A model generated the notes under the pieces. That model saw only the letters and a list, made by a program, of their open reading frames with translations. It was not told where the DNA came from and did not search any database. A stretch of 64,000 nucleotides of DNA from Bryobacterales bacterium (GTDB lineage Bacteria > Acidobacteriota > Terriglobia > Bryobacterales > Bryobacteraceae). The translations under genes were made by a program, and so were the position numbers. Positions within the stretch are counted from its first letter, which is position 1. The number at the start of each line of letters is the position of its first letter. Positions 1-64,000 of this stretch are shown here, piece after piece. Where the stretch lies: assembly GCA_963719195.1 (NCBI GenBank), contig CAVRBB010000009.1, forward strand, positions 406,280-470,279, given 5' to 3'.

Positions 1-1
1 G

Positions 2-1447
<1,446 letters not shown>

Positions 1448-1470
1448 GCGATCCACAAAGCCGGCACACC

Positions 1471-2491
1471 TTATGGACATGCATACCGATCTGAGACGAT
1501 TCTCACTGCTTCGTTGAATCGTGGTTGCCGCATATTCTGTAAGAGGTGTTCCCAATGAACCCTGCCGTAGACGGTTTTCATCTGGTTGTCCGCCAGGTTG
1601 ACCTCGCCCGCCCAGATGCGCCGGTGAAATTCTCTAAAGTCGGGCGCGTTCTCACTGAGATCCAACTGCCGGCCTGAGGAACCCAGCAAGAGGAAGACCA
1701 TGGCGTAGAAAATGTGGGCGACCTGCTGCATGAGGAAGAATCGGGCGAGTTGGTACTGATCAGGCGGTTGTCCAAAATACTCCTGAAGATAAACGCTTTC
1801 CTCTGCGTCGTTGGTGACGAGCAAATTAGCAACGACCGCCAGGTCGGCATACCGATCGTTCAGGAAAGCAGCTTCCCAGTCCACCAGCCATACGCGTTGT
1901 CCGTCGAAAAGGATATTGTCCGGCTTGAATAAGTCGTTGTGACTCGACACCATGTCCGGATCGTGACGCGGGTAAACCGCGGCCAGTTGCGCGTAGCGGG
2001 CGAGGAGTTCCTCGCTTTCACCTTCTGGGAGAATGTTCGCCGCCTGAAACTTCTGGATGAATCCGTCCACGGCAGGTCCCTTTGTTGATCAGGAACATGC
2101 ATGAGGTGTTGATGTGATTCGGCACTCCCGGAAACGGCGGTAGCGCATGCAGGGTCCGCAGCGCAGCGGGTATCCGAGCAAGCGCGTCCGTTACCGCAAA
2201 GGGCGCCGCCTCCACAAAATCTGTGATGGCAATCCGATCCTCTATGCTGGTGTACCAGACATGCGGCGCCAGACCTGCTTCAGCCGCCGCCTTCATGCAT
2301 GTGAAGTGGCGCGTAGGATCGTCTGTCCGCATGATGATCTTCAATAGGAATGGAGATCCTCGCACGACGATGCGAAAGACAAGGGACGAGGTATGACCCC
2401 CGGTCAGCCTGCGGATGTCTTCGAACGCTGTTACACCGAAAGCCTCGCGCAGGCCCCGAATCACTGCCGCGCTCTTCTCTTGCGGAATCAT
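1471..2491 (-). pseudogene. APH/choline-kinase-type phosphotransferase, split by one frame change near 2071-2083
   Basis: ORF 2018-2554 encodes the N-lobe (MIPQEKSAAV...FLLKII...). ORF 1471-2070 encodes the C-lobe with the catalytic HNDLFKPDNILF and VWLVDWE motifs. The two frames overlap at a ccc/ttt run, and the C-frame opens right after a TGA. Confidence 0.65.
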
Positions 2492-2971
2492 GGAGTCCTC
2501 CAATGGTATCGGAATTGATAGGCTACGTCGAAAAGTGACGAAGCAATGCTTCACAATCAGGAATAGTGCTTCGTCTGTCGATGCTACCCCAATACAGGGT
2601 TGAGATCTAGTCTTGTTTTCAATGACTTAGTTTGCTATCCGGAAAGTGGGCGAAAGCAACGCATCGCTCCAAAACGAATCTGCAACGAATCTGCCTCTGC
2701 CCACCCTCCATCCAACTGATCGTGAACGTTTGACGCGCCATGAGGAAGAAACCATATTGGAGGCGCGCCACCGTGGGGTAGGCCACTGCGGACATGATGT
2801 GGCGTCACGGGGAACTGTGTGTGCCTTCTGTGGAGCACCCCCGGTGCCGGATCAAATCACAGCACGCCAAGGCGCTTCTGGCGGTCGGGTGTCGACATTT
2901 CGATCACGGACGTAGGCGTGCAGACCGGCAGGCGGTCGCTAAGCGTCCAGGAGCGCGTCAGTTCGGGCCGC

Positions 2972-3211
2972 CTATTGAATTATCGTTGTCGCCAGGCGTC
3001 CGAGGTCTCCGTACAACGCATTCTGGCTGTTTCTTGCCAACTCTTTTGCCAAGGCGGCCAGGAAGTACCACAAATCGCCCACGTCTTCCGGCGTGTTCCT
3101 GTACTGTGTCGCGACGGTGACCCCCATTTGGTAGCTCACAAAGGCCGCGCAAAATCTTCGCGCGAGCTCTCTATCTCCGCTGCTCTTATCCAACATGCTC
3201 CCCATCTCCAT
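2972..3211 (-). CDS. Small hypothetical protein (79 aa)
   Basis: Intact ORF with protein-like composition (..PEDVGDLWYFLAALAKELARN..). No family recognised with confidence. Confidence 0.3.
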   Translation of the reverse strand: MEMGSMLDKSSGDRELARRFCAAFVSYQMGVTVATQYRNTPEDVGDLWYFLAALAKELARNSQNALYGDLGRLATTIIQ

Positions 3212-3450
3212 ACTCTACTCGTATCACGTACTTCCGGCTAGCCGACGATCCTCTCGGAACCGCCGACTATCGTAGTCCAGTTGCGAGCCGATGCGCCAGC
3301 CGCCAGCATCGCCGTAAATCACCGCGCGGTCAACCTGGAGGAAAGCGTGACCTGAAGTTCTCGCGTCTGCCAGCGGATCGGCCCGATTCTGCAGCCGCTT
3401 TTGCCGCTGCCGTCCGTCGCCCGGCCGCAGGCCGAAAAGGCCGATGGTTT

Positions 3451-4179
3451 TCAGACCGGAGGCTTTGAAGCGGTCAGGAGGGTTGTGGCGGCGACCGGAT
3501 TGCCCCACCAGAATCTCCAGCCCAGCCGACGCCGCTCCACGTTCGACGCTCCGAGTGTCCGCAAAGCATCCGCATAAACCGCCGTGGCGCGGATGTCTGC
3601 GATCACTATCCGCCCCCCGGGTTTCAAGACCCGGCACCCTTCGCTGATCGCCCGCTTACGATCGGCATTCGATCGGATGTTGTGTATCGCGAGGCTCGAA
3701 ACCACCAGATCGAAGGTTGCATCCGGAAACGGAAGTGCCCGCATGTCGGCAGTCTCGATAAGCACGCGATCACTAACCCCTTCCCAGGACGCGTTGCGCA
3801 CGGTGACGTCTTTCGCGTTGCCCGACTGATCCGAGGTACTCCAGATATCCACGCCAGTCACCCGGCCCGTGGTCAACCTGCGGGCGACGGCGGTCAGCAC
3901 CGCACCTCGGCCGCACCCCATGTCGAGCACCATCTCGTCGCCGCGTACGTGAAGGCGATCCAGAATGTGCTCCCATTCTAGGAACTTGCCGCGCCTGGTT
4001 GTGTAAAAGAAACTGCTTGCGTTCCCAAAGAAGAAAACAAAATAGAGCGTGAGCGGCCTGGCGACCTGAATTGACGAACGCCACCAAGCCATCGCCGCGG
4101 CGAGCCCGGTGACAAGCGCCAACAATCCAAAGATCACCAGCGCATAAGGCGCATCGTATCCGTATTCGCCGCGTCGCAT
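3451..4179 (-). CDS. Class I SAM-dependent methyltransferase with an N-terminal membrane anchor
   Basis: SAM-binding motif VLDMGCGRG, LKPGGRIVIAD, and two hydrophobic N-terminal segments. Confidence 0.8.
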   Translation of the reverse strand: MRRGEYGYDAPYALVIFGLLALVTGLAAAMAWWRSSIQVARPLTLYFVFFFGNASSFFYTTRRGKFLEWEHILDRLHVRGDEMVLDMGCGRGAVLTAVARRLTTGRVTGVDIWSTSDQSGNAKDVTVRNASWEGVSDRVLIETADMRALPFPDATFDLVVSSLAIHNIRSNADRKRAISEGCRVLKPGGRIVIADIRATAVYADALRTLGASNVERRRLGWRFWWGNPVAATTLLTASKPPV

Positions 4180-4530
4180 TCGATTGAGTGGAATTATACC
4201 CCGTTATTGTGTCCCCGCTCCCGTCACACACTCCTTGAGGTAAATGGTTCTGCGGATGTCTGCTTGTTACTCTCTGAGCTTCGCGCCCCCCTGCCAGCCT
4301 TCGGCCAACGAGCTCGCGGGCGGATAACGCGCCATCCGTACCTTGACCGCGATGCCACTGGTAAGATCCTCCCTGACGGCGTAGGGGCGATCGATCGGAC
4401 GAAACCGCACCGCTTCCGAATGAGTCGCTCCTGGACAACAAGACTGCACAACGCGAGTCGTAAGTTAGCCCAGGCCGGATTGGCGCTCCGCAACCAGTTC
4501 GCGCGGCGCGGCAGGCCTGAAGGCTACCTA

Positions 4531-5346
4531 CTACGTGTGATAGCGCTCCATCGTTCTCGGGTTGTAGCCCCAGTGGAACTCGAGCTCGTAGGCCATGGAT
4601 CTGGCCAGACCGTCGAGATCGGGAAACAGCGTGGAGTAAGTGATGTTCATCCGGTACAACTCACGCATGCCGGTCTCGCGCACGGGGTTGGTCAGAACGA
4701 TCTTGGCCAGGATGTTCTCCTGGTCCCTGTCGCTCAGCATCTCCTCGATCGGCACATCCAGCACACCAGGCACGACGAATGTTCCGGACTGCGCGATCAG
4801 GCGGCGGTTCATGATATGCGGCTCGCCCAGCCAGATGAAGTGGTGATCGCCGTTGATGAAGTATTTCGGGAAATTGCCTTTGGGCCGCGGATCCATGCGT
4901 GTCGGCTTGGGCGCGCGGGTGCTGTCGATGCGCGCGGGGTTCATGGCCCAGACCACGCCGTCGGCCAGCGTGCGCTCCAGCGCGAAGAACGCCGCGACGT
5001 AGGGCGACCAGGTGAAGTCGATCAGGCGGGTGGGCGCGCCGTGGTGCTGCATGAGCGCCAGCCACTGGAAATCGTCGTCCCAATCGGGAGGCTGGCCCAG
5101 GAACTGGTGGGCCTTGCGCTTGAAGATCCGCAGGATGCGCGCTTCCTGCTGCGGCCAGGCCGGCTGGGCGACTCCGAAATTCTGCAAATAGCGCGAGAGA
5201 GAACTGTAGAGCGGCCAGCGTTCGTCGCGCTCGCCGCGAAAGGCCCAATTCGAATACGGGGGGCTGGTAACCAGCCCGAGGAACGCCTCCCAGGATTCCA
5301 GCCGGAGAATGCGGTATGACCTGCGGGTCGGCTTGCGAGCTGCCAT
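4531..5346 (-). CDS. FRG domain-containing protein
   Basis: WAFRGERDERW plus LALMQHHGAPTRLIDFTWSPYVAAFFA, which are hallmark FRG-domain motifs. The start lies 3 nt after the upstream DUF362 gene stop. Confidence 0.75.
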   Translation of the reverse strand: MAARKPTRRSYRILRLESWEAFLGLVTSPPYSNWAFRGERDERWPLYSSLSRYLQNFGVAQPAWPQQEARILRIFKRKAHQFLGQPPDWDDDFQWLALMQHHGAPTRLIDFTWSPYVAAFFALERTLADGVVWAMNPARIDSTRAPKPTRMDPRPKGNFPKYFINGDHHFIWLGEPHIMNRRLIAQSGTFVVPGVLDVPIEEMLSDRDQENILAKIVLTNPVRETGMRELYRMNITYSTLFPDLDGLARSMAYELEFHWGYNPRTMERYHT

Positions 5347-5349
5347 CCA

Positions 5350-6474
5350 CTAGCTATCGTAGCGGTATACGGCTTGCCCGATGGAGACGCCGCGCACGTC
5401 GATGCGCTTGAGATCGGTGGTGCCCACGCCGTGGCCGTCGGCCAACAGCAGGGTGTTGTCGCAAGTCTGGAACGGCGCGGTGCCGCGCGTGGCGCGGGGG
5501 TTGTAGCCCATTACGGCGGCAGACACGGCGTCCGTACACACCGGGTTCAGTCCCGCGATGAGCACGCCGGGCTTCACCGCGCGGATGCCGCGAATCCAGG
5601 GTCCTTCGCCGCCGGCAATGGACTCCACGCCGTCGATGATGGCGAGGTGAATGGGCCGGGCGGCCACAATGTCTGCAACGATGTGGGGAACGCGGTAGCC
5701 GGGATCGTGATTGGCGCCGAAGTGCAGCTCCTGTGGCGCGGATTTCGACGGCTGGCGGCGCCCCTCGTGGCCGGTTCGCAGGCGGCCGTCGGTGGGACTC
5801 TCGTTGGGCTCGTCCACGCCGGCACTGTCGCCGTAGATCGAGGCCGGCAGCATGCCGAAGCAGTTTTTCAATGAAAGGGTCACACCGCAGGTGGCGTGGT
5901 TCTTCAGCTTGGCCATGCTCACGAAAACGTCGGTTTCCTGGTAGGCGTGATTCAGATCGTAACCGGGGTACATGTAGGGGTTGCCGGGCACCAGGAAGCG
6001 GGCATATTTCTTGCCCTTGCCGAGCGCGTTGGTGTTTTCGAACTCCACGCCGGGCGCGGCGGACTGCAGGGCGCGCAGATTCCAGCCGGAATCGAGGATC
6101 ACGTCTTCGAGCGGGCCGCCGGTGCCCCAGGAACTCTCCACGAAGCGGATGCGGCGGGCGCCCGCACGTCCCATGAGGTACGCCGTGGATCCGACCAGCT
6201 TGGGATGTATGTAGTGGGTGAGCGCCGGTGCCATACCGTGAAATTTCTGACTGGGGCTGCCCGTCATGTTCAGCTTCACGGTGACGGTTTTGTTGCGCAC
6301 CAGGCGTTCGAGCCCACCCAACTGATCGAACATTTTGGCCAGGGCCGCCGTGACGTCCTCATCGTAAGAGGCGCACTTGGCAATCGAAACCGGCGCGGCC
6401 GGCGCATCCGGAACGGGCGACGCCTGTAACAGGGGCGCCGCGGAAATCATCGCAAGCCATTCTCTCCGAGTCAT
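5350..6474 (-). CDS. DUF362 domain-containing protein with a Tat-type signal peptide
   Basis: N-terminus MTRREWLAMISAAPLL is Tat-like. The core VFVSMAKLKNHATCGVTLSLKNCFGMLP is typical of DUF362. Confidence 0.7.
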   Translation of the reverse strand: MTRREWLAMISAAPLLQASPVPDAPAAPVSIAKCASYDEDVTAALAKMFDQLGGLERLVRNKTVTVKLNMTGSPSQKFHGMAPALTHYIHPKLVGSTAYLMGRAGARRIRFVESSWGTGGPLEDVILDSGWNLRALQSAAPGVEFENTNALGKGKKYARFLVPGNPYMYPGYDLNHAYQETDVFVSMAKLKNHATCGVTLSLKNCFGMLPASIYGDSAGVDEPNESPTDGRLRTGHEGRRQPSKSAPQELHFGANHDPGYRVPHIVADIVAARPIHLAIIDGVESIAGGEGPWIRGIRAVKPGVLIAGLNPVCTDAVSAAVMGYNPRATRGTAPFQTCDNTLLLADGHGVGTTDLKRIDVRGVSIGQAVYRYDS

Positions 6475-6477
6475 GCG

Positions 6478-7869
6478 TTATTGCTCCAGTCTGACCGTGG
6501 CGCAGACGGAAACTTTCTCGATGTCCACGCCTCCCCCCTCTTCGGTCTGGTAAATCTCCAGCTTCTTCTCCGCGCCTTCCGGTGTCATGAGCGTGGCGTG
6601 CTTGTAGTCACCCAGGAAGTGCACGGTTACGTTCTCCACCGGGTAATCCGAGTAATTGACCAGGTGCAGGATAGCGGTCTTGCCGTCGTCCGACGCCAGC
6701 AGATTGGAGAGCATCGACGACACGTTGAACAGCCGCACTCCCAGGTTGCGTCTTCCCACCATGGAATTGACATCGCGCCAGATGTCGTTGAGCCGTTCCA
6801 GCTCGGCCTTTTCCAGCGTGATGCTGGAGCCGTGGGGCGTGGGATCTTTCCAGCCCGGCGGCCCGGTGAGCAGGGTGCCGCCGGAGCGTGTGAAGTTGCG
6901 CAGAACTTCCTTCTGTTCGGGCGTGAGGCTGTCGGCATCCACATCGACGGCGAGGCTCGCACCCGCGAGAGCGCCGGCGGAAAGATGCTGTCGCGGGATG
7001 GGCCGCACGGGCGTGTGCTTGACGGCGATCATGTCGAGAATGCCGCCCGAGAGCAGCCCGCCCTTGGCCGGGTCCTGCACCAGCGCCAGCTTGCCGGCCG
7101 GCTGCATGCGGCGCCATTCGGGATGGGACTCGAAATAACGCACCAGGGTGTTGATGCGCCGCCAGTCGCTGAGGGCGTCGGCGTCACGTTTTTCGAGGCG
7201 GCCGGCGAAATCGGGATCGACGGCGAGCACCCAGCGAGCGCCGGAGATGGCGGCATCGGCAATCACCTGGAGGTAGCGCGTGGAGGTCACGACGGTATGG
7301 GGCGGCGGCTGGTTGGCGATCCAGATGACCGCATCGCGCCAGGCGCGCACGGAGCGGATGAAGCCGGTGTTGGTATCGATCCACACGGAACTGGTGGGAC
7401 CGGCCTTCTTGGCGCCCTCATCCTCCGCGGCGACGCCGGGCCAGACTCCCTGGTATGTGCCGAGGATCGGGGCCTGGGAGCTCAGCGGCATGCGATTGCG
7501 CGCGGTGAGCTCGACCACGGGAGTGTCGCCGGCGGCTTCGCGCACGCGGGCGGGAGTGCCCTCGGGGAAGTCGCCCTCGAGCACGATGCCGGCCACGTGG
7601 ACTGCGAGGGCTTGGCGCGTGGCGGCGACGGGATCTTCGCCGGGCGCGATCACGGCCAGCGCGGCGAGCCCCTGCTTAGTGGCCGCAGCCACAAAATCGG
7701 CGGGATAGGCCTTCAGCAGAAGGCAGTTGAGCGGGCTCTCGGCGAGCAGGTCGAGCGATTTTGTGGCAGCCCAGGGCCAGCGGACCGGGACCCAGTCGGC
7801 GGGCCGCGGAACCGCGGCAGTGCCGAGCGATGCCAACATACCGGCCCAGAGGCCCAGGCGCATCCACAT
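6478..7869 (-). CDS. Secreted hypothetical protein (463 aa)
   Basis: Signal-peptide-like N-terminus. Long intact ORF 3 nt upstream of the DUF362 gene. No family recognised. Confidence 0.6.
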   Translation of the reverse strand: MWMRLGLWAGMLASLGTAAVPRPADWVPVRWPWAATKSLDLLAESPLNCLLLKAYPADFVAAATKQGLAALAVIAPGEDPVAATRQALAVHVAGIVLEGDFPEGTPARVREAAGDTPVVELTARNRMPLSSQAPILGTYQGVWPGVAAEDEGAKKAGPTSSVWIDTNTGFIRSVRAWRDAVIWIANQPPPHTVVTSTRYLQVIADAAISGARWVLAVDPDFAGRLEKRDADALSDWRRINTLVRYFESHPEWRRMQPAGKLALVQDPAKGGLLSGGILDMIAVKHTPVRPIPRQHLSAGALAGASLAVDVDADSLTPEQKEVLRNFTRSGGTLLTGPPGWKDPTPHGSSITLEKAELERLNDIWRDVNSMVGRRNLGVRLFNVSSMLSNLLASDDGKTAILHLVNYSDYPVENVTVHFLGDYKHATLMTPEGAEKKLEIYQTEEGGGVDIEKVSVCATVRLEQ

Positions 7870-7890
7870 ATTATTTAGATTACCAAGCGC

Positions 7891-8283
7891 TCACTTGGGA
7901 TCGAACTTCAGCGCGGCGGAGTTGATACAGTAGCGCAGGCCGGTGGGCTCGGGTCCGTCTTCGAAGACGTGGCCGAGGTGCGCGTCGCACTGGCTGCACA
8001 GGACCTCGGTGCGCTCCATGAAATGGCTGGTGTCGCGCTCCGTGGCGACGTTTTCCGGGGTTGCGGGCGCGTAGAAACTGGGCCAGCCGGTGCCCGAATC
8101 GAACTTTTCGTCGGACCGGAACAGCGGGGCGCCGCAGCAGGTGCAGCGGTACATGCCCTCGTCATGATTGTTCCAATAGCGGCCTGTGAATGCCCGCTCG
8201 GTACCTTTCTGGCGCGCTACGGCAAACTCCTCCGGCGCCAGTTCCTGCTTCCATTCGGCATCGCTCTTCTGAACTTTGTTCAC
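7891..8283 (-). CDS. msrB: Peptide-methionine (R)-S-oxide reductase
   Basis: Two CxxC zinc motifs ([19 protein letters not shown]) and the catalytic RYCINS. GTG start at 8283 is preceded by GGAGGGAGG. The longer listed ORF (to 8772) is an N-terminal artefact. Confidence 0.9.
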
Positions 8284-8397
8284 GTGGACAGCCTCCCTCC
8301 CTGCTTCTACGATGGCATGTTTTTCGGCAGGGCGGGCGTGGTAAGATCTCAGAAATCTCACCCCGTCGTGAAATCCAAGAAAACTGGGAGTTGAAAT

Positions 8398-11539
<3,142 letters not shown>

Positions 11540-12018
11540 GACACTGCGGCTGAGCGGGAGGTGTCGATTTCAGACGTTGCGGGCGGCCGGGGCTTCGCGG
11601 ACTTATCGCCGTGCGTATCCGGCCGCCAATGGTTTTGAGCCGCATCTCTCCGGGGGCATTGGAATCGCTTTATGGCGCTACGTTTACCCGCCAGCTTCGA
11701 TGTCCTGGCTCGCCGATATCAGATGGGACGGCGATACGCGCTATCCGCTCTCCATCTGCGGTTTCAGGTTCGAACCTGAGATCTCCCCGCCGGCCCCATA
11801 CCTATAGTTGGCAACCGTGCGGGCCTTAACGGCCCTACAGGGAGTTCGTCACCACCGTAATGCAACGCTTCTCTGGCCAGGAAGAAAAACTGTTGGGGCC
11901 GGCGCGGTGGGGCGCAAGCCTCTGACTCGATTTCAGAGTAGCAGGCGGGGAAAGGGGTGCCGTCCGGGGAGTGGCCGCAAGTGATTGAGCCTGTTCGAAA
12001 CATTTTCTGCGGCAGGCC

Positions 12019-12570
12019 GTGATTGGGGCATTGCGGGTCGCCACAACGGGGCTGGTCCTCGTTGCGGGCGCGTCGTACCTGATGGTCGAAAACGTAACGC
12101 TGCGGTCCCGTGTGTCGGGGCTCGAAGCCCAACGCACCGATTCAGGAGCCCGGGCGGAGGCGCTCCGGCGTCAACTCGACGAGGAGCGAGGCCGCGATAT
12201 CCACCCGGTTCCGTCGTCCGCGCCGGTTGCGTCGCTGGTTCTCCTGCCGGGCCTCTCGCGTGCGGAAACGCGCCTGCAAGAACTCGAGCTGAATTCCTCG
12301 ATGCAGGTCGCCCGGATAGAAATCGAGGTCGAAGCCAGGGACGACTTTCCGCGATTCCGCGCCGAGCTTCGCAAGCGTACCGGTGAGGAGGTGTTGACCC
12401 GGAGCCAACTCCACAGGCGGGTCGAAGGCGGACGGTACGTCGTATCCTTTGATGTCCCCGCGGAAGCGCTTGCCGCCGGCACGTACGAACTGACGCTCAA
12501 GGGAGTCGCCAACGATCACACGGCGGAGGACGTCGGATATTACTACTTCGCGGTCGTGCGGAAAAGCTGA
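12019..12570 (+). CDS. Membrane-anchored hypothetical protein (183 aa)
   Basis: One N-terminal TM segment, a coiled-coil-like stretch and a beta-rich C-terminal domain. Family and start codon are uncertain. Confidence 0.5.
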   Translation: MIGALRVATTGLVLVAGASYLMVENVTLRSRVSGLEAQRTDSGARAEALRRQLDEERGRDIHPVPSSAPVASLVLLPGLSRAETRLQELELNSSMQVARIEIEVEARDDFPRFRAELRKRTGEEVLTRSQLHRRVEGGRYVVSFDVPAEALAAGTYELTLKGVANDHTAEDVGYYYFAVVRKS

Positions 12571-12966
12571 TCAGGAGGACCTCCTGCCAGAAACCGATGC
12601 TGCGATCGAGACAACCGCCACGATCAGCAGCCACGATGCGAAGGGAACTACGAGGAAGATGAAGCCGACTTTCGCCCGGATTTGACCGGACGCTACCGCT
12701 CCATAGATGAACACAGAACCGAGCGCGAGCACTACCATAACGGCGTTCAATGCCGCGCGGGCCGGCGCGGACCACCGATGCGAAACGGTGCTCGCCCACA
12801 GCGTCGCCACGAAGGGCGAGAGCACCCAAACCGCGAAGACCAGCACCAGGATAGGGGACTTGTTAAAACGGCTGGCGTAGAGCATCAAACCGAGCGATGC
12901 GACAGCTCCAGCGATCACGGTGATCATCGCCGCTCTGCGTAATCCCCGGCTGCTCGCTGGAGCCAT
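12571..12966 (-). CDS. Small integral membrane protein (about 4 TM)
   Basis: 131 aa, dominated by four hydrophobic segments. The stop abuts the stop of the convergent 12019 gene. Confidence 0.55.
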   Translation of the reverse strand: MAPASSRGLRRAAMITVIAGAVASLGLMLYASRFNKSPILVLVFAVWVLSPFVATLWASTVSHRWSAPARAALNAVMVVLALGSVFIYGAVASGQIRAKVGFIFLVVPFASWLLIVAVVSIAASVSGRRSS

Positions 12967-13495
12967 TGTACGATTTTGACAGAACAGGGCGATTCCCGGA
13001 AGCTACCTGTAATTCCGCGGTCAAGCCGCTTTCGCGGGCTCCTGCGTGTCAGGCCTCGGGCGGCGTCTGCCGAATCGAAACCCGTAAAATCGGGCAGCCG
13101 ATCGCTACGGCGAGCACCGCATTCCAGATCAACTACGAGCCAGCGGTGGCCACGAACGCGGACGCACCCGTACCGTTCATCTTGCGAAGGGTTCTCCATG
13201 TGCCCACATCGAGCAGATTGGCCATGGACGTTCTCGCGGCGCCACCGCACCACGGCGAGGCGGCCAGTAGCGGACCGGATGCACTCACCCGATGCCCTTC
13301 AGTACCTCCATCAGGTGCGCCGCAGCCGGTCCCGACCCGCCAGTCGCCGCCGGCAAAATCGCGCCGATTCCACGGAGCAACGCCGCTGGAATTGCGCAAC
13401 CAGACCGATAGGGATCTGTTGGTTATCGCGCTGGTCGTTGAAGTAAAATTGATCGTGAAGAGGACTTGAGAGTACCGGTTTGTGCGGCCGCCTTT

Positions 13496-14977
13496 TCATG
13501 CCGCCAACCTGGTTCCTTCAGCCCTGGAAAGGTCCAGACGGTCGCGGAGGAATTTCACAAGGATTACGGTTTTTGCGGCAGTGGCGAGAAATTCCGGAAG
13601 GGTACTGCGGAGGGCAATGGCCACGACCTGTTCCGAGGGGGCCAGCCCTCCCCGAACCGTACGGATCCAGGAACCAAAGGAAAGCCATACTAACTTCGGT
13701 TCCATCGCCGAGAGGATCTGAAGCAGGCCCTGGGCGATGAGTCCGAGTTGGATGTGGCGATGATAGGCCGCGATCTTTCGGCGGACGGCATTGCGGTAGT
13801 CCTCGGACTTGTGGTGCAGGTACTGGTTACCGCTGACACGCCGTAGGGGAGTCATGGCCACCATCCAGAAGTGATACGCATAAGCGCCGATGACCCGGAT
13901 GGCCTGCTTGAAGGACACTTCAATCTTGAATCGCAAGCCATAGAGGCGGATGATCTCGAGGGGAGAGAGGGTCAGGTCGGTGCTCATCAGCAGGATGGCG
14001 CCGCGAAGGGGATGGAGCACCACGACGAAGCGGACGAGGATGCCGACAGGGCGCCACAATAGGTCGGCGGTGCGGAAGCGGAGGATCACATTCTTCTCGC
14101 CATAGACGGGGCTGGGCGCCTGCTGGAGTTGGGCAGACTGTTTCAACAGCGCGGCAACCTTGATCTTCCTGCCGTACTTCTTCGGCCTGCCGCGACGCCG
14201 TCGCCGGTTGGGAGGCGGGAGTGATGCCGGGAAGAAAGCCACGCTGTTGCTCTTGACCCGGGTGACCAGATGGTGGCCTTTGGCGAGCAACCCACGAGCG
14301 ATCTTGCCGGAGGCATAGTACGCATCGGCCACGAAGTAGCAGGGCTCTTTCAGGCGGAGCGAATCGAGCAGCAGGATCATCTTGTCGAGGAGGGTCCGGT
14401 GGTCGCGGTTGGAAAAGACCGTGCCTTCGTGGATGCGACAAGCCAAAGGCAAGGCGAATACGCTGGACAAGGCTTGGGCGAGCACGGCGACCGCCTGGCA
14501 GGAGTGGCCGAAGATGAACTCCGGCTTGTTGTTGGAGTCCGATTCTTGATGGAGTTTTTTGACTCCCGGCATTTTGCGTCCGGCCTTGGCGACCTTGATG
14601 CCGTCGGCGACGAGGACGGGCCTGCCGTTGACGCGTAGGATGCCGGGGTGGACGCGGAAGACCAGAGCGCACCAGGCAAGGGTGAGCTTGTTCAGATCCA
14701 GGGCTTGGCTATGGAAGAAGTCCAGGAGTCGGTCGTAGCAGGCCGGCTCCAATCCCAGGGCGCGCACGATACTGGTGACGCCCAGTAGATCCTTGCGAAC
14801 GGTGAAACCGGCCAGGCAGAGCGCCATCCCGAGGAAGGTTCGGGTCCGGGCGCAGGCGGACCGCAAACCGCACACCAAATTCCACCAGTGACTCCAGAGC
14901 ATGAGCGGCCTCCTGGCCGGGTGGTGCGAAGCATCGGCATTTATGGCTTGACGATAAGCCGCTGTATAGTATAGCAT
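13496..14977 (-). CDS. IS4/IS701-like DDE transposase
   Basis: 493 aa with VLVADG, YFVADAYYASG and the RFKIEVSFKQ (E...K) signature. Basic RRRRRGRPKKYGRK stretch. The exact IS family was not determined. Confidence 0.85.
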   Translation of the reverse strand: MLYYTAAYRQAINADASHHPARRPLMLWSHWWNLVCGLRSACARTRTFLGMALCLAGFTVRKDLLGVTSIVRALGLEPACYDRLLDFFHSQALDLNKLTLAWCALVFRVHPGILRVNGRPVLVADGIKVAKAGRKMPGVKKLHQESDSNNKPEFIFGHSCQAVAVLAQALSSVFALPLACRIHEGTVFSNRDHRTLLDKMILLLDSLRLKEPCYFVADAYYASGKIARGLLAKGHHLVTRVKSNSVAFFPASLPPPNRRRRRGRPKKYGRKIKVAALLKQSAQLQQAPSPVYGEKNVILRFRTADLLWRPVGILVRFVVVLHPLRGAILLMSTDLTLSPLEIIRLYGLRFKIEVSFKQAIRVIGAYAYHFWMVAMTPLRRVSGNQYLHHKSEDYRNAVRRKIAAYHRHIQLGLIAQGLLQILSAMEPKLVWLSFGSWIRTVRGGLAPSEQVVAIALRSTLPEFLATAAKTVILVKFLRDRLDLSRAEGTRLAA

Positions 14978-14993
14978 ATTTATGCTATACTAT
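14966..14993. repeat. Perfect 12-bp inverted repeat (ATAGTATAGCAT / ATGCTATACTAT, 4-nt spacer) spanning the transposase start codon
   Basis: Read directly. It sits in the 35-bp gap between the divergent transposase (ATG at 14977) and the 15013 ORF. Confidence 0.7.
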
Positions 14994-15012
14994 CGATGTA
15001 AAAGGAGGCATC

Positions 15013-15333
15013 ATGAGCCAGAAACGGATTCCGCAGATCGAGCGAAGGATTGATCGCATCAAGACGGCGCTATTGGAGATCGGGCCGATGCGCCCGGGCT
15101 CACTGACCCGTCAGTACAAGGATCCCCAACACCACGCCGGAGCCTATTGGCAGATCAGCTATACGCGTCGGATGAAGAGCCGCACCGAGTACGTCCGCCG
15201 GGAATGGGTGAAGGATCTCCGCCGCCAAATCGCGAGTCACAAGCGGTTCAAGAATCTGGTCGAACAGTTGATCGACCTGAGTATCGAGCACTCACGACTG
15301 ACCATGCAGGTTGCCGAGCCCAAGGCTACCTAA
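15013..15333 (+). CDS. IS-associated small protein, DUF6788-like
   Basis: 106 aa: ..IGPMRPGSLTRQYKDPQHHAGAYWQISYTRRMKSRTEYV.. followed by a helical tail. Strong SD (AAAGGAGG) before the ATG. It lies inside the IS boundaries. Confidence 0.6.
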   Translation: MSQKRIPQIERRIDRIKTALLEIGPMRPGSLTRQYKDPQHHAGAYWQISYTRRMKSRTEYVRREWVKDLRRQIASHKRFKNLVEQLIDLSIEHSRLTMQVAEPKAT

Positions 15334-15374
15334 CGCGTGCGAACTCGGTACTCTCAAGAAGAGGAGAAACCGGG

Positions 15375-15923
15375 ATGATTGATCGGTACCATCCTCTGCG
15401 GAAATTCTTCGCTGAACTGGTCGCGCGACGGCTCTATGGCGATGCTGGTGTCCGCGACCACTCCATCGCTGATTACATTTCCACGGTTCTGACCAACTTC
15501 GTTCACATCGACAACCTGTACAGGATTCGTAATGCGCGTGGCAAACGATTAGAAGAGGTGGGTGAGATGCTAGTCGAATCCAACCCCCTCCTGGCAGCCC
15601 GTTCGTTTGATCGCGAGCGGGAAGTCCGGAAACACGTCGGAGACTTCACCCTCTTTTTTACGGGATTATTCCCCGAATACGTGGCGTCGTTGCCGCGTCG
15701 TGGCCTTCGTGTCGATGCTTTTGTCGACTATTTGCGCGCCGGCAAGGAGTCCTATCGCATCGTCTCTGCTTTCGATCAATTCGAATATCGGAACGAGGCG
15801 CCGCTTTTCCGCCGGCTGTCCGAACAATTCGAGGCCTGCGTATATGGCCTCAACATGGTGAAGCGCGACTTGGAAGCCTTCCAGCAGGACTACTACTGCC
15901 ACTTAAAGGCGAGCATCCAGTGA
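15375..15923 (+). CDS. Conserved hypothetical protein (182 aa)
   Basis: Intact ORF. ATG at 15375 is preceded by GAGGAG, which lies inside the IS target-site duplication. Confidence 0.65.
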   Translation: MIDRYHPLRKFFAELVARRLYGDAGVRDHSIADYISTVLTNFVHIDNLYRIRNARGKRLEEVGEMLVESNPLLAARSFDREREVRKHVGDFTLFFTGLFPEYVASLPRRGLRVDAFVDYLRAGKESYRIVSAFDQFEYRNEAPLFRRLSEQFEACVYGLNMVKRDLEAFQQDYYCHLKASIQ

Positions 15924-15972
15924 AACCGGCGAGCGTTGCCGGTGACACTCCGGGAACCGGCCGGAGGTATTC

Positions 15973-17256
15973 GTGAACGCCGGCGGACCGACATCGATGC
16001 GGGCGTCGAATCGGCACACGATCATTGTGGGCGGCGGCGTGATTGGGGTCTGCTGCGCCTACTTCCTCGCCAAGCGTGGTGCGAGGGTTACCGTGCTGGA
16101 ACGCGATCAAATCGGCAAGGCGGCATCCTACGGAAACGCAGGTTGTATTGCGCCGGGACATGCGCCTATCAACAAACCGGGGCGCATTGGGCAGGCTCTC
16201 AAATCTCTCTTGGATCCACTCAGTCCCCTGTACGTTGCTCCGCGGCCGGATCCCACGCTCGCGAAATGGCTGTGGGCTTTTAGCCGGACCTGTACCGACC
16301 GGCATGTGGCACATTCCATGCGAACCCTGGCGCCACTCGGCCACGCCACGCGCCGATTGTTCGATGAGTTGATCCAGACGGAAAAGTTGGCATGCTTTTT
16401 CCGGGCTGACGGGTATTACGAAATCTACCTGACCGATCGTGGTCTGGAATCAGCGAAAAGGGAGGCCACTGTCGCATCCAGCTACGGCTTCCATCCGGAG
16501 GCCATCTCGGGACCGGCCCTACGCGAAATTGAGCCAGCGATCAGCCAGGATGTCGTCGGAGGCGTATATTACCCGAAGGCGGCCACGATCAATCCGCACC
16601 ACTTCGTCCTGGAGATGGCGAAGCGTGCTCAATGCCATGGGGCAGAATTCCGAACCGGCACAGAGGTGGCAGCGCTTCGGACCGCGGATCATCAATTTCG
16701 TGGCGTCCAGATGCAGAACGGTGAGGTAGTAGAGGCGGACACCGCTGTTCTGGCGGCCGGCGCTTATAGCAGGATGCTTGCCCAGCGGCTCGGGATTAGC
16801 TTGCCTCTCCAGGCGGCCAAGGGCTATCACCGCGACTGCGAAGCTGGAGAGGGCAAACCGCCGCTTCTGCGCCGCGCGTGCGTTCTCGGGGAGAAGATGG
16901 TATTTTGCACACCGATGGACGGCTTTGTGCGCTTCGCCGGCACGCTCGAATTCTCGGGAGTGAATCACGAGATCAGGCGACCGCGTTTGGAGCAGCTCAC
17001 GAACGCTTCACGGCGGTATCTAACGACAATGGACGGCGCGGCCGTCCGATCGGAATGGTGTGGATTGAGGCCCTGTCTGCCGGATGGCTTACCGGCCGTG
17101 GGCCCACTTTCAGCGTACAGCGGGCTGTTCATCGCCACCGGTCACGCCATGGCGGGTCTTACTCTGGGACCGGTGACAGGAAAGCTGGTGGCCGAATACG
17201 TTCTGGACGGTTCACCCAGTATCGATATTACGGCGCTTCGACCGGAGCGGTTCTAG
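15973..17256 (+). CDS. FAD-dependent oxidoreductase, D-amino-acid dehydrogenase (DadA)-like
   Basis: N-terminal dinucleotide fold IIVGGGVIGVCCAYFLAKRG..VTVLE and C-terminal GLFIATGHAMAGLTLGPVTG. The start could instead be the ATG at 15997. Confidence 0.8.
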   Translation: MNAGGPTSMRASNRHTIIVGGGVIGVCCAYFLAKRGARVTVLERDQIGKAASYGNAGCIAPGHAPINKPGRIGQALKSLLDPLSPLYVAPRPDPTLAKWLWAFSRTCTDRHVAHSMRTLAPLGHATRRLFDELIQTEKLACFFRADGYYEIYLTDRGLESAKREATVASSYGFHPEAISGPALREIEPAISQDVVGGVYYPKAATINPHHFVLEMAKRAQCHGAEFRTGTEVAALRTADHQFRGVQMQNGEVVEADTAVLAAGAYSRMLAQRLGISLPLQAAKGYHRDCEAGEGKPPLLRRACVLGEKMVFCTPMDGFVRFAGTLEFSGVNHEIRRPRLEQLTNASRRYLTTMDGAAVRSEWCGLRPCLPDGLPAVGPLSAYSGLFIATGHAMAGLTLGPVTGKLVAEYVLDGSPSIDITALRPERF

Positions 17257-17414
17257 CAGCCTGTAGTAATAGTCACTGGTTTCACGGCGGAACCTGACCT
17301 CCAAAGAGCGACACATTTAGAGGCGCTACACACGCATTGCTGCGGCCTTCCTGGAGGTTTGGGTACCCCCGATTTCCGGGCTGGCACGATGATTTCGGCC
17401 GCGACTGACTATTA

Positions 17415-17608
17415 CCACGGGCTCCTAGTACTACTGGGTCATAAAACTTGTTAAACGCGCGCTGGCCGGGCTTTCGGGTGGCTGACGGAGCGGCCAAATT
17501 CGCGTTCCTGCCAGCCGGCGCTGTGAACCGTGAAACTCAATACTGGCAGCCCTTCGGAGTGAAGCGGCCCAACTTGAGTAACACATATTTATGACCCAGT
17601 AGTACTAG
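17415..17608. repeat. MITE-like element: perfect 21-bp terminal inverted repeats enclosing a 152-bp structured core
   Basis: CTAGTACTACTGGGTCATAAA (17415-17435) is the exact reverse complement of 17588-17608. The core has further stems (CTGCCAG...CTGGCAG). Confidence 0.6.
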
Positions 17609-17851
17609 CGAAGCTCCCTTTGCGATCCGACCCAGTGCAGCCTTACGTTCCATATCATCGCTTCGTTTCTGATATGCAATCAGGTCCTTGTGGTAAATGC
17701 GCCGGTGGCTGCCGACATTGTGGTACGGCAGGACTCCGTTGTCCAGGAGCTTGATGAGATGAGGCCGGGAAATCCTGAGGAGGCCGGCAGCGCGCTGCGT
17801 CGTCAATGGCTGATTCTCGGGAATCCGGGCAATTGCTCTGCGCGACTCCAT
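17537..17851 (-). CDS. Excisionase-family helix-turn-helix DNA-binding protein; its 3' end is supplied by the inverted-repeat element
   Basis: LTTQRAAGLLRISRPHLIKLLDNGVLPYHNVGSHRRIYHKDLIAY matches the excisionase/MerR-type HTH. The last ~24 codons lie within the 17415-17608 element, starting in its right arm (17588-17608). Confidence 0.6.
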   Translation of the reverse strand: MESRRAIARIPENQPLTTQRAAGLLRISRPHLIKLLDNGVLPYHNVGSHRRIYHKDLIAYQKRSDDMERKAALGRIAKGASLVLLGHKYVLLKLGRFTPKGCQY

Positions 17852-17865
17852 GTTGCGCGCGCGAA

Positions 17866-17881
17866 CGGCATTGGGTGTGCT
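17866..17881 (+). promoter_or_regulatory. Candidate sigma-54 (-24/-12) promoter upstream of archease-rtcB
   Basis: cGGCATtgggtgTGCT has GG and GC at the consensus spacing of TGGCAC-N5-TTGCW. It is very close to the GTG start (17893), which weakens the call. Confidence 0.3.
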
Positions 17882-17892
17882 ATCTAGAGATT

Positions 17893-18303
17893 GTGTTCGA
17901 AATCCTGGAGCACGCCGCCGACGTGGGCTTCCGGGTTAAGGCTGGCAACCTGCGCGAGATATTCGAAAGCGCCGCCGAAGCGGTGGTCGCGCTCGCCATG
18001 GAGACGGAGAATATCGTTGAGCGCCAATCCTATCCGGTGGAGGCGGAGGGCGACTCCAACGAATCCTTGCTGGTGAACTGGCTGAGTGAGATCCTCTACT
18101 ACCTGGACGGCCGACAACTCGCGCTGCGGCGATTCAATGTCTCCCAGGTGGCTAAGGATCGAGTGCGCGGCGCGGCGCTCGGCGAGCCTCGAGACCCGCT
18201 CCGCCACCGGGCGCGACTCGTCGTCAAAGGCGTGACGTACCACCAGTTGAAAGTCGAGCGGACAGCCAACGGGTGGGTTTGCGAAGTTTTCGTGGACGTG
18301 TGA
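17893..18303 (+). CDS. Archease (RtcB activator)
   Basis: With a GTG start at 17893 the protein begins MFEILEHAADVGFRV..., the typical archease N-terminus. It ends ...GVTYHQLKVERTANGWVCEVFVDV. Confidence 0.85.
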   Translation: MFEILEHAADVGFRVKAGNLREIFESAAEAVVALAMETENIVERQSYPVEAEGDSNESLLVNWLSEILYYLDGRQLALRRFNVSQVAKDRVRGAALGEPRDPLRHRARLVVKGVTYHQLKVERTANGWVCEVFVDV

Positions 18304-18313
18304 GAGGCCGCAC

Positions 18314-19744
18314 ATGGAACTCGAAGCGATCGATCGATTCCGCTATCGCATTCGGCGCGACGCGGCGCTGGGCATGCGTACCGACGTGATCGTTTACGCC
18401 AGCGGCCAACTCCTGGAGCAGATTCGCAAGGACGCGTCTTTGGACCAGGCCGTACATGTGGCCATGCTGCCGGGCATCGTCGGGCCCAGCCTCGCGATGC
18501 CGGATATACACCAGGGTTATGGCTTTCCGATCGGCGGCGTCGCGGCCACGGATTGGCGCAGCGGAGTGGTTTCGCCCGGCGGCGTGGGCTTCGACATCAA
18601 CTGCGGCGTGCGGCTCATACGAACGTCCCTGAGCGAGGAGGAGGTGCGGCCCCGGCTGGCGCTCCTGCTGGACCAGGTCTTCCGCGACATTCCCTGCGGT
18701 ATGGGTGGCAAAGGCCCAATCCAACTCAAGCCGCGCGAACTGGACCAGGTGCTCGTTAAAGGGGCGCAATGGGTGGTGGAGCAGGGGTTCGGGCACGCAG
18801 CCGATATCGAATTCACGGAAGAACGCGGCGCGCTGGCCGAAGCCGATCTACGGCAGGTCTCCGAGCGCGCCAAAGAGCGCGGCAGCCGGCAACTGGGCAC
18901 CATCGGCAGCGGCAATCATTTTCTCGAAATCCAGCAGGTGGAGCAGATTCACGATGGGGAGGCGGCGCGCGCCATGGGTCTGGAACCCCGGCAAGTCGTC
19001 GTGCTCGTGCACTGCGGTTCCCGGGGCCTGGGTCACCAGGTCTGCACGGACTTCCTGGCGAAAATGGGGGCCGCCATGAAGAAGTACAACATCACGCTTC
19101 CGGACCGGCAACTGGCGTGCGTGCCAGTTTCGTCCGACGAAGGCCAGTCGTATTTGGCTGCGATGCGCGGCGCCGCCAATTTCGCCTGGGCCAACCGGCA
19201 AGCCATCCTGCATTTTCTGCGCGGAGCCATCCAGCGCATTTTCGGGTCGGGCACGAGAGTGGATGTAGTTTACGACGTTTGCCACAACATTGCGAAGCGC
19301 GAGCGGCATCACTGGAACGGCGAGAAGGTAGACGTGCTGGTGCATCGGAAGGGCGCCACTCGCGCGTTCGCGCCGGGTCGCCGGGAACTCCCCGACGCCT
19401 ATCGCCATATCGGCCAGCCGGTGCTCATTCCAGGCAGCATGGGGACGGCGTCCTGGGTGCTGGTGGGGGCGGAAGGCGCGATGCGTGAGACGTTCGGCAG
19501 CGTCTGCCACGGCGCCGGCCGGCGGATGAGCCGTACCGCCGCGAAGAAGGGGCGGAACGCGCGCGAGGTGCAGAAAAAGCTGGAAGAGCAAGGTATCCTG
19601 GTGCGCAGCGAGACGCGCGATGGCATTCTGGAGGAGGTACCGGAAGCCTACAAAGACGTCGATGCCGTTATTGACGTGGTACACAGCGCCGGTCTGGCGC
19701 GGAAAGTCGCCCGGCTGCGACCGCTTGCGGTGATTAAGGGGTAG
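18314..19744 (+). CDS. rtcB: RNA-splicing ligase RtcB
   Basis: PDIHQGYGFPIGGV, GSGNHFLEIQ, HCGSRGLGHQ, HRKGATRAF, PGSMGTASWVLVG and CHGAGRRMSR are all canonical RtcB motifs. Confidence 0.95.
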   Translation: MELEAIDRFRYRIRRDAALGMRTDVIVYASGQLLEQIRKDASLDQAVHVAMLPGIVGPSLAMPDIHQGYGFPIGGVAATDWRSGVVSPGGVGFDINCGVRLIRTSLSEEEVRPRLALLLDQVFRDIPCGMGGKGPIQLKPRELDQVLVKGAQWVVEQGFGHAADIEFTEERGALAEADLRQVSERAKERGSRQLGTIGSGNHFLEIQQVEQIHDGEAARAMGLEPRQVVVLVHCGSRGLGHQVCTDFLAKMGAAMKKYNITLPDRQLACVPVSSDEGQSYLAAMRGAANFAWANRQAILHFLRGAIQRIFGSGTRVDVVYDVCHNIAKRERHHWNGEKVDVLVHRKGATRAFAPGRRELPDAYRHIGQPVLIPGSMGTASWVLVGAEGAMRETFGSVCHGAGRRMSRTAAKKGRNAREVQKKLEEQGILVRSETRDGILEEVPEAYKDVDAVIDVVHSAGLARKVARLRPLAVIKG

Positions 19745-20297
19745 TGTCCGGGCGCCGAGGTGGTGTGATTTTATCCCCCCGCCGCGTGAAACTCGCAGAT
19801 CGCGAGCGACCGGGCCGCCCGCCGCCGCCCCGTTCTTCGGTAACACCGTCGCGGGGAAGTATGTGCGGCCAGACTCCGCTTCCACCAATCCCCAGGTTTC
19901 CGCCTTTCAGCCGGAGTGCTGAATCGGTACACTCACGTGATAGTCCTGGCCACGTACAATCGCGGAAGACTGGACGCTCCTACGCGGCGCAATGCGATCC
20001 AACCCATCTCTTATTGAAGAAGCCGGAGAAGGTCTCGATGTTCCCCCGCTTGTCCGCCCGCACCGACTCGAACTACCGTTGCGGCCCACATGCTGTTCAC
20101 TACCGTATCGTCCCTCGGCTCCAGCGGCCGTCGGACCGGTTCAATCGGCTCCTTCCGCGAAGCAATCGCACCACTCGGGGGCCCATTCGACTGTCTCCGC
20201 GGGTGGCGGTACGTGAGGCAGCAATGGCTCAACGGCCAGATGGGGTGGGGTGGGGGTGACTCCTGATCTCTCGTTCATCGGATATCTCCATCGTTGC

Positions 20298-21200
20298 TCA
20301 CGCGGACTTTGCCAGAAACCGCCTCGGCTCCAGTTGCGTGATAGGTTGAAAGAAACCGCCTTCGAAGGCGTGCCAGCATCGGTCGAATACGCGACTGACG
20401 TATCGGGAAGCCCCTTCCAGAGGGCTGCAATTGACGATGCGCGTGGCGCCACCCTGGCGCAGACGGTGCAGGGCATCGGCGAACCGAACCGGACGAGCGA
20501 CGCTGCGAGCGATGTACTCGGTCAGGTTCATTTCGCTGTCGAGAAAGCCGTTGCTTACGGCAGAGTAGACGGGCACCTGAAGCGGTTGCGCCTTGAGTCC
20601 CTGGAGCTCGCGCGATAACGAACACGCGACCTCTTCCATGAGCGGCGGGCAATGAACCGGGTGCTTCGAAGAGAGCCGGGCCACGGAGATTCCGCGGGAG
20701 ACCGCAGCATTCAGCATTCTTTGCACGCTTCCGTGTCCGCCAGAAATCACCGTTTCGGTTGGCGAATTCTCGACGGCGATCGCGATATCGGAAGCTCCCA
20801 GGTCGGCGATCATGGCGCGGACGGTACGCGCCGGGGCCCTGACGGTCGCCATACAGCCGGCGCCGGGGGGCAGACTTCGCAATGCCCGTTCACGAGCAGC
20901 GACAATTTCGGCGCCTTCCTGGACGGTGAACGCACCACCGCAGACCAGAGCCGGAATTTCGCCAAAGCTCTGTCCAAGCAGCGCGCGAAACGGCCAACCG
21001 GCGCGGGTGACGCGCCGGAATGCCGCAACGGATGCGCTGTACACCAGCAGGGCCGTTTCTTCTTCCGCGCCCAATGCGAGCTGTCGACCGGTTCGGCCGA
21101 TTTCGTCCAAGACTTCGAGTAGCTCGGGAGGCGGTCCCAGTATTTCGGGCCGCAGCTTTCCTTGTCCCGAGAAGAGTATGACCAGGTCCGGTTTAGTCAT
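20298..21200 (-). CDS. Free-standing acyltransferase-fold protein (FabD/PfaB-like) with a variant GQSFG nucleophile elbow
   Basis: LFSGQGK (vs FPGQGSQ), GQSFGE (vs GHSLGE), ENSPTETVISGG, HPVHCPPLM (vs AFHSPLM). The start overlaps the preceding gene by 8 nt. Confidence 0.75.
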   Translation of the reverse strand: MTKPDLVILFSGQGKLRPEILGPPPELLEVLDEIGRTGRQLALGAEEETALLVYSASVAAFRRVTRAGWPFRALLGQSFGEIPALVCGGAFTVQEGAEIVAARERALRSLPPGAGCMATVRAPARTVRAMIADLGASDIAIAVENSPTETVISGGHGSVQRMLNAAVSRGISVARLSSKHPVHCPPLMEEVACSLSRELQGLKAQPLQVPVYSAVSNGFLDSEMNLTEYIARSVARPVRFADALHRLRQGGATRIVNCSPLEGASRYVSRVFDRCWHAFEGGFFQPITQLEPRRFLAKSA

Positions 21201-21633
21201 TGGTATTGCTCCTTGTTTCCAGGTTCGTTACAGGGCCACCTGGAGCTTTCTGCGGTCGCATCTTCAGCAAGTAGTAAGCGAATCCGCTCGCCAGCAGAAC
21301 ATGAATTACCGTATTGGGTGCAAAAGAACCAAGCGTTTTGTAGGTACCATTCGCGTACGCGAGCGGATCAATGGGCAGTATGCCCAGTTGGAGAATCAGG
21401 TTAGCGATCAGGATCGCGCGCAGCGTAGGCGAGTCTTCGTGATCCCTGACGAGGTAGGCCAATACGCCCGTCGCAATGAGCAGAATCCCGACCGTGCGGG
21501 CCATGACATTCGCTACGTCGCACGGCGCCGCCATTTTGACGCGTCCGATGAGCACGCCGGGCGCGCAGAACGCAAACAGTCCGACGGCCAGGGCGATAGC
21601 GGATGCGATCGTTAGAAATGTGCTTCGTTTCAT
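21193..21633 (-). CDS. Small integral membrane protein (about 4 TM, possibly DUF4345-like)
   Basis: 146 aa with four hydrophobic segments. Translationally coupled to the AT-like gene. Confidence 0.6.
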   Translation of the reverse strand: MKRSTFLTIASAIALAVGLFAFCAPGVLIGRVKMAAPCDVANVMARTVGILLIATGVLAYLVRDHEDSPTLRAILIANLILQLGILPIDPLAYANGTYKTLGSFAPNTVIHVLLASGFAYYLLKMRPQKAPGGPVTNLETRSNTND

Positions 21634-21758
21634 TTTGACTCCATGTTCGATTATAAAAATGCGCCTTAACCGGGCCCGTATGGCCGCGGCTCCGAAACGC
21701 TAGTGGTTACCGAGCCGCGACCGTACAGCGAGCGGTAGGGCGACACTCGCGACACACT

Positions 21759-23273
21759 CTACTGTCCGAGCGGCGCGCCGTACCAGGTGGTCGTAATCTT
21801 CGGCCAGTTGCGTACGCTGGCTTCGGACTCCGGCGGCAGTTGTATCTCTGCCATCTGCTGTGGTGTGAACGGCTGACTCTGCGTCTGGTGACACACCTGG
21901 CACACCGTAGTGTTCATGCCCCACTTGCGCCTCTTCATCAGATAATTCATCGGGTCGTCCGTGGGGTCGCCGTTCTGGTAGAGCGCGGTAATGGCATTCA
22001 GATTGGTCTCCCGGTGCTCGTATGCTGCCCGGCCGAGATCCCAATAACCAAAGGTAACGGCCTCGTCCGGCCGAGTCCGCAGCGCCAGCAGTTGCGCCGC
22101 CGCATCGGGCTGCCCGGCCTTCAACAGAAAGTCGGCAAATCCCAAAACGTAGGAAAGGAAGTTATAGGGGAACCTCGGGTAATCCGAGCACGTGCGGACG
22201 CCCGATTCCTGGCAGTGCACGATCCCATCCTGAAAGGCTGCCAAGCCCTCCATGAAATTCTGGGGTTCCTCGAAGAACGGCAAGCCGAGGGTGAAGGCGT
22301 GGAACGCGCGGTGTACCAGGCGCCACTCTCTGTGCTCGTTGTCAATCAATGCGACCGCCGGCTGATCACCATGCAATTTAGCCAGCCATCTTCTCTGAAG
22401 CAGCGAAAACCCACCGAGAATGGTAGCCATGCGGAACCGTGTATTGTGTGCCGGGTCCTTATCCCAGGCGGTCTCCAGTTCCTGAGCCAATTTCATCGTG
22501 TGAATGGAGAAGTAACTCCCCACGGCGAAGTTGTAGAGCACCGTCGGGTCGTCGTAGTCGGCCTCGCTGCCGACCCACAGGTTGAGCGCAGTATTGGCAA
22601 ACGCGGTATACACGTTGTTCGGGTCCCTCACGAACTCTTCGAGCAGTTGGTCCCCCGCGGCGTAGCGGTTCTCTTCCTTGAAATGAAAAGTCTCCCGGAA
22701 GAAGAGGTGCGCGCTGCGGTCTTCATCGAGGGTGATCGTGCCGGGCTTTTCGAATACGGCGTCCAAATCCCGCTGATTTTTCGCGATGTACTCGTCGATC
22801 CACGGCTCATTGGCGCCCAGGGCCTTGGCCCGTTGCAGGAAGTACTGGGAGATGATCCGATGGCGCAGGGCGCGGCCTTCTTTCCCGGCCTGCTGCTCGT
22901 TCGCGGCCGCCGCGACCAGGTGATGAATGGCCAGCAACCTGGCTAGGTGCACGTCGCCGGGCTTGTTCAAATAGGCTTTCAGCAGCGCCTTTTCGAGCCT
23001 GCCGATATTCGGCTGCGTCGCATGCGGCAGCAGGGTCTCGTAGGCGGAAAGCGGGTTCGCCGGCGGCGCCGCTGGGGGGGCGGTGCGGTGTTCTGCCGGG
23101 GATCGTCCCCGGAGCCCGGGATGCGACTGCAGGATGGTCATGATTTCGCCCAGCGCTTCCGGTCCCGGTTTGGCGCCAGGCGTGCGGCCCGCATCCGCTG
23201 CGACGGAACCGTTGTAAGTAGCGCTGGCGAGCAACAAAAGTGAAATCGTCGGTATTCTCATACTGTTCCTCAT
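21759..23273 (-). CDS. Secreted all-helical hypothetical protein with a single C-terminal CxxCH motif
   Basis: Signal peptide MRNSMRIPTISLLLLASA. CQVCH is encoded at 21888-21902. No family recognised. Confidence 0.65.
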   Translation of the reverse strand: MRNSMRIPTISLLLLASATYNGSVAADAGRTPGAKPGPEALGEIMTILQSHPGLRGRSPAEHRTAPPAAPPANPLSAYETLLPHATQPNIGRLEKALLKAYLNKPGDVHLARLLAIHHLVAAAANEQQAGKEGRALRHRIISQYFLQRAKALGANEPWIDEYIAKNQRDLDAVFEKPGTITLDEDRSAHLFFRETFHFKEENRYAAGDQLLEEFVRDPNNVYTAFANTALNLWVGSEADYDDPTVLYNFAVGSYFSIHTMKLAQELETAWDKDPAHNTRFRMATILGGFSLLQRRWLAKLHGDQPAVALIDNEHREWRLVHRAFHAFTLGLPFFEEPQNFMEGLAAFQDGIVHCQESGVRTCSDYPRFPYNFLSYVLGFADFLLKAGQPDAAAQLLALRTRPDEAVTFGYWDLGRAAYEHRETNLNAITALYQNGDPTDDPMNYLMKRRKWGMNTTVCQVCHQTQSQPFTPQQMAEIQLPPESEASVRNWPKITTTWYGAPLGQ

Positions 23274-23346
23274 TCGGAAGTGAATTGTTGATAGCTTTCA
23301 GCGCGGCGGCGTTCCGAACGGCCGCCGCATGCCCAGAGCTTCGTTG

Positions 23347-26300
23347 TCAGGCGCCGAGCCGCGTCTCTGCCGCGAAGATCGGCCGGATTCGCTGCCGTCC
23401 GTTCGCTCCACAAGCGTCGATCAGTGCGGATCGATAGACCTCGGGTACGTCGGCCGGTTCGGCGCTGGTCCCGCGAGCGCACCAGATCGCGTCATGATCT
23501 CCGTACGCGAGCTTGATGCGTTGGCCGTTGCCGGCGAGCTTATAGAAATCGAAGTGCAACTGCGTTCCCTTGCGGTACAGCGCCTTCAACGAGATCACCA
23601 CCTCGATGGCATCGAATGGCATCGCTTCCCGAAGGTGCCGGATTTCGCTTCGCACGCAGCGGAACTCACCGATCATCCCTCCGGCGGTGAACAGGTCCGG
23701 GGCGATGTCATGGTAGTAGCGGTCGATGACCCGGTTCATCCAGTGGTAGTAATTCGAGTAGTAAATGTTCCCCACCAGATTGGACTCGGCGGAAGTCGTG
23801 TGGAATGTTTGAGCCGCCAACTCCGGCTGGAGTTTAGGACCTTCGGGCGAACGGTAGAGGCATTCACCGAGTCCGCCCTCGATAGCGCGCCGCTGCGCGT
23901 CCTGTATTGCGAGTCGCGAGGGTTGATCGATGGCGCCGGCGCCCTGCTGTTGCGCTGGCAGATTCGCCTCGATGAACCGTTGCATGTAGTCCGGGAACGG
24001 CTGCACCTCCACCACGCCGTGACCCTTGATCTCCACCCAGGTGGTCGCCATGTTGCTGGATGCAATCCGTTCTTCCGATCCGTCCGGACGGATCTTGAAC
24101 CAGTCAAAATGCATATCCACCGAGGAGTTGAATTTGCCGTAGGTCTTGCTGATGTGGATGCGGCCTTCGATCAGATCCATGGCGCCGGCGTCGCCTGCGA
24201 CGTAAATGTCGGAGTGGTTGGTCACCATTCCCCAGCGGCCGGTGGCGAAATCCTCCACCATCCGGCCCGCCACATCGACCGTACCGAGTTCCCTCACCTT
24301 GCCCATCCAGTCGGCGAAAACCGGGAAGTTCAAGGTGTGCCGCAACGTAGTCGTGTCTTTGAACGTTGCCCGAAAGCGGAAACCCAGGGCAGGCTGGCCC
24401 GAAGGGCCTTGCCTGAGATAGGCGCCTCCCTCGTTGCGGGCGAGGACGGCGACTTGCTCCAAGGCGGGTTGGACGGTCATGGCCACCATCTTCTTCGGCG
24501 GCCGGGTCAGCGCCACAGGGAAGGTCAACACGTTCACGCTGCGGCCCTCGGCCTCTGCCGAGAAGAGCACACCGCCCTGCTCCCTTCGCAATAGCTGGAT
24601 GTTCGCGCCAGCGGTCCCGAAGGCCTTGACGGCGGTTTCCATCGCGCACCAGATGCGAGTGCCGGCGTCATTCAAGGCGTCACCGCCAGCCATCAACGCT
24701 TGGAGCAGGGCCTGCCGGTTGTTCCCGAGCAGGTCCAGCCATTCCTGTTCCGAACGGGGGCTGACCGGTTCGATATCGCAGCCTTGTGCCTCGCGGCCAG
24801 CCACGCAAAGACAGTGTCTCCGGTCGTGTGAAAGCGAAACACTCACTTGGTCATCCAGACCTCGGACAACCGGCTTGCCGTTCTCAGCCCATTGGATCTC
24901 CACACCACTCAGGTCACTTCGACGTTCTGTGGGCAACACCTTGGAAACGGCGTCCAGAAACAGCGGGCACTCCACCAACCGCCTCCGGCTTCGATCCAGC
25001 TTTGAGAGTTCTGCATCAAAGACGAGCCGGTACGCCGGTGCGCTGACCTTCAGCTTGTCAACAACTTCCTTCAGCGCTTTCGCGAACAGCGCGGCGTCGC
25101 GCTCGCCGGGATGGATGAAAACCTCCGGATCCGGCGCGCTCTCGTGGCGATCCATTTCCTTCAGCCGGTAACCTTCCAGCCGCTCGATGGGGCGCCCATC
25201 CGCAGTGACGGCGGTGACATTGCAGACCGGTCCCGTGCGCGACGTGATCTGGTTCCGGGCGAGGCCGGCTCCCGAATAATCGAGCGAATAGAGATACAGC
25301 GCGTCGATGCGCACCGGAAGCGACACGATCTTGATGGAGAGCTGCGGGCTTTGCAGCAGCACGTCGCGGAACGACGGGTCGCCCAACATCAGCGCCGCCG
25401 GGTGCTGCGGCGCGAAGTAGCCCGGCTCGGAACGACGCTCGATTTCGATGAGCGATCCCTGGGCGTCCATCGCCCAGACTTTCTGCATGCGCTGGAACAG
25501 CGGGCCTTGGAACAGCGAGCCGCCGTACAACTCGGTCTTGGGATCGATATCGATGGGTGCCGCGGGTCGTGCCCAATCCCGAGAGTCAACCTGATAGTGC
25601 TGCGGTTCGATCACGAACGTCGCCGCGAAATGGTCACGCTTGAATGCGGACTGCTCGGTGCTGATGCCGACGCGAACGGAAACCGGATCGGATGGACTTC
25701 CGCGCTGGATCACCTCCGCCTTCATCTGGATCAGCGCGCCGGAGTCGCTCGCGACCACAATCGGCCGCTCGAGCTTGATATCCACCACTTTGAGCGACTC
25801 GAATTTGGAAACGCCCAGCACCTTGGCCACGCACTGCGCCATCGCCTCCAGACCGAAGACGGTGGGGAAGAGATAGACACCGCGATAATAGTGGTGGCGC
25901 AGGTAAAGATCGTCGTCGAGCTTCAGCCGCACGCGGTTGACCAGCTCGACGCCCGGTTCGAAGCGCTGAATGTCCTGAATGAACCGTCCGGCCGGGGAGG
26001 CGGTCAAGGGCAGGTTGCGCCAGGTATCCAGGCCGCCCAACCGGCCCGCGATCACCACCTGGTTCGCCGGGCTCTGCTTCCGCACCGCATCCAGGAAGTG
26101 CGCAATGCCGTCCGCCGGCGGAATGGCGGAAATCCCCATCTTGGCGAGGTGCTGCACGCTGCCCAGGCGAGCGCCCATGCCCACCTCGCTCCAAACGCTG
26201 TAGGCGAGCGCCACGGTTTGCGTCGCCCGGTGAGCGGCCCGAAACCTTGCGAGCGAGAGATTCAATGCTTCGTTCGAGAACGCGTACCAGGAGTTTCCGG

Positions 26301-26895
26301 GCATGCCGGTGACGCCGATGATCGAAGATAGGGCCGCGATCAGCTTTGGCGGCCGCGCCTCCAGCGCCCGGCATAGGTTCAAAAAGCCCTGCACCTTGGG
26401 GGAGACTTCCGTGAGCGCCTGTTCTTCTGTAACCTGTTCCACTCGCCGCGGTTTGTTTACACCCGCGCCGTGAATCAGCCCGGTGATCGGGCCGAACTCG
26501 CGTTCGACCTCTTCCACCACGCGATTCACTTCGGCTGGATCGACGATGTTGCATTGATGGTAGCGGGCAACCAGTCCGGCCCCGGCGTAGCGGGACAGCA
26601 CGCGGCCGATCTCCGTAGACTGCCGGTCGATGGCATCGTTGTATGGCGAGGTCCCCACCAGCACCATCCGGGCGCCGCTCGCCGTGGCGAAGGAGAAAGC
26701 GCATTCGGCGGTGATACCCTTGGCGCCGCCAGTAACGACCACCACGTCTTCCCGGCTCCATTCGACCGGCCGCGGTGACAGAAGTTGCGGCTCGATGACA
26801 CGCGGCTCCAAGAGATACCGTTGGCCGCCGGCAGCATAGTGACTCAGTACGTATCGCTCGGACCCGATTTGTTCCGCTACGATGCGGCCGGCCAT
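23347..26895 (-). CDS. PKS subunit or continuation: KR - DH - 4'-phosphopantetheinyl transferase - two hot-dog (thioesterase-type) domains
   Basis: KR approx 26011-26895 (VVVVTGGAKGI, SWYAFSNEA). DH approx 25141-25998 (HYYRGVYLFP = HxxxGxxxxP, DVLLQS). PPTase approx 24586-25128 (SVSLSHD...QGCDIE...WCAMETAVKAFG). Hot-dog 1 approx 23971-24393; hot-dog 2 approx 23461-23823 (NLVGNIYYSNYYHWM). Confidence 0.85.
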   Translation of the reverse strand: MAGRIVAEQIGSERYVLSHYAAGGQRYLLEPRVIEPQLLSPRPVEWSREDVVVVTGGAKGITAECAFSFATASGARMVLVGTSPYNDAIDRQSTEIGRVLSRYAGAGLVARYHQCNIVDPAEVNRVVEEVEREFGPITGLIHGAGVNKPRRVEQVTEEQALTEVSPKVQGFLNLCRALEARPPKLIAALSSIIGVTGMPGNSWYAFSNEALNLSLARFRAAHRATQTVALAYSVWSEVGMGARLGSVQHLAKMGISAIPPADGIAHFLDAVRKQSPANQVVIAGRLGGLDTWRNLPLTASPAGRFIQDIQRFEPGVELVNRVRLKLDDDLYLRHHYYRGVYLFPTVFGLEAMAQCVAKVLGVSKFESLKVVDIKLERPIVVASDSGALIQMKAEVIQRGSPSDPVSVRVGISTEQSAFKRDHFAATFVIEPQHYQVDSRDWARPAAPIDIDPKTELYGGSLFQGPLFQRMQKVWAMDAQGSLIEIERRSEPGYFAPQHPAALMLGDPSFRDVLLQSPQLSIKIVSLPVRIDALYLYSLDYSGAGLARNQITSRTGPVCNVTAVTADGRPIERLEGYRLKEMDRHESAPDPEVFIHPGERDAALFAKALKEVVDKLKVSAPAYRLVFDAELSKLDRSRRRLVECPLFLDAVSKVLPTERRSDLSGVEIQWAENGKPVVRGLDDQVSVSLSHDRRHCLCVAGREAQGCDIEPVSPRSEQEWLDLLGNNRQALLQALMAGGDALNDAGTRIWCAMETAVKAFGTAGANIQLLRREQGGVLFSAEAEGRSVNVLTFPVALTRPPKKMVAMTVQPALEQVAVLARNEGGAYLRQGPSGQPALGFRFRATFKDTTTLRHTLNFPVFADWMGKVRELGTVDVAGRMVEDFATGRWGMVTNHSDIYVAGDAGAMDLIEGRIHISKTYGKFNSSVDMHFDWFKIRPDGSEERIASSNMATTWVEIKGHGVVEVQPFPDYMQRFIEANLPAQQQGAGAIDQPSRLAIQDAQRRAIEGGLGECLYRSPEGPKLQPELAAQTFHTTSAESNLVGNIYYSNYYHWMNRVIDRYYHDIAPDLFTAGGMIGEFRCVRSEIRHLREAMPFDAIEVVISLKALYRKGTQLHFDFYKLAGNGQRIKLAYGDHDAIWCARGTSAEPADVPEVYRSALIDACGANGRQRIRPIFAAETRLGA

Positions 26896-26905
26896 GAATC
26901 CGCTG

Positions 26906-29900
26906 TCATGGGACCGGATGGAAATCCACTGCCCTCACCTTCAAGTGCGGCCTCTCCAGGTGAATGCTGGCGGCGAAGGAAGATGCACAGGCGGTCTCGA
27001 AAGTACCTTCCGCGAGTTCGAGGCCCTGGCTCAATCCCGCGAACTGCACGTAGGTGAGGCTCCGGCAGTTGGCCTGCTTTGCCGATACTACGGCAGCGGC
27101 GCGAAGGCGCTGGATGGCACGGCTAAGCTGAAGGTCGACGGAAGACGCCTGCGGCAGAAGGACGATGAAGTGCTGAATGTCCGTTCGCATTTCGCATGCG
27201 AGTTGGGCTGGGCCGGCGGTGAAGACAGTTGCGCCGAGTGCGGCCAGCTTCTGGCTGAGAGTGGCGGCCAGTTCCTCCTCACCCTCCTCATGCTGAACGG
27301 CGACCACGCTGCCGGTGAAGTCAGCCGCAGCCTGGCGTGCTCGGTCGAGGTCCGAGGGCACCAGCCGCATCTCGAAACTTCTCACCCAATCGCCGCTGGT
27401 TTCCGTGACTGCGGGCGGCGGCGGTGCCGCGGCGCTCACCGGTTGCGGCGGGCCAGCCAGCCCGCTGAGCTTTCCGGCGATTTCACCCAGCGTGGCCCCG
27501 GCCAGTTCGGCGGCGTCGAGTTGCCCGGCCACACCGAGCTGCGCACAAGCGTCCGCGATCAGCGATCCGGCTTTGATCGAGTCGAGATTCAGGTCGTCCA
27601 GCAGCCGGAGACTCAGATCGATCTGGTCGGCAGGGAACCCGGTGGCTTTCGCTGCCAGCGTAACGATGAGCTGGCTCGCGTCAGTTTTGGTGGCGGTCGC
27701 AGCCGGAGCAGCGGTCACCGGGGGTTGCGGCCGCTGAATCATCGGCAGCAAGTCCCCCAGGGTGGCCGCGGCGAATTCGGCCGGGTCGAGTTGGTCCTGT
27801 AGGTTGAATTTCCGTGCGATCTGGCCGATCAGCTCTCCGGCTTTGATGGAGTCCAGGTTCAGATCGTCCACGAGGTTCAGCGACATGGATATCGTCGCGG
27901 GATCGAAACCGGTAAACGCGGCGACGATCGATTGGATCTCGCGCTCGACATCCACCGTGGGGTTCACGGGGTGCATCACGCTGGGCGCCGCCGCCGCGGC
28001 CTCGCGAATCACGACCACCGGCTTCTCCTTCTTCACGCCGTTTCCGTTGGCCGGTATCAACGCCCGGGGCGGTGCAGTACCCACATCCGCACGGATGACA
28101 TCGCTGATGAACCTTCCCCGGCGCGACAGGTAGTCCTTCAGGTCGACGCCGTCTACATTCAGTCCCAGGTGTTCCGTGTCCGCAAGCAGGGCCGTCGGCA
28201 CCGCCGCTGCACGCTCGAACGGCCGTTCGCAGGGGTTCACGATGAACGCCAGGTCTTTCGCGGGAACGAAGGGCCGGATCAACCGGTTCGCATACAACTC
28301 ATCCCATCGGACCGGCTTGCCGTACGCATGCGCCAGAGCCACCAGCCAGTTGAGGTCGTGGAAAGACTCGGCCTGCCGTTCGACGGGGTAGGCGCCGAAT
28401 GTGCCGTTCTCGGGGAATTTCGCGATCAGCCCGGACAACACGTTCCCGGGGCCGACTTCCAACGCCACGTCGCAGGCCGCCCGGAAGTTCCGGACAGCAC
28501 TCACGAAATCGACAGGGCGGAGAATCTGGGACGCAAAATGTTCATGCAGGTCGCTGTCTTTCGAGACCGGACGTCCGTCGCAGGAGGAAATCAATTCCCG
28601 GTTCCGATTTTGCGGCGTGCGGGGTATTGGCGCCTGCCGGCGGATGCGCTCGGCCGCGCCGGCGACCAATGGAGAGTGAAACGCATTACTCACCGAGAGC
28701 CGGTGGGTGGTGATGCCCTGGGCGACGGCAAGTTCGTTCAGCGCTTCGATGGCGGGAATTTCGCCCGACACGACCGTCTGAGACGGACTATTGATGTTGG
28801 CCACCACCAGTGCTCCGCGATCGATTACATTGGCAATCAGTTGCTCGGCCTTGCTCTTGTCGCACACCAGGCTGAGCATCGTGCCCACCGGATCGACACC
28901 GTTGCCGGCCATCAACTGCCCGCGCACCGTGGCCAACTGAATCAGCGCTTTCTCGTCGAATGCGCCGGACGCGTAGAACGCCGTTAACTCGCCGAGGCTG
29001 TGGCCCATCACCACGTCGGCCGAGAAGCCCAAGCGCTGCAGATAGGTCAGCCACAACAGCGATGTGAGAACGATCGCCGGCTGCGACAACTGCGTCTGCT
29101 CCAGCCGCGTCCGCAGCGGCTGGATCTCTTCTTTGCTGATATGGCGATCGAGATCCGGGTAGATCGACGCGGAAAGATTCTCCGTTCCGAGCTCCGCGGC
29201 CCACCGGTCGGCGTCGGCAACCATCGTGCGGGCCCATTCGAACCGCTCGACCAGGCCGCGCGCCATATTGAGCCGCTGCGATCCCTGGCCCGGGAAGAGA
29301 TAACCAAGCGAGCATTTGCGGACGCCGTTGGAGACCACGATCAGGTTTTCCGCATCAACCACAGCGTCACCCTGCCGGGGCGGGTTCGCGATGCGATCGA
29401 GCAGTACGGCGAGCTTCCGTGTCAGCTCTGCCGGGTTTGCTGCGACTACGGACGCTTTGACCGGCAGTCCCGGAATTACACGGGCATTCAAAGAAGCGGC
29501 GAGGTCCGCCATTTCTGCCAGACTCGCGCCGGCGGCGTCCTCCTGCGCGCTCAGCACGACTTCCTTCAATTGCGGGAAATCGCTCGCGGCGAAGCAATAC
29601 ACCTCGCTCTCCTGCCGCGAGACCATGGCCGCACGCTCGTCGATTTCGGGCTTGAGATCCGGTACCGGCTCCGCGCCCGACTTCAATGTCACGTGCAGGT
29701 TGATGCCGCCGAAACCCATGGCCGATACTCCGGCCCGCAGCTCCTTCTGGCGCGGGTGGATCTCGCCCCGCACGGCGGGATACAGGCACGTCGATTCGCC
29801 GGAGAAAACATCATGCGGCATTTCGCAGCCCGCGGTGGGCGGTGTGACCCGCTGGTTGACCGCCATCACGGCCTTAATGAACGCACCGATGCCGGCAGCG

Positions 29901-31099
29901 GCCTTGGTGTGCCCCACGATCGATTTGAAAGAGGTGACGCCGCAGCGCCGCCGGCCGACGTTTCCGCCCTGTCGCAGAGCCTTGGTAATGCCCAACAGTT
30001 CGGTCTTATCGCCCACGGTCGTGCCCGTCCCGTGTCCTTCGATGAAATCGATATCGCCGGTGTCGATCCCGGCGAGTTGGTATGCCCGGCTCAAGGCCAT
30101 GCTCTGGCCGTTCACGCTGGGAGCGGTGATCCCGCCTTTTCCGTCGGAAGACATTCCCCACCCATCCAGCACGGCGTAGATCTTGTCGCCGTCGCGGAGC
30201 GCATCGGCCAGGCGCTTCATGCCGACGAACCCGCAGCCTTCGCCCGGGATAAAGCCGTTGCCGCGCTTGTCGTATACCGACATCTCATTCGGTGTTAGAG
30301 CGCCGACCTTGGCAAATCCGACCAGCTCGAATGGATCCAGACTGATGTCCACGCCGCCGGCGATCGCAAAATCCGCCGCGCCGCTCGCGAGGCTGCTGGC
30401 GGCGGAGTAGACGGCGATCAGCGAAGACGAGCAGGCTCCATCGACCGTGTATCCGCCGCCGTTGAGATTCAGATAATTGCAGATGCGGCCCGCGATGGTG
30501 TTCGCCAGGCCGCCGGCGAGCGTGTCTTCGTTGATCGGCGCGAACACGGACTTGAAGCTGTGTTCCATGCTTTCGGACAAGGCGCGGACCGCTTCGGCCG
30601 GCATGCCCAGATCGGAGGCGGCGGCGCGCAGGATCTTGTGGACGAAAGGCCAACGCAGCCGGAGCGTGTTGGATCGCGTGACCTCGCCCGTCAGCGTATT
30701 GCCGACCACGACCTGCGTGGTTTCCCGCGGAAGATCGCCCGGCTGGTACCCGGCGTCCTCGAGCATTTGAAGCGCGACATCCAGAGATAGCCAATGCACG
30801 ATGTCGGTCGATTCGTAGGTGGTTTTCGGAATGCGCTTCCGGGCCCAATTGAACTCGTAGCCGTCGATCACCGCCGCTCGCTGGCCGTACGTTTTGTCCG
30901 GTACGGTCTTGTCGGCATGGTGGTATTCCGCAAGCGGCAGGCGGACGTCCGGCATTCGCCGGAACTGGCGCCGGCGCGCGAGGATGTTCTCCCATAACTC
31001 CTTCGGGGTTCTTGCGCCGGGATACCAGCAACCGATCCCGATAATGGCTATCTCGTTTCGCTTGGCGTCGTTGGGGAATCGCGCGTTTGTCATTTTCAT
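26906..31099 (-). CDS. Enediyne-PKSE-like iterative type I polyketide synthase: KS - AT - ACP - ACP - N-terminal KR subdomain
   Basis: KS approx 29672-31060: ELWENILARRRQFRRMP, VVGNTLTGE, NEDTLAGGLANTIAGRICNY, TVDGACSSS (Cys codon 30431-30433), EGHGTGT, GHTKAAAG. AT approx 28412-29308 (GQGSQ, GHSLGE, AFHSPL). ACPs approx 27737-27955 and 27458-27679 (both DDLNLDSIKAG). Start taken at the ATG at 31099 (MKMTN); the ORF is open to 31261. Confidence 0.9.
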   Translation of the reverse strand: MKMTNARFPNDAKRNEIAIIGIGCWYPGARTPKELWENILARRRQFRRMPDVRLPLAEYHHADKTVPDKTYGQRAAVIDGYEFNWARKRIPKTTYESTDIVHWLSLDVALQMLEDAGYQPGDLPRETTQVVVGNTLTGEVTRSNTLRLRWPFVHKILRAAASDLGMPAEAVRALSESMEHSFKSVFAPINEDTLAGGLANTIAGRICNYLNLNGGGYTVDGACSSSLIAVYSAASSLASGAADFAIAGGVDISLDPFELVGFAKVGALTPNEMSVYDKRGNGFIPGEGCGFVGMKRLADALRDGDKIYAVLDGWGMSSDGKGGITAPSVNGQSMALSRAYQLAGIDTGDIDFIEGHGTGTTVGDKTELLGITKALRQGGNVGRRRCGVTSFKSIVGHTKAAAGIGAFIKAVMAVNQRVTPPTAGCEMPHDVFSGESTCLYPAVRGEIHPRQKELRAGVSAMGFGGINLHVTLKSGAEPVPDLKPEIDERAAMVSRQESEVYCFAASDFPQLKEVVLSAQEDAAGASLAEMADLAASLNARVIPGLPVKASVVAANPAELTRKLAVLLDRIANPPRQGDAVVDAENLIVVSNGVRKCSLGYLFPGQGSQRLNMARGLVERFEWARTMVADADRWAAELGTENLSASIYPDLDRHISKEEIQPLRTRLEQTQLSQPAIVLTSLLWLTYLQRLGFSADVVMGHSLGELTAFYASGAFDEKALIQLATVRGQLMAGNGVDPVGTMLSLVCDKSKAEQLIANVIDRGALVVANINSPSQTVVSGEIPAIEALNELAVAQGITTHRLSVSNAFHSPLVAGAAERIRRQAPIPRTPQNRNRELISSCDGRPVSKDSDLHEHFASQILRPVDFVSAVRNFRAACDVALEVGPGNVLSGLIAKFPENGTFGAYPVERQAESFHDLNWLVALAHAYGKPVRWDELYANRLIRPFVPAKDLAFIVNPCERPFERAAAVPTALLADTEHLGLNVDGVDLKDYLSRRGRFISDVIRADVGTAPPRALIPANGNGVKKEKPVVVIREAAAAAPSVMHPVNPTVDVEREIQSIVAAFTGFDPATISMSLNLVDDLNLDSIKAGELIGQIARKFNLQDQLDPAEFAAATLGDLLPMIQRPQPPVTAAPAATATKTDASQLIVTLAAKATGFPADQIDLSLRLLDDLNLDSIKAGSLIADACAQLGVAGQLDAAELAGATLGEIAGKLSGLAGPPQPVSAAAPPPPAVTETSGDWVRSFEMRLVPSDLDRARQAAADFTGSVVAVQHEEGEEELAATLSQKLAALGATVFTAGPAQLACEMRTDIQHFIVLLPQASSVDLQLSRAIQRLRAAAVVSAKQANCRSLTYVQFAGLSQGLELAEGTFETACASSFAASIHLERPHLKVRAVDFHPVP

Positions 31100-31590
31100 G
31101 CCCTGGTGTTCAGCAGATTGCAGAAGATTTCGAGAGACCGGTAGCGTGAGCAGCCCGATAACGATGCATCCGGGGCCGCTCAACATCCGGCGTGGCGGCC
31201 CTTCGGTGGCAAAAGGCCGCCGAATAGGGTGCAGCGGTCGTTTTCCGAGTCGACGATACACAGATATCCAACAGAATCGGCACTTGCGAATCTCCTTCGT
31301 GCAGCGGGAATTTCGAGCTGAGAGCTGGCTGATGCAACGATGACAACAGGGACCGTCGCAGCAGAAGCAGCGCGGACGTGCCTGCTCCGTTCAACAGTTC
31401 CGGATTGCCGTGGCGTACCCAGGACCAGGCAATGGAATCAACGTGCGCCAATTGTTTTTCAGCGCAGTCCGCACCTGTATAGTGCGTGCATCGGCAGGAC
31501 CGTTACAGGGATGCGCCGAGTGTGGGCCGCCGGACTAGTACTGGTTTTGGTTCGGTCCTTGATCGTGATCGGTAGTTTTTCCCGCACGGC

Positions 31591-31925
31591 ATGAAGCATT
31601 ACTACGGCGGCATCATCGCGTGCCGCAGGGCGTCCGGATCAGGGACAACTCGACCGGCGTGTGGGGCTTCGGCAGGTCCACGCTCACCAGCGTGTCGCTG
31701 GTCGCGGATTCAATTCACGACCGCGTGCTGCCGGAGGTGTACACCGACACGGAGATGCCGGTCAACTGCAAGGTCGGGGCGGGCCGGACGAGAGCAACTT
31801 CTACGAGGCGCTGGGCATCGTGGGAGAGGGCCCGCTCGTGGCGGACACGCCGACCCACTACGAGGACAAAGACGGCGACGCCAACGCTGAGACGCTGATC
31901 GGCCACACGCTCGACGGTCAGATAA
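31591..31925 (+). pseudogene. Short multi-frame gene remnant (possibly phage-derived)
   Basis: Coding-like stretches in three frames: MKHYYGGII / GVRIRDNSTGVWGFGRSTLTSVSLVADSIHDRVLPEVYTDTEMPVNCKVG / NFYEALGIVGEGPLVADTPTHYEDKDGD. No intact ORF. Confidence 0.3.
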
Positions 31926-32124
31926 CGTTGGAGGAACCCGCCTGTCGCAATACAGCCAGATCGAACAGGCCCCAGGCGAGCAGGCATCGCCGCGGACGAT
32001 TTCCACCGTTCGCGTCAGTGCTTTGTGGCGGGCCGTCAGTTTCAGCGGCGCTCATCAATGTCCACACTCTCCGTCTCCCTCGGTCCGAACCTGCGCGTTG
32101 TTATACTATTCTCGAAATCCCTTC

Positions 32125-32211
32125 GCGGTCGTGGCGAAATTGGCAGACGCGCCAGACTTAGGATCTGGTCCACGAGAGTGGGTGGAGGTTCAAGTCCTCT
32201 CGGCCGCACCA
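32125..32211 (+). tRNA. tRNA-Leu (anticodon UAG), type II with a long variable arm and encoded CCA
   Basis: Folded by hand. Acceptor GCGGTCG/CGGCCGC. Anticodon stem CCAGA/TCTGG with loop CTTAGGA. Variable arm CCAC/GTGG. T-loop TTCAAGT. Discriminator A plus CCA. Confidence 0.9.
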
Positions 32212-32248
32212 GTTTAGAATCCATCACTTACAGCGACACGCGGCTTAT

Positions 32249-33439
32249 TCACTGAATGGCTTCAGGGGCCTTAGGTGTGCCTGTAGTGTGCCGCTCGTCC
32301 GCCGTGTCGGTTTTTGGGGTGTCCGGTGCGCCTTTGTGTGCCAGGTACTCGCCCAGGCGCCGCGCCGCGTCCTTCAGGTCCGATTCTGAAACGATGTTGT
32401 AGCGATCGAATACCGCCCTCGTCTTGTGGCCTGAGATCATCATCGCAACCCGCTCCGGGACGCCGGCCCGAATCAGATTCCGCACCCCGGTCCTGCGGAG
32501 GTCGTGAAAGAGCTTCGCCGGCTGTCCGTCCGCATCCACCAGTTTCGCCGCCTTACACGCCTTGGCCCACATTCCCTCAAAACGCTGGATCGGCTTACCA
32601 GCCCGTGAAAAGACCCAGGGACTTTCGGGAAAGTAGCGGTCGCGGGTTTCCCTCTGGATTTTGAGCACCTCGTACAGGTCCGACGCCAGCGGAATCGTCC
32701 GCCCTTCGTCGTTCTTGGTTTCGCCCGGCTCCAGCCGGACTACACGCTCCACCAGATCCACCTGTGGCCACTGAAGCGCCAGAATCTCACCCTTGCGGCA
32801 TCCGGTGTAATAGGCGAAGGTGACAACCGGCCGGATCTCTTCCGGCAGCTCGCGCCGCACGGCCAGAAACGCCTCATGCTCGAAAAATCCCTTGCGGACG
32901 TTGTTTTCGGCCAGCATGGGGAAGAACGGTACCGCACCCACCTTTGGCGGTGTGGCCTTCTTGCCGAGGTTGAAGGCACGCCGTAACAGCGCCAGTTCGC
33001 GGTTGATTGTGGCATTGGCTGCGGGCCCGTATTCGCGATGGTACTCCCCTTTTTCGCCGAATGTCCGGATGTGCGGTTGCTGTCGGCCGGCGATGTACTT
33101 CCGGATTTGATCCGTTCCGATCCTCGAGGCCTTCATGCTGCCGAAGTACGGCCGAAGGTGCACGCGCACGACGTCATCTACCCAGGACCAACTCTTGTCG
33201 TTGATCTTGTAGTCTGCGAGCAGGTCGTCCAGCAGAGCTCCCATCAAGGTGTGGCTCGCGCCGGCGTACGTCCCGAGGTCTTGTTCGCGCAGCTTGCCGT
33301 TGAGGTACGTCTGCGCATCTTTTTTCGTGCCGTGGACGATGTGCCCGTCATACTTGCGCTTGCCGGTCTGTGGCTCGCGTCCCACGTACATGCCCACCAG
33401 CCAAACGCGCTCGGCACGCCGAATGATTTGTCCAGCCAT
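32249..33439 (-). CDS. Tyrosine-type site-specific integrase
   Basis: C-terminal catalytic region HDLRRTGVRNLIRAGV...GHKTRAVFDRYN. It lies 38 nt from the 3' end of tRNA-Leu. Start taken at MAGQIIRR. Confidence 0.9.
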   Translation of the reverse strand: MAGQIIRRAERVWLVGMYVGREPQTGKRKYDGHIVHGTKKDAQTYLNGKLREQDLGTYAGASHTLMGALLDDLLADYKINDKSWSWVDDVVRVHLRPYFGSMKASRIGTDQIRKYIAGRQQPHIRTFGEKGEYHREYGPAANATINRELALLRRAFNLGKKATPPKVGAVPFFPMLAENNVRKGFFEHEAFLAVRRELPEEIRPVVTFAYYTGCRKGEILALQWPQVDLVERVVRLEPGETKNDEGRTIPLASDLYEVLKIQRETRDRYFPESPWVFSRAGKPIQRFEGMWAKACKAAKLVDADGQPAKLFHDLRRTGVRNLIRAGVPERVAMMISGHKTRAVFDRYNIVSESDLKDAARRLGEYLAHKGAPDTPKTDTADERHTTGTPKAPEAIQ

Positions 33440-33440
33440 A

Positions 33441-34290
33441 TTAATTCTCCTCTCGCTCGGCACGCACGGCCGAGAGACTCAAGTGCCGCAGTCCCTTGAT
33501 CTCAGGTGTGTCGGTCACATAGGGCCATCCGGCCAGCGCACGCGCCGCATGATACCGCCAGCGCGCGGGCGCGATTCCGCCCCATTGGTGGAGGTGGTAC
33601 AGCAAGTGCCCCGGATGCGGCGCCACGGTGAAATCGTAATCCGGCGCGACGCGGAAACGCTCCGCCTCTGCTAGCGGGAAGCGGACGAGCATTTCCCGTT
33701 GGCTTACAAAGCACTCAATCATCCGCGACTTGCGCTCACGTTCCTCTTGGCTGGGCGCAATGGGTATGCCTTCATCGCCAGCGAAGCACCCCGTTTCGAA
33801 CGCACCGCCCGGCCCCGCATGGTAGCCCGTGAACTCAAGGACTAATGGCCGCTCTGGAACCAACCGACATGCCGCGGCCACTGCGAACGCGCAGGTATCG
33901 TGATCGGAGTTGCCGCCCTCGTAGGCGTGCGTAAGAACCGTCCGCGGCCGCAGTTCGCGAATGACTTCGGCAACGCGCCGCGTTACTTCCGAACATGCAC
34001 AACGCGGTTTCTTCGTCCGGCAAATCGAGGCACCGCAAGCGCTCTTCTCCGATGCCCGCCAGGCGCATCGCATTCAGAAGCTCTTGCCGGCGGGCCAGGG
34101 CATACTCTTCGCGGGAGTCAAAGCCCATGTGCCGTACGTGGGGCGGATTCCGCGGTGCGCCATCGGTGAGGTGAACAATCACCGCATCCAAGCGCGGCAA
34201 GATGCCGCTGGCGCCGATAGTCTCATCGTCCGGGTGTGCAGCCACAATGAGCACAGGCCCCGCGGCCAGGGCCTCTTCAATGCTACTCAC
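33441..34290 (-). pseudogene. PIG-L/LmbE-family deacetylase, split by a frame change near 33990-34015
   Basis: The N-part holds VLIVAAHPDDETIGASG (frame of ORF 33835-34380). The C-part holds RPRTVLTHAYEGGNSDHD (ORF 33441-34073). The GTG start overlaps the stop of the upstream glycosyltransferase. Confidence 0.7.
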
Positions 34291-35310
34291 TGTTCGCCTC
34301 CGATCGCTGTAGCAGCCAGGTGAAAAACGAATCCGGCGCCATGAGATCCGCGCCCGGACAGGCGGCCTGGTAGGCTGCAAGCATGTTGGCGCTCAACACG
34401 TATAGAAGCGCCTTCTCGCCACACTTGGCTTGATGCTCCGCTGGCGTGCCTCTGGCAAAGAACAGGTCCGGCTCAAGGAAATCAAGCGCAACCCATTCTT
34501 TCGGCAATTCGAACCAACCCGCCGCGTGGCGCAAGATCCCGCTTAAAGGCACTCTGCCGATGGCAGCCCATCGGATCGGTCCGCCGGCGCGCAATTTGTC
34601 GCGAACGTAGCCGTAAAACGCAGCCGCTACAACACTGTCGCGTTTCGCGAACAGAGTCGGATTCGGCCAGAATATGCGATCGACATCGCGAGGCGCCGCA
34701 AAATCGTACTCTTGGATCTGATCGATAATCGGCTCAAGATCGCGTAGCACCACGGTATCGCTGTCCAACCACAGGCCGCCGAAGTGGTGGAGTAAAAACG
34801 CTCGAACATAGTCGCTCTTATGCACGACACCAAACTCTGCTAAGTCGATATCCCCGTCCGATCGCCGCGAATTTCGTCAAAGTCCGCAGCAGAGAGCAAA
34901 CGCACGTCGCGCGCATGCCGTCTTACGCTCTCGTGGCATGCCGCGATCCATTCCGGCCGCGGACCTTCCCAGTATTGCCAGACTGTGCGACAAATAGAGC
35001 CCGCCGGCGCGTGGACTTTCCGTTGCCGCGCAAGTTCCACGGCGCGAGCGTAGCTCGCTTCTTTCTCGCAGGCTTCAACGCGCGCATCTTTGAGTCCTTG
35101 CGCGCGAGTAGGCCACTTTTCCATAGTGCGGTCGAATAACTGGCGCGCAAGCTCCGATTGGCCGAACCCATCGAGAACCGCGGCCGCTTCGCCCGCAGCG
35201 GTGAGAAAATCGCCCACGTTGACATCGTCATCGAATTCCGCCGTCAGCGATTCGAGCAACACGCGCGCGTATGCCGCCCACGAGTCTGCAATGCTCGCAT
35301 CCTGTTGCAA
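34283..35310 (-). pseudogene. Glycosyltransferase with a DXD sugar-binding region (capsule-synthesis-type), split by a frame change near 34845-34866
   Basis: The upstream frame holds TVWQYWEGPRPEWIAACHESV. The downstream frame holds SDYVRAFLLHHFGGLWLDSDTVV. The frames meet at a cccc run. Confidence 0.65.
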
Positions 35311-35788
35311 AGCGCGGCTCGCGCTGGCAAGCTCGCAAACATGTTCTGCGCGTGGTTCGCCCTCGCAGCCTGAACGATTGGCTGTGGTTGAGCGGCCGGC
35401 GCCCGCGGAATGTGTGATCCAAGTTCCTGGCCGGTGAGGTCACGCCACAGTGCACGGAATTCGTCACCCCCATTCAATGGAAGTTGTGACATTTCCGAAT
35501 GTCCCACTTTTGGGGGTCAGTCCAAATTCTGGCAAGCGTAATGGAAAGCCGTTCAGAATCAACGCTGGCGCACACAACTTCTGTGTCATCCTACAGGGTG
35601 AGTCGGAGTCTGCCCGCCGCGGGTGCGCCGGGAATTGGCCCCGGCGCGAAGCGGCCCCGAAATGCACCCGGCGCGCCCGCAGCGCGTAGTCAGAGGAGCC
35701 CCCCGGCGCGAATCGCCCCGAAGCGCGCGAAGCCCGCCCGAAGCGCGTGGGCAGAGAAGCTTGCGCACGTATAATAGAAGGACACGCC

Positions 35789-37275
<1,487 letters not shown>

Positions 37276-37282
<7 letters not shown>

Positions 37283-37737
37283 ACGTTGGCGACCCCGCTC
37301 CTGACATTTACCTCGAAACCGAAACGGGCGATTCGTTCCGTCTGGCCGACCTCCGAGGCAGGCGCGTGGTGCTGTATTTCTATCCCAAGGCGGACACGCC
37401 GGGGTGCACTACCGAAGCCTGCGAGTTTCGCGACCACTTCGCGGAGTTTGCGGGAAAAAATGCTGTCATCGTGGGCATCTCGCCCGACAAGAGCGCCGCG
37501 CAGGCGAACTTTAAGACCAAGTACAGCCTTCCGTTCACGCTGCTGGCCGATCCGGCCAAAACCGCGGCCCACGATTACGGCGTGTGGAAGGAGAAGAATA
37601 TGTACGGCAGGAAGGTGATGGGCATCGAGCGCACTACCTTCGTCATCGGCCCGGACGGCCGTATAGAGAAGATCTACTCCAAGGTAAAAGCCGCCGGCCA
37701 CGCCGATGAGGTGCTGGCTGGGCTGGAAGCAGGGTAG
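37276..37737 (+). CDS. bcp: Thioredoxin-dependent thiol peroxidase (peroxiredoxin Q/Bcp)
   Basis: [19 protein letters not shown] active site. Overlaps the gatB end by 7 nt. Confidence 0.9.
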
Positions 37738-37770
37738 GCCCGCCCGCACCTTCGAGGCGCGCCTCACTGC

Positions 37771-38604
37771 TCACGTTCGCCGTTGACGTGCCGCTTCGCT
37801 CTCTTGTCCAAGCTCGGTCACCGGCAGCGGGATGATCTCGCCGTCCACACCACCGATCACAGCCGCTGTATGGGCAAAGGCCACGGGATCGCCGGTCACG
37901 AAGTGAACCACGCGGCCCTGGGCGAAACATCCTTGCGGCGGTGCGAAGGCCGCGCTTACCGCTTCGGCGGTCACCTCCGCGCTGTCCACCAGCCGGACAT
38001 CGTCCCCCACCGCGCGCTGGAAGGCTTCCCGCAACAGCGGATAGTGGGTGCAGCCGAGTATCAGGGTGTCTATCTGCGGCCGTGCGGCCAGGTAGTGCCG
38101 CACCAGCGTGTCCGCCTCCGGCGAGTCCGCAAGGCCCTCCTCCACCACGTGCACCAGCATGGGGCAGGCCTGCGCCCAGGCGCGCATCCCGCGCTCTTCC
38201 AGACGACGCTGATACGCTCCGCTTCCGATGGTGCCCTTGGTCCCGATCACCCCGATGTATCCCGCGCGTGTGACACGTGTCGCGGCTTCCACACCCGGGT
38301 CTATCACGCCCCACACGGGAACCGGGCAGCGCTCCACCAGCGTGGGCAGCGCCACCGCCGACGCGGTATTGCAGGCCACGATCAGCCCCTCGATACCCAG
38401 CCCGCAAAGGAAATCCGCGATACCCGCGGAGAATTCGACCACCATGTGCGGCGGCTTGCGGCCGTAGGGCACGCGGGCGGTGTCGCCCAGGTAAACGAAC
38501 TCGCGGTACGGCATGCGGCGCCGGAGCGCCTGCAACACGGTGAGCCCGCCCACTCCGGAATCGAATACTCCCAGGGCATGGCGAAGCGGCGGTCTGAGCG
38601 TCAT
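37771..38604 (-). CDS. murI: Glutamate racemase
   Basis: GVFDSGVGGLTVL, VACNTAS and LGCTHYPLL. Confidence 0.9.
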   Translation of the reverse strand: MTLRPPLRHALGVFDSGVGGLTVLQALRRRMPYREFVYLGDTARVPYGRKPPHMVVEFSAGIADFLCGLGIEGLIVACNTASAVALPTLVERCPVPVWGVIDPGVEAATRVTRAGYIGVIGTKGTIGSGAYQRRLEERGMRAWAQACPMLVHVVEEGLADSPEADTLVRHYLAARPQIDTLILGCTHYPLLREAFQRAVGDDVRLVDSAEVTAEAVSAAFAPPQGCFAQGRVVHFVTGDPVAFAHTAAVIGGVDGEIIPLPVTELGQESEAARQRRT

Positions 38605-38657
38605 GGCGGATTCCAGTGCACGCCGCGGGCCGTTTGCTGCGATAATCGAAATTCCAA

Positions 38658-38903
38658 ATGAAAGCTCGCGTCTTTGTTTCGCTGAAGTCCACGGTGCTGG
38701 ACCCCCAGGGGCAGACGGTCCGCTCGGCCCTCAACGGCCTCGGCTATCACAGCATTGAGAACGTGCGCCAGGGAAAGTTCTTCGACATCGCGATTGCGGG
38801 CGACGCCACCCTCGAGCAGGCGCGCAAGGACATCGAGACCATCGCGCACGAAGTGCTCGCCAACCCGGTGATTGAAGAGTACCGCGTGGAGTTCCTGGAC
38901 TAG
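38658..38903 (+). CDS. purS: Phosphoribosylformylglycinamidine synthase subunit PurS
   Basis: 81 aa: MKARVFVSLKSTVLDPQGQTV...NPVIEEYRVEFLD. Confidence 0.9.
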   Translation: MKARVFVSLKSTVLDPQGQTVRSALNGLGYHSIENVRQGKFFDIAIAGDATLEQARKDIETIAHEVLANPVIEEYRVEFLD

Positions 38904-38927
38904 CAGCAGCCCGAAGTAGAACCCCTC

Positions 38928-39013
38928 CGTGACTCCACTTGAGTCACGGCAATCTGGCAAGTGTATGACTTTAAAGGAGGGCACCTTCTCCCCGTGACTC
39001 CACTTGAGTCACG
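38928..39013. repeat. Two identical copies of a 21-nt hairpin element (CGTGACTC-cactt-GAGTCACG) 44 nt apart
   Basis: Copies at 38928-38948 and 38993-39013. Each has an 8-bp stem and a 5-nt loop. They lie just downstream of purS. Confidence 0.7.
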
Positions 39014-39115
39014 AGGGGTCTACCCCGGACGCTAGACTGTTCGCCTCCAACACAGCAACCGCCGGATTGTGCCGGTTCCAGTCACGGCGGGATAATAAGC
39101 TCTACGGTTTCACGA

Positions 39116-40888
39116 GTGTCTCAGGCATCCAAAGCCGGCATTCCGCAGACCGGGGTCCGGCAGCAACTCGAAAAGATCCTGGCTCATGATCTGTTCGCAC
39201 GCTCGGAGCGCATGGGGCGTTTTCTGCGCTTCGCCGTGGAGCAAACCCTGGCGGGCAAGGCGGATGAGCTCAAGGATTACCTGCTGGGGATCGAAGTCTT
39301 TGACCGCAAAGTGTCCTTCGATCCCCGCCTGGACCCCATCGTGCGCGTCGAGGCCCGCCGCCTCCGCTCCAAGCTCAAGGCCTACTACGAAAAAGACGGC
39401 CGCGGCGACCCCATCGTCATCGAATTCGCCACCGGCACGTACGCTCCGCGGTTCCACACCAACGCCGGCTTGCCTGCCGCGGCTCCCGCCGAGCCCGGCG
39501 TCGTCACCACCGTGGTGCTGCCGTTCGCCGATCTCAGCCTCGCGCCCGGAAACGAATACTTCGGCGACGGTCTCACCGAAGAACTCATCCACGCACTCAC
39601 CAAGGTCCCCGGGCTGCGGGTCGTGGCCTGGAACACGGCGGCGGTTCTGCGCGACCGGCAGCAGGACATCCCCGCCATCGGCCGCCAATTGAAGGTCGCC
39701 ACGGTCCTGACCGGCAGTGTGCGGATCGCCGGCGCCAGCCTACGCGTCCGCGCCCAGCTCATCGACAGCACCAGTGGCGTATACCTGTGGTCGGAGACGT
39801 TCGACCGGCAGATGCAGGACATCTTCGCCATCCAGGAGGAGATCGCCCGCGCCATCGTGCGCACCCTGCGCCTGCAACTCGCGGGGGGCCGGGAACCCGC
39901 GCTCGCCGCCCGCGGCCGCACCACGGTCGATTCCTACAACTGGTACCTGAAGGGCCGCCATCTCTGGCACAGCCGCGCGCCGGAGCTCCTGCTGCGCAGC
40001 GTCGAGTATTTCCAAAACGCCATCGCCGCCGACCCGGCTTCCGCGTTGGCGCACGCGGGACTCGCGGACGCCTACACCCTGCTCACCGACTACGGCATGA
40101 TCCGCCCTTCCGAAGGTGTGGCCCTGGCCAAGTCGGCGGCCGAACGCGCCATCGCGCTCGATCCCAACCTGGCGGAGCCGCACGCTTCGCTGGCCCTCAT
40201 TCGCGGTATCAATGAATGGAACTGGCCGGAGGCCGAGCGGCTGTATCACCGCTCCATCGCGTTGAACCCGGGCTACTCCACCGCGCGTCACTGGCTGGCG
40301 GTCGATCATTATGGGGTGCTCGGCAGATTCGCCGAGGCGCAGGCGCAGATCGAAATCGCCGTCGAGCTCGATCCGCTCTCCAACATCATCCTCGAAGGCC
40401 GGGCCTATATTCTCACCATGATGCGCCGCTACGACGAAGCGCTGGCGCGATTCCGCGAGATCCTGGCGTTTGACCCCTTGTTCTACAAGGCGCACACCTC
40501 TATGGGCCGGACCTACAGCCTGATGGGGCGTTACGACGAAGCTCTGGCCAGCCTCGAACGAGGCCGCGCGCTGGCTGGCGACGTCCCGAGCATTCTGGCG
40601 GCCCTCGCGCAGAACCATGCCCTCGCCGGCAACGAGGGCCGAGCCCGCGAGCTGCTTGCCGAGCTCGAGCAACTCTCCGCCACCCGGTACGTCGCGACCA
40701 CGTGCTTTGCGGTCGCGCACCTCGGTCTCGGGGAGAACAGCCGCGCCCTGGACTGGCTCGAGAAAGGGTGCGACTGCCGGGAGTCGCCCCTAAGTGCGCT
40801 CAAGGTCCACCCTTTGTACGATCCCTTGCGCGGCGAGCCTCGCTTTCAAAGGCTCCTGGAGCGCATCGGGTTCGATCCGGCAGGGTAG
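39116..40888 (+). CDS. TPR-repeat protein with an N-terminal regulator-like region and a TolB-N-like module
   Basis: LGIEVFDRKVSFDPRLDPIVRVEARRLRSKLKAYY, then VVLPFADLS...YFGDGLTEELI, then multiple TPR units. Confidence 0.75.
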   Translation: MSQASKAGIPQTGVRQQLEKILAHDLFARSERMGRFLRFAVEQTLAGKADELKDYLLGIEVFDRKVSFDPRLDPIVRVEARRLRSKLKAYYEKDGRGDPIVIEFATGTYAPRFHTNAGLPAAAPAEPGVVTTVVLPFADLSLAPGNEYFGDGLTEELIHALTKVPGLRVVAWNTAAVLRDRQQDIPAIGRQLKVATVLTGSVRIAGASLRVRAQLIDSTSGVYLWSETFDRQMQDIFAIQEEIARAIVRTLRLQLAGGREPALAARGRTTVDSYNWYLKGRHLWHSRAPELLLRSVEYFQNAIAADPASALAHAGLADAYTLLTDYGMIRPSEGVALAKSAAERAIALDPNLAEPHASLALIRGINEWNWPEAERLYHRSIALNPGYSTARHWLAVDHYGVLGRFAEAQAQIEIAVELDPLSNIILEGRAYILTMMRRYDEALARFREILAFDPLFYKAHTSMGRTYSLMGRYDEALASLERGRALAGDVPSILAALAQNHALAGNEGRARELLAELEQLSATRYVATTCFAVAHLGLGENSRALDWLEKGCDCRESPLSALKVHPLYDPLRGEPRFQRLLERIGFDPAG

Positions 40889-40900
40889 GCCCCGGCCTGC

Positions 40901-42022
40901 CTATTGGAGCCGCAGACTCGACAAAATGACCGCCGCTTCTTTCGGCCGCCGCGTTTCCCGCAGCAGGCACGCGCGGTTCCTCAGCGCACGCACCAGCCGC
41001 GGGTCCCCCGGTGGCAGCACGTTTTCGAGCGCGGCCAGCGTTGCCCGTCCCAGCTTGTCCGATTCGGTAAACCGCCGTTCGGCCCGCAGCACGTCCGCCA
41101 GCGCATTGCGCGCCACCAGCGTAACAACGTGATCTCTCCCGAATGTTTTTTCATAAATCGCCGCGGCCCGAGCATACAGAACCTCGGCGCCGGCTTCCCG
41201 TCCGCGCTCATGGTAGAAGGCTGCGAAATTGCTGAGCCCCTTCGCCAGGTCCGGATGCCACGGTCCCAGCGATTCCTCCCAGGTGTCGATCGCCTCCCGG
41301 TAGGCGCGCTCCGCCTCCAGGTAGCGGCCCTCGAAGCGGCAGGCCTGCGCCAGGTTATTCCAGGCGGCAGCCAGCGACTGATGACCCGCGGGCAGCGCCG
41401 CCCGCCCAAAATAGAGCGCTTTGCGCGCGAAGTCTTCGGCTTCGCCGTACTCGCCCCGGCCCATGGCCATCGTGGTCAGCAGGGTGTAGGCGGTCATCGC
41501 CTGCGCTCCGTCGGCGCCCTCCAGTGCCGCCATCACCACCGGTTCCGCATCCCCGAAGCGTTTCTGCTCCACGTATACCGAACCGAGGATCAGCCTCGCA
41601 TTCCCGCGCATCGGTTCCGGCGCAGTTTCCATGGCGCGCCGGGCCAACTCCCCGGCTCGCGTGAGATCCCCTTCGTCGCGATACAGCGCTGCCAGGCTGT
41701 AGCGGGCCCGCGCCATTTCCGCCGCGGTGCCGGCCGATTCCAGCTCGGCGAGCGCCTCCGTCAACCACTTCTCCGCCTCGCGATACCGGCCCTCGGCGCG
41801 CAGCAGAGCCCCCAGGCTGCACTTGTCGACAGCCCGGTTCCGCAGAGCGGCCGGTGCCCCATGCGCCCAGGCTTCCAGCGCTCTCCGGTACAGCGGCTCC
41901 GCCTCCGCATAACGCGCCTGCCCGTAAAGTTCGTCCGCCCGCCGGCTCAACTCCTCCGGCCTCTGGGACCCCGCGGCCGCCGCCCACGCGGCCGCCAGAA
42001 CAATCGGAATCACCTGCTTCAT
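40901..42022 (-). CDS. Secreted tetratricopeptide-repeat protein
   Basis: Signal peptide followed by about 7 TPR_10/12-like units (YxEAEPLYRRAL-type). Confidence 0.75.
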   Translation of the reverse strand: MKQVIPIVLAAAWAAAAGSQRPEELSRRADELYGQARYAEAEPLYRRALEAWAHGAPAALRNRAVDKCSLGALLRAEGRYREAEKWLTEALAELESAGTAAEMARARYSLAALYRDEGDLTRAGELARRAMETAPEPMRGNARLILGSVYVEQKRFGDAEPVVMAALEGADGAQAMTAYTLLTTMAMGRGEYGEAEDFARKALYFGRAALPAGHQSLAAAWNNLAQACRFEGRYLEAERAYREAIDTWEESLGPWHPDLAKGLSNFAAFYHERGREAGAEVLYARAAAIYEKTFGRDHVVTLVARNALADVLRAERRFTESDKLGRATLAALENVLPPGDPRLVRALRNRACLLRETRRPKEAAVILSSLRLQ

Positions 42023-42194
42023 GTATCCTCCACCTGTTCAGCATGAGGCGGGGAAGCCCCGGGACTGAAGTAGGAAGGGGTTAGCTTACGGTAAGGGTCC
42101 AGCGCAAGATCCGCACTACAGGCGGCTTAGGTCTGTACGGCCAGTTCGGCGTGGACTCGGTGACCGCGCGTAGCTTGAGCCGCCCGTGCCAGCG

Positions 42195-42600
42195 TCACAT
42201 CTCGTAAATCACCGGGTACACCAGCAGCTCCGGCAGGAACGAAGTGAAGATCCCGCCGATCATGAGTGCGCCAATACGCTTCATCACATCCGCGCCGGTG
42301 CCGGTAGCTCACAGGATCGGGACCAGCCCGATTGAAGGTCGTAGCCACGGTCATAAACTTGGGGCGGGTGCGCCGCGCCGCGACCATCACAATGGCCTCG
42401 TGCAGGTCTCCGCCACCGCGCGCTCGAACGCCAGGTCCAGGTACAGCAGCATGAACACACCCGTTTCGGCATCCACCCCCCTGAGCGCGATGCGCCCGAT
42501 CCACGCCGCCACGCTCGTGTTGTATCCCAGGAGCTACAGCCCCCAGAACGCGCCGACCTTAGAGAATGGCACGGCCAGCAGCACGGATGGTCGTTACCGG
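42195..42600 (-). pseudogene. C-terminal remnant of a CusA/CzcA-family RND efflux pump with stops and frame changes
   Basis: Hand translation gives ..GVDAETGVFMLLYLDLAFERA.. / ..KFMTVATTF.. / ..GTGADVMKRIGALMIGGIFTSFLPELLVYPVIYEM* across three frames. The remaining ~900 codons are absent. Confidence 0.6.
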
Positions 42601-42626
42601 AAGAGCCAGTCCTATTGTTGGAATGA

Positions 42627-43712
42627 GTGACAATGATCTCTGCCATGCTTCCTTCACATTTGTTACAGCCTCTCGACTGCCGTCGCCTCGTGCTGCGGAA
42701 CCGCATCGCAGTCTCCCCCATGTGCCAATACTCCAGCGTGGACGGATTCGCCTCCGACTGGCACCTCGTACATCTGGGCAGCCGTGCCGTGGGCGGTGCC
42801 GGCCTGGTCTTGATGGAAGCCACGGCCGTTGAGCCGCGCGGACGTATATCCCCTGCTGATACAGGCATTTGGAAGGACGATCAGGTGCCATCACTGGCCC
42901 GCATCGCACGTTTTCTGATCGAGCAGGGCGCCGCCGCCGGAATTCAACTCGCGCATGCCGGCCGCAAGGCCAGCACACATCCCCCGTTTTCGGGCGGCGG
43001 AACCATCCCGCCGGCTGGCGGCGGATGGCAGCCCGTCGCTCCCAGCCCGATTCCGTTTCGCGACGAAGACCTTCCGCCTGTGGAGTTGTCCAGGGTTGAA
43101 ATCAGCCACATCGTAGCCGCTTTCGTGGACGGTGCCCGCCGCGCGCTGGAAGCCGGTTTCCAGGTGGTCGAGATTCATGCGGCACATGGCTACCTCATCC
43201 ACCAGTTCCTCTCCCCGCTCAGCAATCACCGGACGGACCAATACGGTGGGCCGTTCGAGAACCGGGCTCGCTTCGCCATCGAGGTGATCGAGGCCGTGCG
43301 GCGCGTGTGGCCCGAGGGCCTGCCGCTTTTCCTGAGAATCTCCGCCACCGACTGGGTGGAGGGTGGTTGGACGATCGACGACTCCGTAGCACTCGCGCGC
43401 CGCGTCCGCGACCTCGGCGTCGACCTGATCGACTGTTCTTCCGGCGGCCTCTCCCCCCGGCAAAGCATTCCGCTCGCCCCCGGCTACCAGGTCCCTTTCG
43501 CCGAACGCATCCGCCGCGAGGCGTCAATCGCTACCGGCGCCGTCGGCATGATCACCACCCCGCAGCAAGCCGATCAGGTGATTCGCTCGGGACAGGCCGA
43601 CCTGGTGCTCCTCGCCCGCCAGTTTCTCCGCGACCCCTACTTCCCGCTGCACGCCGCCCAAGCCTTGGGCATCCAGCCGCAACCGCCGGTGCAATATCGC
43701 CGGGCGTTCTGA
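42627..43712 (+). CDS. namA: NADPH-dependent flavin oxidoreductase, Old Yellow Enzyme (YqjM/NamA-type)
   Basis: [44 protein letters not shown] and [17 protein letters not shown]. Confidence 0.9.
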
Positions 43713-43726
43713 CCCCAGAAACAGAA

Positions 43727-43759
43727 ATCCCGCGCCGCCGGAGGAAAGCGGCGCGGGAT
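43727..43759 (-). terminator. Intrinsic terminator-like hairpin between convergent genes
   Basis: Perfect 12-bp stem ATCCCGCGCCGC / GCGGCGCGGGAT with a 9-nt loop. On the minus strand it is followed by TTCTGTTTCTG. Confidence 0.55.
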
Positions 43760-43781
43760 CCAGGCCCCAGATGCATCACCC

Positions 43782-44849
43782 TCAGCCTGTGACGGCTTCC
43801 GCCAGATGAGGCTGGTAAACGCAGCGCGGGTCCTCGGCCAGGAAGTCGCCCGTAAGCGCATAGGCTCGCGAGCGGGATCCGCCGCAGATCTTCTTGTATT
43901 CGCACAGCCCGCATTTGCCTTCCCGCTGGTCGGTGTCCCGCAGGCTGCGGAACAGGTCGGAATTGCGGTACACGTCGGTGAGCGAATTCTGCAAAACGTT
44001 GCCGCCGCTCACCGGCAGGAACCCGCTCGGGAAGATCTCGCCCGTGTGGGAGACGAACACGAATCCCTTGCCGTCGCTCACGCCCGCCGTGCGCCATGCC
44101 ACGCCCTTGGCACTCTCGTTCTGGGTGGGGCCGTGCTCGGCCTTGATGCGCTGCGCCACGTAGCGCCGGTAGTGCATGGCTTCCGTGGTCTTGATCCCGA
44201 ACGGTGCGGTCTTCGAAAGCTCGTACATGAACTCGAACACCTGCTCGTATTCCGGCGCCAGCAGGTCGTCATTCTCCGCGGCGCGGCCGGTCACGATCAG
44301 GAAGAAGAGGCTCCACATCTTGGTGCGCACTTCTTTCGCGATCTCGGCCACTTCCGCCAGCCGCCCCATGTTGCGCCGGGTGACCGTGGTCTGAAGCTGG
44401 GTGTCGAGCCCGATGTCGCGCGCGTGCCGCAAGGCGAACATGGCCCGGTCGAAGGTGCCCGGGATGCCGCGGAAATCGTCGTGCGTGGCCGCATCCGGCC
44501 CGTCCAGGCTGATCGCCATGCGGGTTACCCCCGCCTTCTGAAATCCCTCGATGGCCTCCGCCGTGAGCAGCGGCGTGGCGCTGGGGGTCACATTAGTGCG
44601 CAGCCCGATCTGCACCGAATACCGGACCAGGTCGTACAGGTCCGGCCGCTTCAGCGGATCCCCGCCCGTGAACACCAGGAGCGGCTCGCCGAACGAGCGG
44701 ATCTCATCCAGCAGGCGGTACCCCTGCTCGGTGGTCAACTCGTTCGGATGCCGGTCCGGCTGGGCCGAAGCCCGGCAATGCACGCAAGCCAGATCGCAAG
44801 CCTGGGTGACTTCCCAGATCACCAACATCGGGGACTGATCGAAGTTCAT
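43782..44849 (-). CDS. Radical SAM/SPASM domain-containing protein
   Basis: CDLACVHC (CxxxCxxC) cluster motif near the N-terminus and a C-terminal SPASM-like GKCGLCEYKKICGGSRSRAY...DPRC. Start taken at MNFDQSP. Confidence 0.85.
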   Translation of the reverse strand: MNFDQSPMLVIWEVTQACDLACVHCRASAQPDRHPNELTTEQGYRLLDEIRSFGEPLLVFTGGDPLKRPDLYDLVRYSVQIGLRTNVTPSATPLLTAEAIEGFQKAGVTRMAISLDGPDAATHDDFRGIPGTFDRAMFALRHARDIGLDTQLQTTVTRRNMGRLAEVAEIAKEVRTKMWSLFFLIVTGRAAENDDLLAPEYEQVFEFMYELSKTAPFGIKTTEAMHYRRYVAQRIKAEHGPTQNESAKGVAWRTAGVSDGKGFVFVSHTGEIFPSGFLPVSGGNVLQNSLTDVYRNSDLFRSLRDTDQREGKCGLCEYKKICGGSRSRAYALTGDFLAEDPRCVYQPHLAEAVTG

Positions 44850-45049
44850 CGGATCTCCGTTCCAGAAGAAACTCAATTGCAATTACGAGGCCACAGTCCC
44901 GCCCCTGAAAAAACTGAGGATTATTTCAACACTTGCACCTCCGATTATACCAAACCGGGTGATTTGCCCCAATTACGGGGACAGGCTACGCAATTCCCGA
45001 TTTCCCATGCCCCAACCGGGGCGTACCGCACCCGATCCCCCCGGCTACA

Positions 45050-45700
45050 ATGTTGTTTCACGTGAAACAACCCGGCCTCTTCATCACCTTCGAGGGCATG
45101 GACGGCTCCGGCAAGACTACCCAGATGCATCGCCTCGCCACCCGCCTGCGCGGCATGGGCCGCGCGGTCCTCGAAACCACCGAGCCCGGCGGCCCCCCGG
45201 TGGCCCGGCAGATCCGCCGCATCCTGCTCGACGCCGCCAACCAGGAGCTCAGCCCTACCACCGAACTGCTCCTCTACTTCGCCTCCCGCGCCCAGAACGT
45301 CGACGAGTGGATCTTCCCGGCCCTGGCCCGCGGCGAAATCGTCCTCTCCGACCGTTTCACCGATTCGTCGCTCGTCTACCAGGGCCACGGACGCGGGTTG
45401 GGCGCGGAGGCGGTCATGACCCTCGACCGCATCGCCTGCCGCGGTCTCAAGCCCGACGTCACCTTGCTGGTGGACGTCGATGCCGAGTCCAGCCTGGCCC
45501 GCGCCCGCGCCCGCAACGTCGCCGCCCCTCACGCCGAAACCCGCATGGATGACCAGGCGCTCGAGTTCCACCGCAAGGTGTATGGCGCTTACCACGCCCT
45601 GGCCGCCGCCGAACCTGAACGTGTCAAGCTGGTGAACGGCCGCGCCGATCCCGATACCATCGAGCGCGACATCTGGAGCATCGTGAGCACTTATGTTTGA
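45050..45700 (+). CDS. tmk: dTMP kinase
   Basis: LFITFEGMDGSGKTTQ P-loop and DRFTDSSLVYQG. The true start may be the in-frame GTG at 45062. Confidence 0.9.
   Translation: MLFHVKQPGLFITFEGMDGSGKTTQMHRLATRLRGMGRAVLETTEPGGPPVARQIRRILLDAANQELSPTTELLLYFASRAQNVDEWIFPALARGEIVLSDRFTDSSLVYQGHGRGLGAEAVMTLDRIACRGLKPDVTLLVDVDAESSLARARARNVAAPHAETRMDDQALEFHRKVYGAYHALAAAEPERVKLVNGRADPDTIERDIWSIVSTYV
45052..45071. promoter_or_regulatory. Perfect 20-bp palindrome GTTGTTTCAC/GTGAAACAAC over the tmk start, preceded by TACAAT
   Basis: Read directly. TACAAT lies at 45046-45051. Function unknown (operator or start-sequestering hairpin). Confidence 0.35.
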
Positions 45701-46721
45701 CAACTTCTGGGGCAACCCGCACGTCACCCGCGCGCTGGAACAGATGGTGGCCCAGGAGCGCCTGGCGCAAACCCTGCTGTTCTCCGGCCCCGAAGGCGTC
45801 GGCAAGGCGACGCTCGCCCGCCGCCTGGGCGCGCGCCTGCTGGGCCGCCCCGAGCGGATCGAACAGGATGACCTCAGCCTGCCGGGCAACCTGGAGACCG
45901 TCACGAGCCGCGAAAAGTGGCCCGCCGACAAGCGCAACGACGATCCCTTGCTGTTCGCCACGCATCCCGATTTCGTCACCTTCGCCCCCGACGGCCCGCT
46001 GCGCCAGATCACCATCCAGCAGGCCCGCCTGCTCAAGGAGCGCGCCCCCTACCTCCCGCACAAGGGCAAACGGCGCGTCTTCCTCATCGATCACGTGGAT
46101 CGCGCCAACGATCAGGCCGCCAACTCGCTGCTCAAGACTCTCGAGGAGCCGCCCGAGCACCTCATCCTGATCATGACCGCGGAAAACGCTTATGACTTGC
46201 TGCCCACCATCCGCTCGCGCGCCGTCCCGTTCCACTTCACCCCCCTCTCGCGCGGCGAGATGCGCGAGTTCGTGAGCGCCCGCGGCCTGGACCATCCCGA
46301 GCGGCGCATCGCCCTGGCCGCGGGCAGCCCCGGACTGGCCATTTCCATTGATCTCGAAGCCTACGACAAGCGCCGCGCCGCCATGCTGGCGCTGTTGAAG
46401 GTGGCCGCCGGCGTGGAACCCTTCATTTCGTGGATGCCCTTCTCGGAGACCCTCTCCCGCAGCCGAAGCGAAAAACTGGAGTTCTACCTCAAGGTGCTCT
46501 ACGACCTGCTGCGCGACCTCCTCCTGCTCCAGCAGGGCGGCGGCGAGATCCGCAACGAAGACATCCGGCACGACCTCGAAGCGCTCACCCTCCGGCTCCC
46601 GTTTGCATGGATCCGCCGGGCCGTGGCCAGGATCGACGAGCTGGTGGAAATGATGCGGCGCAACATCCAGAAGACGATCGCGCTGGACGCCCTGATCGTG
46701 ACTCTGCGCCCGGCAGGGTAA
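45693..46721 (+). CDS. holB: DNA polymerase III subunit delta'
   Basis: LLFSGPEGVGKATLA Walker A, DRANDQAANSLLKTLEEPP and IRSRAVPFHF. Overlaps tmk by 8 nt. Confidence 0.85.
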   Translation: MFDNFWGNPHVTRALEQMVAQERLAQTLLFSGPEGVGKATLARRLGARLLGRPERIEQDDLSLPGNLETVTSREKWPADKRNDDPLLFATHPDFVTFAPDGPLRQITIQQARLLKERAPYLPHKGKRRVFLIDHVDRANDQAANSLLKTLEEPPEHLILIMTAENAYDLLPTIRSRAVPFHFTPLSRGEMREFVSARGLDHPERRIALAAGSPGLAISIDLEAYDKRRAAMLALLKVAAGVEPFISWMPFSETLSRSRSEKLEFYLKVLYDLLRDLLLLQQGGGEIRNEDIRHDLEALTLRLPFAWIRRAVARIDELVEMMRRNIQKTIALDALIVTLRPAG

Positions 46722-46724
46722 GGC

Positions 46725-48006
46725 TTACCCTCCGATGGCAGACAGCCGTTCCCAGAATTCCGGGAACGACACCGACGCCGCTTCCGCTCCCTCGATCACC
46801 GATTCGCCGTCGCATGCCAGCGCCGCCACGGCAAACGCCATGGCGATCCGGTGATCGCCGAACGAGTCGAACGCCGCCGCGTGGAACTTCTGGCGCCCCG
46901 GAATCACCATGCCATCGGGGCATTCCTCGGCGGCCACACCCATGCGGCGCAGGTTGTCCACCACGGTGCGGACGCGGTCGGTCTCCTTCACCCGCAGCTC
47001 CGCCGCATCCTTCACGACCAGCCCCTCTTCGCTCGCGGCACCCAGCACCGCCAGCACGGGGATCTCGTCGATCAATGCCGCCGCCAGGCCGCCTTCGATG
47101 GCGCCTCCGCGAACCCGCGAATACTCCACCTCGAGGTTCCCCACCAGCTCGCCATTGATGCTTTCCAGGTCGGGGATGCGGATGCGCGCCCCCATGCCCA
47201 CCAGGAAATCGAGCAGGGCCGACCGCGTCGGGTTCAGACCTACGCCGGGAATGGAAAGCTGCGAGCCCGGCACCAGCAGCGCCGCGACCAGGAAAAACGC
47301 CGCCGAAGAAAGGTCGGAGGGCACCGTCAACTCCCGCCCGGTGAGCCTCGGCCGGCCGGTGATTGCAATCCTCCCCCGCCCCACCTTCACGTCGGCGCCG
47401 AATTCGCGCAGCGCGATCTCGGTGTGGTCGCGCGACCGCGCCGGCTCTGTCACGGCGGTTTCGCCATCCGCGTACAGCCCGGCCAACAGCACGCACGTCT
47501 TCACCTGCGCGCTGGCCACGGGCAGCTCATAATCAATCGGGCGCAGGCGCCCGCCTTCGATCTCGATGCGGCGGAAACTGGTCTTCGCGCGCGCGGATCC
47601 GCGCGCCCATCTGCTCCAGTGGCCGCATGATGCGCCGCATGGGCCGGCGGGATAGCGATTCGTCGCCGAAGATGCGCGTCCGGAACGGCTGCCCGGCGAG
47701 AATGCCCGAGAACATGCGGATGGTCGAGCCCGAGTTGCCCGCATCCAGATCGGCGGCCGGCTCGCGCAACCCGTCGAGCCCCCGGCCGTGGATCGTGAAC
47801 TCGGTCCCGCTCCCTTCGACCGGGATTCCGAGCGCGCGCACACAGCCCAGCGTCGAATGGCAATCCGCGCCCGTGGAGAAATTCCGAATCCGGCTCTCGC
47901 CTTCGGCGATGGCGGCGATCATGGCGTAGCGGTGGGAGATCGACTTGTCGCCGGGCAGGGCGACGGCGCCCGAGAGCGGCCGTGCGGGAGAAATCCTCTT
48001 TTCCAT
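46725..48006 (-). pseudogene. aroA: 3-phosphoshikimate 1-carboxyvinyltransferase (EPSP synthase) interrupted by a 1-nt frame change at about 47565-47574
   Basis: The N-part has LPGDKSISHR, LDAGNSGSTIR and ..REDQFPP. The C-part resumes IEIEGGRLRPIDYELPVASAQVKT in another frame. One extra c in ccgccgCatcgag explains the change. Confidence 0.85.
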
Positions 48007-48009
48007 GGG

Positions 48010-48357
48010 TTAGTCTTCCATTCCGAGCAGTTCCAGGAGTGCGCGGCCGGTCCGCTTCATGAGCGCGGGCGGCAACCGAAGCAGCGGCCCGCGAACCAGG
48101 CGCCGGTTGTCGATGGCGCGTAGCTGGTCCATCAACAGGTCGGAGTCGCGGGTGAGGCGTCCCGCCGCTGGAACCCGGACCCGTAATGGTTCGGCATCCT
48201 CGACGAGTTTGGTAGTCAGCGGAATCACGTAAGCGGAAGGATGTTCCGCCCCGAGCAGTGCCTGCGACTGGAAGATCAGAACCGGGCGGGTCCTGCCGGG
48301 TTCGGTCCCGCGGCGCGGGTCGAGGTTAGCCAGCCAGATCTCGCCGCGATCAGGCAT
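48010..48357 (-). CDS. mazF: Type II toxin, MazF/PemK-family endoribonuclease
   Basis: MPDRGEIWLANLDPRRGTEPGRTRPVLIFQS...IPLTT...LMDQLRAIDNRRL. Confidence 0.85.
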   Translation of the reverse strand: MPDRGEIWLANLDPRRGTEPGRTRPVLIFQSQALLGAEHPSAYVIPLTTKLVEDAEPLRVRVPAAGRLTRDSDLLMDQLRAIDNRRLVRGPLLRLPPALMKRTGRALLELLGMED

Positions 48358-48586
48358 CCGGATCCCGCTCGATCTTCGCGAACTCCGCATTCACCCGCAT
48401 GCTTTCCTCTCGCACCCGCTTCGACAGCTCCACCAGCCGTTCCGCGCGAAACCGCGCGGCGGTGCGCCGGTTCATCCGGCGAATTGCCATGCGGATGTAC
48501 TCGGCACGCGACAAATGCAGGCGGTCAGCCAGTTCCCCGCTCTCCGCAGCGAGCTCATCCGGGAGTTTGAGAGCGATACTACGCAC
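48350..48586 (-). CDS. Ribbon-helix-helix (CopG-type) antitoxin
   Basis: SIALKLPDELAAESGELADRLHLSRAEYIRMAIRR. GTG start at 48586 is preceded by AGGAGA. 8-nt overlap with mazF. Confidence 0.7.
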   Translation of the reverse strand: MRSIALKLPDELAAESGELADRLHLSRAEYIRMAIRRMNRRTAARFRAERLVELSKRVREESMRVNAEFAKIERDPDA

Positions 48587-48659
48587 GGATATCTCCTGCG
48601 GATATTCTACCAGCCGCGGCCGCGCAGCAGCAGCGGCCTTCCATGAGAGAATTGATGCG

Positions 48660-49268
48660 ATGGAAAGCCGCCAGACCGAGCCCATGTTCCTGCCCGGGGT
48701 CGAAGCCAATCCGCAGCCGGGTCCCTACCGCAACCTCATCGAGACGTTCCGCAAGAACGGCGCCGAGTATCCCCAGATCTGGCACCTGTTCGCATTCCGG
48801 CAGGAGGCCACCGAGCACCTGGCGCGTTTCACCCAGGCGATGATGCGCGGGCCGGCGCCGATGCCTCCCGGCATTCGCGAGCTGATCGCGGCCTACACGT
48901 CGTACCGCAACGACTGCCCGTTTTGACTGAAGGCCCACGCCGCAGTTGCGGCGGAACTGCTGGGGGACGAGGCGCTGGTCTGGGCCGTGCTGCGCGATGT
49001 CGAAAGCTCGCCGCTCGACGAGAAACACAAAGCCCTGTTCCGTTTCATCGATAAGGTGAATCGCGACTCGCCGCGCATCACGCCCGAAGACATGAAGCCC
49101 CTGTACGCGGCCGGATGGGATGACGAGGCCATCTACTTCGCCATTACGGTGTGCGCGCTGTTCAATTTTTACAACCGCTGGATCGACGCCGGCGGAGTGC
49201 ACGCCATGTCCGAGGAGGCGCATCGCGAAGGCGGCCGGCGTACCGCGGCCCACGGGTACATTCGCTAG
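48660..49268 (+). CDS. AhpD-like/CMD-family peroxidase-related protein read through one in-frame TGA (48924-48926); candidate selenoprotein, otherwise a pseudogene
   Basis: ORFs 48399-48926 and 48987-49268 are in the same frame with only this stop between them. The TGA replaces the second Cys of the family motif: SYRNDCPF[TGA]LKAH. Confidence 0.65.
48938..48953 (+). other. Candidate bacterial SECIS upper stem-loop
   Basis: CGCCGC-AGTT-GCGGCG starts 11 nt after the TGA. The loop contains GU. Confidence 0.35.
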
Positions 49269-49352
49269 AGCGCAGCGCGGTGCGGCCTGGCAGGCTGTGG
49301 CAGAACCGCAACCCGGCCCGGAGGCAGGCGGGCTTTCTCTTGTTGCCACCGC

Positions 49353-50294
49353 CTAGCGCGCGTTCGCGTAGGCGGCGTACATCTCCCGGATCCCCGCCGC
49401 CGTGGTATCGCCGGGGTGAATCACCACCCGAAACCGGAACCGCAGCGGCTGGCCGGGGCGGATGGTGAGGCTTCCGTCGCGACTCTTGTCGTTTTCGAAA
49501 TCGTGCACCCCGAAAATATTGGTGGCGAAGAGGCCATACGCCCGCGCGTGCCAGTATGTGGGATAGCGCGGGTTGTTGGGATGGTCGAAGATCGCCACTC
49601 CCAGCGTCTGCCCGTCGATCTGCCCGTAATAGTCCACCCACTCCGAGCGCTTGCCCCAGACGTTCTTTTCTCCCGATTTGTTCTGCGCATTCACCATGTG
49701 GCCGCCGCGGTCTTCCTCGAGCGGCGCGGCCAGGCGAATGGCGAACATGCCTTCCTTGGTGTCTCCGAACTTGACTTCTTCCTCTGGCGAGAGCGTAGCG
49801 TCGAAATCGACGATACGCATCCGCGGGTCCGCATAGAAGGTCATGCTGCGGCGCTCGGTGAGCAGCGCCTTTCCGCCGGCCACCCACTCGAAGATGGCGT
49901 CGATGGCGCCTTTGCTCTTGCCGCTGGTCACCTTGTCGATTCTGGTCAACACCACCTTGCCTTTGCCCTTACCGGCGCCCTTTTGGGAATCTTCGTTGCC
50001 CCAGAAGTCGTAGCCGTTCACGTCGCCGTGCGTGAACCACAGCCCGCGGTGATGGGGATGATCGTGCGGCTCGCCCGGGATGTCGGTCACCATGGGATAG
50101 CCGCGCGTGACGATGACGCCCGATGCGGCGCGCAACGGGCTGAGGTATGGCTTTTTGGTCTCCGGCCCGACGAAGAAGTCGGTGAACGGCTTTCCGTCGA
50201 TCTCCACCGAGACCTTCTGATTGTCTTGTTGCGCGATCTTCACCTGCGCGAAGAGCGGCACACCGAGAGCGGCGAGCAACAGGATGCGGGTCAT
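49353..50294 (-). CDS. PmoA-family / DUF6807 protein, secreted
   Basis: Signal peptide MTRILLLAALGVPLFAQ. KPYLSPL, HDHPHHRGLWFTHGDVNGYDFW and WHARAYGLFATN. Confidence 0.75.
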   Translation of the reverse strand: MTRILLLAALGVPLFAQVKIAQQDNQKVSVEIDGKPFTDFFVGPETKKPYLSPLRAASGVIVTRGYPMVTDIPGEPHDHPHHRGLWFTHGDVNGYDFWGNEDSQKGAGKGKGKVVLTRIDKVTSGKSKGAIDAIFEWVAGGKALLTERRSMTFYADPRMRIVDFDATLSPEEEVKFGDTKEGMFAIRLAAPLEEDRGGHMVNAQNKSGEKNVWGKRSEWVDYYGQIDGQTLGVAIFDHPNNPRYPTYWHARAYGLFATNIFGVHDFENDKSRDGSLTIRPGQPLRFRFRVVIHPGDTTAAGIREMYAAYANAR

Positions 50295-50319
50295 AGAGAC
50301 ACCATGATACATCTGAGAC

Positions 50320-50680
50320 ATGGTCCGCTGGCTTGTCCCGTTGGTGCTTGCCGCGTCGGCTTGCGCGGCCGACTACTTTCCGATGGCGGTGTGGTACGGG
50401 GGCGGCAAAGCGCGCGCGCCCATGCTGGAACCCGGCGCACGCGCCAAGAAGGAACTCTGGCGCAAAGACCTGCGCCAGATCAAGGCGCTGGGCTTCAACA
50501 CGATGCGCACGTGGATCAGGGCGGCTTCGGGACCATCGCGCTGAACGTGAGCCCCACGGTGACGCCGGAAGACCTTCGCGTGTGGACGTGGTCGGCGCTG
50601 TCGCGCGGCGCCAAGGGCATCAATTACTATGACCAGAGTTTTGCCATGCTCATGAGGTCCTCGCGGGATGGGTTGTGAAG
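50320..50680 (+). pseudogene. Glycoside hydrolase family 42-like remnant with an internal deletion and frame change
   Basis: N-terminal WRKDLRQIKALGFNTMRTWI then, in another frame, WSALSRGAKGINYY. The roughly 300 codons expected between them are missing. Confidence 0.5.
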
Positions 50681-50826
50681 TACTTGAAAGTACCGCAAGT
50701 TCTGTTTCAGGCTGGTGATGAAACAGATAACAGAGGATGACAGGCGCGGCGCAACATGGGTGGTTCAGAACTATGCCGGCTATGCCGGGTGCTTCGGGCG
50801 GAGCTACCAGAGATTCTATCCGCAGC

Positions 50827-53800
50827 CTACGACAGCAGAAGCTCCAGATCTTCCCGCCGCAGATTCCGCATCACGCTGTTATCCTCGCTGATGATAGCCG
50901 CGGCCAGGTCGCGTTTGCTCTGCTGCAACTCCAGGACCTTCTCCTCGACCGTCTCGCGCGCAATCAGCCGATAGGCGAAAACCTGCTGCGTCTGCCCGAT
51001 GCGGTGCGCGCGGTCCACCGCCTGCGCTTCCACCGCCGGGTTCCACCAGGGGTCCAGCAGAAACACGTACCCGGCCGCGGTGAGGTTCAACCCCAGGCCG
51101 CCCGCCTTCAGGCTGATCAGGAACAACCGGCAGTCGCCATCGTTCTGGAAGCGCTCCACGCAACTCTGCCGGTTGTGCGTGGCGCCATCCAGGTACTCGT
51201 ACACGATCCCCAGACCGTCCAGCCGCTTGCGCACAATGCCGAGCAGGGTCGTGAATTGCGAAAACACCAGCGCCTTGTGCCCCTGGTCGAGAACTTCGCG
51301 CACCTGCTCCAACAGCATGTCCAGCTTGGCGCTGGGCTCGTTCGCGCGCTTCACGTCGATGAGGCCGGGATGGCACGCGGCCTGCCGCAAACGCAGCAAG
51401 GCCTCGAGCACCTGGATTTTCGATTTTGCCAGACCTTCGGACTCGATCCGCTTCAGCAGGGAATTCCGGTAATGCTGGCGCAGATCCTGGTACAGCTTGC
51501 GCTGGACCGGCTCCATCTCACAGTAAATCGTCTGTTCGGTTTTGGGCGGAAGCTCGCGAGCCACCTGTTCTTTCGTGCGCCGCAGGATGAAGGGGCGTAG
51601 CGCGTGGGCCAGGAGGTGGCGCGTCTCTTCGTCTGGATTGCGCGCGCTTCCGCCGGCCAGTTTGAAGACACTCGCCGCGCCCAGCATGCCGGGGTTGAGG
51701 AACTCGAACAGGGTCCAGAGCTCGCCCAGGTGATTCTCCACCGGGGTGCCGCTGAGCGCCAGCCGGTGGCGCCCGCGCAACAGGCGCACGGCTTTGGAGG
51801 ACTCGGTGGATGCGTTTTTCACCGCCTGGGCCTCGTCGAGCACGATGTAATCGAACTCGGCATCCTTGAGCCGGAGCGCATCCCGGCGCACGGTGCCGTA
51901 GGTGGTCAGGACCACGTCGCACGTGCTGAAATCCTCGGCGCTGCGCGCCAGCCCGGTGTAGTCCAGCACCTTGAGTTGCGGTGTGAAGCGCGCCGCCTCC
52001 TGCTTCCAGTTGAAGACCAGCGACTTGGGAACCACCACCAGCGACGGCGCGAGCGCTTCGCCGGCGGCACGCAGCTCACGGCGCGTTTCCAGCAGCGCGA
52101 GCACTTGCGCGGTCTTGCCCACACCCATGTCGTCGGCCAGGCAGCCTCCGAACGAGAACCGGCGGAGAAAGTGCATCCAGCCGACGCCATCGCACTGATA
52201 GTCGCGCAGTTGCCCCACGAAGCCGGGGGGCTGCGGAGCGGCCTCGACACCATGGAACCGCCGCAATTGCTCGCGGACCCGGGCGAAGGTTTCATCGCAG
52301 CGGGCTTCGGGCTGCGCTGCCAGCAGCGCGTCGAGCAGCCCGGCCTGGCTGGGGCGAAAGCGGAGGTGATCCCCCTCCCGCGAGCCCAGGCCCGCCAGCA
52401 TCCCATAACGCCGCAGCCATTCTTCGGGAAGAATGCCGTAGGTCCCGTCATCCAGGCGGACCATGTTGTCGCCGCGGCGCAAGGCTTCGAGCAGCTCGGG
52501 AAGGCGGGCGCTGCTCTCGCCGTATTCCACGGTGCCGTGCAGCTCGAACCAGTCGATGCCGCTCGCAACCTCGATGCGAAACGCTCCCGGGCGCCGGAAG
52601 ATCTTACCTTCGGCTTCCACGTGCCAGCCGGCTTCCACCAGGCCGCGGACGATACGCGGCAGCCTTTTCGGCGCGGCGTCCCAGTACGGATCTTCGTAGG
52701 GCGGCCTGTAAAACCGGATTCCCAGCCCGGTGAGCAGCTCCGCCGCGGCGTCTTCCGCGGCCTGGTCCCGGCGCAGAAAGCGGCGGTGTTCCCGATCGTA
52801 GAAACCACGCGCCGGCTCGAGGGAGGATACGAGACGGCCCTCGTAATCGAATAACAGCTCCGCGCGGAGCCGGTCCGAACCCGGCGACCCGGAGCTCCGG
52901 ATGCGAAAGCACGGGCGCACCTGCGGCGTGAACTCCTCGTAGCGGAATTCTTCGGGTACGTCCAGCGGCGGCAGTCCCGGCGAGGAGAGCAGCGCCTCCA
53001 GGAGCGACTCACGATCCTCATCCGGCACGTTGATCTGCTTCTTGCTCCGGAGATGCGCCAGCCACGTGAAGGCGGCGTCTTCCGCCAGCGGCGCCACGCG
53101 ATCGCCCGTGAAGACGAGCCCGCCATGCGTGATCAGCACCGGGGCCACCAGATCCAGTCGCTCTTCTCCCCGCCACAGAACCCCCACCACCGACCAGCCG
53201 CGCCGGTGGTGCCGGCGGATCTCAATGCCGAATTGCCACGGGTCTCCTTCATCCCAGGTAAGCGGTGTGAGCAACTCGTCTACTTTGCCATTCAGCAGGA
53301 AGCAGCGCCCGCTGCGCGCAGCCGTGCGAACGATGCTGGTGGCGAGGGGGTGCTTCACCAGGCAGGACGTGGCCAGCGTTTCATACCCCCCGCTGTAGGA
53401 GTAAGTCCAATACTGCTTGCCGCCCGCCAGGGCCGCTAAAATCTCGCGGTCCTCCGGCAACGGCATCGCTTCGATCTGATTGTGCCGGAGGCTGGCGCTG
53501 ACCGGGTCCGTCCACTTCCCGTTCGCTTTGCGGTCCCGCGTGCGCAATGCCAGTACCAGGGAATCGGTTGCGGCGCTGCTGGCCACGTCGACGGCATAGA
53601 GCAGTTGGCGCTTCTCCGGCCAGGGGGAGCCAAATGGGGGGTAATGCACCGGCGGCGTCGCTGAAATCCCGTCGATCTCCATGCGCCATGCGGGCCGAAC
53701 CGCCGGCGTCCCCTCCTCTTCGGCAGGGGGCGATTCCTCCCCTCCGTCCGGCTTGAGGCTGTCCGGAGTGGAGAGGCCGTAATCCACCGCCAGATCCGGT

Positions 53801-54087
53801 TCTTCGGCGAGGGCCGACAGATACCCCTTGGTTTCAGCCGCCAGGATAGTGGCCCACAAATGCTTGCAAGGGCCCTCGGAAACAAAATACGGGCAGTCAC
53901 ACCAGGCGGATAGCGTCCCGTCCTGCCAATCCAGTCCGACGTCGTACGGGCGCGATCCGGTAACCCGCGCCACCACCGAGCGGTCACACCCGCTCTTGAT
54001 ATGAACCAGTCGTTGCCAGACATAGTTCTGGCCCCGCCGGCGGACGGTGCCGGTAAAATCGCCGGACAGCCTGGTGGAAAGACTCAT
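50827..54087 (-). CDS. SNF2-family helicase with an N-terminal SWIM zinc finger
   Basis: SWIM: [17 protein letters not shown]. SNF2_N: [31 protein letters not shown]. Helicase C: [40 protein letters not shown]. Confidence 0.9.
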   Translation of the reverse strand: [1086 protein letters not shown]

Positions 54088-54321
54088 GCGCGGCCGAAAG
54101 GGGAGGTTGTTTCCATTGTATCGAAAACCGGGTTCGTGGGATCGCCTACGTTTTCCGGATTGCGCCGTTTTTGACCATTTCCTCCAGACCTGCACCCATG
54201 ATATAGTTGAGGCGCGTTTGATTGCGTTTGCGAGTCCGGCCGAGTGTTTCTAAGCGACGGCATCGTCGTTCCGCTTGTGTTTCCTCTCCGATGAGCTGCT
54301 TTCAAATTGTGTGGAGGATGT

Positions 54322-54687
54322 GTGAAGAACATTTTCGTGGGCAACCTCGATTTCAATGCGACCGAGGAATCTGTCCGAAGCCTCTTCGAACGTTACGGCG
54401 CCGTTAACAGTGCCAGGATCATGACAGATCGCGAAACCGGCCGTTCGCGGGGCTTCGCATTTGTGGAGATGGAGAATGAGGCGGAAGCGGACCAGGCGAT
54501 TTCCGCGCTCAACGGATACAAGCTCGACGGGCGTGCGCTGAACGTGAATGAAGCGCGTCCCAAGCCCGACCGCGGCTTTGGACCGGGGGGCGGCGGCGGA
54601 AACCGCTTCGCGGGCGGCGGCGGTGGCCGTCCCGGCGGCGGCGGAGGACGGCGTCCGGCCGGCGGCCGGCGCGAGCCCCGCTGGTAA
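54322..54687 (+). CDS. RRM-type RNA-binding protein with a Gly/Arg-rich tail
   Basis: RNP2 NIFVGNL, RNP1 RGFAFVEM and a GGGGN/RGG tail. GTG start is preceded by GGAGGA. Confidence 0.9.
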   Translation: MKNIFVGNLDFNATEESVRSLFERYGAVNSARIMTDRETGRSRGFAFVEMENEAEADQAISALNGYKLDGRALNVNEARPKPDRGFGPGGGGGNRFAGGGGGRPGGGGGRRPAGGRREPRW

Positions 54688-56412
<1,725 letters not shown>

Positions 56413-56451
56413 TGTACACCACGGCGCGCCCGAAATCGGGTACGCGGAACC

Positions 56452-58191
56452 TCATCGAGCCCTCCGTATGGCGGGATCGAGCCGCTGCAATTCTTCACCC
56501 AGCCGGAGCGCTTCTTCCCACTGCCGGGCGCGCTCCGCTTCTTTGATCCGGGCCTTCAATTGTTCACGCCGGAGCTGGTTTTCCGAGCGGCGCAGGCTCT
56601 CCAGGCAGGCCATGGCGGCTTCGCGCGAAGCAGTGATGTCGTCGCGAATCACTGCGTGCGCAAACAGGTCCTGGTCGGCCTCCTCGAGCCGCGCGTTGAT
56701 CTCTTCGAAACTCAACCGGCCGCCCGCGGCTTCGATCGCGAACATCGCCTCGAAAACGCGCCGCGTCGAGAACCTGGCGATGGTCTCCATCGACTTCAAC
56801 TCGCTGATCAGCTCGCCTTGCAGGTCCGGCTCATCGAGCAGCGCGTGCAGGAGCACGAGCTCTTCCGCCCGGAACTCCGGCTTGGGCCGCTCGATCGTCT
56901 TCTCCGTGCGCTCGGACACGCTCCTGCGGAAACTGTCGAGGACCACGCCCCGATCCACTCCGATGTACCCGGCGAGGTCGTTCGCGATGGCCATGCGCTC
57001 CAGGCGGTCGTTGATCCGCTGAACGGCGGGCAAGAGCGATTGCAGCACCGTGACGACGCCCTCGCTGGTGCGGACATCGTGCTTCTGGCGCGCCCGGTCC
57101 GCCAGCCAGTAGAAATACCCCTTCGCCCCTTCCAGCCGCGACTGGTAGGCCGCCGGGCCGCGATCCTTGCAGTACTCATCGGGATCGAGGCCGCCGTCGA
57201 GCTCCATGATGCGGACCTTCATGCTCTCCTCCAGGAGCAGGTTAATGGAACGCTCGGCCGCATTGGCGCCGGCCGCATCCGGGTCGAAATTCACGACAAT
57301 CCTCTCCGAATGGCGTTTCAGCATCCGTACTTGCGGCGCGGTCAGCGACGTGCCGCAACTGGCCACCACCGCGGGGAAGCCCGCCGCGGTGACGCCGATG
57401 GCATCCATGTAGCCTTCCACCAGAATCGCCCGGTCCTCTCTTCGGATCGCCTCCTTGGCGCGATGCAGATTGAAGAGCACGTTGCTCTTCTTATATATCG
57501 GCGTTTCCGGGGAATTTAAGTACTTCGGATTGTCCTCGGCGGCCAGGGCGCGCCCGCCAAACCCGACAATTTTGCCCGATTCGTTGTGGATCGGGAACAT
57601 TAGCCGGTTCCGGAAGTAATCGTAGAAGCTGCCATCATCGCGCTTCCGGACCAAACCCGACTCCTCCATCTGGGAGTCCGTGAAGCCCCCCTGCTCGAGG
57701 AGGCGGACCAGCGTGCGACCCGACCGCTCGGAATATCCCATGCCGAACTTCTCGACGGTTTCCGGAGCCACCCCGCGGCGCGCCAGGTAGGCGCGGGCCA
57801 CCTCTCCCGCGGGCGACTGGAGATTCGCGCGGAAGTTCTCGGCGGCGGCCTGGTGCATCAGGAAAATCGCTTCCCGCAGCTTCGCGTCCTCGTCGGCCAC
57901 CAGCGAACGCCTAGGCATGGGTATGCCGTTGCGTTCGGCCAGCAGTTTCAGGGCTTCATAGAAGCTGATGCCCTCGATCCGCATCACGAAGCTGAACACG
58001 TCGCCGCCTACGCCGCAGGAAAAGCACTTATAGATCTGGCGCACGACCTCGACGTTGAAGGAAGGCGTCTTCTCGGTGTGGAAAGGACACAGGCCCTTGT
58101 AGCTTCGCGGCCCGCTCTTCTTCAGCCGGACATACTCGCCCACGACCTTTTCGATGGGGAGTGAAGATTTTAGCTGCTCCTTGAAGTCCAT
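56452..58191 (-). CDS. dnaG: DNA primase
   Basis: Zinc finger CPFHTEKTPSF..CFSCGVGGD and TOPRIM EGYMD. Start taken at MDFKEQLK; the ORF is open to 58323. Confidence 0.9.
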   Translation of the reverse strand: MDFKEQLKSSLPIEKVVGEYVRLKKSGPRSYKGLCPFHTEKTPSFNVEVVRQIYKCFSCGVGGDVFSFVMRIEGISFYEALKLLAERNGIPMPRRSLVADEDAKLREAIFLMHQAAAENFRANLQSPAGEVARAYLARRGVAPETVEKFGMGYSERSGRTLVRLLEQGGFTDSQMEESGLVRKRDDGSFYDYFRNRLMFPIHNESGKIVGFGGRALAAEDNPKYLNSPETPIYKKSNVLFNLHRAKEAIRREDRAILVEGYMDAIGVTAAGFPAVVASCGTSLTAPQVRMLKRHSERIVVNFDPDAAGANAAERSINLLLEESMKVRIMELDGGLDPDEYCKDRGPAAYQSRLEGAKGYFYWLADRARQKHDVRTSEGVVTVLQSLLPAVQRINDRLERMAIANDLAGYIGVDRGVVLDSFRRSVSERTEKTIERPKPEFRAEELVLLHALLDEPDLQGELISELKSMETIARFSTRRVFEAMFAIEAAGGRLSFEEINARLEEADQDLFAHAVIRDDITASREAAMACLESLRRSENQLRREQLKARIKEAERARQWEEALRLGEELQRLDPAIRRAR

Positions 58192-58316
58192 GGCGCCTTC
58201 ACAGGCCATTATCCCGCACCCGCTCAGGAGGCCCGCCTTGTTGAGCCCGGTAAGTAACACCGGCCTAACCGAGGATAGCTTGACCGTCGAAGGACCCTCA
58301 AAGGTAAACTCCGGTA

Positions 58317-58541
58317 GTGTCATTCGAACTGCTCGAAAGTCTGAGTCCGCACGCCCGGGTCGCCACCGCCGTGGCGCCTTTCGTGGCAGCGATGGTCCTG
58401 CGGCTCATGCTGGGCAGAAGCCGCTTCATCGGCCTGCTGATTTCGGCCACCACGGTGTGGTTTGCGGTGAATGTACTGCTGGCGCCGTACTCGGCCAGAA
58501 TGCGGCAGGATCTTCAGGACCTGCAATACATCTTCCGCTGA
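58317..58541 (+). CDS. Small membrane protein (74 aa), hypothetical
   Basis: GTG start, two hydrophobic segments. Divergent from dnaG and upstream of purH. Confidence 0.4.
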   Translation: MSFELLESLSPHARVATAVAPFVAAMVLRLMLGRSRFIGLLISATTVWFAVNVLLAPYSARMRQDLQDLQYIFR

Positions 58542-58625
58542 ATCCCGGCCGGCCGCCGGGAAACCGGTACGGCGCGGGGTCCACGCAGGCGAACCCGGGG
58601 GCCCTCCGTGTTATGGTGCGTGTAG

Positions 58626-60155
58626 ATGCGAAAGATCGAGCGGGTTCTCATCAGCGTTACGGACAAGACCGGCATCCTTGACTTTGCTAGCGGACTGACG
58701 CGGCTCGGCGCCCGCATACTGTCCACGGGCGGAACCGCGCGCATGATCCGCGAGAAAGGAGTGCCCGTCACCGACGTTGCCGAAGCCACCGGTTTCCCCG
58801 AAATGCTCGACGGCCGCGTGAAGACGCTGCATCCGGCCATCGCCGGAGGGATTCTGGCGATTCGTGAGAACCCTGCCCACATGCGGGCCCTGCGGGATCA
58901 CGGGATCGCTGCCATAGACATGGTGGTGGTGAACCTCTATCGTTTTGAGGAGGTGGCCGCGCAGCAGGACGCGAGCCTGGAAGAGCTCATCGAACATATC
59001 GACATCGGCGGTCCCACCCTGATCCGCGCCGCGGCCAAAAACCATCAGGATGTCGCGGTGGTCGTCTCTCCGGAAGATTACCCGGCCATTCTCGAGGAAC
59101 TGCGGCGGACGGGCGGCGCGCTCTCCGCCGCCACGCGATGGCAACTCGCCCGAAAGGCGTTTCACATCACCGCCGGATATGACGCCGCGATTGCCGCCCG
59201 CCTCGACCGGGAGGATGGGGCTGGCGCCCTGCCCCGGGATCTTAGCCTTTGGGCCCCAAAACGGATGGATCTGCGCTATGGTGAAAACCCGCACCAGGCC
59301 GCGGCGCTCTACGGCAAGTGCGGCCACGGGATTGCCGGAGCCGCGCAGTTGCAGGGCAAGGAACTCTCCTACAACAACCTGGTGGATCTGGACGCTGCGT
59401 GGCAGCTTGCCTGCGAGTTGTCCTCGCCTGCCGTCGCCATCATCAAGCACACCAACCCCTGTGGCTGCGCCGAACAGGAAAGCCTCGCCGAAGCCTACCG
59501 CCAGGCGTTCGTGTGCGACCCCGTCTCCGCCTACGGAAGCGTGCTCGGGCTCAACCGCCCCGCCGATGAAGAGACAGCCCGCGAGATCGCCAAGACCTTC
59601 ATCGAGGCTGTCGCCGCGCCGGACTATTCGCCTGAAGCGCTGGCTGTGCTGTCCGCCAAAAAGAACCTGCGCCTGCTACGCGTTGCCCCGGCGGCCGATC
59701 CGCTGGTGGTGAAATCCATCTCGGGCGGCTTTCTGGCCCAGACCCCGGACGATGCGCCGTTCGTCCGCGGCACAGCCGTGGTGAAAACCCTGCGCGCCCC
59801 CACGGAAGACGAGTGGAAAGCGCTCGAATTCGGATGGAAGGTGGCGAAGCACGTGAAGTCGAACGCCATCGTGTTTGCGCGTGCGGGCCAGACGGTAGGA
59901 GTCGGCGCGGGACAGATGAGCCGCGTAGACTCGGTGAAGCTCGGCGCCATGAAAGCCGTGCTTCCGCTGGCCGGAACCGTTGTGGCGTCCGATGCGTTCT
60001 TCCCCTTTCCCGACGGTGTGGAAGAAGCCGTGAAGCATGGCGCCACGGCGTTCATCCAGCCGGGCGGGTCGGTGCGGGACGCGGAGGTGGTGGCGGCCGC
60101 CGATCGCTTAGGTGTGTCGATGGTGTTTACCGGCGTACGCCACTTCCGGCACTAG
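58626..60155 (+). CDS. purH: Bifunctional AICAR transformylase / IMP cyclohydrolase
   Basis: RVLISVTDKTGI, STGGTA, KTLHP, IKHTNPCG and the C-terminus ...MVFTGVRHFRH. Confidence 0.95.
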   Translation: MRKIERVLISVTDKTGILDFASGLTRLGARILSTGGTARMIREKGVPVTDVAEATGFPEMLDGRVKTLHPAIAGGILAIRENPAHMRALRDHGIAAIDMVVVNLYRFEEVAAQQDASLEELIEHIDIGGPTLIRAAAKNHQDVAVVVSPEDYPAILEELRRTGGALSAATRWQLARKAFHITAGYDAAIAARLDREDGAGALPRDLSLWAPKRMDLRYGENPHQAAALYGKCGHGIAGAAQLQGKELSYNNLVDLDAAWQLACELSSPAVAIIKHTNPCGCAEQESLAEAYRQAFVCDPVSAYGSVLGLNRPADEETAREIAKTFIEAVAAPDYSPEALAVLSAKKNLRLLRVAPAADPLVVKSISGGFLAQTPDDAPFVRGTAVVKTLRAPTEDEWKALEFGWKVAKHVKSNAIVFARAGQTVGVGAGQMSRVDSVKLGAMKAVLPLAGTVVASDAFFPFPDGVEEAVKHGATAFIQPGGSVRDAEVVAAADRLGVSMVFTGVRHFRH

Positions 60156-60769
60156 CAGGGCAGGCCGAGGCGCCGCACCAGGGCCGCGAACCTCGAATCC
60201 GCACGCAGCCAGTCCATGGCGGGGTCGACCCCGAGGAGAGGCGCCGTGCCATCACGGGCGTCGAGAGCCTTGCCGAACCACTCCACCGCCCTATCGGCGC
60301 CGTCGAGCGCCCCGTAGAGTGGCGCCAGCGTGAATGGACCCACGTACCGTTGTCTGGACATGTCTTCCAGTTGGCGGAGGATGACTTCGGCCCGGTCCCG
60401 CCAGCCCAACCTGGCGTAAGCCACGCCCAGTGCGGACATCGCCATCGGGAACCCGCACGAAGCTTTCTCCAGCGGCGCCACGGCATCTTCGTACCGGTGC
60501 ATCGCCATGTAGCAGCGGCCGAGGTGGATGTTTGCCAACCCGTATCCGGGATCCATTTCCGGAGTCTTCCGGCAGCGCTCCAGAGCCGCTTCATACCGGC
60601 GCGCTTCCAGCAACATGCATCCTGCGTTGCATTGAATCAGCGGCGAGAGCGGATCGAGGTACCAGGCGCGCTCGATCTGCGCGATCGACTCATCGAAACG
60701 CCCCATTGCGGGAGCCGCCGCCCGCGCGCACAGAATCGCGGCAGCCGCAAGTACTCCAAAGTGTTTCAT
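60152..60769 (-). CDS. Secreted TPR-repeat protein
   Basis: Signal peptide followed by about 4 TPR units. Its 3' end overlaps the purH stop by 4 nt. Confidence 0.7.
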   Translation of the reverse strand: MKHFGVLAAAAILCARAAAPAMGRFDESIAQIERAWYLDPLSPLIQCNAGCMLLEARRYEAALERCRKTPEMDPGYGLANIHLGRCYMAMHRYEDAVAPLEKASCGFPMAMSALGVAYARLGWRDRAEVILRQLEDMSRQRYVGPFTLAPLYGALDGADRAVEWFGKALDARDGTAPLLGVDPAMDWLRADSRFAALVRRLGLPC

Positions 60770-61403
60770 CAGTAGCCTCCTTCCAATCGAGGTTCACCCC
60801 GTCGTGGGCTACAGAATGGCGAAATTTTCGCTACAAGTGCCGCGCACCGCCGTGCGCTGCTTCCCCGCTTGACCGCCAGTCCCAGGACTGCGAGCGCCGC
60901 TCCCGCCGCTCCCGCGATCAACCCCATCGCCGGGAACATCTTCTTGCGCGAGATGAAGTACAGTGAGCTCAGCGCCAGGGCGATCTCCAGCAGCCCTTCG
61001 CCGAAGTCGTAGCGCAGCGTCCGGTGTTCGTCGGCTTCGGCCAACTGTTCCCGTGTTGCGCCTCGGCCTGGATCTCTTTGCCCTGCTCGTCATACTTCTT
61101 CTGCTGCTGCCGGGTATCGGCGAGCATTCTGTCCGCGGCTTCTCCCTTCGCGCCCAGGATACCGGCCAGGTTCTCGACCAGTTCCAGGTTGTGGTACTTG
61201 ACGCGCGTCGATTGGTAATGCGCCCAGGCGTCGTTGGCCCGCGAGTTGTGCAGAATCGCACTCGTGCGCGTCCGGTGTGAAGCGATGGTGACTACCGCCA
61301 GGGCCACGGCAAGTACCGCCGCAAGTACTCCGACTCTCTGGCCCATAGGGTATGTGGCGTGTTCCGATTCGTGGTGAATTTCCAGTTCAGGCAACGGAGG
61401 CAA
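60769..61403 (-). pseudogene. DUF4337-family membrane protein, split by a frame change near 61045-61056
   Basis: The N-part has ..NDAWAHYQSTRVKYHNLE..QQQKKYDEQGKEIQAEAQH. The C-part, in another frame, has EQLAEADEHRTLRYDFGEGLLEIALALSSLYFI. Confidence 0.6.
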
Positions 61404-61422
61404 TTCTCCGTATCATAGGCTG

Positions 61423-61872
61423 GTGACGCCCGATGAACTGTATATGCGCGAGGCCCTCCGCCTGGCGCGCGCCGGCGACTCCCGGGGCGAGGTTCCCGTA
61501 GGCGCCGTGGTGGTGATGGATGGCGAAATCCGGGGCCGCGGATCGAACTCACCCATTGCGCGCAACGATCCGACCGCGCACGCCGAGGTGCTCGCCCTGC
61601 GCGCAGCCGCGGCGGCCTGCGGCAATTACCGATTGCCCGGCGCCACGCTCTACTGCACGCTCGAGCCCTGCGTGATGTGCGCCGGTGCCCTGGTGGCGGC
61701 ACGCGTGGAGCGCCTCGTTTTCGGCGCGCGCGACTTGCGGTTTGGCGGTGTGCGAAGCAAGTTCCAGGTGGCGGATTCCGACTTGCTCAATCACCGCGTA
61801 CAGGTCGTCGAAGGCGTCCTGGCCTTCGAGTGCGTGGAACTGCTGCGGGAGTTCTTCGACGCCCGCCGGTAG
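61423..61872 (+). CDS. tadA: tRNA adenosine(34) deaminase
   Basis: HAEVLALR and TLEPCVMCAGAL deaminase zinc motifs. Confidence 0.9.
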   Translation: MTPDELYMREALRLARAGDSRGEVPVGAVVVMDGEIRGRGSNSPIARNDPTAHAEVLALRAAAAACGNYRLPGATLYCTLEPCVMCAGALVAARVERLVFGARDLRFGGVRSKFQVADSDLLNHRVQVVEGVLAFECVELLREFFDARR

Positions 61873-61879
61873 GCCCCGG

Positions 61880-62569
61880 TCAGCTCACCTTGCGCGGCGA
61901 GTATTTGTTCAGGTCCGCCAGCAGTTTCGTGGCCGCGGCCGGCGGCTTCGCGCTACTCATCAGGATCTCGGAGCTGGTCCAACGCTGTCCGTACATGGCC
62001 TTGTTCTCGTCGAGATCGTTGCGCAGAGTGGCCCCGTCCAGGGACACCCCGGCGAAGACTCCGCGCGACCGCGACCACGACAGGATCTCGGCCGTCATCA
62101 GCGCATCCGTCTGCGCCGTGGCATTGCGTCCCACCGGCCCGGCGGCGGCCGTGGCTTCCGCCCCGATAGTGAACTTGCTGCTCGAAAGGCGCTTCATCCC
62201 GCGCTCGTTCATTATCAGGAGCACCACATCGCTGGAGGAAAACCCGATCTGCAGCCCGAAGCTGCCGCCCTCAATGCGGATCGCAGCGGGCGGCCCCCAC
62301 CCCACTCCGCTGGGCTTACGGCACATGGCGAATCCCCGGCCATACTTGCCGCCGAAGACGAACGCCCCTTTCTTCAAGCCGGGTATCAGCACGATACAGC
62401 TCGACTTGTCGAGCAGGTTCTGTGGAATGGATTTGTCGGGCGTGCCCATGATCTCCGAAAAGAGGCTGTCGGCGTCCGCGAGCCTTTCATCGGTCTTGGA
62501 ATTGTTGTCTGCCGCCAGAAGCGGCGGGCACCCTAATGCCAACGCAAGCGTCATCGTGATCAAGCGCAT
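61880..62569 (-). CDS. Lipid-binding SYLF (DUF500/Ysc84-like) domain protein, secreted
   Basis: Signal peptide. GGKYGRGFAMCR, SFGLQIGFSSSDVVLLI and GPVGRNATAQTD. Confidence 0.8.
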   Translation of the reverse strand: MRLITMTLALALGCPPLLAADNNSKTDERLADADSLFSEIMGTPDKSIPQNLLDKSSCIVLIPGLKKGAFVFGGKYGRGFAMCRKPSGVGWGPPAAIRIEGGSFGLQIGFSSSDVVLLIMNERGMKRLSSSKFTIGAEATAAAGPVGRNATAQTDALMTAEILSWSRSRGVFAGVSLDGATLRNDLDENKAMYGQRWTSSEILMSSAKPPAAATKLLADLNKYSPRKVS

Positions 62570-62906
62570 GGGTATATCCTATCGCGGACCGGCGCTCCCC
62601 GAGCCTGCCATTCCCGCAAGACCCCGCTCGGATCCCGCATCGTCAGACAATCATCCTCACGGAATCTGTATCGAAGCCCGCCGCCGGGGACGTTCTTGCC
62701 AGCGGATGCTTGGGCCAGTACTACGACTAATTGGAGATATGTGTAGTTCAGTACCTTATGGCCCTATCTTTTAGTTACAACCGATGCTGACAGCGCCTTT
62801 TGTGTTACGTTGTGCCAAGCAGAGTCACTACTACCCACGAGACCGTTTCTTTAGGACGTCTGCGCTGGAAAAGGATGCCGGGAGCGAACGCCCAAGGTGA
62901 GCGGCA

Positions 62907-64000
62907 ATGGAAGGAAACCACCGTTTGGATATCGTCCTCTCGGATGTCACGTGCGGCGGTTCTGAGAGCCTCGAACTCCGTCAGTTGCTGGAGTCCGTGC
63001 GCGGGCTCGCCGTAACTGCCGAAAGCCTTCGCCCGGGCGGCGGGCGTAGCTTCGCGGATCTTCCCACCTCGGACGTGTTAATCCTGGTCACACCACGTTT
63101 GGCCGAAGCGGACCAACAATGGCTCTTCAATCGGTTCAATCCTGCTAACTGCGGCCCGATCATCATTGCCGCGATTCACGGCGAGGCCGACATATTGACG
63201 AGATGGATGGAGTGGGGCGCCGCCGATTACTTTACCTTTCCCTGGAATGCGGCGGACGTTCTGCCCCGCGTTCGCAAGGCGGCGGGCGCCGGCGCGGCGC
63301 GGCCGGTGGAATACCCGCCAACCCGAAACAAGCTGGCACTCGCTCAATTGATCGGGCAGAGCCCGGTATTCCGCGCGGCGATCGACCGTATTCCCGCGAT
63401 CGCAGCCTGTGACGCCGGCGTACTGATCACGGGCGAAACCGGCACCGGCAAGGAACTCTGCGCGCGCGCGATTCACTATATGGGCCAACGGACCCGCCGG
63501 CCCTTTGTGCCCCTGAACTGCGGCGCGATCCCGGCCGACCTGGTTGAGAACGAGCTGTTCGGCCACGTTGCCGGGGCCTACACCGGTGCGCATAATCGGC
63601 AGCAGGGCCTGGTCGCGGGAGCGGAATGCGGAACGCTATTCCTCGACGAAGTCGACAGCCTGCCGCTGGCCGCCCAGGTCAAACTGCTGCGGTTTCTCCA
63701 GAGCAAGGAGTACCGGCCCTTGGGCAGTACCCGAACCCTGACCGCGAACGTCCGCCTGATTGCTGCCACGAATGCCAATCCGGCCGAGGCCGTCAGGAGC
63801 GGCCGCCTCCGGCAGGATCTGTATTACCGGCTGAGCGTCATTCCCCTGCAGCTCCCACCCCTGCGCGAACGCAAGGAAGACATTCCCCAACTCTCCGCTC
63901 ACTTCCTGCACCGCTACGCGCGCGAATTCCGCAAGCCGGTGCCTGTGATGCCGGAAGAAGTCATGCAGCGGCTGATGCGCCACGACTGGCCCGGCAATGT
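62907..64000 (+). CDS. Sigma-54-dependent transcriptional activator with a degenerate N-terminal receiver-like domain (3' end cut by the window edge)
   Basis: Not in the supplied ORF track because it runs off the window; translated by hand. AAA+ core GETGTGKE, ELFGHVAGAYTGA (GAFTGA variant), TLFLDEVDSL and RQDLYYRLSVIPL. An in-frame TGA lies 9 nt upstream of the ATG at 62907. Confidence 0.9.
   Translation, partial: MEGNHRLDIVLSDVTCGGSESLELRQLLESVRGLAVTAESLRPGGGRSFADLPTSDVLILVTPRLAEADQQWLFNRFNPANCGPIIIAAIHGEADILTRWMEWGAADYFTFPWNAADVLPRVRKAAGAGAARPVEYPPTRNKLALAQLIGQSPVFRAAIDRIPAIAACDAGVLITGETGTGKELCARAIHYMGQRTRRPFVPLNCGAIPADLVENELFGHVAGAYTGAHNRQQGLVAGAECGTLFLDEVDSLPLAAQVKLLRFLQSKEYRPLGSTRTLTANVRLIAATNANPAEAVRSGRLRQDLYYRLSVIPLQLPPLRERKEDIPQLSAHFLHRYAREFRKPVPVMPEEVMQRLMRHDWPGN

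Follow-up and report, generated by a model that had tools for sequence, protein, structure and literature searches.

The window (the whole stretch of 64,000 nucleotides analysed, from a contig of a Bryobacterales bacterium) contains a minus-strand operon of four genes, the first of which encodes an iterative PKS resembling the enediyne synthases (PKSE). The distinctive feature of the locus is G3, an exported protein that is the obligate neighbour of two unrelated kinds of iterative PKS. From the sequence, we hold with moderate confidence to a model in which a self-contained PKSE-superfamily PKS would make a polyene and not an enediyne, the product would be handled in the envelope by G3, with G4 in some lineages, and the split in the PKS gene would be an assembly indel.

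Enediynes are among the most cytotoxic natural products and are antitumour antibiotics. To our knowledge, no role other than the first step to enediynes is known for PKSE enzymes, and all five cassette genes are treated as a PKSE hallmark. The locus represents a compact, apparently complete alternative: the thioesterase (TE) is joined to the synthase, the genes for ring formation are missing, and an exported, conserved protein with a haem motif is found instead. The features of the operon are compiled in Table 1.

Table 1. Features of the operon, with positions numbered from the first nucleotide of the window (all on the minus strand)
Feature	Position	Listed ORF	Basis or remarks
PKS, 5' part: KS-AT-ACP-ACP and start of KR region	26906-31099	26906-31261	Pfam, orthologue alignment, motifs
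Tandem ACPs	27479-27940 (~27749-27940 and ~27479-27670)		each with LDDLNLDSIKAG; two PP-binding stretches
Frameshift site, one extra base	26906-26916		...CAT CCG G TCC CAT GAC...; tblastn with 2615-aa orthologue
PKS, 3' part: KR-DH-PPTase-hot-dog 1-hot-dog 2	23347-26913	23347-26895	Pfam, motifs, SgcE collinearity
KR	~26188-26742		Pfam
DH	~25138-25944		Pfam
PPTase	~24346-24798		Pfam
Hot-dog 1	~24061-24369		
Hot-dog 2	~23422-23787		
G3, 504 aa, exported, all-alpha	21759-23273	21759-23273	CxxCH (CQVCH) near C-terminus, nt 21888-21902
G4, 146 aa, small membrane protein, 3-4 TM helices	21193-21633	21193-21633	hydropathy
G5, 300 aa, free-standing acyltransferase	20298-21200	20298-21200	Pfam Acyl_transf_1, 2.9e-17

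The PKS gene and the operon

The preliminary description counted five genes in the operon. All five open reading frames are real, but alignment reads the first two as one PKS gene (about 2583 aa) that a +1-nt frameshift interrupts near 26914, and the operon is one of four genes. The closest relative was a Bryobacterales MAG, in which the PKS is a single open reading frame of 2615 aa. When this orthologue was used as a tblastn query, its residues 6-1409 aligned in frame -1 and ended at 26915, and residues 1410-2615 aligned in frame -2 starting at 26913 (local alignment at the break, DFHPSQDDKFVAGR vs DFHP|SHDSGFMAGR). After the extra base the first frame meets a TGA at 26906-26908, and the next ATG is at 26895. 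The PKS probably starts at the ATG at 31099 (MKMTNARF...) and not at the GTG at 31261 of the listed frame; the orthologue alignment begins at 31090. Downstream, the genes are separated by gaps of 73 and 125 nt, and the start of G5 overlaps the stop of G4 by 8 nt. At least two further genes in the window are split by frameshifts, a PIG-L gene near the integrase and an OMP gene at 8190-11539, and sister contigs are full of frameshifts. The PIG-L gene had been placed among gene remnants near the integrase, a description that does not hold for it. Given the single-frame orthologue and the other split genes, the operon is therefore read as four genes, and the break in the PKS is probably an assembly artefact rather than real.

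It is unlikely that the locus is a decaying relic, in which a real frameshift inactivated the PKS amid an integrase, a transposase and broken genes. The lesion exists, a tRNA-Leu and the integrase adjoin the operon, a DDE transposase is found at 13496-14977, the window contains the split genes described above, and the locus is not syntenic with that of the closest relative, all of which would agree with decay. Nonetheless, only one lesion was found across 7.7 kb, the catalytic motifs are all intact, and the two halves are equally conserved relative to the orthologue (72.8% and 73.7%) with a GC3 of 0.77-0.78 in each. The ATG follows the stop by 10 nt, so that two subunits would still be possible, and natural PKS splits occur among the relatives, e.g., 1022 and 1673 aa in Gloeothece. 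Contigs with many frameshifts also are produced by the same kind of assembly.

Domain organization of the PKS

The Pfam search gave the order KS-AT-ACP-ACP/KR-DH-PPTase-hot-dog-hot-dog and detected no ER domain in the PKS. With the one frameshift repaired, Pfam domains and motifs agree with the ER-less PKSE architecture (KS-AT-ACP-KR-DH-PPTase) proposed earlier, and the domain and motif analysis also recovered the other components named at that time: two fused hot-dogs, tandem ACPs, a secreted CxxCH protein, a four-TM protein and a variant AT. On the 5' open reading frame the KS spans residues 69-479 and the AT residues 654-938, followed by the ACPs, and the motifs DGACSSS, EGHGTGT, GHTKAAAG, GHSLGE and NAFHS are intact. 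The ACP pair contains a 45-nt direct repeat (27556-27600 and 27826-27870, 87% identical, 270 nt apart). The 3' part matched the Pfam families KR, PS-DH, PKS_DH_N, ACPS and 4HBT_2 and has the motifs TGGAKGIT, YAFSN, HYYRGVYLFP, GCDIE and WCAMETAVK.

The best NCBIfam match was TIGR02813 (PfaA), and the PKS shares with PfaA the tandem ACPs and the iterative KS-AT-ACPn-KR architecture. Enediyne and PUFA KS domains also adjoin each other in published trees (PMC4247773). It is nevertheless very unlikely that the PKS is a PfaA/HglE-like synthase, of the PUFA or "secondary lipid" type, whose product would be a fatty acid of the membrane or the chain of a glycolipid and not a conjugated polyene. The match of 472.7 bits is under half of the family cut-off of 1010.1 bits; the ER, KS-CLF and FabA-type DH are missing and no PfaB, PfaC or PfaD gene is present in the flanks. 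The PKS is instead collinear with SgcE over its full length, including an integrated PPTase, and its TE is of the enediyne type.

Comparison with SgcE and the enediyne cassette

The resemblance to PKSE claimed in the preliminary description was confirmed with SgcE, the synthase of C-1027 from Streptomyces globisporus. The KS is 54.2% identical to that of SgcE, and BLASTP aligned the PKS collinearly with SgcE residues 2-1888 in two HSPs (38.8% and 29.5% identity), with the 3' part matching residues 920-1888. The HSPs overlap at the ACPs, of which SgcE has one and the PKS of the window two. Hot-dog 2 matched CalE7 (1.5e-11), SgcE10 (5.6e-11) and DynE7 (6e-10), and the four share the TE signature ESNLVGNIYYSNY..W..R; the match of hot-dog 1 to SgcE10 was weak (E 0.003). 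The residue aligned to CalE7 residue 37, a catalytic Arg in CalE7, is Ile in the window; this and the weak similarity of hot-dog 1 count against the proposed model. Neither system has an ER, and the expected chemistry in both is formation of a conjugated polyene and its release by the TE. In SgcE/SgcE10, CalE8/CalE7 and DynE8/DynE7, however, the TE is a separate protein, whereas in the window it is fused to the PKS and two hot-dogs are present. The window further differs from the SgcE system in its acidobacterial host, its partners (G3, G4 and an extra AT) and the clade of its KS.

The enediyne PKS cassette consists of co-located E10, E, E5, E4 and E3 genes (PMC4480864). E is represented by the iterative PKS, in one protein once the frameshift is repaired, and E10 by the SgcE10/CalE7/DynE7-type hot-dog TE, as a fused domain and not its own gene. 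The other three genes, present in the SgcE system, were absent: phmmer searches of all six-frame open reading frames of the 64-kb window at E<=1 detected no E3 (DUF1702/UnbL; queries SgcE2 and SgcE3), E4 (UnbV/CRTAC1, FG-GAP; query SgcE4) or E5 (UnbU polytopic membrane protein; query SgcE5). By BLASTP, G3 gave an E value of 1.7 with SgcE4 and G4 one of 0.97 with SgcE5. The G3 family contains no E2, E3, E4 or E5, and none of 44 members matched DUF1702. The earlier view that the usual cassette is missing thus stands for E3, E4 and E5, but not for the E10 thioesterase.

KS phylogeny and related loci

In a neighbour-joining tree of 458 columns (no bootstrap; PfaA and HglE references left out), the KS of the window fell in a sister clade of the SgcE clade and not inside the clade of characterised PKSEs, where it had been expected. 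Identities were 59-89% inside the window's clade, fell to 52-56% with the SgcE clade and were 30% with the outgroup. The clade comprises PKSE-like synthases with a fused TE, and cassette genes were found in none of its approximately 12 sampled loci. In contrast, the cassette adjoins the PKS at the SgcE locus (L007) and at L022, the sole sampled SgcE-clade locus outside of Streptomyces, which contains DUF1702, FG-GAP, RnfD-like and stand-alone 4HBT genes. It is highly improbable that the window belongs to an ordinary enediyne cluster with E3, E4 and E5 elsewhere in the genome and an enediyne as end product. The PKS and TE are clearly homologous to SgcE and SgcE10, relatives carry the JGI label "enediyne polyketide synthase" and the contig from which the 64-kb window comes is at least 500 kb long, but the cassette is by definition co-located and is lacking from both the window and the sampled loci of its clade.

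PksE-like orphan clusters have been reported since 2008 (PMC2442094, PMC4247773, PMC10308959) and "enediyne" KS clades also occur outside of Actinobacteria (PMC10308959). The cassette-free PKSE-like class as such is therefore already known, and the new element is the 504-aa G3. Among the orphans are cyanobacterial clusters from Microcystis PCC 7806 (PMC2442094) and a plasmid of Gloeothece PCC 7822. They belong to the PKS clade of the window, whose KS is 62% identical to that of Gloeothece, and like the window they have a PPTase and a double hot-dog fused at the C-terminus, no E3, E4 or E5 and an orphan product. They differ in having three tryptophan-halogenase-like genes and no G3, whereas the window has G3, G4 and the AT and no halogenase; G3 and a halogenase occur together in Minicystis (L003).

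G3, an exported CxxCH protein

G3 has a hydrophobic N-terminus (MRIPTISLLLLASA), a Sec signal peptide. It had no match in Pfam or NCBIfam, and all 75 homologues, from uncultured MAGs or metagenome contigs, are annotated as hypothetical. The AF2 model was confident (pLDDT 90.6) and all-alpha, and no fold match was found in the PDB. C458, C461 and H462 were invariant in 44 sequences, and remote relatives of about 290 aa likewise have the CxxCH at the C-terminal end. The signal peptide and the CxxCH suggest that G3 probably carries c-type haem; the motif could instead serve in metal binding or a disulfide.

In all 12 of the informative loci, G3 lay next to an iterative type I PKS, PKSE-like in seven and a KS-AT-DH-ER-KR-ACP-C synthase in five. 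The loci came from Acidobacteriota, Myxococcota, Beta- and Gammaproteobacteria and Verrucomicrobia, and the pairing persisted despite varying gene order and orientation. The PKSE-like KSs linked to G3 formed one subclade. The monomodular KS-AT-DH-ER-KR-ACP-C synthases (Verrucomicrobia and Gammaproteobacteria; L012, L013, and L021) have G3 directly beside the PKS, as in the window, but are of an unrelated type, with a KS 30% identical, full reduction and condensation-domain offloading; these loci also encode an MFS exporter, a SnoaL-like protein and a stand-alone PPTase. Since G3 also stands beside a fully reducing PKS, its role cannot be specific to polyenes. That G3 is an unrelated periplasmic protein, a chance neighbour outside the pathway, would suit its lack of functional annotation and its export from the cytoplasm where the PKS resides, but is hardly credible given its recurrence beside two PKS types in five phyla or classes and the single subclade of linked PKSE-like KSs.

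Proposed product

The fused TE, the absence of ring-forming genes and the constant G3 partner indicate that the PKS probably makes a polyene other than an enediyne, likely one that resembles pentadecaheptaene and would be handled in the cell envelope. All steps of the proposed mechanism derive from homology. The built-in PPTase would prime both ACPs and the AT would load malonyl units. KS, KR and DH would work in each round, and a fully conjugated polyene would grow on the ACP because there is no ER. The fused SgcE10/CalE7-type hot-dog TE would then free the chain as a C15 heptaene hydrocarbon or a closely related compound; all tested PKSE/TE pairs give 1,3,5,7,9,11,13-pentadecaheptaene (PMC9992847). 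Because the KS clade differs, the chain may be of another length, and released by another chemistry, than in characterised PKSEs. Conversion to an enediyne would not occur because E3, E4 and E5 are absent. The hydrophobic product would exit the cytoplasm, and G3 would bind, oxidise or otherwise process it in the envelope, with G4 assisting in some lineages and the free-standing AT being a lineage-specific extra. FadL/TodX-type outer-membrane channels adjoin two other PKSs of the window's clade, in keeping with the export of a hydrophobic product.

More tentatively, G3 may be the founding member of a class of exported haem enzymes, lacking solved or annotated relatives, that process, in the periplasm, hydrophobic chains from cytoplasmic iterative PKSs. 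In the PKSE-like lineage, the PKSE-TE fusion with G3 would then be a non-enediyne fate of the heptaene precursor, and soil Acidobacteriota, Myxococcota and Proteobacteria would thereby make a new family of metabolites, derived from polyenes and either secreted or associated with the envelope. If made, the product would show what the many non-actinobacterial "enediyne-like" KSs in metagenomes encode and would provide the first function for the G3 family, a companion of both PKS kinds. The operon, about 11 kb and self-priming, is suited to heterologous expression after frameshift repair.

Accessory genes G4 and G5

The accessory gene set matched no characterised pathway that could be found, in agreement with the preliminary description. 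The AT and the four-TM protein, named earlier as parts of the operon, are not conserved parts of the system; they occurred in two (AT) and four (four-TM) of seven PKSE-type loci. G4, with hydrophobic segments at residues 3-33, 40-62 and 70-92, had no significant Pfam match, and its homologues were beside a PKS or G3 only in L001, L004 and L017. The G5 orthologue was detected only in L001/L009 (52% identity). In an alignment with solved ATs, G5 has GQSFGE in place of GHSxGE, so that the Ser is kept but Gln stands for the His before it, and it has PVHC where AFHS is expected.

Domain content of the operon and likeness to SgcE

Five minus-strand ORFs, all in one direction, occupy positions 20298 to 31261, and their third-position GC (0.68-0.78) is high, as in the real genes of the window. 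The preliminary description of a five-gene operon holds for the shared direction and the tight spacing: 10 nt separate ORF1 from ORF2, 73 nt ORF2 from the gene for the 504-aa protein (G3), and 125 nt G3 from the gene for the 146-aa protein (G4), which overlaps the acyltransferase gene by 8 nt. However, ORF1 and ORF2 are parts of one PKS gene, so the operon has four genes. Translation of the PKS probably starts at the ATG at 31099 rather than at the GTG at 31261. Pfam and NCBIfam models gave the domains listed in the table, zero matches for G3 and G4, and no ER or other zinc-dehydrogenase domain in any operon protein, in agreement with the earlier claim that an ER is lacking. All catalytic motifs looked for in the PKS are intact, namely DGACSSS, EGHGTGT, GHTKAAAG, FPGQGSQ, GHSLGE, NAFHS and two copies of LDDLNLDSIKAG in the first half and TGGAKGIT, YAFSN, HYYRGVYLFP, GCDIE and WCAMETAVK in the second.

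Coordinates of features in the window and in comparison loci (L) from other genomes or contigs, each in its own numbering
Sequence	Coordinates	Strand	Feature	Content or remark
Window	8190-11539	+	Outer-membrane beta-barrel gene (PF25183)	Frameshift near 10740-10790; ORF 8190-10805 = profile positions 1-587, ORF 10010-11539 = 582-834
Window	12546-12564		19-nt direct repeat, first copy	
Window	13496-14977	-	DDE transposase (DDE_5/DDE_Tnp_1)	~5 kb beyond operon end
Window	17806-19744	+	Archease-RtcB RNA ligase pair	Converges on operon end
Window	20298-21200	-	Free-standing AT, 300 aa	Acyltransferase (Pfam/NCBIfam)
Window	21193-21633	-	G4, 146-aa membrane protein	
Window	21759-23273	-	G3, 504-aa exported CxxCH protein	
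Window	23347-26895	-	PKS ORF2	KR, PS-DH/PKS_DH_N, weak ACPS (PPTase) match, weak 4HBT_2 match (Pfam, NCBIfam)
Window	26906-31261	-	PKS ORF1	KS, AT, two PP-binding domains (Pfam, NCBIfam)
Window	32121-32139		19-nt direct repeat, second copy	5' end of tRNA-Leu
Window	32125-33463	+ / -	tRNA-Leu (+), then 38 nt, then 404-aa tyrosine integrase (-)	
Window	33441-34380	-	PIG-L deacetylase gene	Split over two frames; profile positions 1-82 in one ORF, 87-129 in the other
L003 (Minicystis)	11-1906		Tryptophan-halogenase-like flavin enzyme	Beside PKSE-like synthase
L008 (Gloeothece PCC 7822 plasmid)	22740-28415		Tryptophan-halogenase-like flavin enzymes, three genes	Beside PKSE-like synthase
L012	1045-10728		G3 and second PKS type	
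L013	1530-11344		G3 and second PKS type	PPTase gene in locus
L016	17645-18772		Tryptophan-halogenase-like flavin enzyme	Beside PKSE-like synthase
L023	5006-5929		FadL/TodX-type (Toluene_X) outer-membrane channel	Just upstream of cassette-less PKSE-like synthase
L024	8505-9818		FadL/TodX-type (Toluene_X) outer-membrane channel	Just upstream of cassette-less PKSE-like synthase
L025	11734-16098		PKSE-like synthase	GAF domains between AT and KR

A tblastn search of the window KS against plasmids led to SGLP1, the C-1027 plasmid of Streptomyces globisporus, which served as the reference for the C-1027 enediyne-type PKS (PKSE), SgcE, and its neighbours. The identification of the PKS as a PKSE-type synthase was confirmed. 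Its KS is 54.2% identical to that of SgcE over 96% of the domain, and the repaired PKS of 2583 aa aligns end to end with SgcE (15-1148 with SgcE 2-1041 at 38.8% identity, 1119-2169 with 920-1888 at 29.5%), the two segments overlapping because of an extra ACP in the window PKS. Two hot-dog domains follow, both similar to the C-1027 thioesterase SgcE10 (2244-2346, E 0.003; 2438-2559, E 4e-13). Against the PDB, the last of these matched only CalE7, SgcE10, DynE7 and two related thioesterases, with which it has the signature ESNLVGNIYYSNY..W..R in common. In contrast to SgcE and SgcE10, the window PKS has two fused hot-dogs and one ACP more. The best NCBIfam model was PfaA (472.7 bits vs. a cut-off of 1010.1); NCBIfam has no PKSE-specific model. 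A DynE8 KS structure was sought in the PDB as a direct test; only the DynE8 AT domain is solved, and it scores no better than FabD.

The enediyne cassette is defined as E10/E/E5/E4/E3 (PMC4480864; PMC9992847). A phmmer search of every six-frame ORF in the 64 kb gave no match to SgcE2, E3, E4 or E5 at E<=1; the SgcE and SgcE10 queries matched the PKS in the same search. BLASTP of G3 and G4 against the SgcE proteins stayed at noise level, and none of 44 G3 homologues matched DUF1702 or UnbV-type models. The cassette is missing from the window except for the thioesterase. The central reading, a PKSE-type synthase without the enediyne cassette, is upheld, and the reported absence of E3/E4/E5 stands, but the E10 part is present in fused form.

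Interruption of the PKS reading frame

The nearest relative of G3 (79% identity) comes from a Bryobacterales MAG (L001/L002/L009). There, one uninterrupted ORF of 2615 aa encodes the PKS, and the three genes behind it are those of the window. By tblastn, this orthologue gave two abutting HSPs on the window: one covers residues 6-1409 and runs in frame -1 as far as 26915, the other covers residues 1410-2615 and runs in frame -2 from 26913. A local alignment revealed one extra base in the window. The orthologue reads DFHP-SQDDKF-VAGRIV, where the window reads DFHP and then VP-stop, with SHDSGF-MAGRIV in the other frame.

An assembly indel is the most likely cause of the split, and we hold it to be somewhat better than an even bet, because two other genes of the window, the beta-barrel and PIG-L genes, are cut alike and, in assemblies of this kind, related long contigs contain abundant fragmented genes. 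Beyond the PIG-L gene, as far as 35790, come part of a glycosyltransferase gene and a number of short ORFs that overlap. These are the gene remnants mentioned in the preliminary description, and at least one of them, PIG-L, is a single frameshift. A CCGGWC motif considered as common to the three frameshift sites was dropped, since the PIG-L shift does not coincide with it. It is possible that the split is real and the PKS still working; an ATG lies 10 nt past the ORF1 stop, and the Gloeothece PKS and other relatives are naturally split, at other sites. Least likely is that the PKS is a dead gene; its halves are equally conserved against the orthologue (72.8% and 73.7%). A programmed frameshift at 26914 was rejected, because the sequence there lacks the context of a slippery site or stop and the orthologue reads on in one frame.

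The ENA long contigs named contig_N (L016, L024, L022) contain numerous genes in pieces, among them a ribonucleotide reductase over five ORFs and a PKS over four or more in L024. These broken genes indicate a high indel rate, which affects ORF-level reading of such data.

The cassette-less KS clade

A neighbour-joining tree of the KS (458 columns) was built from SgcE, 30 database matches, the gathered loci and a fully reducing PKS outgroup. The PKSE superfamily split in two: a clade with SgcE, Microbispora, Ktedonobacter, Bacteroidota and some Acidobacteriota (52-56% identity to the window), and a clade with cyanobacteria, Desulfobacterota, Omnitrophota, Gemmatimonadota and the window (59-89% identity). 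The topology is provisional, since the tree is without bootstrap and without PfaA or HglE references; the identity bands are clear.

Neighbourhoods were sampled in both clades. In L022, a non-Streptomyces locus from the SgcE side of the tree, the PKS is preceded by DUF1702, FG-GAP and RnfD-like genes, and 4HBT is a gene of its own. None of the window-clade loci (L008, L015, L016, L023, L024, L025 and all G3-linked loci) has such cassette genes, and their hot-dogs are fused wherever the PKS gene is complete. An unannotated 506-aa ORF after the L025 PKS, considered as a G3 homologue, proved to be the PPTase and double hot-dog tail of that PKS. Orphan KS lineages from outside Actinobacteria, published as 'PksE-like' or 'enediyne' (PMC2442094; PMC4247773; PMC10308959), correspond to the window-side clade, and the literature searched gave no assigned product for non-actinobacterial PKSE-like clusters. 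The cassette-less PKSE-like class is therefore already known. New are a defined subclade in which the PKSE-thioesterase fusion always comes with G3, an exported CxxCH protein without annotation; the absence of a solved structural relative of G3; and the occurrence of G3 beside a second PKS type unrelated to the first.

Other genes accompany this clade elsewhere. Gloeothece, Minicystis and L016 have tryptophan-halogenase-like genes, and Microcystis is reported to have them likewise; the polyenes of those lineages may thus be halogenated. No such gene is present in the window. The Toluene_X genes of L023 and L024 hint that a hydrophobic product is exported or taken up. Regulatory domains are fused to some synthases of the clade, with GAF domains in L025, a PilZ domain at the N-terminus of the PKSE-like protein P0129 and a similar N-terminal extension in P0127.

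G3 and its linkage to iterative PKSs

None of the 75 homologues of G3 has a name, every one comes from a MAG or metagenome, and only 6 of 185,579 species genomes have a match. A profile search of 1.84 billion representatives gave 38 clusters at E<1e-30 and a halo of exported relatives of ~290 aa, with a PRWPHN-like motif, a terminal CxxCH and no Pfam annotation. Against Pfam, 44 members and 10 remote relatives yielded nothing beyond TPR noise below threshold. G3 begins with a hydrophobic signal, and C458, C461 and H462 are invariant among the 44 aligned sequences (down to 39% identity), as are Y101, Y144, R148, E184, W233, E237, D242, R281, D311, E313, H314, W317, D381, R421 and W451. As judged from sequence, CxxCH would be a haem-attachment motif and the invariant Asp, Glu, His, Arg and Trp a peroxidase-like cluster. 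The AlphaFold model is all-alpha and confident (pLDDT 90.6, pTM 0.89) and had no match in the PDB, the best hits (E 0.36, TM 0.16-0.26) being generic TPR/14-3-3 helices.

An iterative type I PKS directly adjoins G3 in every locus with usable flanks (12/12). Seven have a PKSE-like synthase with a fused thioesterase (window, L001, L003, L004, L005, L010, L017) and five a KS-AT-DH-ER-KR-ACP-Condensation synthase (L006, L011, L012, L013, L021); two further contigs (L014, L019) are too short to tell. The KSs of the PKSE-like group form one subclade (70-89% identity). Its members come from Acidobacteriota, Myxococcota, Beta- and Gammaproteobacteria, a distribution that suggests horizontal spread. 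The co-occurrence of the five genes, which the preliminary description suggested checking, holds for G3 and the PKS only; G4 is present in 4/7 PKSE-type loci and the free-standing AT in only two, both acidobacterial, so these are lineage-specific.

The second PKS type is a synthase of 2600-2700 aa carried by Saccharophagus, Verrucomicrobia, Polyangiaceae and soil metagenome contigs. Its loci contain, variably, an MFS exporter and SnoaL/DUF4440 genes.

Proposed product and role of G3

Every tested PKSE/thioesterase pair, cognate or mixed, yielded 1,3,5,7,9,11,13-pentadecaheptaene as a discrete product (PMC9992847). The fused PKS of the window would prime itself, and build a conjugated polyene without enoyl reduction, which its own thioesterase would release as a hydrocarbon of the heptaene type or a closely related compound. 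Given the lack of E3-E5, the polyene may be the end product or be modified by other means. We propose that G3 acts in the cell envelope, where it would bind the hydrophobic product or oxidise it, since G3 is exported and has a strictly conserved putative haem-attachment motif and a peroxidase-like cluster. The channels beside two other PKSs of the clade fit an exported hydrophobic product. G3 also occurs beside a fully reducing PKS, so its role would concern long hydrophobic chains in general rather than polyenes in particular.

Host and genomic setting

The operon is non-syntenic with its closest relative and shows no GC anomaly, and no convincing island boundaries were found around it. An integrated element, if any, would extend from the tRNA to the right and not towards the PKS operon; a search as far as 36.5 kb gave no att-like copy of the tRNA-Leu 3' end. 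Two copies of a 19-nt direct repeat (17/19) stand 19.6 kb apart, on either side of the transposase, RtcB and the PKS. Short repeats of this sort number 13 in all, and chance probably accounts for this one. An island bounded by tRNA-Leu was not supported, as this sole tRNA repeat is at chance level and the tRNA lies between the integrase and the PKS. The flanks of the operon contain archease and RtcB, a DAO oxidoreductase, the DDE transposase, tRNA-Leu, the integrase and GatB. The GatB is 80-82% identical to those of Bryobacteraceae, Sulfopaludibacter and Solibacter MAGs, which identifies the host as a Bryobacteraceae-type acidobacterium.

Follow-up and report, generated by a model that had tools for sequence, protein, structure and literature searches.

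Positions 48660-49268 of the window, by which we mean the whole 64-kb stretch of Bryobacterales DNA that was analysed, raise the question of how a single in-frame TGA within a conserved gene is read by the cell. On the forward strand, translation from 48660 gives 88 codons, the TGA at 48924-48926 and then 113 sense codons before a TAG at 49266-49268, with the TGA as the sole in-frame stop among these 202 codons. The N-terminal part opens with MESRQTEPMFLPGVE and runs to ...AYTSYRNDCPF immediately before the TGA, while the peptide that follows the TGA begins with LKAHAAVAAELLGDEALVW, passes through WDDEAIYFAITVCALFNFYNRWIDAGGVH and finishes with HGYIR before the TAG; around the stop the peptide reads ...AYTSYRNDCPF-(TGA)-LKAHAAVAAELL...WDDEAIYFAITVCALFNFYNRW.... 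An earlier note on this DNA had counted 114 more codons after the TGA, and the same frame does continue as it claimed, with 113 sense codons and the TAG making up that number. The comparative analysis described below indicates that the UGA is very probably the selenocysteine (Sec) codon of an AhpD-like (COG2128/TIGR01926) thiol-selenol oxidoreductase from a Bryobacterales-type soil acidobacterium. The features of the locus are as follows.

48660-49268, forward strand: predicted AhpD-like selenoprotein coding sequence, 201 sense codons including the UGA as Sec89, with its TAG at 49266-49268.

48924-48926, forward strand: in-frame TGA, predicted U89, the second redox residue in the motif C86-P-F-U89.

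48879-48938, forward strand: active-site segment E74...C86-P-F-U89...H93, with E74 at 48879-48881, C86 at 48915-48917 and H93 at 48936-48938.

48938-48953, forward strand: SECIS-like hairpin within the coding sequence, with stem CGCCGC/GCGGCG and loop A-G-U-U at 48944-48947.

49315-49344, forward strand: terminator-like hairpin with a T-rich tail, 47 nt past the TAG.

The start codon was assumed to be the ATG at 48660; a second possible start is the ATG at 48684 (M9, MFLPGVE...), and the earlier one is favoured because several related loci align to query residues 1-202. The list of open reading frames splits the locus into 48399-48926 and 48987-49268, which is also how standard gene callers would divide it.

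With Cys substituted for the TGA, residues 14-176 matched the TIGR01926 model ('peroxidase-related enzyme') at 86.8 bits, above its cut-off of 81.8, and the Pfam CMD/AhpD family PF02627 was matched at 25.8 against a cut-off of 23. These scores bear out the reading of the post-TGA sequence as CMD/peroxidase-related, which had been made from the letters alone. Database searches returned 2345 homologues at E<=1e-5, and the nearest solved structures were the 'peroxidase-related proteins' 2pfx and 2oyo and the AhpD protein 6k40 (E values from 1e-14 to 1e-16). The N-x-C-x-x-C-x-x-x-H motif of the solved structures aligns with N-D-C-P-F-TGA-L-K-A-H, and C-P-F-TGA is matched by NKCFYC in 2pfx and, in 98 Cys forms, by motifs such as CAFC, CGFC and CRFC. 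The stop column coincides with the second Cys of the CxxC motif in 98 of the 120 best protein homologues, and the placement of a single TGA at that Cys in the earlier note is exact, both in the translation and in the alignment to the Cys homologues, 2pfx and 2oyo. Across the homologue alignment E74 is invariant, while conservation reaches 90% or more at C86 and H93. Two further AhpD-superfamily selenoprotein models that also have Sec as the second residue of CxxU gave weak partial matches, namely NF041238 (AhpD_rel_CFYUT, 29.4 bits against a cut-off of 175) and NF053654 (YciW-related (seleno)protein, 17.8 against 310), and the protein belongs to neither.

The active site was compared with that of AhpD of Mycobacterium tuberculosis, which belongs to the same CMD/AhpD fold family and has a proton relay formed by Glu118, Cys130-x-x-Cys133 and His137 (PMC3141380); its Cys133 attacks Cys61 of AhpC to yield a mixed disulfide (PMC6626918). 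Residues 74/86/89/93 of the window protein have the same spacing as 118/130/133/137, which places residue 89, encoded by the TGA, at the position of Cys133, whereas His132 of the mycobacterial protein is Phe88 here and the window protein falls in a different, single-domain subfamily with 2pfx and 2oyo as its nearest PDB entries. The catalytic nucleophile is the typical place for Sec. Sec89 would stand in for the exposed, nucleophilic second Cys of CxxC and would attack an oxidised substrate, which could be the sulfenate or disulfide of a peroxiredoxin or a hydroperoxide, after which Cys86 would resolve the selenenylsulfide formed with the substrate, with Glu74 and His93 serving as a putative proton relay. 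In the cell the substrate is probably a peroxiredoxin in its oxidised form, a different disulfide or a hydroperoxide.

Whereas mycobacterial AhpD is the reductant of AhpC, no ahpC or other peroxiredoxin gene was found within 10 kb upstream or 5 kb downstream of the window gene. Its upstream neighbours encode a MazF/PemK toxin, AroA, a DNA polymerase III delta-type subunit, a radical SAM protein, an FMN oxidoreductase and a TPR protein, and those downstream encode a DUF6807 protein and an SNF2 helicase. A comparison of the flanks of the window gene with those of related loci, which was noisy owing to shadow ORFs in GC-rich DNA, revealed no gene common to both. Within this neighbourhood, aroA is apparently frameshifted at approximately 47560-47570, and the assembly is therefore not error-free.

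The conservation of the TGA was assessed in 160 loci with 73-81% identity, consisting of the best 80 metagenome loci and the best 80 loci from GTDB species genomes, the latter all from MAGs assigned to Bryobacterales, Bryobacteraceae, Solibacteraceae or other Terriglobia; the closest GTDB species-genome relative has 81% identity at best. A TGA is present in the residue-89 column in all 160 loci, which come from independent metagenomes and named MAGs (the codon was read by eye in loci L059 and L102), and the frame that joins the two halves is unbroken, with no gap or indel, in every one. Homologues at 70% identity or below have Cys in this column. The earlier note had held that Cys in homologues together with an unconserved hairpin would speak against Sec; the alignment that it proposed instead showed a TGA retained throughout the nearest relatives, with a conserved hairpin (see below), and Cys only in the remoter proteins. 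Comparison of the window gene with 159 loci gave a dN/dS of 0.20 over 78 codons before the TGA and 0.09 over 108 codons after it. This latter value signifies strong purifying selection and indicates that translation continues in this frame through the downstream part.

These data bear directly on the reading in which the TGA is a genuine stop, so that an N-terminal fragment of 88 residues is made, perhaps together with a C-terminal protein initiated independently at an internal codon such as GTG 48987. Standard gene calling would yield exactly this division, and termination by release factor 2 (RF2) competes with Sec insertion in any case, especially when selenium is scarce. However, the two halves remain in a single gap-free frame across the 160 loci, and the 20 codons that separate the TGA from GTG 48987 encode a conserved peptide (LKxHAAVAAELLG), which completes the CxxU...H active site. 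Neither fragment on its own would have a complete active site, as Glu74 and Cys86 precede the TGA and His93 follows it. In addition, no terminator-like site was found 3' of the TGA (48926), whereas one is present after the TAG (49268). We consider a genuine stop to be highly improbable.

A TGC or TGT Cys codon that has been miscalled or has mutated to TGA, either as a sequencing error or in a recent pseudogene, is a further proposal, given that TGC to TGA is a one-base change and that at least one gene in the window, aroA, is apparently frameshifted. The occurrence of TGA in 160 independent assemblies makes a base-call error untenable, and the purifying selection downstream of the TGA and the co-conserved hairpin likewise argue against error or gene decay, which leaves this explanation extremely improbable.

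A different residue was found in 20 of the 120 best database homologues (69-80% identity), which read CPFW at the motif; these are JGI gene calls on contigs of approximately 1 kb. Taken at face value, they would favour genome-wide reassignment of UGA to Trp or Gly (codes 4 or 25). However, the metagenome loci show TGA, never TGG, in this column (80/80), so the W in the 20 JGI proteins, whose own contigs were outside this set of loci, is most likely a TGA read under code 4. TGA also serves as the terminal stop of 10 of the 25 other confident genes in the window, which shows that UGA has not been reassigned, and no second TGA-interrupted gene was detected in the window, where same-frame neighbours proved to be separate genes. 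The probability of reassignment is accordingly minute, and sequencing error, pseudogene formation and a changed genetic code can all be regarded as excluded in practice.

Exactly 11 nt (48927-48937) separate the UGA from a hairpin in which CGCCGC (48938-48943) pairs with GCGGCG (48948-48953) across an AGUU loop (48944-48947), in full agreement with the 6-bp GC stem, AGUU loop, coordinates and spacing reported in the earlier note. The loop G and U are nucleotides 22-23, numbering from the U of the UGA. The minimal SECIS of Escherichia coli fdhF is a 17-nt stem-loop located 11 nt from the UGA, with essential loop nucleotides G23 and U24 (PMC8659212). As in fdhF, the hairpin of the window gene lies inside the coding sequence, starts 11 nt past the UGA and carries G-U in its apical loop; in contrast to fdhF, it has no bulged U17, its perfect 6 (+1) bp stem is not extended by a conserved lower stem, and its G-U falls at nucleotides 22-23 rather than 23-24, 1 nt nearer to the UGA. 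Judged by this analogy, the hairpin is SECIS-like but not of the enterobacterial type. A larger lower stem that appeared in the fold of the single sequence was not conserved in the alignment fold and was discarded. No Rfam model matched the hairpin, either at E<=10 in a search of 48880-49020 or at the gathering threshold across the whole window.

Both strands of the window, 128 kb in all, contain only eight perfect hairpins that combine an NGUN tetraloop with a stem of 5 bp or more, and the chance of such a hairpin starting within a 7-nt window after a given TGA is approximately 4e-4. The whole 76-nt stretch folds no better than shuffled sequences (z = +1.18); what stands out is the conserved local hairpin rather than the stability of the region as a whole.

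This conservation was examined in an alignment of 130 distinct 48-nt sequences beginning at the UGA. The five core pairs are invariant or vary only by G-U wobble (two sequences each), and 98.2% of cells are paired, compared with 27-82% after a shift of the partners by 1-3 columns. Counted per locus, the loop is AGUU in 85 of the 160, GGUC in 60, AGGU in 13 and CGGU in two, with GGUC also being the loop of the E. coli fdhF SECIS. The second loop position is always G and the third is U in over 90%. Loop bases 1 and 4 both occupy synonymous third-codon positions, of an Ala codon and a Val codon, respectively, and form a loop-closing pair that is A-U in 78 of the 130 distinct sequences, G-C in 51 and something else in one; the combinations A..C and G..U never occur. 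When mapped to a neighbour-joining tree computed from the gene after exclusion of the hairpin, the closing bases switched between A..U and G..C approximately 10-11 times with no intermediate seen, compared with approximately 50 switches for random labels. The closing-pair changes are repeated double substitutions rather than a single inherited event.

Codon usage within the hairpin points in the same direction. Third-position entropy at conserved, fourfold-degenerate codons is 0.59 in the hairpin and 1.49 ± 0.23 elsewhere; the five hairpin codons have individual values of 0.14, 1.04, 0.97, 0.00 and 0.80, and the minimum over 35 comparable codons outside the hairpin is 0.83. GCA and GUU, which are rare elsewhere in the gene, dominate the hairpin and supply its A..U pair. 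A further constraint is apparent in the protein itself, where the loop codon (+7) encodes Val, or Gly with AGGU and CGGU loops, in every Sec form, whereas in the 98 Cys forms it encodes Ala (68), Phe (9), Ile (8), Val (7) or Thr (6), which implies that the RNA constrains the protein at this codon. The resemblance to a bacterial SECIS suggested in the earlier note is thereby strengthened by conserved synonymous sites, an invariant loop G and covarying loop-closing bases, and this pattern of substitution indicates that the hairpin is selected as RNA.

Absence of the hairpin from Cys forms had been considered as a criterion for a Sec-specific element, but was dropped when half of the few Cys-form genes were found to make the stem. 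A 5-6 bp hairpin is present at the same place in three of six distinct Cys-form genes, with CAUU or CGCC loops. The stem alone is not Sec-specific, because the codons GCC-GCN-NNN-GCG-GCG, which encode Ala-Ala-x-Ala-Ala, are self-complementary. The features that are specific to the Sec forms are the G-U loop, the covariation of the closing pair and the frozen synonymous sites. In this small sample of six Cys-form genes, the occurrence of the stem suggests that a pre-existing hairpin eased the switch from Cys to Sec. The stronger proposal, that the SECIS was exapted from a hairpin already formed by the Ala-Ala-x-Ala-Ala codons of Cys homologues, is possible, and we put it forward tentatively while leaning slightly against it. 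If correct, it would mean that the transition from Cys to Sec needed little beyond a change of TGC to TGA and of the loop codon to GUN.

Incorporation of Sec would require the corresponding machinery. No selA, selB, selD or tRNA-Sec gene was detected in the 64-kb window or in approximately 1.6 Mb of flanks of related loci; tRNA-Sec was sought with ARAGORN and Rfam in the window and all loci, and E. coli SelA, SelB and SelD, used as tblastn queries against 168 loci and the window, returned only one match, to an EF-like GTPase. The lineage, in contrast to these genomic fragments, does have Sec genes. SelA, SelB and two FdhA selenoproteins are listed for Solibacter usitatus in the supplement of Zhang et al. 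(2006), and the paper itself gives a count of four selenoproteins for Acidobacteria (PMC1794560). Soil metagenomes and named Bryobacteraceae MAGs also contain abundant SelA homologues that are 73-90% identical to the one from Solibacter, with selA usually adjoining efp. The tRNA gene that adjoins selA in locus L171 was considered as a candidate selC and proved to encode tRNA-Pro. Comparison of the SelA matches with the gene-bearing loci revealed no single MAG with both selA and the UGA gene, and the presence of the Sec trait is established at the level of the lineage only.

Recoding of the UGA to a residue other than Sec, such as Cys or Ser, would also account for the conserved reading frame. 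This could involve a suppressor, either a SelC*-like tRNA-Cys(UCA) or an acidobacterial allo-tRNA, with or without a SelB-like factor. Mukai et al. described allo-tRNAs in acidobacteria as possible nonsense suppressors, as well as SelC*, a tRNA-Cys with an opal anticodon that occurs with a second selB in deltaproteobacteria, although the SelC* genes were reported in Firmicutes, Thermodesulfobacteria, Nitrospirae and Proteobacteria and not in Acidobacteria (PMC5389517). Against such recoding, canonical SelA and SelB exist in the lineage, and residue 89 is the classical Cys/Sec position in a family whose use of Sec is already established. The use of UGA merely to reinsert Cys would bring no evident gain, yet the UGA is kept in all 160 loci. 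We rate non-Sec recoding as very unlikely; were it true, a large soil clade would have hairpin-directed recoding of UGA to a residue other than Sec.

For the preferred reading, in which the UGA is decoded as Sec, a route of incorporation can be proposed. The hairpin at 48938-48953 would present its G-U dinucleotide on a closed N-N' pair, and this N-G-U-N' loop would be bound at the ribosome by SelB carrying Sec-tRNA(Sec), in competition with RF2, such that selenium would be incorporated at residue 89.

The statement in the earlier note that AhpD-like proteins are among the reported bacterial selenoprotein families is borne out by the literature, in which the family has a CxxU motif (PMC1088965, PMC2398784, PMC13188914). 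An AhpD-like protein (COG2128, CxxU) was described in 2005 as a new selenoprotein family in the Sargasso Sea metagenome, with 27 sequences and predicted SECIS elements that have a conserved G in the apical loop (PMC1088965), and 'AhpD-like 1' was later the fourth most abundant selenoprotein family in the GOS data set, with 299 sequences (PMC2398784). A table in a 2026 review lists an 'AhpD-like protein, TIGR01926, CxxU' (PMC13188914). The window gene has in common with this COG2128/TIGR01926 family the CxxU motif with Sec in second position, pairs of Sec and Cys homologues, and a downstream SECIS hairpin with an apical G, but its host is a soil member of the Bryobacterales (Acidobacteriota), in contrast to the mainly marine metagenomes, Clostridia and Actinobacteria of the published family.

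We found no naming of this soil Bryobacterales clade in the literature on AhpD-like selenoproteins. What is new here is the soil acidobacterial clade, as the family itself has been known since 2005, and no new kind of biology is opened. An abundant soil clade of acidobacteria would join a selenoprotein family whose described members come mostly from organisms that are marine or anaerobic. There are consequences for annotation, as the gene is split or truncated by standard callers and its TGA is read as Trp in JGI calls on short contigs, and probably hundreds of soil Bryobacterales genes are mis-annotated. The loci also provide a clean, natural data set of a minimal bacterial SECIS, comprising 160 sequences with a 6-7 bp stem, an N-G-U-N' loop and approximately 10 independent compensatory switches. 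When the window protein was compared with the published AhpD-like selenoprotein of Alkaliphilus metalliredigenes, U aligned to U at an overall identity of only 24%.

In the publicly available JGI annotation of short contigs (including homologues P0001-P0016, P0035 and P0036), the predicted selenocysteine column of the AhpD-like protein is occupied by Trp, giving a CPFW motif. All 80 fetched metagenome loci with a related gene (L001-L080) carry TGA at this column, and the Trp of the JGI calls is therefore most likely TGA translated with genetic code 4. For the 20 CPFW proteins themselves, this most likely reading is drawn from the sequences of the 80 fetched loci. If it holds, the clade is systematically mis-annotated.

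Among Cys-form genes, those at loci L164, L166 and L168 feature a 5-6 bp hairpin at the position of the SECIS-like element, 11-34 nt past the Cys codon, so that a hairpin is often already present there in Cys-containing homologues. This is attributable to the self-complementarity of Ala-Ala-x-Ala-Ala codons. The loops of these hairpins (CAUU and CGCC) lack G-U, and the hairpins may represent raw material for SECIS evolution. The second-nearest Cys-form relative (P0018, encoded at L162 5001-5597) has a T-Q-F-C motif in which the first (resolving) Cys is missing, and its DNA features no hairpin at the SECIS position. Five further homologues (P0019, P0020, P0021, P0023 and P0026; 323-336 residues) all contain a full Cys-form domain and have an N-terminus that is approximately 130 residues longer. 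In the two of these five that were aligned, P0019 and P0020, the C-terminal half of the domain recurs in the extension (...WSDEALYDAIGVCAQFNYYNRWIDATGV...), which suggests a partial tandem duplication.

Elsewhere in the window, only one other plus-strand hairpin combines a perfect 6-bp stem with an N-G-U-N loop, and it lies in a region to which no gene was assigned, where none of the three plus-strand frames is open across it:

2000-2015, plus strand: hairpin GCGAGG-AGTT-CCTCGC

Three further hairpins of this type are found on the minus strand.

The selA-bearing regions of three Bryobacteraceae contigs are as follows:

L171, 5918-7934
L173 and L174, 3001-5106

In each, selA stands alone and adjoins efp on the opposite strand, with no selAB or selC cluster around it; in L171, selA is also preceded by tRNA-Pro.

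The selenoprotein gene is flanked by the following features:

46725-48006, minus strand: aroA (EPSP synthase), split over two reading frames with a break near 47560-47575
48010-48390, minus strand: MazF/PemK-type toxin gene (Pfam E-value 2e-21)
48350-48709, minus strand: small ORF overlapping and preceding the toxin gene
49353-50321, minus strand: DUF6807 protein
50827-54195, minus strand: SNF2-family helicase (1122 residues, N-terminal SWIM zinc finger)

The helicase gene is the second downstream, beyond that of the DUF6807 protein. The two parts of aroA, 47533-48006 and 46725-47570, correspond to Pfam profile positions 3-142 and 147-417, respectively, and the shift arises from one surplus base around CCGCCG-C-ATCGAG, which reflects either an assembly indel or a genuine frameshift in an essential biosynthetic gene. 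The toxin gene is the immediate upstream neighbour of the selenoprotein gene, on the opposite strand. The C-terminal part of the small ORF resembles an antitoxin of the ribbon-helix-helix type but gives no Pfam match, and in its longest version the ORF extends over the start codon of the selenoprotein gene.
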